A stretch of DNA of 64,000 bases, from contig CM059432.1 of the NCBI GenBank assembly GCA_030390025.1, forward strand, positions 87,112,001-87,176,000, given 5' to 3'. A model generated the notes under the pieces. The model saw only the letters and a program-made list of their open reading frames with translations. It was not told the DNA's origin and ran no database searches. Origin of the DNA: Squalus acanthias (taxonomy: Eukaryota). Shown piece after piece: positions 1-64,000 of the stretch. The translations under genes and the position numbers were made by a program. How positions within the stretch are numbered: position 1 is the first letter of the stretch; each line of letters opens with the position of its first letter.

Positions 1-594
1 AAACAAGATAATAGCTGGCAGTTAAATAAGTCAGTTAATTGCTGGTCATAAATTTCGCAGCAGTAGGTGATATCCATCTAACCCTAAGAGCAGCAGGGAA
101 GAAGACCTGGGTGAAAATGAATTGTTCCTTTAAATGATTTCCTCATGAAATAGGAGGGAGCCCATTCTATTCCCAGGAATGTCTTTCAGTGTTAGAAACA
201 TCAATGCACAGGGTGGGAGAGTAATGAACACAGTTTTATTTTCTTGATGGAACAAAACAGAACTTTTAATTATTTCACAAATAAATCACCTTGTTGGGTC
301 AAATATGCTTTCAAACTAAAATCTACTTATTAGCCCTTCAGCTGCCTACTAAATGTTTGCCAGCTGAGCGAACCTGATGATTTCACTGATCTGGTCACTG
401 CTGAAAATAAGCAGCTGTTCAATGAAAGACTTTGATGGTTATTGCTTCAGTTGAAATATTCACACCCTTATGTTGCCTATTAAAAAATAACTCTTTTTCT
501 CGTAAATTATCTTGCCTCCCCACTCTGCTCCTGAAGGTGGTAACTCTTTGGTGGGATATTATTCCATGGTTTCCGGGCTCTCTGGCACCTCATC

Positions 595-850
595 CAAGTG
601 GCCATTATTTAACTGCAAAGGGAATTACAGTCAAGCCTGTCCTGTCTTTACATGACCTTCACACCTATGCACTTCCCAGCAAAAGTCATGGATAATGATC
701 AGGAGCTTGAACCGTGGCCAATTTTCCCCTCATTATCCCTAGGTACTAGGCTAATTGTGGTGACTCTGGCCGTCCCTTCTGGGATCATCTAACTGGGGAT
801 CGAACCTGGAATCTTACTGGTCTTATGACTGGTCTTCAGCTACTCAATGT
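595..850 (-). mobile_element. degraded tRNA-derived SINE
   Basis: Reverse strand reads GGTTCGATCCCC (B-box-like) at 795-806; the body resembles a common shark SINE from memory; ends approximate. Confidence 0.45.
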
Positions 851-1079
851 GTTACCTTTACACTACAATTTTGGCAGTGAGGCCACATCTCTGTGGTGCT
901 TCGCTGATACTTCGAGGGAAATTTTACGGGTTTGCATTCCAAGCTCAGACCTTCATCTGCTGGGAGCACATACTGGGAACAGACAGTCTCCAAAGTTCCG
1001 ATATGCGCTTGTGCTGCACGGCCAAATATCCTACATATCTAGTCTCGCACAATATTCCTTATTTAAAAAAAAACACTTT

Positions 1080-1178
1080 TAACAGCACCATATTCTCTTA
1101 GTACCTCATTGGAGGGTCAGCCTAGATTATTATTTCTGACGCACAAGTGACAGTGCTACTAACTGAGCCAAGCTGACA
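1080..1178 (-). mobile_element. DeuSINE/SacSINE1-like SINE head fragment
   Basis: Similar to the reverse complement of the SINE head at 56198-56330 (gtcagcctagatt, agtgctactaactgagcca). Confidence 0.45.
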
Positions 1179-1727
1179 GACTTGAAAGAGTGGAGAAAAC
1201 TAGAAAAAACTTATAGGTTCAAATTCCTGTGGATTCAAAAGATATATTTATTCGGTGACAATTCTGATACACATGCAACTCGGTGCTGATGCCTGAAGGT
1301 TTTTATTTTGTTGACAGCCCATGTTGCCAACAAAAATTCAAAAATTGGAAGTTGTGTCAGTTCTAACTCATCTTTAGTTGACCGGAAGCAATATTTCAAA
1401 TTACTGCAATGTAAACATGATTTTATATTTTGTGTGAGGAAAATAAACCTTTCCCTAGGATCTCTGTGAGCCTTTATTGTTTGGACTGGACACATTTAGC
1501 CACCACAGATCCATTATATTTTAATCATCTTAATTTTTTCTCCTTTGTACAAACTAAAGTGTAGATTTTATCTGATGTTAAATTTGTTTATGTTGGCATG
1601 TTTAAAACAATTTTTGTGTGACAGTTCTCTTCTATACCAATATTTCTCACCTCCCCATCTCTTCTGCTGAGGGCTATAGTTAAAACATCTCCTGGGGCAT
1701 TGTTCATGGTGAGTTGGAGGTTACTCT

Positions 1728-4410
1728 GGGGGTGAAATTGGGCTCGGTCGCGCCCGTTTGTTGGGCGCTACAAGGCCCCTTAAGGTTCCAAAATGGCTGC
1801 GGCACGTGTGTACACTTCTGACACAAAGTGCACCAGACACCATATTGGTAAAAGAGTTAGCACGTGCACCTAACTTCCACGGGAAGTATTCAGAGCAGGC
1901 AGATCATAACGTCAATCAGCATGCAACGCTGATTTGACACCAGCGCTGCCATTTTGGAGCTCCACACTCCAGCCTGTGCCCTCTCTCAACCTCCCATAGC
2001 TGAACACGCATTCAACGGCATGAAGGACTCCCCATCAGCGCAATTTAAAGGGATCATCAACTACTTACTGGTTAGTTGCTGGATTATTTCTTTTGGCTGT
2101 TGCTGCAATTCTATGCGTTTTCGGTGCTTTTCCCAAAAGTTTCAAAGTTTCAATAATCTACAAAGAGTAAATTTGCAAGGAACATAAAAGCAGACTGTAA
2201 AAGCTTCTACAAGTATGTAAAAAGAAAAAGATTAGTGAAGACAAATGTAGGTCCCTTACAGTCAGAAATGGGAGAATTTATAATGGGGAACAAGGAAATG
2301 GCAGAGCAATTAAACAAATACTTTGGTTCTGTCTTCACGGAAGAGGACACAAATAACTTCCCAGAAATGCTAGGGAACCAAGGGTCTAGTGAGAAGGAGG
2401 AATTAAAGGAAATTAGTATTAGTAAAAAAATAGAGCTGGAGAAATTAATGGGACTGAAAGCCGATAAATCCCCAGGGCCTGATAACCTGCATCCCAGAGT
2501 ACTAAAAGAGGTAGCCATGGAAATAGTGGATGCATTGGTTGTCATCTTCCAAAATTCTATAGATTATGGAACAGTTCCTGCAGATTTGAGGGTGGCAAAT
2601 GTATCCCCACTATTTAAAAAAGGAGGAAGAGAGAAAATAGGGAACTACAGACTGGTTAGCCTAACATCAGTAGTAGGGAAAATGCAAGAGTATTATAAAG
2701 GATGTGATAACAGGACACTTAGAAAATATCAACGGGATTAGACAAAGTCAACGTGGATTTATGAAAGGGAAATCATGTTTGACAAACCTACTGGAGTTTT
2801 TTGAGGATGTAACTGGTAGAATAGATGAGGGAGAACCAGTGAATGTGGTGTATTTGGATTTTCAGAACGCCTTTGATAAAGTCCCACATAAGAGGTTAGT
2901 GTGCAAAATTAAAGCACATGGGATTGGGGGTAATATACTGGCATGGATTGAAAATTGGTTAACAGACAGGAAACAGAGAGTAGGAATAAATGGATCTTTT
3001 TCGGGGGGGCAGGCGGTGACTAGTGGGGTATCGCAGGGATCAGTGCTTAGGCCCCAGCTATTCACAATATATATCAATGATTTGGATGAGACGACCAAAT
3101 GTAATATTTCCAAATTTGCTGACGACACGAAACTAGGTGGGATTGTGAGTTGTGAGGAGGATGCAAGGAGGCTTCAAGGTGATTTAGACAAGTTGAGTGA
3201 GTGGGCAAATACATGGCAGATGCAGTATAACGTGGATAAATGTGAAGTTATCCACTTTGGTAGGAAAAACAAAAAGGCAGAGTATTATTTAAATGGTGAT
3301 AGATTGGGAAATGTTGATGTACAGAGGGACTTGGGTGTCCTTGTACACCAGTCACTGAAAGCAAACATGCAGGTGCAGCAAGCAGTTAGGAAGGCAAATG
3401 GTATGTTGGCCTTCATTGCAAGAGGATTTGATTACAGGAGCAAGGATGTCCTACTACAGTTATACAGGGCCTTGGTGAGACCACACCTGGAGTACTGTGT
3501 GCAGTTTTGGTCTCCTTACCTAAGAAAGGATATACATGCCATAGAGGGAGTACAGCGAAGGTTCACCAGACTGATTCCTGGGATGGCAGGACTGTCGTAT
3601 GAGGAGAGATCGGGTCGACTAGGCCTGTATTCACTAGAGTTTAGAAGAATGAGAGGGGATCTCATTGAAACGTATAAAATTCTGACAGGGCTAGACAGAC
3701 TGGATGCAGGGAGGATGTTTCCCCTGGCTGGGGGATCTAGAACGAGGGGTCACAGTCTCAGGATACGGGGTAGGACATTTAGGACTGAGATGAGGAGAAC
3801 TTTCTTCACTCAGAGGGTGGTGAACCTGTGGAATTCTCTACCACAGAAGGCTGTGGAGGCCAAGTCACTGAATATATTTAAGAAGGAGATAGATAGATTT
3901 CTAGACATAAAAGGCATCAAGGGGTATGGGGAGAGAGCAGGAATATGGTATTGAGATAGAGGATCAGCCATGATCATATTGAATGGCGGAGCAGGCTCGA
4001 AGGGCCGAATGGCCTACTCGTGCTCCTATTTTTTTTCTATGTTTCTACAGGGAACAGTCTGGCCATTCCCCTGTACTATCTGAGTCTGAGTGCTGCAGTG
4101 GAAGAGCCAAAGTACTTTTTGGTGATTTAAGTCCTGTGCTAAAAAATGTTGCTTCCAGATATGGGTGCCATAGTAGGGCTTCTTCTTGGCATTGAACATG
4201 ACTAGGAGAATGAGCAGAGGTCATGCAGAGCAGGACAAGCTGCTAGAAGAGGGAGGAGGAGGAGGGGGAGAAGGGCTCTTATGAGGAGGCCATATCTGCA
4301 GCGGGTCCTTAGAGAGCAGATCTGTTAGAGAACAGATTGCAGGAGTGCTATGATGTCCTGGAAGCCCCTTTGCACACTGGTATCCAGAGCCAGTCTGAGC
4401 TTCTACTGTA
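1728..4410 (+). mobile_element. PIF/Harbinger remnant (left end, transposase N-terminus, piece of Myb gene), interrupted by a CR1
   Basis: Starts GGGGGTGAAATTGG and is colinear with the left ends at 24764 and 59394. ATGGGTGCC at 4161 leads to an RRAL.RRPY-type N-terminus. 4320-4410 matches the Myb-gene region near 60600-60760. Confidence 0.65.
2163..4047 (+). mobile_element. CR1 (HER1-like) LINE, 5'-truncated, RT region with a frameshift near 2700
   Basis: ORFs 2235-2741 and 2704-3954 carry KSPGPD, YLDF..AFD, YINDL, FADD and RTRGH motifs; 3' GGCCGAATGGCC stem-loop and TTCTATG tail; TCTACA repeated at 2157-2162 and 4044-4049. Confidence 0.95.
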
Positions 4411-5326
4411 GCTTTGATAGTACTGGGCAATGGCCCTGGGCTTTGATAGTACTGGGCAATGACCCTGGGCTTTGATAGTACTGGAGAATGGCCCTGGGCT
4501 TTGATAGTACTGGGCAATGGCCCTGGGCTTTGATAGTACTGGGCAATGGCCCTGGGCTTTGATAGTACTGGGCAATGTCCCTGGGCTTTGATAGTACAGG
4601 GCAATGGCCCTGGGCTTTGATAGTACTGGGGAATGGCCCTGGGCTTTGATAGTACTGGAGAATGGCCCTGGGCTTTGATAGTACTGGGCAATGGCCCTGG
4701 GCTTTGATAGTACTGGGCAATGGCCCTGGGCTTTGATAGTACTGGAGAATGGCCCTGGGCTTTGATAGTACTGGACATTGGCCCTGGGCTTTGATAGTAC
4801 TGGGCAATGGCCCTGGGCTTTGATAGTACTGGGCAATGGCCCTGGGCTTTGATAGTACTGGGGAATGGCCCTGGGCTTTGATAGTACTGGGGAATGGCCC
4901 TGGGCTTTGATAGTACTGGGCAATGGCCCTGGGCTTTGATAGTACTGGGCAATGGCCCTGGGCTTTGATAGTACTGGGCAATGGCCCTGGGCTTTGATAG
5001 TACTGGGCAATGGCCCTGGGCTTTGATAGTACTGGGCAATGGCCCTGGGCTTTGATAGTACTGGGGAATGGCCCTGGGCTTTGATAGTACTGGGGAATGG
5101 CCCTGGGCTTTGATAGTACTGGGCAATGACCCTGGGCTTTGATAGTACTGGGGAATGGCCCTGGGCTTTGATAGTACTGGGCAATGACCCTGGGCTTTGA
5201 TAGTACTGGGGAATGGCCCTGGGCTTTGATAGTACTGGGCAATGGCCCTGGGCTTTGATAGTACTGGGGAATGGCCCTGGGCTTTGATAGTACTGGGCAA
5301 TGGCCCTGGGCTTTGATAGTACTGGG
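4411..5326. repeat. 29-bp minisatellite, about 31.6 units (GCTTTGATAGTACTGGGCAATGGCCCTGG)
   Basis: Exact 29-nt period (4411 to 5281 = 30 units) with few variant positions; explains the three periodic minus-strand ORFs. Confidence 0.98.
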
Positions 5327-5573
5327 AAGCAGGTCTTGGAGTTTGGCAGCACTCTGGTGGGGCTGCAAGGGTTTGGTAACATGGGAGCATGCTTTGGGCA
5401 GACTCTGGGCGAGTGGCAGGAGGTGAGATTGCACCGCCCAATGACTTTGCATAGAGGCCCAAGACATTTTAATTGTCAGGCCTTATTTCAGTATACATGA
5501 CAAACTGGAAGCCCTGAACCAGCACTTCATGGCAGCTCGCCATTTGGTGTTCATAGAATCATAAAATCATAGA

Positions 5574-8500
5574 TCGGCCGGAGATAAAGGTAGGCCTGAA
5601 AGCAGACCTGCGGGAAAGCGAGAGGAGCAGCCGGAGATAAAGGTAGGCCCGAGAGCCTGGAGACCGGAGGGAGCGTGAGCGTCAGGGAGTGGGGTGAAAA
5701 AACCTAAAGTGACGTCAGCACAAGGGAAGGAGCTGATTGGTGAGTGGATGGTGATTGTTTATTTTAGTGTCTTGAGTTTATTTCTGTTAAGTTAGTTAAT
5801 AGAGGCATTGCAGGGCACCTCAGTCCTGTGGAATGCACATCCTGTGCCATGTGGGAACTCCAGGATGCTTCCCGTGTCCTGGACAACTATACAGGAAGTG
5901 TCATCAGCTGGAGGAGCTCGAGCTCTGGGTTTCGGAGCTTGAGCAGCAGCTGGCATCACTGCGGTGCATCCATAAGGCTGGGAGCTACGTGGATCGCATA
6001 TTTCAGGAGGTGGTCACCCCGCAGCTTAAGAGTGTGCAGGCAGAGAGGGAATGGGTGACCGTCAGACAGACAAGGAAGACCAGGCAGGTAGTGCAGGAGT
6101 CCCCTGAGTGCATCTCACTCTCCAACCGGTATTCTGTTCTGAGTACTGGTGAGGGAGACGGTTCCTCTGGGGAGTGCAGCCAGAGCCAATTTCACAGCAC
6201 CATGGGTGGTTCAGCTGTACAGTGGGGGGAGGAAGATTGGGCAAGCAATAGTGATAGGGGATTCAATAGTTAGGGGAACAGACAGGCGTTTCTGCGGCCG
6301 CAGACATGATTCCAGGATGGTATGTTGCCTCCCTGGTGCCCGGGTCAAGGATGCCACTGAGCGGCTACAGAATATTCTGAGGGGGGTGGGTGAAAAGCCA
6401 GAGGTCATGGTCCATATTGGTATCAACGACATAGGTAGAAAGAGGGATGAGGTCCTGCAAGCAGATTTTAGGGAGCTAGGAAAGAGATTAATAAGCAGGA
6501 CCTCAAAGATAGTAATCTCCGGATTGCTCCCGGTGCTATGAGCTAGTGAGTATAGAAATAGGAGGAAAGAGCAGATGAATGCGTGGCTGGAGAGATGGTG
6601 CAGGAGGGAGAGCTTTAGATTCCTGAGACATTGGGACTGGGCCTGTACAGGCCGGACGGGTTGCACCTCAACAGAGCCAGTACCAATATCCTCGAGGGCG
6701 GGTTTGCTAGTGCTGTTGGGAAGGGTTTAAACTAATTTGGCAGGGGGATAGGCACCAGGAGGAAGCATTAGAAAGGATAAATAAGGTGCACAAAGGATTA
6801 AGAGAGACGGATAGCACCAGAGTTAGAAATAGTACGGTATTAGGTGGGGTCAGACTAAGAGAGAATAGAAGAAGGCCTAAGATAGGTTTACAGTGCATGT
6901 GTGTAAACGCACAAAGTGTGGTAAATAAGGTTGGTGAGCTGCAGGCGCAAATAGCCACATGGGAATATGATGTCATGGCGATAACGGAGATCTGACTCAA
7001 AAAAGGGCAGGATTGGGTACTAAATATTCCTAGATATAAGGTGTTCAGGAAAGAGAGGGAAGGAGAGATAGGAGGTGGGGTGTCAGTATTGATTAAGGAG
7101 AATATTACAGTGCTGGAGAGAGAGGATGTCCTGCAGGGGTCAAGGACAGAATCTATTTGGTTAGAGTTAAGAAACAATAGAGGTGCCATTACACTACTAG
7201 GTGTATTCTATAGGCCACCAACTAGTGGGAAGGATATAGAGGAGCAAATTTGCAGGGAAATTACAGAGAGGTGCAAGAACTATAGTGTTCAGAAGAACTT
7301 TCTTGATCAGTCCTTTTCCGGCCCAATGAGGAAGCAGGCATTGCTGGATCTGGTTCTGGGGAACGAGGTGGGTCAAGTGGAGCAAGTGTCAGTAGGGGAA
7401 CATTTAGGGAACAGTGATCATAGTATCATAAGGCTTAGATTAGCTATGGAAAAGGACAGGGAGCAATCGAGGGAAAAATACTTAATTGGAGGAGGGCCAA
7501 TTTCAGTGGGTTGAGAATGGATCTGGCCCGGGTAAATTGGAATAAAAGATTGGCAGGCAAAACTATAATCGAACAATGGGATGCCTTTAAAGAGGAGATG
7601 GTTTGGGTATGGTCAAGGTACATTCCCATGAGAGGGAAAGGTAGGGCAACCAAAGCCAGAGCTCTCTGGATAACGAAAGAGAAAGAGAGTAAGATGAAGC
7701 AGAAAAAGGGAGCGTATGACAGATGTCAGGTTGTGAATACAAGTGAGAAGCAAGCTGAATATAGAGTGTTCAGTGGGGAAGTTAAAAAGGAAATAAGAGG
7801 GGCAAAGAGAGAGTATGAGAATAGACTGGCAGCCAACATAAAAGAGAATCCAAAAGTCTTCTATAGGCATATAAATAGTAAACGGGTAGTAAGAGGAGGG
7901 GTGGGGCCGATTAGGGACCCAAATGGAGACCTATGCTGAGGGCATGGCTGAGGCACTAAATGAATAATTTACATCTGTCTTTGCCAAAGAAGAAGATGCT
8001 GCCAAAGTCATAGTGAAAGAGGAGGTCGTGGAGATACTGGATGGGCTAAAAATTGATAAAGAGGAGGTACTAGAAAGGCTGGCTGTACTTAAAGTAGATA
8101 AGTCATCAGAAATGGATGAGATGCATCCTAGGATGCTGGGGGAAGTAAATGTGGAAATTGCAGAGATACTGGCCATAATCTTCCAATCCTCCTTAGATAC
8201 GGGGGGTGGTGCCAGAGGACTGGAGAATTGCAAATGTTACAACCTTGTTCAAAAAAGGGTGTGAGGATAAGCCCAGCAACTACAGGCCAGTCAGTTTAAT
8301 CTTGGTGGTGGGGAAGCTTTTAGAAATGATAATCCGGGACAAAATTAACAGTCACTTGGACAAGTGTGGATTAATTAAGGAAAGCCAGCACGGATTTGTT
8401 AAAGGCAAATCGTGTTTAACTAACTTGATTGATTTTTTTGATGAGGTAACAGAGAGGGTTGATGTAGTGTACATGGACTTCCAAAGGCGTTTGATAAAGT

Positions 8501-9652
8501 GCCACATAATAGGCTTACCAGCAAAGCTGAAGCCATGGAATAAAACGGACAGTGGCAGCATGGATACGGAATTGGCTAAGTGACAGGAAACAGAGAGTAG
8601 TGGTGAACGGTTGTTTTTCAGACTGGAGGAAGGTATATAGTGGTGTTCCCCAGGGGTCGGTTCTAGGACCACTGCTTTTCTTGATATATATTAATGACTT
8701 GGACTTGGGTGTACAGGGCACAATTAAAAAATTTGCAGATGACACTAAACTTGGAAGTATAGTGAACAGTGAGGAGGATGGTGATAGACTTCAAGAGGAC
8801 TTAGACAGGCTGGTTGAATGGGCGGACACGTGGCAGATGAAATATAACGCAGAAACATGCGAAGTGATACATTTTGGTAGGAAGAACGAGGAGAGGCAAT
8901 ATAAACTAAATGGTACAATTCTAAAGGGGGTGCATGAACAGAGAGACCTGGGGGTATATGTGCACAAATCTTTGAAGGTGGCAGGGCAGGTTGAGAAAGT
9001 GGTTAAAAAAGCATATGGGATCCAGGGCTTCATGAATAGAGGCATAGAGTACAAAAGCAAGGAAGTTATGATGAACCTTTGTAAAACACTGGTTCGGCCT
9101 CAACTGGAGTATTGTGTCCAATTCTGGGCACTGCACGTTAGGAAGGATGTGAAGGCCTTAGAGAGGGTGCAGAAAAGATTTACAGGAATGGTTCCAGGGA
9201 TGAGAGACTTTAGTTACGTGGATAGACTGGAGAAGCTGGAGTTATTTTCCTTAGAGCAGAGAAGATTGAGAGGAGATTTGATAGAGGTGTTCAGAATCAT
9301 GAAGGCTCTAGACAGAGTAGATAGAGAGAAACTATTCCTACTGGCAGAAGGATCGAGAACCAGAGGACACAGATTTAAGGTGATTGGCAGAAGAACCAAA
9401 GGCGACATGAGGAAAAACTTTCTTACGCAGCGAGTGGTTAGGATCTGGAATGCACTGATTGAAAGGGTGGTGGAGGCAGATTCAATCGTGGCTTTTAAAA
9501 GGGAATTGGATAAGTACCTGAAGGAAAAAATTTGCAGGGCTATGGGGAAAGGGTGTGGAGTGGGACTAGCTGAAGTGCTCTCGCAGAGAGCCGGCACAGG
9601 CTTGATGGGCCGAATGGCCTCTTTCTGTGCTGTAACCATTCTATGATTCTAT
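5574..9652 (+). mobile_element. near-full-length CR1 LINE, degenerate: ORF1 (Cys cluster, coiled coil, SGNH esterase) and ORF2 (APE + RT)
   Basis: ORF1 GDSIVRG..CLPGARV..HIGIND; APE CVNAQS..ITE, YRPP, GNSDH; RT PQGSVLGP, YINDL, FADD; tail ATTCTATGATTCTA; several frameshifts, stops and deletions; duplicated CCGGAGATAAAGGTAGGCC in the 5'UTR. Confidence 0.95.
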
Positions 9653-11095
9653 AGAAATTTACGCCACAGAAGGAAGCCATTTGGCCCATCGTGTCTGTGC
9701 CGGTCGAAAAAGAGCTATCCAGCCTAATCCTACTTCCCAGCTCTTGGTCCGCGAGGGGTGTGTGGTTGGGCGGGTGGGGGTGGGGGGGGGCGGGTGTGCG
9801 GTGGGAAGGGGCACCCGGGCTGCTGATGTGTAGTTTCCAAAAATAATGATGATGGTTGAATCAGGAGTGGGAAAGGTGTGATAAGTTCAGCCCGGTGATA
9901 TATAAAATATCAAATCCAAGCCAAGGCTTTTGGAAGAAGCTGAGGCCTTCAAACAAAAAGTTTAATAAAGGTATTAAAAGATACAAAAAAACAAATTAAT
10001 GGATACATTTCGATCATATTATTATGAAATATGTGTTTTGCGAATTTTATATATTGCTTATTTTGGACACTAGGGCCTAGAAATTCGATTGCACCCATCA
10101 AAATGGTGGATCAAAATTTTTTTGGTAAAGCATATTAAGTAATTCTATTTATTCATCAATAGACAGTGGTGGTGAAAGTTGATATAGCAAAATTGAATCA
10201 GAACTGTTGACACACCAATTTACAATGGGGAAAAGGTGGCACTAAAGTGTGAGTAAAAATTACATACAACAGGTAATAAGGTTTGTTGCACATGAAGTGT
10301 GCAACATTTACAACATTTTTAATAAGATATACAGACTTCAGCTGAAGTATTTATTTGATTCACATTCAACGGATCCGCCATTTCCGCCACTTCCAGCGTG
10401 ATCCCACCACCAAACACTTCTTCCCCTCCCCTTTCAGCATTTCGAAGGGACCGTTCTATCTGCGACACCCTAGTCCACTCCTCAAACAACCCCAACATCC
10501 TCTCCCCTTCCCACAGCACCTTCCCGTGCAAATGCAGAAGTATGGATAATTTAATATATTTACGCCTGCCCTTTTACCTCCTCCCTTCCCACCGTCCAGG
10601 GCCCCTAACACTCCTTCCAGGTGAAACAGAGATTTAATTGTATTTTTTTCAATTTAGTATATTGTATTCGCTGTTCACGATGCAGTCTCCTCGACATTGG
10701 GGAGACCAAATGCAGATTGGGTGACCACTTTGCGGAACACCTCCGTTCAGTCTGCAAGCATGACCCTGAGCTTCCTGTTGTCCGTCACTTTAATTCTCTG
10801 CCCCACTCCCATTCTGACATTTCTGCCCTCGGCCTCCTACACTGTTCTAATGAAGCTCAGTGGAAGCTTGAGGAACAGCACCACATTTTTTGATTAGGCA
10901 CTTTACAGACTTCTGGACTCAGCATTGAGTTCAACAATTTCAGTTTATAACTACTCCTCCCATTTTTTTCGGACACGGCTGTTGGTAATAATACAGCTAT
11001 TGCCATTTACACCTCCTCTAGACCCATCTTTTGTTTCTTTACTTGTCCCATTACCATCTCCTTTTGCCTTGCACCAACATCCCTTATGACATTTA

Positions 11096-11941
11096 GGTGG
11101 AAAAATTCGGTTGGTTTGCGCCTCCCGTTAGCGCCTTAAGAGGGCGCTAATGGGGCGCAAAGCAACTAGCACCTGGGTGAAGCGATGTTTGCGCCGCTCA
11201 TGAAATTGACCAGACATTTTGCGGCGGCGCTAAACACTACCGCCACGATCTCCTGCGCCCGCAGATCGTGACGTCAGTCGAGTGTGCAATGCCCCGGTAG
11301 CGCCCCAGACCGGATACTGAGTGGCGCCCCCTACCTTGCCACCTGTCGCTAGCAACGACAGGTTGAGGGGAGCGTTTTGCAGTCGGGAAGGGACTAGGGC
11401 AGCGCTATTTAAAGGCGACCGGTTCCTGCCTTTTTTTTCGGCGACATTTTTGCACCACGCATTCTGAGTGAGAGAGAGAAACTTCTGGAGATATTCAATG
11501 CTGTGTTGAGGAGTTTTGGGTACTGAGCAGCAGTTTGCAGTTTCATTTTGAATTGATCTTCCTTGCATCAATTTAGAAGAGACTATGGGGGCTGCACTCT
11601 GACATCTTTCCCTGGGCCTCTCCATTGTTCTTTCCAGCAGATTTGATGTACAGGTCTCTCCAAGATCGACGCTCCCCTTTAAGAATTGGCCAGAGCCAAT
11701 GTGTCTGTGTTCCATTGCTGACTGACATCACATGAGCTTCGCCAGCGCTCTGAGGTAGCACCTCGCTCCTCGGCATTAGCGCCTTAAGAGAGGTGTGCAG
11801 CGCCTGATTTAGCACTCCAATCACCTCCAGGGGCGATAGAAGCCAAGTTTGCAGTTGGAGGCGATAATTAGCGCCAGGCGCTAAACTTTGCGCCCGGCCG
11901 ATAATTGCGCCCCAAACGGGGCGATACCGAATTTCTCCCCC
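11096..11941. mobile_element. Harbinger MITE family A, copy 1
   Basis: TIRs GGTGGAAAAATTCGGT / ACCGAATTTCTCCCCC; TTA TSD at 11093-11095 and 11942-11944; colinear with 32734-33626 and 48903-49795. Confidence 0.92.
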
Positions 11942-12038
11942 TTAATCTCTCCTGCCTTCCACCCTATCACAGATCTTCCCTTTTGTTCTTTCCTCCCCTC
12001 CCCACTTTACCTGCCCCTGCACTTACTTAAAACCTGTT

Positions 12039-12724
12039 GGGGGCTAAATTCGGTTGATTTGCGCCTCCTATTAGCGCCCTAACGCCTCCCGCGAAATTCA
12101 GCGGGAGATTAGCGGCAGCGCTGCACCACCAGTGATGACATCATTGTCATGCGCAGCGCCCCGCTCGTGCCCCGGCTGTAATATTGGGTGGCGCCTCCTG
12201 ACTTACTGCCGGACGCTATGTCCAACGGGATCAGGGGGGCTTACCTGCGGCGGGGCAGCGCGAGTTAAAGGGGAGGTGGTGGGTGGCCATTTTTGTTGCT
12301 GGCTGCCTGCCAGCACCTGCCCCCATTGCTGCCCCCGGCCCCCGTGAAGCCCCCCCGCAGGGTGCCAGCTGCTCTCCGTTAGCCTGGCACTCCTCTTGAG
12401 TGCCGGGCTTGTTTGCTGGCACTCCTGATCCCTGGTGGCCCAGCTGGGCGCCAGGACGCACTGCGCCAGGCCCCTCCCCTTTAATAAGGGGAGGAAGGCC
12501 TGCAGTACTGCGGCGCGACATGCCTCAGCGTGTGGCACTGCGGCATGTAGCGCTGCGATATTGGCTCGTAGCGCCCCAAGAGGGACGCGGGGTGATTCCA
12601 GTAGCGCACTTCCTCCCTCTCGGGGCACTACCTGGGAAAATCGGCTGCGGGGGCGCTAAATTTTTCGGGGCACTAAAATTATCGCCCTGGCGAAGGTAGG
12701 GGGGGCGCTACCCAATTTTTACAA
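12039..12724. mobile_element. GC-rich Harbinger MITE, right TIR degraded
   Basis: Starts GGGGGCTAAATTCGG; many GCGCC/GGCGC motifs; interrupts the PLE 3' region with TGTT on both flanks. Confidence 0.75.
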
Positions 12725-13521
12725 TGTTATATCTCTAACTTTTTCCCATTCTGACGAAAGGTCATTGACATGAAGTGTTAACTCTGTTTTTCTCTCCACA
12801 GATACTGCTTGACCTGCTGAGCATTTCCAGCATTTTCAGTTATTATTTCAGATTTCCAACATCTGCAGTATTTTGCTTATGTATTTGATGAAATGCAAAG
12901 CTTTCTTGCTCCTGTGCAATTTAAATCCTAGCTCACTCAGATTTTCTATATAGGTCTATTATAGTCAAGTTCCCAAGTACCATTGCAAGCTCTCTGAATA
13001 TGTGAGGGCCTAGAAGCAGGTTGGCCAGTGATTATTTTGGCCTACCTGTTGGACAGGTCTAAGGGCGTGATTTTATTACAGCTACCAGCGTCTGATAGGG
13101 TGGGAGACGGACCTATGTTTTGCTAGTTATTTTGAGAGTGTATTGAATAAAGAGTAATTGTGAATAATAGGTGAAGGCAGGCGTCCAGGTTTCTGCGCAT
13201 TAGGCCGGATTCAAAGAAATTCCCAATTTGGGAGGTTTGTCCCCTCGGCCCACCACCTCTCAAGTCAGGGGCTATGTTTGGGGTGGTTGGAGATTCTGAC
13301 CCAAAAAGACCCCAACGGAAACTCACGACTAGGACTGGGATTAAATGTATCCAAGTTCCCCCTCACTGAACTCCTAGCGACTTACACTGGGAGTGCTCAG
13401 CTGGGCCGTTGCAAATTTAGGGCCATAGAATGAGCCCTAATTTTATGTGATGTACACAGCAGCTATTACAACTAATGCTTTATGGAACATGGCCAAATCC
13501 AGGCAGCAATACAGAGCACAG

Positions 13522-13811
13522 TAGAATCATAGAATGATACAGCACAGAAGGAGGCCATTTGGCCCATCGGCCCAATTAATCCCACTCCCCTGCTCTTTCC
13601 CCATAGCCCTGTAAAGTTTTTCCTTTCAAGTATTCATTCAATTCTCTTTTGAATGTTACTATTGAATCTGCTTCCATCACCCTTTCAGGCAGTGCATTCC
13701 AGATCATAACAACTCGCTGTATAAAAAAATGCTTTCTCATGTCGCCTCTGGTTCTTTTGCCAATCATCTTAAATCTGTGTCCTCTGGTTACCAACCTTCC
13801 TGCTACTGGAA
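13522..13811 (-). mobile_element. CR1 3' fragment
   Basis: ORF 13576-13794 TRGHRFK..WNALP..GYG; tail on the minus strand. Confidence 0.9.
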
Positions 13812-15586
13812 GTAGGAGTTAGAAGTTATTTTGTATAAGTCATAACTGATGTGGGAAGCGTAGCATGTTCATTATTTTATATTATTGCATGAAGACAAGT
13901 TGTATTGATTGAATTAAGTGCATTGGATCATAACTGTTGCTCTGTCTGCTCACTTGCTGTGAAATAAAGCAACTTAAGGATTCATATCTGGCCTCCGCTC
14001 ACTAAATGTTTGTTCGGTCTACCTTTGGGGTGACTGAAGGTGCATGCCTGCGAAAGATACAAATATCCCATTCAGATCAAAAGTAGATGCTATTGTTACA
14101 TCCCTGTGTTACACTATCATAAAAATATTGGCCCGTATGGGCATACCCCTAAATGTAAGATGCTCAGACCGCTTACAGGAGTGACAAGCATCACTGAACC
14201 CAAGAGAATACCTAAGGTAAGATGTTAAATTTGTAACACAGGCATCAAGTTTTATCTTCACCATGTCTGTCAAATTCTCTGCTCTCTACAAGATCTCTGG
14301 TTCAATGGTACCCCTCCCATTGTCCTCAAACTGTGTGCCCCTAGCTTTACCACTGCCTGTGCATATCTTACTTCAAATCCACCTATGGGTTCGCTTGGGA
14401 ATTTTGTCATGCTCACCCTGTCCCAGGAAAGGTGATTCCTCTTACTCTTCCAATTAGCACCTTATTGCCCTTACATGTGGAATATCTAAAATTATGGAAA
14501 CTACTGTTAATTCATTTAATTATCCATCACCTTGATAGTTCTGGCAACATAGTATGGAGCTTGAGATTTTCAGCCAGCTTTACTGTCTGATGTCTGAGCA
14601 TGCTCTGTAGAATAACTATCAATAAGTAAAGAAATTCAAACCAATTCGGAGACAATTGTTGTGAGCAATATATTTAATTTCCTATTCCTTCAATTATTCT
14701 AAATCAAAATAAATTCAACTGATTTACATGGATGTTCTTTGTAAGATCATTGCTCGGCCAGCCAGAAAATGAGATCATTTTGTATAAATTATAAGGTTTC
14801 ACATGTAAAATCCCTGAGTAATTTTCATGTCATGCATTTTGTAAATAAATAATACAATGCAGAGATGTGAGAGAAAAAAATCAACCAGAATTCCTTTCAC
14901 ACATCTCCTGGCAATAGGGCATGTTGATAATCAGTCACAGAACTGCTTGGAAAGAAACCCCTACCAATCTTGCTTTAAGACAGCAGTGCCTGTCATTACA
15001 GGTCAGGCAAGCAGAAAAACCCAAGGGAGACGAGTTAATTGAACTCTGAGCTCAGTAGTCACTGGATGGATAAAAAGTCATGTTTCTTCATGCTGGAGTC
15101 AGCTCTGTGTTTTTATACTGGGCACTCGCACGCTGTGGCTTGCCATGTAGCAATTAAAAGGATTGTTGCTTCATCAGCCATCAGGTCATTAGAGATAAAA
15201 AGGATCTCCTGCTGACAGAAGGAAGAGCTTGCCCATTTATTGATGGATAATGATGCATTTGCACATATTGTTGTGCCTTTAATCACCCATTTAACAACAC
15301 TGCATAGTAAACAAAAATAAATTATGTGTTGGTAATTGTGACACAAGTGCTGACTATTAATGACAATGATTTTATTTTAAAAACTCTAGAAAATAAAAGA
15401 TGCTTTGGAGCAGAAGAATGTGAGTTCACATCCTTGAACTACCATGTAATGTGTTCCCAGTCTCAAGTATGCTGTCATGGGGAAGTGCCTCAGGCCTCTC
15501 TGCTTACAGAGCAGCTGAGAGTAGGGTGTCCATATGTCTTTTGTTTCAGAAGGAATGGGGGGAAACAATAATATACCACAAAGAAT

Positions 15587-17617
15587 GATAAGTCACCAGG
15601 ACCAAATGGGATGCATCCTAGGATGCTGAGGGAGGTTAAGGAGAAAATCGCGGAGGTACTGGCCATAATCTTCCAATCCTCCTTAGATACGGGGGTGGTG
15701 CCAGAGGATTGGAGATTTGCAAATGTTACACCCTTGTTCAAAAAAGGGTGTAAAGATAAACTCAGCAACTACAGGCTAGTCAGTTTAACCTTGGTAGTGG
15801 GAAAGATTTTGGAAACGATAATCAGGGACAGAATTAACAGTCACTTGGATAAGTGTGGATTAATTAAGGAAAGCCAGCACGGATTTGTTAAAGGCAAATC
15901 ATGTTTAATCATCTTTCGTTTAGGCACTTTACAGCCTTCCGGACTCAATATCGAGTTCAACAATTTCAGATCATAACCCCGACCCCTACCACATATATAT
16001 ACATTTTATCCACCCTTTTGGTCTGTGCCTTTTTCCTTTTTTTCTCTCTCTCCCCCTATGGCAGCTGTCTCTCATTCTGCCAGCATTTCACACCTCACCT
16101 TTTGTTTCTTAACCTGTCCCATTACCATCTCGTCTTGCCTTGAGCATCTCTTAATGTCTCTACTTATCATAGACCACCCCTTTTGTTCTTTTATTCCTCC
16201 CCCCAGCCTCCCCATTGCATTTTTATCTGTTTAATTTCCTGCTCTTCTCTCAGTTCCGATGAAGGGTTTCGACCTGAAACGTTAACTCTGTTTCTCTCTC
16301 CACGGATGTTGCCTGGCCTGCTGAGTTTTTCCAGCGTTTTCTGTTGTTATTTCATGTTTAATTAACTTGATTGAGTTTTTGATGAGGTAACAGAGAGGGT
16401 TGATGAGGGCAATGCGGTTCACATGGTGTAGATGGACTTCCAAAAGGCGTTTGATAAAGTGCCACATAATAAGGCTTACCAGTAAAGTTGAAGCCCATAG
16501 AATAAAAGGGACAGTGGCAACATGGATACGAAATTGGCTATGTGACAGGAAACAGAGAGTAGTGGTGAATGTTTTTTTCTCGGACTGGAGGAAGGTATAC
16601 AGTGGTGTTCCCCAGGGGTCGGTACTAGAACCACTGCTTTTTTGATATATATTAATGACTTGGACTTGGGAGTACAGGGCACAATTTAAAAATTTGCAGA
16701 TGACACTAAACTTGGAAGTATAGTGAACAGTGAGGAGGATAGTGATAGACTTCAAGAGGACATAGACAGGCTGGTGAAATGGGTGGACACGTGGCAGATG
16801 AAATTTAATGCAGAAACATGCAAAGTGATACATTTTGGTAGGAAGAACGAGGAGAGGCAATATAAACTAAATGGTACAATTCTAAAGGGGGCGCATGAAC
16901 AGAGAGACCTGGGGGTATATGCGCACAAATCGTTGAAGGTGGCATGGCAGGTTGAGACAGCGGTTAAAAAAGCATATGGGATCCAGGGCTTCATAAATAG
17001 AGGCATAGAGTACAAAAGCAAGGAAGTTATGATGAACCTTTATAAAACACTGGTTCGGCCTCAACTGGAGTATTGTGTCCAATTCTGGGCACCGCACTTT
17101 AGGAAGGATGTGAAGGCCTTAGAGAGGGTGCAGAAAAGATTTACGAGAATGATTCCAGGGATGAGGGACTTCAGTTGCATGGATAGACTGGAGAAGCTGG
17201 GGTAGTTCTCCTTAGAGCAGCGAAGGTTGAGAGGAGATTTGATAGAGGTGTTCAAAATCATGAGGGGTCTAGACAAAGTAGATAGAGAGAAACTGTTCCC
17301 ATTGGCAGAAGGGTCGAGAACCAGAGGACACAGATTCAAGGTGATTGGCAAAAGAACCAAAGGCGACATGAGGAAAAACTTTTTTACGCAGCAAGTGGTT
17401 ATGATCTGGAATGCGCTGCCTGAAAGGGTGGTGGAGGCAGATTCTATTGTGGCTTTCAAAAAGGAATTGGATAAGTATCTGAGGGGAAAAAATTTGCAGA
17501 GCTATGGGGATAGGGCAGGGGAGTGGGACTAGCTGAAGTGCTCTTGCAGAGAGCCAGCACGGGCTCGACAGGCCGAATGGCCTCCTTCTGTGCTGTAACC
17601 ATTCTATGATTCTATGA
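15587..17617 (+). mobile_element. CR1 LINE, 5'-truncated, interrupted by a PLE
   Basis: RT motifs across ORFs 15611-17532 with stops and frameshifts; same subfamily and 3'UTR as 5574-9652; tail ATTCTATGATTCTATG. Confidence 0.95.
15910..16351 (+). mobile_element. Penelope-like 3' fragment inserted in CR1
   Basis: IFRLGTLQPSGLNIEFNNFRS C-terminus; pLTR with hammerhead variant CCGATGA..GAAACGTT (16256-16283); flanking direct repeat TCATGTTTAAT at 15899-15909 and 16352-16362. Confidence 0.9.
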
Positions 17618-18129
17618 AAATAATATTGCTTCCAAATAAATCTTTACTTATTTGATTCAGAAGAAAAATTGATAATTAGTTCATCTCTACAATGTTATGA
17701 CAAATGTGCTTAAAGCTGCATCTATAGCATCTGGCAATCTAAACTTAGCTGAATATAATGACCCATCTTCGCTGCTAACTCACAACAGTTTGTAAAGCAC
17801 AAAACCAAAAATATAGATTGCAAACTAAGGTTCTAGAGACTGAGGGCTCGATTTTGCCATTGGGGTCGGGCTGGGGCATGTCAGGTGGTTTTCATGTCAG
17901 GACCAGGACCCCGACTCCGACGTGAAGTGGGAAAAAAGTGCGATTTTCCCGTAATTGGGCACTTGATTTCCAGCATGTGGGAACCCCTGGCCCAATTAGT
18001 CTTTCCATCCTGAAAGTCGCCTCTGATGGCGTCATCAATGCTGCAGGATTTAAGGCCAGCAGGCAGCCTTGTTTCTTCTGGAGACTGCAAACTTTATGCC
18101 CATTGTTGTGATCGCTTCATTCAGCAAAT

Positions 18130-20096
18130 ATGTCCAGCAGTAGGCCAAAGTGTGCTCCACGGTTTGATGACGCCGCCCTGCAAGCTCTGGTGGAGGGAGC
18201 AAGATCAAATAAGGAGGTGCTCTTCATTTCCTCAGGGAGGAAAAAGCCTCCCCAGCAGACTAAAGCTGTGTGGATGCAAATGGCCCAGGAGGTCAACTCA
18301 ATCTCTATGTGCCGCAGAACCTGGCTGCAGTGCAGGAAGAGGTTTCATGACCTTTTCCGCACAGGAAAAGTGAGTATGCCTTTCCCATCACCCTCAATCT
18401 GATCCCCATCGCCTCTCCTCACCAGCACTCTGCTTTGCCAACCTCTTCCTCCACATCCTACTTGACACTGACATCCCTGCACCCTTACCCATTCCCTCTT
18501 GCTGTATGTTCACATTCACTTAACTATTCGACTATGCAGCCCTCACACTCCCTATCACTGTGATGCTATGACAACAACTTACAACACACAGGGAGGGCCC
18601 TTGGTCTTGGCACCTCACTCCATCTTTGTCTCCTTCTAAGCATCTATGCTATGGAATCTCTACACTCACTCCTTCATTTTCACTCAAACTCCACTTGTGT
18701 CCCTCATTATAGGAAAAGAGAGCCCACAATAAGAGGGTGAGGGCGAGGACAGGAGGAGTGCCACCCTCAGTAGCCCAGCTCACCACTGTGGAGGAGGCGG
18801 CCCTGGAGATTGTGGGTTTGGAGGAGGATGCGCAAGTGGGGGACGAACAGACGGGTGCATCACAGCAAGCTGGTGACAGAATAGCTTTGCATCTCTCTCA
18901 TTGACATTGCATGAGTAACTGATAATGATTCTGAAGGTCTAACAGATTGACTTATGATCATCTACACAATTCAATATGCATCCAAACTTTACCTCACATC
19001 TCCAACTCTTTCCTTTACTCCCCCACAGGACCATTGACAGCCCCCATCCCCACTTTCCAAGAGGAAGAGCCTGAGCTTCAAGACTCCTCAGAGGAAGCTG
19101 CAACCTTTGAAGGCGCAGCATCAGCAGAATTCAGCGCACCCAGCACCAGCGCAGACACTCACACCTCGGTGGGACCTTCGGGACATACAGTAGTGTTGTC
19201 ACCTGGTGTATCACAGCTATACAAGTGAGCATCAGCAGATGGTGGAGACAGGGACAGCAGTGGAGAGTCCTCGTCGGAGGGCGCAGGACTCTGCCAGCTC
19301 GGCTTGGCTACATGTCGACCCTGTGCCTCCGGGTCCATCCAGAAGAAGAGCGGTGCTGGAACTCCAGGAACAGGTGCAGGAGTCTCTGGCAGGTTTAGTC
19401 TCCAGGGTCGCTGCGAGTGTGGAGCGAATGGAAGAGTCCATGGCTAACATGAGCAGAGCCTTTGAGGAGATGTCGGCGCATGAACGCATCACCACGGAAA
19501 GGATGGCAACCTCCATGGAAAGGATGGCTACCGTAGAGGAGAGCATGGCTATGGCCATGGAGGAGCTTAGTCGCCAGGGTGCTGAAAACATGGTCATTGT
19601 TCAGAATAGTCTGACATCTCTTGAGGAGCGATGGTCAGCTATTGAGCAGAGAAACCAGACCTTCATGGAAGTCCTCTGGAGTAGGACTTCCAGCGCAGAA
19701 ATGGGTCCTCATGGCCCCCCTGAAGTGCAGAAAGGGGCTGTCCAGCCACTTGCTAGGTCTGAAGTGGGGCTGACCCATGAAAGGGATGTTGGTGGCAGAC
19801 AACAAGGAAGTGGGGGCTCCTCTCCAAGCGTTCACACGACCATGCCACTGCAGAGCCCTCGGTCAGAGCCCCACCAGTGTCCCCACCCAACTGAGATCGG
19901 CGTCTCAACCCCTGCACAGCCGCAGGAGCAGCAGACTGTTGCCAAGCCCTCACAGGTTCGCAACCCCAGAGGATGCCCACCAAAGGTGTCGAGACAGGAG
20001 CAGCAAAAAAGTGTGCAAGGGACCTCCACATCTGCTGAAGCCACAGGGGAAACACCTCGTAGGAGCATGCGTAAGAGGAAGATAATGCACAAGTAG
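18130..20096 (+). pseudogene. Harbinger Myb/SANT-like DNA-binding protein, 3 exons (18130-18369, 18713-18872, 19029-20096), one frameshift near 19220
   Basis: Exon 1 PRFDDAALQALV..W..MA..V..RTWLQCRKRFHDL; exon 2 EKRAHNKRVRARTGG; GT-AG introns in compatible phases (0 then 1); Met-rich coiled-coil-like segment and basic C-terminus RRSMRKRK. Confidence 0.85.
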
Positions 20097-20354
20097 TCAC
20101 AAGGGTAGTCATTTGGGTGTAATGTTGTGTTTAATTTTGAAAAGCCATCAGTTGCTTATTGTCATAAAAAATTCTGATGGCAAACTGTTGAAGTTGTGGC
20201 GTGTGTCATCTCGCTAATGGGACTTCCACATTGAGGGCTTAGGGCGACTTGCAATTGTCAGTATGGTGGTCAGAGTAATAGGAATCCGCAGGTTCTTGGC
20301 CATTGTCGATGGTCTGATAAGAAGGTGCGAGGCAAAAGTGTTTGATTGTGCAGG

Positions 20355-20574
20355 CTAAGCAAATCTGGCCAAGATGAGTGCATCCCTTGCATCCCGGGCA
20401 GCAATGTGGTCGTGCGCTGGCGCCTTCTGGCCTTTGCAGCTTCAGGTGGGTGAGCAGCAGCTTCTGTTGTTGCTGCTGCTGTTGGTGGTGCTGTTGTTCA
20501 TGGTTCTGCTGCTGCCACGGCTGGTCTTTGTCCGAATCTGATGTCCAGGAGGAAAGGAAATAAATGGTTCCCAT
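20355..20574 (-). pseudogene. Harbinger transposase remnant (N- and C-terminal stubs only)
   Basis: ATG at 20574 with a poly-Q N-terminus, joined directly to a HIAARDARDALILARFA* type C-terminus (TAG 20355-20357); no DDE core. Confidence 0.6.
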
Positions 20575-21093
20575 GCTTCTGGTATATGCCTCAGTTGAGG
20601 AAGCGCTCAGTCAAGGTGGCGAGAGGGGTTTCCCAGGAGGTCACACTGGAGATGGGTGTCAGGCTCCAAACTTTCACAACAATGAGTAGGCCTGCTAAAA
20701 GTCCCCCCAGACCTGAGACAACAAAGTTCTGCCACCTGCAAATGATTGGTGAAAACTCCTTTTTAATGGTGGAGCTGCAGCTGTTAGTAAGCAGTCTACT
20801 TGTGAGGCCGCCAGGATTCACTGGCGTGTTCCAGAGGAGACGTGCAGGACGTGGGAAAAGTGATAAAATCAGAAAGGCCTCTCAAAATGGGATTATAGAG
20901 GCACTTAACTGGTTGTTAAGGGTCTTAAGGGCCTATCCCGCCTCTTGGAGGCGGGATGGAAACGGGGTCAGAAAACACGCATTTGGGAAAGTTGCTCGGA
21001 GGTGGGATCGGGCCCGCCCGCCATTTTTTGCGATTTTGCCACCTCACACGCCTCCAATCCCGCCTCCTCGGGCCTGGCAAAATTGAGCCCTGA

Positions 21094-21340
21094 GAGTTTG
21101 TTTCCCCTGGCTGGAGTGTCCAGAACTAGGGGGCATAGTCTCAGGATAAGGGGTCGGCCTTTTAAGACCGAGATGAGGAGGAATTTCTTCACTCAGAGGG
21201 TTGGGTATCTTTGGAATTCTCTGCCCCAGAGGGTTGTGAATGCTGAGTCTTTGAGTATATTCAACGCTGAGATAGATAGATTTTTGGACTCTAGGGGAAT
21301 CAAGAGATATGGAGATCGGGCGGGAAAGTGGAGTTGAGGT
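21094..21340 (+). mobile_element. CR1 3' fragment
   Basis: LFPLAGVSRTRGHSLRIRG..WNSLP..DRFL. Confidence 0.9.
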
Positions 21341-21479
21341 CGATTGGTGGGTTGGGGGGGGGCTGTTGGGGGGTGGGGGGTTGGGGGGAGCAGAGGATAG
21401 AGTTATGGAGTTTATGGGGTAGAGGAGGTAGTGACTCTTCCTTAATTTGATGCCAAGTACGCAGCCTTGCAGCACATAG

Positions 21480-21650
21480 GAGGTCATGGGTTTGAGAGGG
21501 TGGTGGAGAGCTGGGTAACATCAGTGTGCATATGAAAGCTGACCTATGCATTGAAGTTACGCGAAGTGGGGCAGCATATGGTGAGGAAAAGCAGGGGGTC
21601 GAGAATAGTCCTTGCAAGATGCCTGAGATGACAGTGCATGGGAGGGAACA
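21480..21650 (-). mobile_element. old L2 RT fragment
   Basis: Weak reverse-complement similarity to the L2 at 61300-61450. Confidence 0.5.
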
Positions 21651-21654
21651 TAAA

Positions 21655-21755
21655 AGAAAGAAAGACTTGCATTTATATAGCGCCTTTCACGACCACCGGA
21701 CATCTCAAAGCGCTTTACAGCCAATGAAGTACTTTTGGAGTGTAGTCACTGTTGT
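21655..21755 (-). mobile_element. SINE 3' tail (SacSINE1-like)
   Basis: Reverse complement of ACAACAGTGACTACAC..GGCGCTATATAAATGCAAGTCTTTCTTTC. Confidence 0.8.
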
Positions 21756-24436
21756 CATAAGAACATAAGAAATAGGAGCAGGAGTAGGCCATTTGGCCCT
21801 TCGAGCCTGCTCCGCCATTCAATAAGATCATGGCTGATCTTCTACCTCATCTCCACTTCCCTGCAATATCCCCATATCCCTTGATTCCCTTAATATTCAA
21901 AAATCTATCAATCTCTGTCTTGAATATACTCAACGACTGAGCCTCCACAGCCCTCTGGGGTAGAGAATTCCAAAGATTCACCACCCTCTGAGTGAAGAAA
22001 TTTCTCCTCATCTCAATCCCAAATGGCCGACCCCTTATTCTGAGACTGTGACTCCTGGTTCTAGACTCCCCAGCCAGAGGAAAAATCCTCCCTGCATCTA
22101 TCCTGTCAAGCCCTGTAAGAATTTTGTATGTTTCAATGAGATCACCTCTCATTCTTCTAAACTCTAGAGAACATAGGCCTAGTCTACTTAATCTGTCCTC
22201 ATAGGAAAATCCCCCAACCCAGGAACCAGTCTGGTGAACGTTTGTTACACCCCCTCTATGGTAAGTATATCCTTCCTTAGGTAAGGAGACCAAAACTGTA
22301 CACAATACTCCAGGTGTGGTCTCACCAGGGCCCTATATAATTGCAGTAAGACGTCTTTACTCTTATACTCAAATCCTCTTGTAATAAAGGCCAACATACC
22401 ATTTGCTTTCCTAATTGCTTGCTGTACCTGCATGTTAACTTTCAGTGATTCGTGTACAAGGGACACCCAGGTCCCTCTGAACAACAACATTTCCCAATCT
22501 CTCCCCATTTAAAAAATACTCTGCTTTTCTTTTTTTCCTACCAAAGTGGATAACTTCACATTTCTCTACATTATATTCCATTTGCCATGTTCTTGCCCAG
22601 TCACTTAGCCTGTCTATATCCCCTTGAAGCCTCCTTGCATCCTCCTCACAACTTACATTCCCACCCAGCTTTGTATCATCAGCAAACTTGGATCTATTAC
22701 ATTTAGTCCCCTCATCCAAATCATTGATGTATATTGTGAATAGCTGAGGCCCAAGCACTGATCCTTGCTATACCCCACTAGTTACAGCCTGCCAACCCGA
22801 AAATGATCCGTTTATTCCTACTCTCTGTTTTCTGTCCGTTAACCAATCCTCAATCCCTGCTAGTATATTACCCCCAATCCCATGAGCCCTAATTTTGTTT
22901 AATAACCTCTTGTGTGGCACCTTATCGAATGCCTTCTGAAAATCCAAATGCACCACATCTACTGGTTCCCCCTTATCTATTCTGCGAGTTACAACCTCAA
23001 AAATCTCTAACAGATTCGTCAAACACGATTTCCCTTTCATAAATCCGTGTTGACTCTGCCCAATCCCTATTATTATTTTCTAAGCGCCCTATTACCACGT
23101 CCTTAATGATAGATTCTAGCATTTTCCCGACTACTGATGTCAGGCTAACTGGTCTGTAGTTCCCCGTTTTCTCTCTCCCTCCTTACTTAAATAGTGGGGT
23201 TACATTTGCTACCTTCCAATCCACGGGAACCGTTCTAGAATCTATGGAATTTTGGAAAATGACAACCAATGCATCCACTATCTCTATAGCCACCTCTTTC
23301 AAAACCCTAGGATGTAGGCCATCAGGTCCAGGGGATTTATCGGCTTTCTGTCCCATTAATTTCTCCGGTACTACTTTTTTACTAATACTAATTTCTTTCA
23401 TTTCCTCATTCTCGCTAGACACTTGGTACCCACTATTTCCAGGAAGTTTTTTGCGTCTTCTTCCGTGAAGACAGACACTTAGGGCACAATCTTGCCAGCC
23501 CTGGGGAGGCGGGTATGGAGGTGGGACTGCCGGGAAAATGGCAGAATCTGGGGGTGGGTGCCCAACCGTCCCCAACCCGCTTCCGTGCCATCTTGCCAGG
23601 AGGCGGGTAGCCGACCCAGATAGTTAACAGGCAGATAAGAGGATTATCCCCATTTTACCCACACAAGTGTGGGCTTCCCGAAGGCTCCGAACCCCGCCAG
23701 GATCACCGAGCAGTGGGTCTGTGGAGGTCGGGGGGGGGGGGGGGGGAGTTGCAAATGTGCGCTGTGAAGTTAAGTGATGGGTGCAAGTGTGGAGAGGTGA
23801 GTATGTGAGGTATGTGGAAAGTGTTAGTAAAAGTTTACTTACCTTTGTTTCTTCCTGCAGGCTTCAAGAGTTGGGGATGTGGAGAGTCTCACACCTCCGC
23901 GGTAGAGATGACCGATGGCCGTTGCATTCTCCAATGCAGCAACCATCTAATTTCTGCTAAATAAAGAGGTTTGATGAGTCTTGAGTTCAAGAACTCATCA
24001 AACTACAGAGAATGTCAATGTTTGACAGCTTCACTGGGCGGGCTTAACAAGGTCAATCAAGGGAAAATAGCGTAGGTTGGCCAGAAGTTGATGGAGGCGG
24101 GACTGAAACCGACAAGTGGGAGTCCCGCCTCCAAAAGCTCCCCATTGGTAAAATCCAGCCCAAAGTATTTGTTTAATTTCTCTGCCATTTCCTTATTCTC
24201 CATTATAATTTCTCTTGACTCAGCCTGTAAGGGACCCCCATTTACTTTCGTTAATCTTTTCCTCTTTACATACCTATAGAAGCTTTTACAGTCTGTTTTT
24301 ATGTCTCTCGCTAGTTTACTCTCATATTCTATTTTCCCTTTCTTCATCAATTTCTTGGTCCTCCTTTGCTGGATTCTAAAATCCTCCCAATCCTCAGGTT
24401 TACTACTCTTTTTGGCAGCATTATAAGCCTCTTCCT
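21756..24436 (-). mobile_element. CR1 (HER1-like) LINE, 5'-truncated, interrupted by a MITE
   Basis: Minus-strand ORFs 21847-23575 and 24057-24488 with RT motifs; tail near 21756. Confidence 0.95.
23482..24161. mobile_element. Harbinger-type MITE with poorly matching ends
   Basis: GGGCACAATCTTGCCA ... TGGTAAAATCCAGCCC; interrupts the CR1 cleanly; flanks TTA versus AAA. Confidence 0.65.
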
Positions 24437-24611
24437 TGCTGACTGTGTTTGGATAAATAGGAATGGAACTATGCAGTGGCAGTCTCATGGAGTTGATGGA
24501 GGAGAGGCATTGCAGGAAGATGGCATGGTATCAAATGTTGGGGAGAGATCAAGAGGATGAGGTGAGTTAAAGGACCATGGTCATATCGACATTCATGATG
24601 TTGGCTAGGAT

Positions 24612-24720
24612 TTTACATTACAACAGTGACTACACTTCAAAAGTAGTTCATTGGCTGTAAAGTGCTTTGGGACATCCTGACATCATGAAAGGCGCTATAT
24701 AAATGCAAGTCTTTCTTTCT
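24612..24720 (+). mobile_element. SINE 3' tail (SacSINE1-like)
   Basis: ACAACAGTGACTACACTTCAAAAG..GGCGCTATATAAATGCAAGTCTTTCTTTC. Confidence 0.8.
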
Positions 24721-25251
24721 TAAGGTAATTTCAGTGCTGCTCGAAGGTAGAAGTCAGACTGAAGGGCCTAGAAATTCGGTGCGTAGCGCCTGTTGTTTGG
24801 GCACTACGGGTGCCGAATTGGGACCAAATTGGCATCTGAACAGGGCGTGCACACTTCTGGTGCGGGCCATGCTCGACGCCATCTTGGTGAGGGCGGTAGT
24901 GTGGCCATTAGGAGCGTGTGCTAGAAGTACGGTAAGTAGACAGATTGTGACGTCGATCAACGTGCAACGCTGATTTGACGCCAGCACTGCCATTTTCGGC
25001 ATCATCGCTGGAGCTAACGCTCTGTGTTAATCTCGCAGTAGCAAGGACCGCCCCCCCCCCCAACCAGTGCTATTTAAAGGGGCCATCACCAACTTTCAGG
25101 TAACTTGCTTTTTGATTTCTACTGGCCCTGTGTAAGTTTGTGGAACTGTTTGGGGCTTTCTAGAGTTATTTAAAGTTGGTGAGGTGACAGGGAGTGGGGC
25201 TGCAAGTGGAGAAGGCCTTGCTTCTGACTTCAAGGGTTCTGGTCAGACCAC

Positions 25252-26355
25252 TTGCTCCCAGTCATTGATGCTCTAGTTGTCATCTACCTTGGCCTGCAGC
25301 ATGACAGGGAGATGGAGCAGTGGCAGCAAAGAAGAGGACCGATTGTTCGCAGTGGGAGGAGGAGGAGGGGGAGAAGGGCTCTCAGCAGGAGGCCTTACCC
25401 ACCTAGGGACTTCCGAGAGCAATTTTCTTACCTCAGCCTGAGCCAGGAGCAGTGTGTGAGGTGTCTGTGCTTTATGAAGGAGGTGCTCACAGAACTCTAC
25501 CACCTCTTGCAACCAGACCTGCCAGTGGCTGTGAAGGTGACCGTGGCCCTGAATTTCTTCACATCGGGATCCTTCCAGGCTGGAGCAGGCAACATCTGTA
25601 ACATTTCACAGTTTGCCGTCCACTGCTGCATAAGAGAGGTGACAGATGCTCTTTATGCCAGGAGAGGGGACTTCATTGTCTTCTCTCTGACCAGAGAGAA
25701 GCAGGCAGAGCATGCACGTGGCTTTGCCAGTATAGCGGACTTCCCCATGGTGCAGGGCGCCATCGATTGCATGCACGTGGCTTTGCGGGCAGCGTATATA
25801 AATGCTTAGATGAAACACAACTGCAAAGGTTACTACTCGCTGAATGTGCAGTTGGTGTGTAACCATGATGGTGAATGTCCAGTATGCTGGCAGCAGTCAT
25901 GATGCTTTTATTCTGTGCCAGACCGCAGCTCCCTCAGTTTTTGAGCCACCAGACAAACCAGAGGGTGGCTACTGGGCGACAAGGCTATCCCTTGACCACC
26001 TGGCTCAAGACTCCGCTCTGCAACCCAACCACACATGGCTAGCATGTGTACAACGAGAGTCATGATGCCACACAAAACATCATAGAGCAGACCATTGACA
26101 TCCTTAAACAACGGTTCCGCTCTGGAGAAGCCTTACAGTACTCACTGGAGCATGTGTCCCGATTCATCGTGGTCTGCTGTATCCTCCACAACCTGGCCAT
26201 CATGAGGGCACAGCCCTTACCACCAGGGATATGGCCACCAGTTCAGGAGTAGGAGGAGAATGAGAAGGAAGAGGAGGAGGAGAGGTGGAGGAGAGTGGAG
26301 GAGGCGGAAGAGGAGGCGGAGGAAGCGGAAGGAAGGAAGCAACCCAGACAGCCCC
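25252..26355 (+). pseudogene. HARBI1-like DDE transposase pseudogene
   Basis: ALNFFTSGSFQ, QGAIDCMHV, SLNVQLVC, GSSHDAFIL, LLGDK, NIIEQTI, CCILHN and an acidic tail; stop at 25807-25809 plus frameshifts. Confidence 0.92.
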
Positions 26356-26358
26356 ATT

Positions 26359-28117
26359 GAAATGTCAGACCAATTAAATACATATTTTGGTTTTGTCTTC
26401 ACAAAGGAGGACAGAAATAACCTCCCAGAGATGTTGGGGAACATAGAGTCTGATGAAAGGGAGGAATTGAAAGAAATCAGTATTTGTAGGGAAATAGTGT
26501 TAGGGAAATTGAAGGGATTGAAGGCCGATAAATCCCCAGGGCCTGATAATCTACATCCTAGCGTACTTAAGGAAGTGGCCCAAGAAATAGTAGATGCATT
26601 GCTAATCATCTTCCAACATTCAATGGAATCTGGAACAGTACCCATGGATTGGAGGGTAGCTAATGTTACCCCACTATTCAAAGAGGGTGGTAGAGAGAAA
26701 ACGGGGAATTACAGACCGGTAAGCCTGATATCGGTAGTGGGGAAAATGCTAGAGTCCATTATAAAAGATGTAATAACTGAGCACTTGGAAAACAGTGACA
26801 GGATCGGACAAAGTCAACATGGATTTACAAAAGGTAAATCATGCTTGACTAATCTACTGGAATTTTTTGAGGATGTAACTGGTAAAATAGTTAAGGGAGA
26901 ACCAGTGGATGTGGTGTATTTGGACTTCCAAAAGGCTTTTGATAAGGTCCCGCATAAGAGATTAGCGTGTAAAGTTAAGGCACATGAGATTGGGGGCAAG
27001 GTATTGACTTGGATAGAGAACTGGTTGGCAGACAGAAAGCAAAGAGTTGGAATAAATGGGTCTTTTTCCGACTGGCAGGCAGTGACTAGTGGGGTACCGC
27101 AGGGATCGGTCCTTGGACCCCAGCTATTCACAATATATATTAATGATCTAGACAAGGGAACTAGATGTAATATCTCCAAATTTGCAGACGACACAAAGCT
27201 GGGTGGGCGTGTGTGCTGTGAGGAGGATGCCGAGAAACTCCAGGATGATTTGGACAGGTTGGGTGATTGGGCAGAAGCGTGGCAGATGCAATATAACGTG
27301 GATAAATGCGAGGTTATCCACTTTGGTGTCAAAAACAGAAAGGCAGATTATTGTCTGAATGGCAATAGATTGGGAGAAGGGGAAGTGCAACGAGACCTGG
27401 GTGTCCTTGTGCACCAGTCGCTGAAGGTAAGCATGCAGGTGCAGCAGGCGGTTAAGAAGGTAAATGGTATGTTGGCCTTCATAGCGAGAGGGTTTGAGTA
27501 CAGGAACAAGGATGCCTTGCTGCAGTTGTACAGGGCCTTGGTGAGACCACACCCTGAGTACTGTGTGCAGTTTTGGTCGCCTTATCTGAGGAAGGATGTT
27601 CTTGCCATGGAAGGAGTTCAGCGAAGATTCACAAGGTTGATACCTGGGATGGCAGGAATGACGTATGAAGAGAGATTGGGTCGATTGGGCTTATGCTCGC
27701 TGGAGTTTAGAAGAATGAGAGGGGATCTCATTGAAACTTATAAAATTCTGACAGGACAGGACAAACTAGATGCAGGAAGGATGTTCCCGATGGTCGGGGA
27801 GTCCAGAACCAGGGGTCACAGTCTAAGGATAAGGGGTAAGCCATTTAGGACAGAAATGAGGAGGAATTTCTTCACCCAGAGAGTGGTGAACCTGTGGAAT
27901 TCTCTACTACAGAAGGCAGTAGAGGCCAATTCATTAAATAGATTCAAGAAGGAGTTGGATATATTTCTTAAGGCTAAAGGGATCAAGGGATATGGGGAGA
28001 AAGCAGGGACAGGGTACTGAATTTGGATGATCAGCCATGATCGCATTGAATGGCGGAGCAGGCTAGAGGGGCCGAATGGCCTACTCCTGCTCCTATCTTC
28101 TATGATTCTATGATTCT
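26359..28117 (+). mobile_element. young 5'-truncated CR1 with an uninterrupted RT-to-C-terminus frame
   Basis: Open to the stop at 28020 (QHGF, YLDFQKAFD, PQGSVLGP, FADD); tail (TTCTATGA)n. Confidence 0.96.
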
Positions 28118-28975
28118 GGCCGGGATATCTGGGATCGACTCATCTGACTGCGCTACAAATGAACACAACCCCAATTCTCCATTCAACATTAATCCCACAC
28201 CTTACCTTCCCTTTGTTACTGACCATCACAGCATCACCTTGGCCACAATGCTGAAATAAAAGCCACCACAAAGCAAACATTCCAATCAAACTTTATCCAT
28301 CTGTCCATCCAATATTACATCAAAAAATCAACTAATCACCCATGTGCATTCCCTTAGTGACTGTCTTGCATGCGCCTTTGCCTATCCTAGTGCTCCTACG
28401 CAGTGCTACCCCAGTGGCTGCAGCATGGCTGGTGGAAGGCTGCTGACTTTCAGTGGAGGACACTGCAGATGGCCTTGCAGGACAACATCGAGAAACTCTA
28501 GGCCTAGTAGGCCCTGCTTCGGACTGCACTACCTTGGCATGGGCGGATGCAGTCTGGGCTGGCTGGCTGACAGACAACAGCAAGGACACTGGCGGAGTGG
28601 CAGTGGTGGGAGGACGAATGCTGTCATCCTGAGAGAGGACAGCAGATGCGTCCTCCACAGATCCATTGCGACTCCCCAGGGGCAGTTCCTCAGCAATCCT
28701 AGTAATCTGATGGCGTACAGACTGCTGGACTGCTGTGACACCCTACAAGCCTCTTTCAACACTGGAAAACCCAGCTATGATGGTGGCAGTCTGTGCTTGC
28801 ATGACTTCAGTCTGAGCTTCCACTGAGATGTTGGGTGGCTTCTGATTGTGCTGCAATGGAAGCTGAGACATCGGCCATCAGACACAACATGATGATGGGG
28901 TCCACAAGTGTGCTAATGGATCTGCCCAGCCCTTCCACGCTAGAGCTGGACTCCTCCATGCTTCTTGACATTTCC

Positions 28976-30165
28976 CCCTGAGAATTCTGCGCTCCTCTAA
29001 TTCTGCCCTCTTGAGCATCCCTGATTATAATCACTCAACCTTTGGTGGCCGTGCCTTCTGTTGCCTAGGCCCTAAGCTCTGGAATTCCCTGCCTAAACCT
29101 CTCCACCTCGCTACCTCTCTTTCTTCCTTTAAGACACTCCTTAAAACCTACCTCTTTGACCAAGCTTTTGGTCACCTGCCCTAATTTCTCATTATGTGGC
29201 TCAGTGTTAAATTTTTTGACCTCACTACCACTTCTCTCGACTCCTCCACGGTCTCTAAATTGTCAGACTGCTTGTCCAACACCCAGTTCTGGATGAGCAG
29301 AAATTTTCTCCAATTTAATATTGGGAAGACCGAAGCCATTGTTTTCGGTCCCCGCCACAAACTCCGTTCCCTAGCCACTGACTCCATACCTCTCCCTAAC
29401 ATCTCTCTGAGGCTGAACCACACTGTTCGCAAACTTGGTGTCATATTTGACGCTGAAATGAGCTTCCTACCACATATCCGCAGCATAACTAAGACTGCCT
29501 ATTTCCACCTCCGTAACATCGCCCGTCTCCACCCTTGCCTCAGCTCATCCGCTGCTGAAACCCTCATCCATGCCTTTGTTACCTCTAGACTTGACTATTC
29601 CAATGCACTCCTGGCTGGCCTCCCACATTCAACCCTATGTAAACTTGAGGTCATCCAAAACTCGGCTGCCCGTGTCCTAACTCGCACCAAGCCCCGTTCA
29701 CCCATCACCCCTGTGCTTGCTGACCTACATTGGCTCCCAGTTAAGCAACACCTCGATTTCAAAATTCTCATCCTTGTTTTCAAATCCCTCCATGGCCTCG
29801 CCCCTCCATATCTCTGTAATCTCCTTCAGCCCCACAACCCCCTGAGATATCTGCGCTCCTCTAATTTTGCCCTCTTGAGCATCCGTGATTATAATTGCTC
29901 AACCTTTGGTGGCCATGCCTTCTGTTGCCTAGGCCCTAAGCTCTGGAATTCTCTGCCTAAACCTTTCCGTCTCTCTACCTCTCTTTCCTCCTTTAAGACG
30001 CTCCTTAAAATCTACTTCTTTCACCAAGCTTTTGGTCATCTGCCCTAATTTCTCCTTATGTAGCTCAGTGTCAAATTTCTTGTCTTTTAACACTCCTGTG
30101 AAGCGCCTTGGGACATTTTACTACGTTAAAGGCGCTATGTAAATACAAGTTGTTGTTGTTGTTGC
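28976..30165 (+). mobile_element. L2 LINE 3' region (short 3' piece 28976-29220 followed by a longer copy)
   Basis: ORF 29194-30048 LIHAFVTSRLDYSNALL..HWLPV..KLWNSLP; tail AAATACAAG(TTG)n. Confidence 0.93.
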
Positions 30166-31014
30166 ATTTAGGCTTTCTGGCAGACCTGCCAATGCACCAA
30201 GCATTTAGTTGTGCGTACCCATGAGCTTTGTTTTCGGGGGGTTACCGAATTTCTGGGCCAAGTGGTTTGAACTGGGTGGGGGCAATTTTCAGCTGCCGGC
30301 CACCCGTTTCTCACTGGAGAAGTGGGCCACTGAAAATATAGGCGAGAGGCAGCTCTGCAGCGCCATTGACACCCAAAGCTGCCTGATGCAATTTTCAGGC
30401 CCATAAATGGGCGAGCAGCATGTGCAACCTGTTCCTGGCAGGGGGCTGCTTAAATAGTCCTAGGCCAGGTATAGTACCAAGATTGTAATTTTCAGCTACA
30501 AATGCATGGAACGTCTGCAGTGCATACTCTGCCCATTTGTACCAGGCATTGAGCAGCTTAACCAACGAGGCTTAAAGGGACTCTGGAGGCTGCTCAAAAC
30601 ACAGATCCTCCTGAGCCCACAAAACACTCTGCACACTGCCGGCCCATGCAAGTTCCGCCCCACCTCTGAGATTTCCCCAGCCACCCAGCCGGTTCAGCAG
30701 GGGAGCTGGTCGATTTCCCACCCTCCACAACCAGCTGCTGTGGGTTGCCCAGTTGGTGCTTGCAGCTTGCCGGTGCCGTGTAAGTGAGGTCCCAACTTCC
30801 CAATGCTGGCTTTGAACGGGTGGCGTGGCACTCTGCTAACTTTACGCCTATTTCAGGCAGAGGTCAGAGATCACATTTGGGTGCTCCCAATCTTGAACAC
30901 AAAGAAATCCATGAGCTCCTTGTATTTGGTGTTTAAGGCAAGGCTCACACACAAACAATGCCTGATTTAACAGTCGCACAACACCAGGTTATAGTCCAAC
31001 AGTTTTATTTAAAA

Positions 31015-31050
31015 TTACGAGCTTTCGGAGCACTGCTCCTTCGTCAGGTA
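31015..31050 (-). ncRNA. minimal type I hammerhead ribozyme motif
   Basis: Minus strand reads TAC CTGACGA A GGAGC AGT GCTCC GAAA GC TC GTA: conserved core, helix II, AGCT palindromic helix III. Confidence 0.7.
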
Positions 31051-31056
31051 CACTGC

Positions 31057-31090
31057 ACCTGACGAAGGAGCAGCGCTCCGAAAGTTCGTA
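31057..31090 (+). ncRNA. minimal type I hammerhead ribozyme motif (helix III variant)
   Basis: CTGACGA 31059-31065, GGAGC/GCTCC stem, GAAA 31080-31083, then GTTC. Confidence 0.6.
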
Positions 31091-31958
31091 ATTTTAAATA
31101 AAACTGTTGGACTATAACCTGGTGCTGTGCGACTTCTCATTTTTGTCCACCCCAGTCCAACACCGGCATCTCCGCATCATGATTTAACAGTGCATGGGCT
31201 GCATGGAACTGTGGCCTAGCAAGAGTAAGCGCTTTCAGCAGGGGAGAAAATCAGAAACTACAATTTGAGATGAGAGTGGAAGTGGTGGGGAATATTGGAA
31301 AATTCGGAACATGAGTAGGCTATTCAGCACCTCGTGCCTGCTCCGCCATTTAATTAGATCATGGCTGATCTGTATCTCAACTCCATTTAGCCACCTTCAT
31401 ATCCCTTGATACGCTTACCTGACAAAAGGTCTATTTATCTCAGTCTTGAAAAATTGTCGTGATTTCTACTACTCTTTGTGTGAAAAAGTTCTTCCTGATT
31501 TCAGCCCTGAATTGCCTCGCTCTAATTTTAAGATTATGTCTCCTTGTTCTTGATTCCCCTACATGAGGAAATAGTTTCACTGTAATTACCCTATCAAATC
31601 CTTTTAACATTTTAAACACCTCAATCAGATTACCTCTCAATCTTTTATATTCAAGGGAATACAAGCCATGTTTATGCTACCTGTCCTCGTAATTTAACCC
31701 TCTAAGCCCTGGTATCATTCTGGTGATTCTGCGCTGCACCGCCTCCAAGGCTAATATATCCTTCCTGAGGCACGATGCCCAACATTGAACTCAGTGCTTC
31801 AGATGGGGTCTGACCAAGGCTCTATACAACTGAAGCATAACTTCCCCTCCCTTTGTATTCCAGCCTCCTTGAGATCAAGGCCAACATTCATTAGCCTTTT
31901 TGATTTGATTTTTGTATCTGTTCACTAGCTTTTAATGATTTGTGTACTTGGACTCCAA

Positions 31959-32704
31959 GGGCTGGATTTTGTCTTGGGGTTGGGTTGGGGTCGTGTAATC
32001 CGCATTTCGTGTTTCCCCCCCGACTCCAGATTAATGTGGATGCCTGATGCAATTTTCACTTAATTGGGCAATTGAGTTGGAGCATGTGGGAACCCATGAA
32101 CTAATTAGTGTTTTCAGTCTGAAAACCGCCTCTGATGATGTCATCATTGCTGACTGCCTAGTCTCAGAGACTGTTGGTGAGAGAGGACCTGCCTGGCTTT
32201 TGATGTGAGTGGCCCGGGGGGAGGGGGGGTGCGAGGGAAGAGAGAGAGAGAGAGAATTTTTTTGCCAAGCAAGTCCTCCCAGGCAGTCTCTGAAGACATT
32301 CAATGCAGTAGCATCAGAGGCAACGTTCAGACCTAATACTACTACTACCTTCATCACATCTCCATTGTAATAGTGGACCTGCAGCCGATAGTCAGCTATC
32401 CACGTGTGCTCCCGCCAGGTTTCACTGGAGTGTTTCACACCAGGCGTGCTTCACGTCAGAAGAGGGTTAAACTAGCTACAGCATTTCAAAATGGCATTAC
32501 AGAGCCAATTTAGAGCTTGTTAAGGGCTTTAATGGCCTCTCCCGCCTCTTGAAGGCGGGACGGAGTCGGGAACCCCGCGACTGATTATGTCAAAATTGCG
32601 TGGAGGCGGGATGGAGTCGGGATGGGGTCGGAAACCCTGACCCCACAAATTTAACCCCCACACGCCTCCAAACCCGACTCCATGGGTCATTCAAAATCCA
32701 GCCC
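31959..32704. mobile_element. Harbinger MITE related to the 17844-21090 element
   Basis: Perfect 13-bp TIR GGGCTGGATTTTG / CAAAATCCAGCCC; CAA TSD at 31956-31958 and 32705-32707; subterminal similarity to 17940-18045 and 20880-21060. Confidence 0.92.
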
Positions 32705-32733
32705 CAAATCTCTTCGCTCCTCTACATTTCATA

Positions 32734-33626
32734 GGGGGAAAAATTCAGTTGGTTGCGCCTCCCGTTAGCGCCTTAAGAGGGCGCTAATGGGGCGCAAAGC
32801 AACTAGCGCCCGGGCGCGGCGATGTTTGTGCCGCTCGCGAAATTAACTAGACATTTTGCGGCAGCGTTAAACATTACCGCCACGATCTCCTGCGCCGGCA
32901 GATCGTGACGTCAGTCGAGTGTGCAACACCCCGGTAGCGCCCCGGAGCGGATATTGAGTGGCGCCCCCTGCCTTACCGCCTGCCGCTAGCAACGACAGGT
33001 TGAGGGGCGCGTTTTGCAGTCAGGAAGGGACTGGGGGAGCGCTATTTAAAGGCGACCGATTCCTGCCTTTTTTTGTTGGCGACATTTTTGAACCACGCAT
33101 TCTGAGAGAGAGAGAGAGAGACTTCTGGAGAGATTCAACGCTGTGTGAAGGAGTTTCGGGTATTGAGCCGCACTTTGCAGGTTCATTTTGATTTGCCCTT
33201 CCTTGTATCGATTTAGAAGAGACTGTGGGGGCTGCACTCTGAGCTCTTTCCCTGGAGTTCTCCATTGTTCTTTCCAGCAGATTTGATGTACAGGTTTCTC
33301 CAGGCCGAGATTCAAGGCTGCAATGAGCAGGATGTGGATGGAAAGCAAGATCAACCCTCCCCTTTAAGAACTGGCCGGGGCCATTGTGTCTGTGTTCCAT
33401 TGCTGACTGACATCACATGAGCTTCGCCAGAGCTCTGAGTTAGCGCCTCGCTCCTCAGCCTTTGCGCCTTAAGACAGATGTGTAGCAGCTAATTTAGCGC
33501 TCCAATCACCTCCAGGGGCGATAAAAGTCAAGTTTGCAGTCGGAGACGATAATTAGCGCCAGGCGCTAATCTTTGCGCCCGGCCGATAATTGTGCCTCAA
33601 ACGGGGCGATACTGAATTTTTCCCCC
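32734..33626. mobile_element. Harbinger MITE family A, copy 2
   Basis: Perfect 16-bp TIR GGGGGAAAAATTCAGT; ATA TSD at 32731-32733 and 33627-33629. Confidence 0.95.
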
Positions 33627-33668
33627 ATAGTTTCTTACCATTTTGAAAATACTGCTGTCATCCTGAGA

Positions 33669-34151
33669 ACCAAGGCGGCCTTCGGGATACACGACAGCGC
33701 AAAATCATAGAGCAGAAACTGATAGCCAAGTTGCGCACTCATGAGGATGGCCTCAATCGCGATATCGGGTTCATGTCACGATACAGAACGTGACTTGACA
33801 TCATGGCTGGTCTTTCCAGCCTTTTTTAAAAAAAAACTAACACAAGAACCAAAGTCAACTGCAGAGGATATGCAGCCAGCAGGTGTTTTGACACGTTGGA
33901 CCCCCTGGGACACATCTCATTGTCTTGGCTGTGCTCTTAGTGTGTCTTTGATGTAGGGAAAGATTTGAATACATTTTTTCTGTGTTTATATTGTGAATTC
34001 TGGGAGATTCTCTCACAGCTACTCTACCTGAGGAAGGGGCGACAGCTCCGAAAGCTTGTAATTTTAAATAAATCTGTTGGACTATAACCTGGTGTTGTGC
34101 GACTTCTCATTTTTGTCCACCCCAGTCCAACGCCGGCATCTCCACATCATG
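33669..34151 (+). mobile_element. second Penelope-like family, 3' fragment
   Basis: GGLRDTRQRKIIEQKLIAKLRTHEDGLNRDIGFMSRY (GIY-YIG C-terminus); hammerhead; ATCCTGAGA TSD at 33660-33668 and 34152-34160. Confidence 0.88.
34025..34060 (+). ncRNA. minimal hammerhead ribozyme motif
   Basis: TAC CTGAGGA A GGGGC GACA GCTCC GAAA GC TT GTA. Confidence 0.7.
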
Positions 34152-35990
34152 ATCCTGAGAGAGGACAGCAGGTTTCCGATTTATTTTTTCTGCTGTCTTC
34201 CTGAGAGAGGACAGCAGATTTGTCCTCCACGGAGCCAATGCCACACCCCCAGGGTGGCGCCTCAGCACTCCTAGTAATCTGCTGGAGTGCTGTGACACCC
34301 TGCAAGCCCCTTTTCAACACTGGTAAACCCAGCCACGATGGCAGCAGTCTGTGCTTGTGTGGCAGCAAGCTGAGCTTCCACTGCAGCACTCAGACACTGA
34401 GTGGCTTCTTCTTGTGCTGCAATGGAAGCTGAAACATTGGCCATCAGACGCAGCATGATGGTTGGGTCCACAAGTGCACTAGTATATCTGCCCACCCCTT
34501 CCACGCTGGAAAGGATGGGCTCCACGCTCTGCACAAAGCCCTGTGCAAGGTTGGAGTTGGACTTCTCCATGCTCCTTGACATTGCATTTAAGCTTTCTGG
34601 CAGGCCTGTCAATGCACCAATCAGCTTTGTTCTATAGGCTGCCTCATCGGATTCCTCACCTGCGTCCTGTGCAGCAGAACTCGTGTTTTTTTATTTGTTC
34701 CTGGGATGTGGGCGTCGCTGGCAAGTGCAACATTTATTGTCCATCCCTAATTGCTCTTGAGAAGGTGGTGGTGAGCCGCCTTCTTGAACTGCTGCCGTCC
34801 GTGAGGTGAAGGTACTCCCATCGTGCTGGTAGGGAGGGAGTTCCTCCAGGGAGCTGGCACCTGCGCTACCCTTTCCCCCTGCCCTGCCTGTAGGCCACTT
34901 GTGCTGGGTGTCTCACCACATGCAGATCCCGCATCTAACCTATCCTCTAAAGTACGCAGAGTGTCAGTATCTGAGCTGGTGGCTGGGAGTGTGAAATCAA
35001 GTGATGGTGCTGTGTGTGTAACCTGGCCTGGCAGTGGTGGATAAATGCTGGCCTTGCCAGCGACGCCCACATCCCATCTGCAGCTTGTAAATCAGAAGAG
35101 TTTTTGAGATGAGGGGGAAGTGGAACATAACAGGAGGCAGCCCCTGCTGCCTATTGTTATGTGCCACCTTCTCCTGGAAAAAAGAGGGAGGTGTCAATGA
35201 GTGTCGTACAATCTGTTTAGGTGATATTCCTGTCATGGTTGAATAGCTGACAGTGTGTGCAATCTGTGAGATGTGGGTGTGAGGCTTGCAGCAGTGGTAA
35301 GTGTGAGAGGGTGAGGTGAAGCTATGAATGTGAGGTATGAGTTGTGATTGATGGAGATTATTGGTCGGTGAGTGATGGGGGTGTGGTGCATTGAGCAGTG
35401 TGCGAGTCTAGTGGTTCAGTTGTAAGGATATGGCATTGGAAGATGAATTCACTAACCTTGACCACTCGTGTGAGGTCATTAAACTTTTTGCAGCGCTGCA
35501 TCTAGGTCCACGGGGCTACACTGCTGGCATTGACCATGATGACTATTTGCTCCCATTGCTTTTTCTGATTTTGCCTGGAGGGCCTCCTGCAGATACATGA
35601 CCTCTCTCCTCCTGTCTAACTCCTGCACCAAGGCCTCCAGTGCTGCATCCGAGAACCTTGGAACACACTTTCTCCCCTGTTGTTCCATCAGTACTTCTTC
35701 CTGCTCACACTCTGTTCCCCAGCCAGTTGAATCACCTGCTGCAGTCAGAATATACCTCCCCTTTAAGAGGTGCAGACTAGCTTTAATTGGTGCTAGCCAC
35801 GTACGAACTTGGGCCCCCTGCTGAGTGTGCAGCCACTCAGCAGCGCGCTCAGCACTGGGCTGCTCGCCACAATCATTATAATTAGCAGGCAGCACGAAGT
35901 TGGCGTGCTGCCTGCATCACTTTGAACGGGCACGGGTTGATCCCGCATCGCGATCCCCACACCCGTTTTCGGGGGCAATCCAATTTCTAT
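34152..35990 (-). pseudogene. Harbinger Myb/SANT-like pseudogene and right end (exon 1 35688-35457, exon 2 from 35173)
   Basis: MEQQGRKCVPRFSDAALEALV..CKKFNDLTRVVK|GT, then AG|EKVAHN; stops, frameshift and deletions. Confidence 0.85.
34686..34845 (-). mobile_element. 3' end of a non-CR1 LINE (RTE-X-like; probably the same family as 57717-58430)
   Basis: A-rich tail and a characteristic 3'UTR inserted in the Myb exon; clade assignment from memory. Confidence 0.6.
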
Positions 35991-38374
35991 GTGGGGAATC
36001 TCAGCTGTGAACCAACGTCCTAATTTCCTGTGGCTCATGTATTAGGTAGGGTAAGACCAGAAGAATAATGGGGACGAAATTGGGTGCCTTTGCGCCTCCT
36101 GTTAGCGCTCCCGGGGGGCACTAATGGGGCGTAAATGGCTTTGCGACCAGGTATGGCGCTGACATCGACTCCCGCCATATTCGGCGTGAGTTTTGTGGCA
36201 GCGTTACGGCATTCCACCCCAATCTCCTTCGCCCGAAGACCGTGATGTCATCGCCGTGCGCATCGCCCCGGTAGTGCCCTGGACCCGAAATTGACTTCCG
36301 CCCACCGACAGCTGCAGGAGGCGTGCATCGGGCGGCTGGCTGCTTCGGGGGCGATGATTAAAGGTGAGGTGGCCGAGGTAAGTAAAAAAAAACTTACCTT
36401 TCTTGTTGCAGTTTTTTTTGCGGGTTCCTGCCCTCAATCGATCAGCCCGAAACTCAAGCAGTGTGCCAGGCTGATCGCGTGGGATCGCGGCTGCCTCGGT
36501 GGTCCAGGGAGGTACTTCTTAAATTGCAGAGCCTGCAGCGATGGCCCTTCCCTTTAAGGGAGGGAAGGAGCCTTTGAACGTGGCAGCGCTGCACGGCCCA
36601 GTGTGCAGCACTGCTGAAGTCTCCGCCCCGCCTGCTGCCGATTGTGCTCCAAGAAGGAAGTGGAGTGTCAGTATCTGAGCTGGTGGCTGGGAGTGTGAAA
36701 TCAAGTGATGGTGCTGTGTCTGTAACCTGGCCAGGCACTGGTGGATAAATGCTGGCCTTGCCAGCGACGCCCACATCCCATCTGCAGCTTGTAAATCAGA
36801 AGAGTTTTTGAGATGAGGGGAAAGTGGAACATAACAGGAGGCAGCCCCTGCTGCCTATTGTTATGTGTCACCTTCTCCTGGAAAAAAGAGGGAAGTGTGT
36901 CAGTGAGTGTCGTACAATCTGTTCAGGTGATATTCCTGTCATGGTTGAATAGCTGACAGTGTGTGCAATCTGTGAGATGTGGGTGTGAGGCTTGCAGCAG
37001 TGGTAAGTGTGAGAGGGTGAGGTGAAGCTATGAATGTGAGGTATGAGTTGTGATTGATGGAGATTATTGGTCGGTGAGTGATGGGGGGTGTGGTGCATTG
37101 AGCAGTGTGCGAGTCTAGTGGTTCAGTTGTAAGGATATGGCATTGGAAGATGAATTCACTAACCTTGACCACTCGTGTGAGGTCATTAAACTTTTTGCAG
37201 TGCTGCATCTAGGTCCACAGGGCTACACTGCTGGCATCGACCATGATGACTATTTGCTCCCATTGCTTTTTCTGATTTTGCCTGGAGGGTCTCCTGCAGA
37301 TACACGACCTCTCTCCTCCTGTCTAACTCCTACACCAAGGCCTCCAGTGCTGCATCCGAGAACCTTGGAACACACTTTCTCCCCTGTTGTTCCATCAGTA
37401 CTTCTTCCTGCTCACACTCTGTTCCCCAGCCAGTTGAATCACCTGCTGCAGTCAGAATATACCTCCCCTTTAAGAGGTGCAGACTAGCTTTAATTGGTGC
37501 TAGCCACGTACGAACTTGGGCCCCCTGCTGAGTGTGCAGCCACTCAGCAGCGCGCTCAGCACTGGGCTGCTCGCCACAATCATTATAATTAGCAGGCAGC
37601 ACAAAGTTGGCGTGCTGCCTGCATCACTTTGAACGGGCACGGGTTGATCCCGCATCGCGATCCCCACACCCATTTTCGGGGGCAATCCAATTTCTATGTG
37701 GGGAATCTCAGCTGTGAACCAACGTCCTAATTTCCTGTGGCTCATGTATTAGGTAGGGTAAGACCAGAAGAATATAGGGGGACGAAATTGGGTGCCTTAG
37801 CGCCTCCTGTTAGCGCTCCCGGGGGGCACTAATGGGGCGTAAATGGCTTTGCGACCAGGTACGGCGCTGACATCAACTCCCGCCATATTCGGCGTGGGTT
37901 TTGTGGCAGCGTTACAGCGTTGCACCCCAATCTCCTTCGCCCAGAGACCGTGATGTCATCGCCGTGTGCATCGCCCCGGTAGTGCCCTGGACCCGAAATT
38001 GACTTCCGCCCACCGACAGCTGCAGGAGGCGTGCATCGGGCGGCTGGCTGCTTCGGGGGCGATGATTAAAGGTGAGGTGGCCGAGGTAAGTAAAAAAAAA
38101 CTTACCTTTCTTGTTGCAGTTTTTTTTGCAGGGTTCCTGCCCTCAATCGATCAGCCCGAAACTCAAGCAGTGTGCCAGGCTGATCGCACGGGATCGCGGC
38201 TGCCTTGGTGGTCCAGGTAGGTACTTTTTATATTGCAGAGCCTGCAGCGATGGCCCTTCCCTTTAAGGGAGGGAAGGAGCCTTTGAACGCGGCAGCGCTG
38301 CACGGCCCAGTGTGCAGCGCTGCTGAAATCTCCGCCCCGCCTGCTGCCGATTGCGCTCCAAGAAGGAAGTGGAG
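34959..38374. repeat. tandem duplication, ~1.7-kb unit (34959-36665 and 36663-38374)
   Basis: Colinear copies with scattered differences; GAG microhomology at the junction. Confidence 0.95.
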
Positions 38375-38514
38375 CTCTTGATTTAGCATCCACTTCCTTC
38401 TTGGAGCGCAAACGGCGAATTTTTCAAAAGTTTGAAATCGTTTGCGCCTGGCGCTAACATTTCAAATTTTTAAAAATTAGCGCCCCAAATGGGGCGATAG
38501 TGAATTTCTCCTCC
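37777..38514. mobile_element. GC-rich Harbinger MITE (truncated duplicate at 36070-36665)
   Basis: GGGGGACGAAATT ... AATTTCTCCTCC; flanks ATA / ACA. Confidence 0.8.
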
Positions 38515-39309
38515 ACAAAGTCCAAACCTAGGCTTTTAGGATGGGCTGAGGCTTTCTAGTTAAACTTTAATGAAGGATTTAAAGACATAAAAGACAATTT
38601 CATGGATAAAATAAATTGTGTTATTATGAAAACTGCAATCGTTTAAATTTTTAAATTTTCTTAAAACCCTAGCTTCAATTGTGAAAATATGAAGTCCTAT
38701 GTTGGGAAATAATTAGCCATCGATTACTGGGAAATTGTCTGGCCAATATACTTAATAAACTGAATATCTGTATGCAATGCCTCTTTGGTTGCTGCTTCTG
38801 ATAATTAAGGGCTGCAACAGTATCTTTCTCACATAATATTTTAGAAATGTCTCATGTCATTAAACTAACGCCTTTATTTAACATGCTCTTTTTAATGTTC
38901 TTTTCGATAAGGTGCTAATTAAAATAAGCTGAACAGCTCTGTGGGAGAGCAGGGGAGGGGAGGAACTAAACTAAGAAATGAAATTTGGAATCTGTTCTAG
39001 CATGAAGAGCAACACACAACATGCCAGACAACCTGTTATATCTGAAATGTCCTTTTGTGAACGCTTTGAAGTTACATTGCTTTGATAGTGGCATGGCAAA
39101 GAATTCTGTAAGGGGTGAAACCTATAAATAGATTGGAGTACAAACACTAGCCTTATCATCAGCTTTTAAGATCCAACAAATTATGCTTGGAATTAAATGG
39201 CTGAACAATCATGCTAGCAACACTGAAACCATAATTTTTGATATTACATTATTGCTGGAATATTATTGGCTTATTATAATTTATTTATCTTTTCTAATCT
39301 TCTCTCTTT

Positions 39310-40010
39310 AGGTATTTGGTGAGTAACTAGGTGACCTGTTCCCAGGTCTCTGTCAAATACACCTCGAGCTGATTTCTGGTTGCCCTAGAGTTTCCCCACT
39401 CCCCAAAGTGACTCATCTTCAGATTTTCCTTATGGAGGAGTACTTGATCACTGCTTTGTGTTGTTTCTTAATGATATGGCTGAGATTGCCAACTTTCCAT
39501 GTGGGGAATCACAGCTGTGAACCAACATCCTACCTCATGTGGCTCGTGTGTTCGGTAGTGTCAGTCCACAAGAACAGAATAATGCAGGTGACTGCAAGGT
39601 ACCTCCGCAGTAGCCATGATGCCCTCTTGCCCCAATTCTCTCTGCCAGGACTATTTTTTAGAAGCAAGTAGATGGAACAGATGGCCGCTGGGAGATCTAA
39701 GTTATCTGTTGGAATCCTGGCTACTAGCACCAGTCAGGAACTGCACCCCCCCCCCCCCCCCCCCCACCCCCCACCCCATCCCCACACTAAGACCAAAGGA
39801 AAATACGACGGGGCTTGTGGTTGCACCTGAATTCTGGGGAAACATCCGATTTACATGTTGAGAGTCTACTGTCTGGACAAATCAGGTGAGGCCCTCCTGT
39901 ACAGCCCTGAGAAAGCCCTCAAGGTCATCTGTATCTGCTGTGTGTTGCAGCCTTGGTAGAGGAGGAGAAAGAAGAAAAGGAAGAGGAAGAGAAATGGCTG
40001 AGGCCAGGAG
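39310..40010 (+). pseudogene. old HARBI1-like transposase remnant
   Basis: HKNRIMQVTARY..SSHDA, W.LGD.SY...WLLAPVRN and CLDKSGEALLYSPEK spread across frames. Confidence 0.7.
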
Positions 40011-41419
40011 CTATTAGTGTTTGATGTGATTTTTCAGTTAAAAGTAGCACTTGAGCCCCTCCATTAATGGTCTTCATAGAAATTACTTTTCTCATAGAAA
40101 TTTATGGCACAGAAGGAGGCCATTCGGTCCATCATGTCTTGTAGTCCTCTTCATCGTGTCTTGTAGTCCTCTTCATCCTACACTAGCCCCTATTCCAACA
40201 TGTTGAGCCTAATCCCCCAGCTTGACTACCATCCTTACATGTTTGTCCTCAACATTAACATTCATAAGTTCTTTCTGACACAAAAATCTGCACAACACAT
40301 TCCAAATAAAGCGGAACCAGTTTATTTCCCTGCTGCAAAAGTATGTCCCTTCTTCAGTTGTTTGCTGCCGCTTCTGTAATCCTCTAAAGCAGCCAGCTGG
40401 GAGGTGCAGATGGGTTATCTTTCTGAGAGGTTAAGTCCTCATTTGTCTCTCTTCCTACCATGTCCCAGCTGCTAGATGCCCCTTGCAGATGACTAGAGAT
40501 CTGTGTGACCATTGACTGCCACTAAGGAGCATGAAGCCTGCCATCAAAGTCCACTCAATCCAATCCCTTAGGCTCTCACAGCCAGAATCGTTTAGCTCCT
40601 CTAAGCTGGAGCCCAAATTTTTGATAACGGCAGAAGCAACATTGGTGAGCAAAACTGCAACTGCTCTCTGTCCTCTGGAGCGCCCCCTCAGATTGCCCTG
40701 GAGTTGCCTTTTGATCCGTCGTGCGCTACAGGCTCCTGAAACCCTTTCACATAACTACACAGATGTCAGACCAGCATTGTTACGTATTCTCTGCCATTCC
40801 ATGAAGGGAGCTCGTCTCAAAGGACCATATGAAGGGTTTCTGTTGATTAATCAGTTCTGCTCAGTGTACAGCCATGGAAAGTACGAATTAATGGGTTCCA
40901 CAGCTGCCTGTCTGTCGCTAACCCTCCATTTCTCTTTCACTTGTCGGTTGCCACCTCTACTTTCACCTCCTCACTGGTACACTGTATTTAACCAGCTGCT
41001 CCCTCCAGACTCCTCCTATTTGATTCCTCTGATGTGGATATACTTGTACTTGTGCTTGTGGGGTCTGGAGGACTTGATGGGAGCTGATATGATGGGGTTG
41101 CTGCCTGCTCCTCTCTGGTGGCAGCAGCACCCTCTCAGGAGCCCCCTAAAGGTGTCAGCTTTGCTCAGTGCCCATATTTTTTTACCACCACCAGGGGAAT
41201 TATTCTCTTTAAAATGATTAGTGAAGATATACATCTGGGAAGGGGAAGCGCCTGAACTTGGAATTCAAAAATTAATGACAAACGTTGACAGATGGTCTCA
41301 TCTTAACAAGACTCAAACGTTATTGTTGGTTCTTTCCATTTAAATTTTCATAGAAGAGTACAGATCAGGGGAGAGAATGAAGAGTCCAAATGGAAATAAA
41401 GCATCTCGGCGTCAAAGAA

Positions 41420-41525
41420 GAATTCTGATGAAGGATCCGCACTTGAAGCATTAACTCATCCGTTCTCTGCACAGGTGCTAACTGACCTGCTGAGTGTTTC
41501 CAGCGTTTTCTGCTTTCGTTTCGTC
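41420..41525 (+). mobile_element. decayed PLE pLTR fragment
   Basis: CTGATGAAGG..GACCTGCTGAGTGTTTCCAGCGTTTTCTG, as in the other pLTRs. Confidence 0.65.
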
Positions 41526-41682
41526 TCAGCCTCAAATCTGCTTTCACTAAACTGCACTACTTTAGTGAAAGCTGGTCTTTAAGTTAATGACAATCCCTTT
41601 ATGAAATATGCTAAAATTGGTGGGCTGCTGAGTTCAAAACTGTGGCATGTGCAGGGACACTGCTGAACAAAAAATGATGGAA

Positions 41683-41825
41683 GAAAGTGCTTGCATTTAT
41701 ATAGCATTTTTCACAACCTCAGGACTGCACTGGAGTGTTGGCCTAGTCTTTGTGCTAAAATCGCTGGAGTGAGACCCGAACCCAGAACCTTCTGACCCAG
41801 AGGCAAGAGTTCTACCAAAATGACC
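41683..41825 (-). mobile_element. internally deleted SacSINE1-like SINE
   Basis: Tail TTGCATTTATATAGC joined to a tRNA-like head (minus strand GGTTCGGGTC). Confidence 0.65.
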
Positions 41826-42299
41826 TCGGCTTTGGATAATCGCAATCGATGAACATGGACTCATAATACAAAATTGCTGATAATTCAGCATAAATTGGAA
41901 CTACTTGTATTTCCTTCAATTCTGTTTCTTGTTTTTGATAATGCCATAGAGAATGGAGAAAGTAATGAGAGAGAGCAGAAAGAAATAAGAGTATGAGGCA
42001 ATGAAGCAAAAAATAGACAATTTAGAGATATGGACAGAGAGAGAGAGAGACTGGCAAAAAAGAGAAAAATAAGATGAAAAAGGTCTAAGGAAATATTCAA
42101 TATACTGTAGTAAAATAAAATGTGTACAAAACAGAAAAGCAGAGAATTGTGGAACATGAGGGATAGTTACAGAAAGAAAGAGGCATTATTTTTTTTTAAA
42201 CTGATTGCCCATTTCCGTGACTCAATGGGAGATGAACTAGTTGGGATTAAAAAATTAATTGAGCCCCAAAGGAAGATTAGTGTGTGAAATGAAAAATTC

Positions 42300-42680
42300 A
42301 CACTCCTGAGTGCCATACCAAAGTTAGGGTTTATTCTGGCTGCCACCTTCCATAAACTACAGCTCATCCAAAACTTTGTTGTGTATGTCTTACCCTTCAC
42401 TCAGCATACCTGTCCTCTCTCACATATAGTGGCTCTTGGCCCCCCAATACCTCTAATTTAAAATTCTCACCTTTGTGTTTAAATCCCTCCCTGGCCTTGC
42501 TCCTTCCTTTCTATGTAACCTCCTCCAGTCCTATAATCCCTGACATACTCTCCATCCCTCTGAACTTCTGTGTCCTCTCCTCTCTTTGTATTATCATTGG
42601 TGCCCATATCTTCAGCTGCCTAGGTCCCATGCTCTGGAACTCCCTCCCTAAACCCCTCTGCCTCGCTACATCTTTCTCCA
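42300..42680 (+). mobile_element. old L2 3' fragment
   Basis: CTCATCCAAAAC, TTTAAAATTCTC, CTCTGGAACTCCCTCCCTAAACC. Confidence 0.7.
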
Positions 42681-44329
42681 CCAAAGTTATAGTGGCAGAG
42701 TGAGAAAAGCCCCAATGAAATTCTCGGAGATTACCTCTTACATGTCATAAACATCCCTACTGTTATAAAATTGTGAATCTTCCAATTTACCATTAGCAAT
42801 GGCATAGTAGATCTGCTAGTCATATTAAAATAAAGTTCTTGCATATTTTCTGCAAAAGCACACTGTGACAAAAATGAAGTACTTTTGTCTTTGTTATTGA
42901 TTTGGTTATCTATTGGACTCTTTATTGTTAGCCACAGTACACACACAGGGTTGCGGTAAATTATGGCTATGTTTCTGCAAGCTATAGGGAATATACAATA
43001 CAGTCTGGCTAATATTCACACCTGAGGGCAACTACATGCATAGTTCAGGTGGACTCAGTATGCGTGATTTCATTGCTCACATTGTACCTGGACGGGGATT
43101 TGTCTAACAGATCATTTGAAGTGTTTGGTGTTAAATTAATCCAACCTATTTAACCCTAAATACCCTATATGATTGATGTCCTGGGGTAGTGGTTTCGATT
43201 GACAGTTGTATCAGAGTTGGGTCTGTCTAAAAGTCAGGACAATGATTTTTTGTAGTCCCTTTGACGAACAACGTCATGACCGGGAGCTTCCAATTGTGGG
43301 CTTATATCTGGCAGGCTGCACTCAGCTCACAACAATCAGCAGCTCTGTCTTGAGATTTTGCCATGTGTAAGAAGTGAGTTATTTTATTTCAAAGATCCAT
43401 TTTGTGAGTGGTAGAGCAGGAGAAATATCTTTGTTGTTTTGACATTTTTTAAGTGAATAGCAAAGGTTGAAATTACTGTTTTATGTTAAATACATTTCTC
43501 TGCTAGTATATAGCCTGGGCTACAGTCTGATAGAATGTGTATTCATCCATCTACTGAAGTCAAGGAGATCACGTGTTTTCAGATCAGATGTTTTCCAGTA
43601 AGTTGGAGTATAGTGCCAAAAGTTATCTGTTCAAACCTTAGGTTTCACTACATTTACATGGACAGGAAAAAGCACATTCTGATTTGCTTACTAGATCTGC
43701 TTACAGGTGATTCTGAACCCAAGGAGAATAGCTAGCATGAAAATCAAAAAAATTATGTTTTTAATATTAATATTCATTATTATATTAAAATAAAGCTCTT
43801 CCACATTTACAACAACAGCAGTTTAGGTTATGTAAAAGGCCAGATGGAAGATCTCAGACCACACTAATGGAGTGGGGATTTGGCGAAAGGAATCCCTGCT
43901 TGATTTCCTGGCTCTCAGATGCACATTCCATACAGATAACACCAAGCCTATCAGTCGAAAGTATACCCCAATAGTTTAATCCATGGCCATTTCGCAATGA
44001 TCAGTTTAGCAATCATGTGCCTTTAATTTGTTACTAAATGAAGAGACGTTGAAAAATATACTCAGTGGGGCAGGCAACAATTGGAGCAAAGCCATAAAGG
44101 TTTTGTTATGTGACCTCTGACTTATACAGGATGTGACCCTGAATATGACATGCTATGAATTCATTGCTTGTGCATTGTAAATTGATGACCCATTTTGGAA
44201 AGAGAATCAGTCTCAATGAGTGCACTGATGACAGTTAAGGCCAATGTGAGAGATCAAGCTCTCTTGCATGTTTCACAGACCAAAACAGCTTGTCTGAGGT
44301 CAACAGGCTGCTGCTGTTCACATTTTTGT

Positions 44330-45080
44330 CATTGCTGCTGCTTATCAAGACTTTGATATATTAGTACTCGTACTGGCTGACACCGCCATGTGTCACTGCT
44401 CGCCAGCCATCAACATTGATATTACATAGCTCGAGGTGGTGGTTGAGCATGTTTATGTATCTCAATCGATGCCCACCAGGCTTCTGTTAGCCCTGTTCCA
44501 GCTTGTGAAACAGGACCAACTTTGACATTCTGGAGCTTTCCATATGGCTGACATGTCTTGACCAGTTCTTACCAGCATAGCCTCAGCAGCATTGGTCTCG
44601 GTACACTCGAGGATCTCGCAGTTGGCAATATTGTCCTGCCACTTGATGTGCATGATGAACCTCAGGAGTTTGAGGTGGAATTTGTCAAACTGCCAAATAT
44701 GATGACAGTATACTGTCCACTATCCACATTCTTGCAGAAGGATGATGATGACGAAAGCACTGTACACTTTCACCTTTGTTGTGAGGATGATCCCATACTG
44801 CTTTCAGTTTTTCAAATGCAGACCTGGCTTTTCTGATACAACGGAACACATTAGTGCATCATCTGACAACATGTTATCCATATGAGTGAACCAGTTGACA
44901 ACACTTAGTTCAGTATTACCAGTGGCGATAGTTGGTATGATGCAGTGTTGTCCTGGGGTTTGCTGATACATAACCTCTGCATTCTCCAGGCTTACAATAA
45001 AGCCATAGTTATTCGCTGTTGGAAACCAGTTGGCAATGAGCCGCTGATCCGATATATGCCCTAGAGAAAAATCATCTGCA
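44330..45080 (-). mobile_element. old RTE (BovB-like) LINE fragment
   Basis: IKWQDNI.N.EIL and EVMYQ..PG...P.I....EL.VV..FT, typical of the RTE ORF C-terminal half. Confidence 0.7.
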
Positions 45081-45415
45081 AAAAAACTTATACATTGGTG
45101 TAGAATAAATGCATACAATGGATGGCTTTCTTTTCCATAACATTTCACATCAGAAGGTGGCGATTGGCAATGCTAGTCTGACAGCAAGTTTCAATTTGAA
45201 TCCAATTTATTGCACATTTATTCTGAATTCTGAACTTTCACTGTTTAATTGCAAAAATTATCTTAAGACTGTTGTTTCCTTATAACTGAACTGAATTAAC
45301 ACTTTTAAAAGTTGTAACTTTTACCTTGTTTACTGAACAAAAATTACATTAGAGATGTAAATAAATTAAGACAAATCTATTGATAATTTTGTGCAGCAAA
45401 CAAGAGAAGTGCTGG

Positions 45416-45921
45416 ATCGTATTAGTGTTTGGTTCACTGCCACCTCTCTTCTTGGAATGCCTACCTTGAAGAAGTTCTGCTCTTCTCTTCGACGGGATTT
45501 CCGTTTGGCTCTTCAACCTTGTTCATCTTCATTGATTTCAGTTTCCCTTCTCGTGTTTGATCAGGTATCTACCAAGACTCGGTTTCACAGCCACATTACT
45601 TTCCTCAGCAACTGTCTCCGGTTCCGACTTATCCCACGTGGATTCCAACTAAACTTCCACCCTTCGTGTTTCGGATCCACCCAGGATTACAAATATCTCC
45701 AAGATATTCCTCCTTTGTTCCTTTATCCCCTCCCCCTTTTCCCAGCTTTACCCTGGCCTTAAATCTATTTGATTTCCAGCTCTTCCCAGTTCTGATGAAA
45801 GGTCATCGACCTGAAACGTCAACTCTCTTTCTCTCTCCACGGATGCTGCCTGGCCTGCTGAGTTTTTCCAGCGTTTTCTGTTGTTATTTCGGATTTCCAG
45901 CATCCGCAGTATTTTGCTATC
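45416..45921 (+). mobile_element. internally deleted PLE monomer (ORF N-terminus + pLTR)
   Basis: MPTLKKFCSSLRRDFR..RFHSHITFLSNCL..IPRGFQL from ATG 45457, fused at ~45709 to the pLTR; GAGAAGTGCTGG TSD at 45404-45415 and 45922-45933. Confidence 0.88.
45788..45824 (+). ncRNA. minimal type I hammerhead ribozyme, intact core
   Basis: AGTT CTGATGA A AGGTC ATC GACCT GAAA C GTC AACT: helix I AGTT/AACT, helix II, ACGT palindrome, GUC triplet ending at 45820. Confidence 0.8.
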
Positions 45922-46629
45922 GAGAAGTGCTGGGTTGAAGTTTCTGTGAACACTATTTTTAGCAAACTGATTAAAGCCTTCATGTCGAGTTCCTGTGTGC
46001 ACTAAGTTAACAAAGTTGTGAACTCCGCCACAGAGGAATTTCGACTCCCAACCCCCCAAAATAGCCTGAACCAAATTTAATGCGAGGTCTGCGAAGAGAC
46101 CAGTTCGTTGCCAAGTGGAGAAAACAGCTCCGGTAGCACTTTTCTCAGAAGCTTGACATCGGACGATTCTACTGCTAAATAGTGACGGTAGAGTTAGATG
46201 CTGATATTGAGTGGGCTTCTGCCGAAGTTATGACGGCGGAGCGGGAGCAGCTTCAACGAAATTCCCGATCCCAAAGAAATGGCAAACTGTCACCAGCGGG
46301 CATAGTGCGATCATTTTGATGAATGATTTAAGCACCGTCCAGCTAGTAGTTGGTTATTTTGAGACATCACTTGGATCTGGACACAGGCCAGAGAACCAGG
46401 AGCTGACAGAAGATGTGCTCTGATCTGGTTGCACATTTAGGCACTGAGGTCAACTAGCCCTTTGCTCCTGTTAACTAAGATGGAATAGGAAAAGCAATGG
46501 CAACTCTCCAAAAGTATCTAGTCGGAAGGAAGCTGTTTTCAAAAATGCAAATCAAGTCCTGGAATATTTCTGAAAGGTATTTGATTATAGGCTTAATTTT
46601 GCTATGTTAGCAAAATTGGGACTCCATTT

Positions 46630-46833
46630 CCCCATGTCTTAAAATTAGAGCTAAGCCATTCTGGAGCGAAATTAGGAAGCACTTTTTCACATAAAGGGTA
46701 GTAAAATCTGGAATTCACACCCTTAAAAAGTTGTGGAATCTAGGACAATTGAAGCATTCAAGACTGAGAAGAAGAGATTTTTGTTAGATAAGGGTATAAA
46801 GGGATATGGAGCAAAGGTGGGAAAATGGAGTTG
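46630..46833 (+). mobile_element. CR1 3' fragment
   Basis: Degenerate CR1 C-terminal and 3' sequence. Confidence 0.75.
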
Positions 46834-47578
46834 AACATAAGAACATAAGAAATAGGACCAGGAGTAGGCCATTCGGCCCCTCGAGCCTGCTCCACCATTC
46901 AATAAGATCATGGCTGATCTTCAACCCCAACTCCACCTTCCAGCACTATCCCCATATCCCTAGAGTCCAAAAATCTATCTATCTCTGTCTTGAATATACA
47001 CAAAAACTGAGCCGCCACAGCCCTCTGTGGTAGAGAATTCCAAAGATTCACAACCCCGAGTGAAGAAATTTCTCCTCATCTCAGTCTTAAATGGCCGACC
47101 CCTTATCCTGAGACTATGCCCCCTAGTTCTAGATGCTCCAGCCGAGGGAAACAGCCTCTCAGCATCTACCCTGTCAATCCCCCTCAGAATCTTGTATGTT
47201 TCAATGAGATCATCTCTCATTCTTCTAAATTTCAGAGAGTATAGGCCCAATCTACTCAATCTCTCATCATAGAACAACCCTCTCACCCAGGAATCAATCT
47301 AGTGAACCTTCATTACACCCCTCAGGTACAGAGATGAAAATTGTACACAATACTCCAGGTGTGGTCTCACCAAAGGCCTGTACAATTGCAGCAAGACTTC
47401 CTTACTCTTGTACTCCAACCCCCTTGTAATAAAGGCCAACATACCATTTGCCTTCCTAATTGCTTGCTGTACCTGCATGTTAACTTCCTGTATTTCATGT
47501 ACAAGACACCCAAATCTCTCTGAACACCAACATTTAATAGTTTCTCACCATTTAAAAGATATTCTGTTTCTGTATTCT
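46834..47578 (-). mobile_element. CR1 3' fragment
   Basis: ORFs 46975-47286 and 47367-47615; tail near 46834. Confidence 0.92.
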
Positions 47579-47672
47579 TTGAATTACATAGAATATACAG
47601 CACAGAAATAGACAATTCAGTCCATGGCAGCGTTTATGCTCCACTCAAGCCTCCTCCCAACCTTCCTCGTCT

Positions 47673-48042
47673 ACAACAACAACTTGTATTTATATAGCGC
47701 CTTTAATGTAGTAAAACGTCCCAAGGCGCTTCACAGGAGTGTTATAAAACACAATTTGACACCGAGCCACATAAGGAGAAATTAAGGCAGATGACCAAAA
47801 GCTTGGTCAAAGAGGTTTTAAGGAGCATCTTAAAGGAGGAAAGAGAGGTAGAGAGGAAAAGAGGTTTAGGGAGGGAATTCCAGAGCTTAGGGCCTTGGCA
47901 GCTGAAAGCACGGCCACCAATGGTTGAGCAATTAAAATCAGGGATGCTCAAGAGGCCAGAATTATAGGAGTGCAGAGATCTCAGGGGTTGTGGGGCTAGA
48001 GGAGATTACAGAGATAGGGAGGGGCGAGGCCATGGAGGGATT
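47673..48042 (-). mobile_element. L2 3' fragment
   Basis: (CAA)n tail; GGRAFS..GPKLWNSLP. Confidence 0.9.
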
Positions 48043-48417
48043 CCACAAGTGGAAACACTCTCGCCGTGTCTACTGTATCAAAACCTTTCATAATTTTAAA
48101 GACCTCTATTAGGTCACCCGTCAACCTTCTCTTTTCAAGAGAAAAGAGACCCAGTCTGTTCATCCAGTCTTGATAGGTATAACCTCGCATTTCTGGTATC
48201 ATCCTTGTAAATCTTTTTGCACCCTCTCCAGTGCCTCTATATCCTTTTCATAATATGGCGACCAGAACCGTACACAGTGTGGTCGAACCAAGGTTTGATA
48301 CAGGTTTAGCATAACTTCTCTACTTTTCAATTCTATCCTCTAGAAATGAACCCGAGTGCTTCATTTGCTTTTTTTATGGCTGTATTAACCTGTGTCGCTA
48401 TTTTTGGTAATTTGTGT

Positions 48418-50591
48418 TGAAGTGATAATTACCAGTCCTAGCCCCTTTAGGGCTACCCCGGATTAGGTGTATTCCCCAGACATTCACTTTCAACTAAAGT
48501 TTGAGGTAGCCGAACCCTAAAGACGCTTAATTGGGTCTAAAGGTCCAGACTATCTCTCCCTAAAGGAAAGGAACAACCTGAAGATGTTACCATCCTCCAG
48601 ATAGCACTTTTAATAAGTTTAGCTAGACTGTAACCTTCTGGATATTATGAGGGTCCGGAAAACTCCCTCAGAATTCTGCAACTCCTCACAAAAGAGTGTA
48701 CAGAGATTGAGTTCGCGAGTTTGATAGAGAAGTATTATATGAGACAATTCTAAAAATATATAGATTTATTAAAGAACCGACATGTAATTTACAGTTGGTG
48801 ATTCAATCGCAACATTAACAGTTCCAAATACAAAAAGCTTACAATTCTATTATCAGAGATCCTTATTCTCAAATCTTAACTTCGCTAGTTTTACAGTTCT
48901 TAGGGGTAAAAATTCAGTTGGTTGCGCCTCCCGTTAGCGCCTTAAGAGGGCGCTAATGGGGCGCAAAGCCGCTAACGCCCGGGCGCAGCGATGTTTGCGC
49001 CGCTCGGGAACTTAACTAGAGATTGTGCGGTGGTGCTAAACTTTACCGCTGCGACCACCTGCGCGCGCAGATTGTGACGTCATTCCATGGTGCAACGCCC
49101 TTGTGGCGCCCCGGAGCGGAAATTGAGTGGCGCCCCCTGCCTTACCGCCTGGCGCATCCAACGACCAGAAGACTGGAACGCTATCAATCGCTGTGGGGCT
49201 GGGGGGGGCGCTATTTAAAGGGGGCCTCTTCCTGTCTTTTATTGTTGGTGGCATTTTTGAACTACGCATTCTGAGAGAGAGAGGGAGAGACTTCTGGAGA
49301 GATTCAACGTTGTGTGAATGAGTTTTGGGTACTGAGCAGCACTTTGCAGGTTCATTTTGATTTGCCATTCCTTGTATCGATTTAGCAGAGACTGTGGGAG
49401 CTGCACTCTGAGCTCTTTGCCTGGTACTCTCCATTGTTCTTTCCAGCACATTTGATGTGCAAGTCTCTCCAGGCCGAGATTCAAGGCTGCAATGAACAGG
49501 ATGTGGATGGAAAGCAAGATTAACCATCCCCTTTAAGAACTGGCCCGTGCCATTGTGTGTGTGTTCCATTGCTGACTGACATTACATGAGCTTCGCCAGC
49601 GCTCTGAGTTAGCGCCTCACTCCTTGGCCTTTGCGCCTTAAGACAGGTGTGCAGCGCCTGATTTAGCGCTCCACTCACCTCCCGGGGCGGTAAAAGTGAA
49701 GTTTCCAGTCAGTGCCGATAATTAGCGCCAGGCGCTAATATTTGCGTCCAGACGATATTTGCGCCCCAAATGGGGCGCGACCTAATTTTCCCCCCTTAGT
49801 CTTTATTCCAGGATATCCACCAAAATCAAATACAATACCTTGATCCCCGAGATACAAAGAGTTGAAGACTTACAGAGCTAGCTCTGAAGCCGAGAATCGC
49901 TTTGCCCCTTTACAGCGAATCTATCTTCCCATTTGAAAGTTCAATTTTTATACCCTTTTGCAATGGTATTTCCTTTGAAGTTTCCTGCTGATGTAAGCTA
50001 ATTATCTCTAGTCATTTTTCTGTTGACCCCTGCTATTCTTACAGTTAGATCAGCTGGTAGCATTAAGAATTATGTCTCTACCTTTAGGTGTTTGAAGCTT
50101 AACACAAAAACAATGTGATGGCTGGTGCATCTATTTGATGTCATTCTTACCAAGGTCTTTTGTTTGTGTCTTTTTACGATGTGTATATTAAAACACCTCA
50201 ACCGGATGCACCATTGTCTTATTAGTTACCTCAGCTGGTTGCAACACAGAATCGTGTCTCCTGTGTTTCATTTGATGTCATTTTTACACAGGCATATGTT
50301 TCTTAATTTTCTGTTTCTTTCCGAAGTGTTGGTTTAAGACACCTTAACAGGGTGTACCATTGTGTTCTTTCCAAGGCTTCAGACTATCAGGAACCTCCAA
50401 TCTCCTGTTTCAATAAGGTTATTGATTCAGTGTCAACAACTTATCTTATCTCAATAGCCTGAATGCTGTTAACAATACAGCTTTTCATAGCCAGGTTTCT
50501 AGATTTCCAGACCTAGTTTGTCATGTTTTAATAAGGCTAGAATTATTTCATAGAATGGTGTATTTTTCTGAATATGGCTTATTCCTTCACA
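48418..50591 (-). mobile_element. probable solo LTR (~1.28 kb without the nested MITE)
   Basis: TG...CA ends; GTGT TSD at 48414-48417 and 50592-50595; minus-strand TATAAAAA (49952-49945) and AATAAA (49807-49802, 48770-48765). Confidence 0.7.
48903..49795. mobile_element. Harbinger MITE family A, copy 3
   Basis: GGGGTAAAAATT ... AATTTTCCCCCC; TTA TSD at 48900-48902 and 49796-49798. Confidence 0.92.
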
Positions 50592-52484
50592 GTGTATTGG
50601 TACTCCCAGGTCCCTTTGCTCCTCTACCCCATTTAGATTCTTATTTTCCAAGTGATAAGTGACCTCCTTATTTTTCTTACCAAAATATACCTCACACTTA
50701 TCTGTATTGAATTTCATTTGCCCATTCTGCAAGTTTATGAATGATTGCTTGTAATTTGTTGCAGTCCTCCTCAGTATTGGCTTTCCCCCACAATTTGGTA
50801 TTATCCGCAAATTTAGAAATGTTGTTTTTGATTCCAAAGTCTAAATCGTTAATATAAATTGTGAACAACAGTGGTCCCAGCACTGATCCTTGTGGAACAC
50901 CACTTCCCACCCTCTCCTACTCTGAATAGCTACCCTTTCTGTCTTGCAGCCACCTAGCTATCCATTCTGCTACTTGTCCCCTGACTCTGCATGCTCTTAC
51001 CTTATTCATTAGTCTTTGCTGTGGCACTTATCTTTTTCATGCTTATGTCCTTCTCAATTATTATCTTGAAACATATTATATTATGCTTATTATTGCCTAA
51101 ATGTTCCCCTACTTTCACTTCTCTTATCTGCTCTGGTTCATTCCCCATTACTAGATCCAGTAGCGAATCCTCCCTTGTTGGGCTTCTTGCATACTGGGTT
51201 AGAAAGGAGTCCTGTACATACTGTAGGAACTGCATTCCCTTATCCCCTTTACCTACTTCTTCTGGCCAATTAATTTCAGGGTAATTTAAATCCCCCATGA
51301 TTATTATTCTATGTTTTTTACTCATTTCCCTAATTTGTTTGCATATTTATTCCTCCACCTCCCTCCCACTATTAGATGGTCTGTATTAACCCCTATGAGT
51401 GTGATTGATCCTTTATTATCTTTTATCTCGAGCCACATGGATTCTGTTTCTGTCTTTCTGATGGTTGCATCACTTTTTTCTACTGCCATTATGTTATCTC
51501 TAATAAGTACAGCTACTCAACTTTCCCTTTTTCCCTCTCTATCTTTTCTAAATATGTAATTAATGTTTAATTCCCAGTTCTGATTTCTCTGCAGCCATGT
51601 CTCAGTAATCCCTACTATATCTGGTTCCTTGCAACGTATTATTGCCTCCAGTTGCTCTGTTTTATCACGGACACTGTGTGCATTGCTGTACAGACAGTTT
51701 AACTCATTTTTAATAGTAGTTCCTCTCACTTTATTTTTAACCATCTTTTTACACTCCTGTTCTATAACTCTATTTATTCCCTGACCATTTATGTCCTCCC
51801 TTAGTTTAGTCTGTTCTATGCTCTCCTTTCTTGTTTCGTTTATATTTAGGCTTGTTTCATTTCTTGTAGATCCCTCCCCCAGTCTTACTAGTTTAAAGCC
51901 TTTGCTAGGTTCAGCTCAGCATGATCTAATTGAATGGCAGTGCAGGCTCAAGGGTTTGAATGGCCTACACCTGTTCCTAATGTTCCTATATCATATGTGC
52001 CGGTAGTGAGGAGGATTGGTCCCACTAAATTTTGCGAGACTAGCCCCTCCTAATTATAGTAGGCCTCCTTCACATGGAAATACAATTTTTGGGGGGTAGG
52101 GTAGCAATCAGAGAAAACAACAGCTTTTAAAGAGCTACTGCTTGCCATTAAAGGCAAGCATTTTTTCTGCCTGAAAAAACTTTTTCGGTAAGGTTAATGG
52201 AGGCCAGGAGAAATGTTGGCAAAACTCCTCCTTTTGGGGATGAAGCCACAGAGGTGCAGCAAAGGAGGATGGCCTTGTTTGGAGAGAAATGCTACCTTGC
52301 TGCTTGTATGGAGATTTCAGAGAGTGAATGGAGGACCTGGGAGCAAACACAGAAGATATTTTTTGGTATCAGGAGTGCCAAAGTAATCATATCCCCCTTC
52401 GCAGAAAATATTTTACTATTGGGGCATTGTTCTTGTAGTGTAAAACAAAAGTGTGAGTTGCAGAAACTGCAGCCATGTAGTATG

Positions 52485-52617
52485 CAAAGCTTGAAAAGGA
52501 AAATATTGCAGGGCTAAGGGGAAAGAGCCGGGGAGTGGGACTAATTGGATAGCTCTTTTAAAGAGCCAGCACAGGCATGGTGGGCCGAATGGCCTCTTCT
52601 GTGCTGTATGATTCTAT
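52485..52617 (+). mobile_element. CR1 3' tail
   Basis: GGGAGTGGGACTAA..GGCCGAATGGCC..TGATTCTA. Confidence 0.8.
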
Positions 52618-53484
52618 AAAAGCATGGCAAAAAGTTTTTCTGCTTTTCTGCACAATCTTTTATTGCAGAAAAACTGTAAGGTGTATGTTTTGTGTGGAAC
52701 ACAAATTGTTTGCACTATGACTGATAAATATTGAATGATATTTAATGTTGAGTAGTTGTTCACTGTAAAACATGACTTGGATCTAGACTGAGAACCAGCA
52801 CTACCACCAGAAAGTACAAGGAGAGATGTGGACTGGCCTTTGGGGTAGTCATCTGGGTGCTCTGGCAATTTCTAATATTTTGGGCTAGATTGCCCAATTC
52901 GGCGAGATTCCCACCAAAAGTGCATAAGGGAGGCACTTCCTCCTACTGGCAACACACTGCTTTCACCCTTCTAAATTTTGCAAGATCAAGCTAATTATGG
53001 TAATGAGGATGGTAACACTAATAGCGCTACCTATTGGGAGCTCACTTCTGGGAGGGTGTATCCGCACTGTTAGAGCTTCCAAATGGCTGCAGCAGCTTAA
53101 AGGCTGGGCCACTGATATAAAATTTGGGAGGAAGGACTTGGAATTGTGCCACAAAGAAGCATGTCCGGGGACATAGAGCCTCCAACACCACAGATTCCTC
53201 CGTAGGAAGGTAGGATTTGCTAGACTAAAAAAGACCAAGGTCAAACTAGTTTGCCTTCTACCATCCTGGTAGTCGCATGGTACAATGATAATGGAGTTGT
53301 TTACTAATCAGAGCAATCAATCACCATCAATTAGTCTACAACAGACCCAGACATGACGCGAGGAAAACCCCAGTGGTGGAGAGCGTTAGGAACCATAGGT
53401 CCAAGGTCACCTGTTCCGCTCAAGCCTGCTACACTCACCACATATCACGTCTCAAATAACTGATATCCCAAAACTCATATAATG

Positions 53485-53790
53485 ACACCCAGCTCAACCA
53501 CTCCACCACTTACCTTGCTCCCTCCGCTACCTCTGTTTTGTCAGACTGCTTGTCCGACATCCAGTCTTGGATTAGCCGTAATTTCCTCCAGCCAAACGTT
53601 AGGAAGACTGAAGCCATTGTCTTCAGCCCAAGCACAAACTCTGTACCCTTGCCACCAAATCCATCCCCTTCCCCAGCCACTGTCTCAGGCTGAACCAGAC
53701 TATTTGCAACTTGTCCTGTTTGATGCCGAGAATAGTATCTGACCCCATATTCTCTCCCACAAAGACCACCTACCTCCACTTCCATAAGTC
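53485..53790 (+). mobile_element. old L2 fragment
   Basis: TGTCAGACTGCTTGTCCGACATCCAG matches 61489-61520. Confidence 0.8.
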
Positions 53791-56197
53791 CCTTTCATCC
53801 ATCACACTAGGCTCCAGGTGTCCCAGTGTCTCTAATTTAAAAAGGAATGAGTACTGACATCTCAGTCTGGATTCCTTATGATGGCAAACATATGACCTTC
53901 AGATTATTTTGTTCTTAAAGGAGAAAGTGGCTCATAACCAATGCTAGATAGCAGTCACAGTGGTAGACCCTCCAACCTCCAGCCTCTCACTCCATATGAA
54001 GGTGAAGCACTGGAACTCTTGGGCAAGCATACATGAGAAGAAGTGTGAAACGGAGAAATAGGAGGAGTGATGACAGTTGCAGTTGAACATATATTTCATC
54101 TTCTCATGTCTTTTCAGCTCCTGCATAAACATAGCTTGTCATTACAATAACTGATGAGCCCCTCTCATTCATAGTTTGCAGTAAAAATGGAATGGTTACT
54201 GCTCAGCTCATCTACCCATGGTTACCTCTTGGCTTTTTGTGCTCTCCTCGGTGTGCGACAGCAACAAGCAGGGAAAGAGCAGTAAGAGGATTCTAGCTCC
54301 TGTGCTTCAGGCCCTGTCAGCAGCTCTCCGCGCACATCGCTAATCATCCACTTCCTCCCAAGAATGAGCCTAGAGCACTCACCTGGAATGGGGATAGTGA
54401 GCCTGAGGGAAAATGAACAACATGGAACAGGACCTCAGCAGGAGTTACAGATTTGAGGGGAGCAACTGAAACAGCAGAAAAGCATAGTTAGATTAAGAGA
54501 TTCTTTATTTCTATTATATTGTAGAAACCAGTACAATTATTACCATTGTTCATTACATTGCTCTCATTTTATTATTTAATTCTGGGTAACACTATTATAG
54601 GCTAGAGACACTTACTGAACAGCCCATGGGACTACTGCAGCCTTGTGAGCCTCTGTTACAAACCTCAGCACTTGATTCTTGCTTCAAACACTGTTTTAAC
54701 AGTTTCTGGCTCCTGGTGCTCTCTCTCTCTCTCTCCCTCTAGAATCAGTTTAGTGATGTCATGAAATAAATCCGCTCCTTATAGAATGCTGTCCTGGCAA
54801 TTTTATTTGCGAATAAAATTAGGTTTAGGGTTTGAATTAAGTTTGATGTTTGATTTAAAGAGTTAGGATGATTTTATTTCAGAGGGCAACCATATTTCAT
54901 TCAAAGTGGTAGAGTGTCTTTTGAGGAGATAGATTCTGTCATGTCACCTCCTTTGCATAATCGAACATTGTTCTCCATCATAAAAAATGTGCTTTATTAC
55001 AGATGTTACCAGCGGGTCTCATTAAATTTAGATTTTCTCATTCGATAGTCATTTTACTAAAAGTCGTGCACTCCACTGGATTGTCAATCAGTATCAATAT
55101 AAATGGCTGTCTAACTATTAAAAATAATTTCATTTTTATTAAAAGCATTAATGTTTACATATTAATTTTAACCAAATAAAGAGAATTCATTGGTTTAACA
55201 AAATTTTACTTGGGACCAGATTTTTCAGAGCTCTTGATCTGTCAAATAATTTATTCCTGGAATTTTGGCGGGGATCCCCTAGCAGAACCTCTAGAAATTG
55301 CGTAAAATGGCTAAAATCGGCTATTAACACCGTTTCTCCAGGATTTCCCTCGATCTTTTGCTGAAGTTAGAAACAAAATCTTATTTAACACTCAGCAAGC
55401 TTTACAATCAAAGCAAAATGTGCGTATTTAAAGCTATGATTTGTCAGTCACTGAACGAGGACCCCACTGATCAATACTGGAATATTAAACAACAGGCTAA
55501 TTAAATATGAGATTAATATTTGCTCGCAGTGAATAATTAAATTAGTGTCCATCTTAGTCAAATCATGGGGTCTGTAGATTCGAGTCATGGCTTACATGTC
55601 ACTCTTGTACTTTGACTGTAAGAGCTCATACACTTTTCCAGGGATTACATCATCTTAGTGTGATGCACTGTAGCATATTCAGACCTGATTGTCAGAGAAT
55701 AAATATGGGTTTAAAAGGACTGTAACTGTTGATAGTTGAAAGATCAGGAACAGTCTTGTCGACCTATCTTTGTTGAGTCAGTGTCTGCTGTAATTTGACA
55801 CCATTGAACATAACTTATATAATTAGTACTGTGTCTATGATCTTTTAGCTACAGTTAGTTTGAGGCAATTTTGTCATTCATCACCAAACGATGAGGGATA
55901 TTTTACCATCAAATTCTGACTGCTTATCAATAGTTGACATTGTAAATTATAACCCTAGGTGGATTTCAGGAGTTTTTTGATTTTTCTTTTTATCAGCACA
56001 ATAATTTTGAAACTGATTAAGCAATGACTCTTAGCATTAAAATAAATTGACTTTCTACCAGAGCAACTAAGCATTACCCGGCAAAGTGCAAGATACTCAT
56101 CAGTGTGCGTCAGGTTTTCTTTCAATAACTTAAAACAATTTAGTTGATTATCAAATGCTTCCTGAATCTATCGACATGGAACTTCTCACTCCATTTG

Positions 56198-57680
56198 TGA
56201 CAGCTGTGGCCCAGTCGGTAGCACCCTCACCTCTGAGTCAGAGTGCTTGTGTGCTCAAGTCACCCGACAGAGACTTGAGCACAAAACTCAAAGCTGACAC
56301 TCCAGTGCAGTCTCTCACTACTGCAGTGTCGGAGGAGCTGTCTTTCGGATGAGACGTTAAACCGAGGCATCATCTGCTCTGGTGGACGTAAAAGATCCCA
56401 TCGCACTATTTCAAAGAAGAGCAGGGGAAAGCAGTGTTCTGGCCAATATTTATCCCTCAAACAGCATCGTGGTTGACACGGCCCTCGACCGTGTCCGTTC
56501 TATCTCCCGCACTTCTGCCCTCACCCCTGCCCCTCCCTCCCGGAACCCCTTGTCCTCACCTTTCACCCCACCAGCCTCCACATTCAACAGATCATCCTCC
56601 GCCATTTCCGCCACCTCCAACGTGATCCCACCACCAAACGTATCTTCCCCTCACCTCCCCTTTCAGCATTCCGTAGGGACCACTCCCTCCGAGACACCCT
56701 AGTCCACTCCTCTATCACCCCCAGCACCCCTTCCCCCTCGCCTGGCACCTTCCCGTGCAAGCGCAGGAGATGCAACACCTGCCCTTATACCTCCCCCCTT
56801 CCCACTCTCCAGGGCCCCAAACACCCCTTCCAGGTGAAACAGCGATTTACTTGTACTTCTTGCATTCTAGTATACTGTATTCGCTGCTCACGATGTGGTC
56901 TCCTCTACATTGGGGAGATCAAACGCAGATTGGGTGACTGCTTTGCGGAACACCTCCGTTCAGTCCGTAAGGGTGACCCCGAGCTTCCGGTCGCCTGTCA
57001 CTTTAACTCACCGCTCCACTCCCACTCAGACCTCACCGTCCTCGGCCTCGTGCATTGTTCCACGGAAGCTCAGCGTAAGCTCGAGGAACAGCACCTCATC
57101 TTCTGATTAGGCACTTTACAGCCTTCCGGACTCAATATCGAGTTCAACAATTTCAGATCATAACCTCGGCCCCTACCATTTTTATCCCCCCTTTTGGTTT
57201 GTGCCTTTTCCCTTTTTTTCTCTCTCTCCCACATGGCAGCTGTCTCTCATTCTGCCAACGCATTTCACACTTCTGAGCCATCTTTTGTTTCTTAACCTGT
57301 CCTATTACCATCTCGTCTCGCCTTGTGTATCTCTTAATGTCTCTACGTCTCACAGACCTTCCCTTTTGTTCTTTTATCCCTCCCCCAGCCTCCAAACTTG
57401 CTTTTTTATCTGTTTCATTTCCTGCTTTTTTCTCAGTTCTGACGAAGGGTTTCAACCTGAAATGTTAACTCTGTTTCTCTCTCCACGGATGTTGCCTGGC
57501 CTGCTGAGTTTTTCCAGCGCTTTCTGTTGTTATTTCACTAAAAGAGAGCTTGCTGTGTGCAAATTATCTGCTGTGTTTCCTACATTATAACAGTGACTAC
57601 ACTTCAAAAAGTACTTAATTTGCTGTAAAGCACTTTGGGACGTCTGTGGTCATGTAAGGCGCTAAATAAATGCAAGACTT
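56198..57680 (+). mobile_element. DeuSINE/SacSINE1-like tRNA SINE (56198-56468 and 57538-57680) split by a PLE
   Basis: A-box-like TGGCCCAGTCGG; Deu-like core GGATGAGACGTTAAACCGAGG..AAAAGATCCCA; tail GGCGCTAAATAAATGCAAG. Confidence 0.8.
56469..57537 (+). mobile_element. Penelope-like 3' fragment (Cys-rich linker, GIY-YIG, pLTR)
   Basis: PCKRRRCNTC; LVYCIRCSRCGLLYIGE..RR..EH..HFN; hammerhead variant CTGACGA..GAAATGTT at 57439-57466. Confidence 0.93.
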
Positions 57681-57716
57681 CCATTTTTTAAAACCCTACA
57701 GTTTACACTATTCATG

Positions 57717-58430
57717 AGTCCATGATTTTGACCAAGCGACGATGAAGGAACAGCGATATATTTCCAAGTTAGGATGGTGTGTGATTGGGAGGGGAACTTG
57801 GAGGTGGTGGCGTTCTCATGCGTCTGCTGCCCTTGTCCTTCTAGGTGATAGTGGTCGTGGATTTGGGAGGTGCTGTCAAAGATGCCTTAGCGAGTTGCTG
57901 CAGTGCATCTTGTAGATGGCACTCACTGCAGTCACGGTACACTGGTGGTGGAGGGAGTGAATGTTTTTTAAGGTGATCTATGAGGTGCCGATCAAGCAGG
58001 CTGCTTTGTCCTGGATGGTGTCGAGCTTCTTGAATGTTGTTGGAGCTGCACTCATCCAGGCAAGTGGAGAGTATTCCATCACACTCCTGACTTGTGCCTT
58101 GTAGATGGTGGAAAGGCTTTGGGGAGTCAGAAGGTGAGACACTCGCTGCAGAATACCCATCCTCTGACCTGCTCTTGCAGCCAGAGTATTTATGTGGCAG
58201 GTCCAGTTAAGTTTCTGGTTAATGCTGATCCCCAGCATGTTGATGGTGGGGATTCAACGATGGTAATGCTGTTAAATGTCAAGGGGTGGTGGTTAGACTC
58301 TCTCTTGTTGGGAGTTGGTCATTGCCTGACACTTGTGTGGTGCAAATGTTACTTGCCACTTATCAGTCCAAGCCTGGATGTCGTCCAGGTCTTGCTGCAT
58401 GCGGGCATGGACTGCTTCATTATCTGAGGA
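57717..58430 (-). mobile_element. non-CR1 LINE fragment (RTE-X-like), RT C-terminal region
   Basis: LGI..QKLNW..HI..IYKAQVRSVMEYSPLAW; clade assignment from memory. Confidence 0.75.
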
Positions 58431-59241
58431 GCCCAATCTTAAATTATGATAGCTGAACCAGAGGGCTCAACTATGCAATGAACTAGAACATAAGAAACCA
58501 TGGAATGGGAACAGGCTATTTGAACCATCAAGCTCATTACCTGCAGTATCATGCACAACTCTATAGAAATGGCCTCCATCTAACCCAGTCAAATATTACC
58601 AAGAAAGGTGAATTATACCAGGTAAAACTTCCAAAATACCAAGCAGCAAGCTTCTTCCACATACTCTTATCATGTACTGAATAACAGACCATAGAGTTCC
58701 ATCACTACTTAATCACCTCTACTTACATTTATCCCTCTAGCCATCAATCCCACCTCCTGTGAAATAAACATCCAATTTAATTTTCAAGGAACTCTATAAT
58801 TATATCTGATGGAAGTCCATTCCATAAATCAAAGTGAGCAAAACCATTCCTATGAACCTCTAGCCTCACAAGAAGTTTGATTCTATGTCCACTAACCTCA
58901 TATAAGATGACAGATTGGAATGTGTTTTCCTCCATAGAGTAGCCCGTATGTGGAAAAGACTCTCATGAAAGCCAGGTAATGTTGCGCCATTTAACTACTT
59001 TTCAAAAAATGGAATTGACATTTTTAACGTTAAAGGTTTCGGCTCCATTGTCGCTGCTGAGCTGATGGACGTGAGTTAGTAGTAGCAGTAGTAGTAATGT
59101 TCAAGGTAAAATTAAATGTACAAATTCCCTCTGGAACGTTCCTGTGCTGCTGGGATGATGGATGAGTTGACGGTGGAATGCAACTGCTCAGAGCTGAGTT
59201 TTGAGGTGGAATTAATATTCTGGGTGCGATGAGGGCTGTGT

Positions 59242-59501
59242 GCACCAAAAAAATTAGATACCATGGCTGTTAAGTCTGGCTCCGTAGCACCTGATTTTCG
59301 GCGATTCGGGTGCTGATTCACGTCCAAAATGGCGTCCGCTGCACGCGCACACTTCTGGTGTGGGCTGCGCCGCACCAAAAAAATTAGATACCATGGCTGT
59401 TAAATCTGGCTCCGTAGCACCTGATTTTCGGCGATTCGGGTGCTGATTCACGTCCAAAATGGCGTCCGCTGCACGCGCACACTTCTGGTGTGGGCCGCGC
59501 C
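59242..59501. repeat. 130-bp tandem duplication
   Basis: 59242-59371 versus 59372-59501, two mismatches seen. Confidence 0.95.
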
Positions 59502-61110
59502 GGATGCCATTTTGGGTAGGTTGTTAATGCAGGCGCTGGGAACGTGTGCGGAAGTATGCAGAGTGCATGCAACACTGATTTGATGCCAAGACTGTCATTT
59601 TCGACCTCAATGTGGGAGCTAAGGCCCTCTCTTAAACACACAGAGCTGAACATGTGTTCAGCAGCAGGAAGGACCCCCCACCAGCGCTATTTAAAGGGAT
59701 CATCACCTGCTTTCAGGTTAGTTGCTGATTGATTCCTACTGGCTCTTGGTGAGTTTGTAGAAGTGTTTGGTGGTCTGTTATCTGATTGAAGTTGCTTACA
59801 TATCCAGGGAGTGGTGTGGCAGGTTACTTCAAGGCTTCTGCTCAGACCAGTTGCTCCCAGACATGGGTGCAATAGTTTGTATCCACCTTGTCCTGCAGCA
59901 TGACAGGGAGAATGAGCAGAGGCGACACAGAGCAGGACAAACTGCTCAAAGAGCTGAGGAGGAGGAGGACGAAGAAGGGAGGAGGCAAGCAACATAGCCC
60001 TTTCTGGCCGAGCTGTCCGTGATTGACTCATCCACCTGCGGTACCAGTGAATGCAACCCTAATTCCCCATTCATCAACAGTCCCACACCTTTCCTTCCCT
60101 CTGTTACTGACTGTCACAGTGTCGTCTTGGCCACAATGCTACAATAAAAGCCACCACAGAACAAACATTCCAAACCAGATTTATAAATTGAATCATCCAA
60201 TATTACATATCAGAGCCAACTAATCACCCTTGTGCAGTCCCTTAGTGCCTGTCTTCAGTGTGCCTTTGCCTGTCCTAGTGCTCCTACACAGTGTTATCCC
60301 AGTAGCTGCAGCATGACTGGTGGAAGGCTGCTGACTTTCAGTGGGGGAGACTGCAGATGGCCTTGGAGGACGACCTTGAGCAGCTCTGGGCCCAGACGGC
60401 CAGGCTTCAGACTGCATCACCTCGGCATGAGTGGCGGCTGCAGTCTGGACTGGCTGACTGACAGGTAACAGCACGAGCACTGGCAGAGTGGCAGGGGTGG
60501 GATCACGAATGCTGTCATCCTGAGAGAGGACAGCAGGTTCGTCCTCCACGGAGCCACTGCCATTCCCCCGGGGTGGCGCCTCAGCAATCCTGGTAATCTG
60601 TTGGAGGACAGATTGCTGGACTGCTGTGACACCCTGCATCCCCTTTGAACACTGCTATCCGCAGCCATGATGGCAGCAGTCTGAACTTGCATGACTTCAG
60701 TTTAATCTTGTGTGGCAATGTGCTGAGCTTGCATGACAGAAGTTTGAGCTTCCACTGCAGCACCCAGATGTTGGGTGGCTACTGCTTGTGCTGCAATGGA
60801 AGCTGAGACATCGGCTATCAGACGCTGCATCATGGTTGGTTCCACAAGTGCACTAATGGAGTTGCCCATCACGTCCACGCTGGAAAGGATGGGCTCCAAG
60901 CTCTGCGCAAAACCCTGTGCAAGGTTGGTGCTGGACTCATTCATGCTCCTTGACATTGCATGCAGGTCTGCCAATGCACCAAGTATTTCATTGTGCATAC
61001 CCATCAGCCTTCTTCTGTAGTACGCCCCATTGAAGTCCTCATCTGAGTCCTCTGCAGCAGAACTCATGTGCGACCGGCGAGCTGCCACCTGCGCTACCCT
61101 TTCCCCCGGC

Positions 61111-62391
61111 ATTGGTGACTGTGACAAAGGTAAACTATCCCTCCTAGCCCTTCTTGACTTGTCTGCAGCCTTTGACACGGTTGACCACTCCATCCATCTC
61201 CAATGCCTCTCCACCATCATCCAACTGGGTGGGACTGCACTCGCCTGGTTCCATTCTTATCTATCTAATCGTAGCCAGAGAATCACCTGCAATGGCTTCT
61301 CTTCCTGCTCCCGCATCATTACCTCTGGTGTCCCCCAAGGATCTATCCCTGGTCCCTCCTATTTCTCATCTACCTGCTGCCCCTCGGCGACGTCATCCGA
61401 AAACACAGCATCAGTTTCCACATGTATGTTGACGACATCCAGCTCTACCTCACCACCACTTCTCTCGACTCCTCCACGGTCTCTAAATTGTCAGACTGCT
61501 TGTCCGACATCCAGTACTGGACGAGCAGAAATTTTCTCCAATTAAATATTGGGAAGACCAAAGCCATTGTTTTCGGTCCCCGCCACAAACTCCGTTCCCT
61601 AGCCACTGACTCCATCCCTCTCCCTAACATCTGTTTGAGGCTGAACCACACTGTTCACAACCTTGATGTCATATTTGACCCTGAAATGAGCTTCCGACCA
61701 CATATCCACGGCATAACTAAGACTGCCTATTTCCACCTCCGTAACATCGCCCGACTCCGCCCTTGCCTCAGCTCATCTGCTGCTGAAACCCTCATCCATG
61801 TCTTTGTTACCTCTAGACTTGACTATTCCAATGCACTCCTGGCTGGCCTCCCACATTCTACCCTATGTAAACTTGAGGTGATCCAAATCTCGGCTGCCCG
61901 TGTCCTAACTCACACCAACTCCCGTTCACCCATCACCCCTGTGCTTGCTGACCTACATTGGCTCCCGGTTAAGCAACACCTCGATTTCAAAATTCTCATC
62001 CTTGTTTTCAAATCCCTCCATGGCCTCGCACCTCCCTATCTCTGTAATCTCCTTCAGCCCCACAACCCCCTGAGATATCTGCGCTCCTCTAATTTTGCCC
62101 TCTTGAGAATCCCTGATTATAATCACTCAACCATTGGTGGCCGTGCCTTCTGTTGCCTAGGCCCTAAGCTCTGAAATTCCCTGCCTAAACCTCTCCGTCT
62201 CGCTACCTCTCTTTCCTCCTTTAAGACGTTCCTTAAAACCTACCTCTTTGACCAAGCTTTTGGTCACCTGCCCTAATTTCTCCTTATGTGGCTCGGTGTC
62301 AAATTCTTTTCTTACAACACTCCTGTGAAGCACCTTGGAACGTTTTCCTACTTTAAAGGTGCTATATAAATACAAGTTGTTGTTGTTGTTG
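61111..62391 (+). mobile_element. L2 LINE, 5'-truncated
   Basis: LLDLSAAFDTVDH, SGVPQGS, YVDDIQLY, SRLDYSN; (TTG)n tail. Confidence 0.95.
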
Positions 62392-63019
62392 CTGCCCTGG
62401 CAGCAGGCCACTCATGCCCAGTGACTCATCACATGCAGATCCCACCTATATTAGAATCGGAGTTGATCGCAAGCAGAGTGGAAGAATTTGGTGATAGTAG
62501 GAATCGGTGGAGATGAGGAAGGCGGTTTCTCACGTCCAACTCACAAGGAGGACACTAAGTTAGGTATCTGGTGAGAGAGTATAAAGGGCACCCATGTTGA
62601 TGGAATAGATGGCAGGTGAAGTAGAGATGACAGAAGCGATCTGTCAATGGTGAGAGAGTCCTTCCAATGAGGTGAGACTGGATGGAGGCTTTGCTGGAAA
62701 CACTTGCAGCCTGCAGAATCTGTGCTGGAAATAGACTGAGCAACAGCTTCTGCCTGAGGAAAGTGATCATCTGTCAGGTGGGAGCTTTTACTGAACATTT
62801 GATGCTGTGAAGTAGTCATCTGGAGCAATGGTCACAGAACCCCCGCCTCAGGTTGACAGACGTGGTTCCTGTGAATCCCGTGGCCATACAGGGAAATTTA
62901 AAAAGTAAGTGAAAAAAGGCTCTTAAGTGCCTGTAAACTACCTGATAATGATTTCAATTGTGTCGCCTGCCGCTGCCGCTCGGGTTGGCTCCGCGATGAC
63001 AGGCGCGCCTGGGGGGCCG

Positions 63020-63280
63020 AGATAGAGTGGATAGAAAGGACCTATTTCCCTTAGCAGCGAGGTCAGGAACCAGGGGGCATAGATTTAAAGGATTAGAGGG
63101 GAATTGAAGAGAACTTTTTCACCCAGAGGGTGGTGGGGATCTAGAACTCACTGTCTGAAAGGGTAGTAGAGGCAGAAACCCTCATCACATTTAAAAAGTA
63201 CTTGGATATGCATTTGAAATGCCATAACCTACAAGGCTACGGACCAAGAATTGGAAAGTGGAATTAGGCTGGATAATTGC
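63020..63280 (+). mobile_element. CR1 3' fragment
   Basis: Degenerate RTRGHRFK..FFTQRVV..NSL sequence. Confidence 0.8.
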
Positions 63281-64000
63281 AGTTCTTGGCTATCTGAAAG
63301 GAGAAAAGCACAAGGGTAGGGATGTGGTGAGGGGAGTGGGGAAAGCAAGAGGTGCATGCTTACACCATGTGCAGCTTGTAAATCAGAAGAGATTGTGGGA
63401 TGAGGGGGTAGTGGGATGTGAGAAGGAGGATTAGGTCTGAAGATACCATCACCTTTCATTGTTTCAGCCCCGCCACTGGCCACGGGCTCACTGGTGGCCA
63501 CTCCAATAATCTCCAGCACCGTCTCCTCCATGAGGGTAAGGTTATGCAGGCGCGCCTTTCTCCCTGTGTGTAGCCTCTGCTGCCTACGGTTGTGTGCCAC
63601 CTTGTCCTGCAAGAGAGAGGGAAGTGTGTCAGTGAGTGTGGTGCAATGTGTTTGGGTGATGTGCCTGTCATAGTTGATTAGCTGGCAGTGTGTGCAAGCT
63701 GTGAGATGTGGGTGTGAGGCTTGTAGCAGTGGTAAGTGTGTGCAGGTGAGGTGAAGCTATGACTGTGAGATATGAGTCGTGATTGAGAGAGATTGTTGTA
63801 GGTGAGTCGGGGGGTGGGGGGCGGTGGTGGTGGTGAATTGAACAGTGTCTCAGCCTAGTGGTACAGTTGTAACATTTGAGGATGAATTCACTGACCTTGA
63901 CCACTCGTGTGAGGTCATTAAACTTCTTGCGGCATTGCATCCAGGTCCTCGGGGCTACACTGTTGGCATTGACCGCGACGGCTATCTGATCCCATTGCCT

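Follow-up and report, generated by a model that had tools for sequence, protein, structure and literature searches.

A truncated Penelope-like element terminal repeat inserted head-to-head in Squalus acanthias, with one minimal hammerhead motif per strand

A palindrome at positions 30963-31191 of the window (the whole stretch of 64,000 nt of Squalus acanthias DNA that was analysed) was found to have the structure of a 5'-truncated terminal-repeat insertion of a Penelope-like element (PLE) with a target-site duplication (TSD), and its inverted half was likely produced by fold-back copying of the first cDNA strand (probability of this reading about 0.68). This anatomy is accompanied by a family link to a PLE reverse transcriptase (RT) with a GIY-YIG endonuclease, by a high copy number and by varied, mostly near-symmetric head-to-head joints. 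A recurrent by-product of PLE insertion, with hot spots set by the sequence, fits these data best, rather than a one-off event. The features of the palindrome and of a sister copy in the window were as follows.

30963-30974, plus strand: target-site duplication, left copy; its ends overlap the element ends, and the likeliest duplication is 30965-30974, starting ATT
30972-31049, minus strand: PLE terminal repeat (pLTR end), inverted and tail-less
31016-31050, minus strand: minimal hammerhead motif, better preserved than its plus-strand counterpart; predicted cut between 31019 and 31018
31050-31056, no strand: 7-nt loop ACACTGC, the head-to-head junction
31056-31090, plus strand: minimal hammerhead motif with slight decay; predicted cleavage between 31087 and 31088
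31057-31134, plus strand: PLE terminal repeat, direct copy (right arm)
31088-31155, plus strand: putative 68-nt GT...AG intron of the PLE leader, from motifs only, starting at the predicted ribozyme cut
31135-31181, plus strand: one-sided tail of about 47 nt, closing with CATCATG like the sister copy
31180-31191, plus strand: target-site duplication, right copy
33669-34151, plus strand: sister insertion, 5'-truncated, direct copy only, with tail; 9-bp TSD at 33660-33668 and 34152-34160
33671-33793, plus strand: last 40 codons of a PLE GIY-YIG endonuclease, 89% identical (38 aa) to residues 605-642 of protein P0004

The inverted arms, 30972-31052 and 31054-31134, were 81 nt long and 95% complementary, and ranked as the longest and best-paired among 18 inverted repeats within 400 nt in the 64-kb window. 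A first-pass annotation of the sequence had described 81-bp arms with four mismatches. This was confirmed, and as one of the four mismatches is central, the description could be refined to a folded stem of 78 bp with three mismatches (30972-31049 / 31057-31134) and a 7-nt loop (31050-31056). The predicted minimum free energy of the hairpin was -140 kcal/mol (z -21.9), and none of 200 shuffled sequences folded equally well. Two short hairpins elsewhere in the window, at 9591-9703 (45-nt arms, 82%) and 38346-38416 (28-nt arms, 96%), were unrelated to the PLE end.

The 12-bp direct repeat that the annotation had placed around the palindrome was exact (30963-30974 / 31180-31191). Exact 12-bp repeats at a spacing of 150-300 nt numbered 85 and only three of them, including that of the palindrome, were outside a tandem array at 4400-5400. 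The array itself was delimited to 4411-5326, with a period of about 29/58 nt and copies about 96% alike. The first two bases of the direct repeat also fit the 3' end of the element, which is CATCATG as shown by the sister copy, and the last three also fit the inverted arm; the true TSD is therefore 7-12 bp long, most likely 10 bp starting ATT. The inverted pLTR and the terminal tail were both recovered as annotated, the tail on the right side of the palindrome only. Stops were present in all three frames of 31050-31183, that is the right arm and the tail, and the palindrome is without an open reading frame (ORF), in agreement with the earlier claim of no coding sequence.

Contigs of four runs were mapped to 30760-31400: X1 and X5 (organism A, two samples), X6 (organism B) and X16 (organism A, RNA by guess, with sequence not assignable to the palindrome locus). 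The left junction was covered by contigs spanning 30760-30998 in both X1 and X5, which reached 27 nt into the inverted arm. The centre of the locus and the right junction were spanned by no listed contig of the four runs, and the right flank at 31200-31287 was almost without coverage in them.

The PLE origin of the terminal sequence, proposed by the first-pass annotation, was substantiated by the sister copy. The sister end at 34045-34153 was 94% identical to the palindrome end over 109 nt, a hammerhead motif was located at 34025-34060, and the same insertion encodes the GIY-YIG C-terminus listed above. It was the only other copy of this PLE end in the window (34016-34153). A search for longer proteins with the sister fragment gave three candidates, all three named Heptranchias perlo by their sources. 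P0004, which is an ORF of a relative and not of the window, carries RVT_1, DKG, YIDD, a CX4CxxC linker and VVY...WYIG (GIY-YIG). The terminal sequence thus belongs, via the sister copy, to an element encoding a PLE RT with a C-terminal GIY-YIG domain. The linker motif of P0004, CHSNLCKTC at 505, conforms to the CX2-5CxxC pattern, which marks Neptune or Nematis and is absent from Penelope/Poseidon according to the available part of PMC8557442. The proteins closest to the sister fragment are shark Penelope-like ORFs, with a zinc finger that is of Neptune/Nematis type by the linker motif.

No locus related to P0004 was found in prokaryote genomes or viral contigs, and the patterns derived from the family gave no loci either (18-nt pattern in viral contigs, 24-nt pattern in prokaryote genomes). 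Four metagenome-contig loci of the 18-nt pattern had matches no longer than 18-22 nt and were dismissed as chance. A Pfam scan of 21 of the 36 ORFs of at least 150 aa, which short exons would escape, identified no host gene; four of the 21 ORFs had matches, all to RVT_1. Two predicted isoforms from Heptranchias perlo, P0003 and P0013, named XRCC5 (Ku80) and DIPK2Ab, were found to group with the PLE ORF. P0003 ends in a GIY-YIG domain instead of the usual Ku80 C-terminus. Both are either gene-model artefacts or exonised PLE pieces.

A motif search located hammerhead cores on both strands, at 31047-31023 (minus) and 31059-31083 (plus). Each arm contains CUGACGA, a bulged A, a 5-bp stem II closed by G-C, GAAA and a two-base spacer, followed by U16.1-C17. 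The minus-strand motif was complete, with a 3-bp stem I (UAC/GUA), a palindromic AGCU, C17 and every core base kept. The plus-strand motif carried two substitutions, one leaving the third stem I pair as a C-A mismatch and the other giving AGUU in place of AGCU. The full descriptor of minimal hammerheads taken from the accessible portion of PMC4209133 (CUGANGA, bulge, stem II with G10.1-C11.1, GAAA, palindromic 15.2-16.2, UH, short stem I) was found on the minus arm, so that the annotated minimal hammerhead per strand holds in full there and with two substitutions on the plus arm. A loose hammerhead pattern gave 11 matches in the window against 5.6 expected, and the motif call therefore rests on the full anatomy. 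An Rfam scan of 29000-36000 gave four matches at E<=1, none of them to hammerhead models; those to mir-1597 (43 bits, gathering score 93) and mir-143 were discarded, as they reflect nothing but the hairpin. In the family at large, the majority letter at 31085 was C (98-99% of depth), and that at 31090 was G (77% in X1, 92% in X5), which would pair with the C at 31056. The latter suggests C-G/U-A covariation in stem I, as seen in family frequencies and not on single molecules.

In the full hairpin the pairing probability of stem II was 0.0 on both strands, consistent with the earlier proposal that the ribozyme is sequestered by its own antisense arm, and forcing stem II cost 21 (plus) and 24 (minus) kcal/mol. 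Whichever strand of a head-to-head palindrome is transcribed, the antisense arm is made first and the ribozyme second, and folding of transcript prefixes showed the ribozyme paired as it emerged. As the two motifs are on opposite strands they cannot meet in one RNA, and no dimer can form in cis; isolated arms, cofolded by free energy, did not yield the active dimer. In a read-through transcript of either strand the hammerheads are predicted to be locked in the 78-bp stem, and ribozyme activity of this copy is unlikely. Production of double-stranded RNA from such a transcript is plausible.

The 68-nt GT...AG stretch that starts at the predicted plus-strand cut was also present in the sister copy (34058-34125). 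A pyrimidine tract and a CTCAT resembling a branch point lie within it, its end falls inside the tail, and the tail is closed by an ATG. On motif grounds the stretch may be an intron of the PLE leader, with its 5' splice site coinciding with the ribozyme cut. The joints listed (the best 15 of 137 and 12 of 96) included neither a splice joint 31087>31156 nor an empty-site joint 30974>31192, which is neutral either way.

The arms were highly repeated in the contig data. The depth of single-copy flank was 8.73 in X1 and 27.8 in X5, and the summed arm depth amounted to 2.8-5.3 x10^5 times single-copy depth. Divided by 31 for k-mer overlap, this gives about 9,000-17,000 arms; as summed depth is not a copy number, the figure is an order of magnitude. 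Small indels at the centre of the palindrome were present in contigs of all three DNA runs, although the indel table does not give how far the contigs reach into the left arm. A deletion of one base at 31050 reached 79 times single-copy depth in one X5 contig and was present in 10 contigs of X1 and four of X6. A deletion of six bases at 31050 had a mean of 44 times single-copy depth (X1), a one-base deletion at 31051 was found at 36 times (X1) and 4 times (X5), and a one-base deletion at 31055 at 3 times (X1) and in four contigs of X6. The centres formed a spectrum of eight indel types at 31032-31055 and 137 joints.

The best-supported joints, 15 of the 137 in the joint table and 12 of the 96 rows of a second table, were reduced to 19 distinct same-strand joints, one opposite-strand joint being left out. 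Nominally 15 of the 19 lay within 13 nt of perfect symmetry and the other four were off by 19-48 nt; among joints with at most three known letters between the two sides, five of seven were symmetric. The direct arm started at 31091-31100 in 14 of the 19, at 31052-31056 in two and beyond 31100 in three. These counts of symmetry and of starts are indicative, as only the best rows were used and the alignment ends are biased by mismatches between the window and the family at 31085-31095. One asymmetric joint, 31002>31056, was found at 14 times single-copy depth in X1 and 11 times in X5, and was also present in X6. The two arms of the palindrome differ from each other at three of 79 columns, and each differs from the sister copy at 8-9 of 79. 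Letters specific to the arms of this palindrome were rare in the family, the window letter accounting for 1-2% of depth at 31085 and 0.5-1% at 31125.

Family sequence along the arms and the tail was also present in X16. In that run, T>C at 31099 made up 30% of depth (40 contigs), compared to 0 in X1 and 0.01% in X5. A T>C change at 31141, which is in the unpaired tail outside the duplex, had equal depth and an equal number of contigs. The change at 31099 looks like A-to-I editing of the antisense arm, but given the equal change at 31141 a single expressed variant locus explains it equally well.

The insertion shows a head-to-head inverted, 5'-truncated copy, a tail on one side and a variable TSD (7-12 bp, and 9 bp for the sister copy) at an AT-rich target, and both TSDs most likely begin with AT. 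In the favoured account, the element endonuclease would have nicked an ATT target, and reverse transcription would have started at the tail end and run for about 130 nt, stopping just 5' of the hammerhead core, about 9 nt upstream. The cDNA end would then have turned back on itself over a loop of no more than 7 nt, been extended by copying as far as the internal boundary that lacks the tail, and been joined there to the upstream end of the target. The hammerheads would be passengers of the pLTR, and the palindrome would at most add an RNA duplex to any transcript crossing it. Against this account, the 47-nt tail exceeds the 30-40 nt in print, and four of the 19 joints are asymmetric.

The inverted half can also be explained by two separately primed cDNAs, where a dimeric enzyme nicks both strands and primes at the tail end and at an internal start, and the truncated products are joined head-to-head. 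From one locus the two routes are not distinguishable. The PLE of Anolis carolinensis, PAc, cleaves and extends both strands, is a predicted dimer and has two RT start sites bounding the tail (PMC11167929, in its accessible part), and separate priming accounts directly for the fixed tail-less start of the inverted arm; the four asymmetric joints listed, off by 19-48 nt, agree with it. Independent truncation does not, however, predict loops of 3-13 nt (nominally 15 of 19 joints) unless the cDNA ends anneal, and the arms resemble one another more than either resembles the sister copy, which a shared subfamily could also bring about. Fold-back is thus favoured by the short loops of most joints together with the close match of the arms, and separate priming is considered unlikely. 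An artefact of assembly or library preparation, such as a fold-back chimera, would agree with the lack of a listed contig across the locus centre or right junction, but its probability is negligible: the arms differ at three positions, an exact TSD closes the unit, the left junction was present in two samples and the tail-less boundary is a known PLE signature.

The first-pass annotation had left the choice between a one-off inverted truncation and a non-autonomous hairpin family, and had named a unique junction as the mark of the former. The junction was not unique: centre variants occurred at 3-79 times single-copy depth and the joints were varied, which removes the one-off event. As for the family, nothing shows self-propagation, and a recurrent by-product fits better than both. 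Varied joints with recurring near-identical centres are what a recurrent by-product with hot spots is expected to give, and since hot spots alone yield recurring centres, a shared junction is no proof of self-propagation even where the TSDs differ. Transcription of a finished palindrome and its re-insertion as a unit by the PLE enzyme would agree with centre-indel contigs at high depth (79, 44 and 36 times), also in the second species (X6), and with joint 31002>31056 (14 times in X1, 11 times in X5, also X6); trans-mobilisation of pLTR sequences on their own is possible, according to the part of PMC3846280 available. The high-depth centre variants (36-79 times) and this joint (11-14 times, also in the second species) could therefore represent re-mobilised finished palindromes. 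Against a self-propagating family, the centres form a spectrum of eight indel types and 137 joints and not a single sequence, hot-spot fold-back gives recurring junctions without re-mobilisation, the arm-specific letters of this copy are rare (1-2% at 31085, 0.5-1% at 31125), and a 78-bp duplex would probably be a poor RT template. This explanation is regarded as slightly less likely still than separate priming. A ribozyme switch controlled by its antisense arm, as the annotation had suggested, or a selected source of small RNA, is very improbable. The minus-strand motif keeps all core bases and X16 (RNA by guess) contains family sequence along arms and tail; an 81-bp duplex, if transcribed, would moreover be a substrate for double-stranded RNA enzymes. 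The ribozyme nevertheless follows its own complement in transcription and is paired in prefix folding, stem II costs 21-24 kcal/mol, the motifs are on opposite strands with no cis dimer, and there is no signature of selection at the locus, two of the three arm mismatches falling on ribozyme positions. In the published work, as far as accessible, single minimal hammerheads did not cleave in vitro (PMC4209133) and that of PAc required protein (PMC11167929).

A more far-reaching version of fold-back copying is rather unlikely. Here the centres would mark the starts of the RNA templates, a cluster 3-12 nt past the cut being the in vivo footprint of ribozyme-cut templates, and a second cluster could be a MITE-like, self-propagating palindromic PLE derivative. 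In 14 of the 19 joints listed, the direct arm started 3-12 nt past the predicted cut. The second cluster of centres, just upstream of the ribozyme, includes the palindrome, and its centres are repeated tens of times. The cluster near the cut site could also be due to the AT-rich, self-complementary TTTAAA at the same place, or to alignment bias, without any cleavage.

The layout of the palindrome is known from other PLE insertions. Craig et al. 2021 (PMC8557442) described a 5'-truncated inverted copy lying adjacent, with a 30-40 bp tail at one end, and Arkhipova et al. 2013 (PMC3846280) described inverted pLTRs shorter than the direct ones, TSDs of 9-10 bp and palindromes at head-to-head junctions, read as self-priming. 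Like these EN+ insertions, the palindrome has a tail-less head-to-head inverted copy, a tail at one end, a TSD of about 9-12 bp, a short palindromic junction and 5' truncation. It differs from what is accessible of these accounts in consisting of the pLTR end only, without any ORF next to the arms or separating them, and in its tail of 47 nt compared to 30-40 nt. Among the minimal hammerheads of metazoan PLEs, opposite-strand pairs separated by 100-700 bp are mentioned (Cervera and De la Pena 2014, PMC4209133). The core boxes, the bulged base between 9 and 10.1, G10.1-C11.1, the palindromic 15.2-16.2 and the short stem I are shared with these, whereas the cores of the palindrome are separated by 11 nt only, within one perfect hairpin; the available portion of that paper does not name sharks.

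PAc is a Poseidon-type PLE. Its tail is bounded by two RT start sites, and the enzyme shows a preference for ATT and acts by extension on both strands (Frangieh et al. 2024, PMC11167929, partial text). The PAc hammerhead cleaves only with protein and is dispensable for insertion in vitro, according to the same excerpts. A hammerhead in the pLTR, a tail and an AT-rich target starting AT(T) are shared with PAc, but the shark ORF has the CX2-5CxxC linker that is absent from Penelope/Poseidon. The accessible sections of the PAc study do not address the formation of inverted arms, and report that no reads ended where the hammerhead cuts. Non-LTR retrozymes (Cervera and De la Pena 2020, PMC7229834; Li et al. 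2026, preprint 10.64898/2026.07.22.740005) are likewise non-coding, hammerhead-bearing, 150-400 nt long and PLE-related, with larger TSDs. The comparison with retrozymes made in the first-pass annotation did not hold. Retrozymes are head-to-tail tandem repeats of at least two units with ribozymes on one strand, which release a monomer circle, in the parts of these two reports available, whereas the palindrome is head-to-head with one motif per strand and cannot do so.

Both the architecture and the ribozyme type are known, and the shark family is a new member. A single locus of this kind is ordinary, being one among many thousands of PLE ends in the genome and laid down in a described pattern. 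A literature search, with most subscription papers, Repbase reports and supplements outside its scope, gave nothing on shark PLEs, on a non-autonomous PLE family of palindromic form, on self-priming by fold-back in connection with hammerheads, on the statistics of fold-back junctions or on edited PLE hairpins. PMC8557442 and PMC11167929 leave open by which route PLEs come to insert as tandem and inverted copies, and whether hammerhead cleavage takes place in vivo. Thousands of tiny fold-back insertions with TSDs are a natural data set, and counting junctions in one assembly could address both questions. If the template-start interpretation is true, the cut-site cluster would be in vivo evidence that ribozyme-cleaved RNA serves as retrotransposition template, which was not seen for PAc. 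In annotation, palindromes of this kind can also pass for MITEs or for miRNA hairpins, as the sub-threshold mir-1597 match illustrates.

Ends of a second PLE family were observed in the window at 12743-12877, 16182-16353, 41423-41523, 45696-45925 and 57348-57536, with a sixth match of 41 nt at 11971-12011. None of them has a local inverted arm. Two of these ends carry a minimal hammerhead with a 4-bp stem I (45792-45816 and 57439-57462). GIY-YIG-like remnants were found at 56546-57187 and 10564-10821, and a head-to-tail duplication of about 1.7 kb with 97.5% identity occupies 34959-38374.
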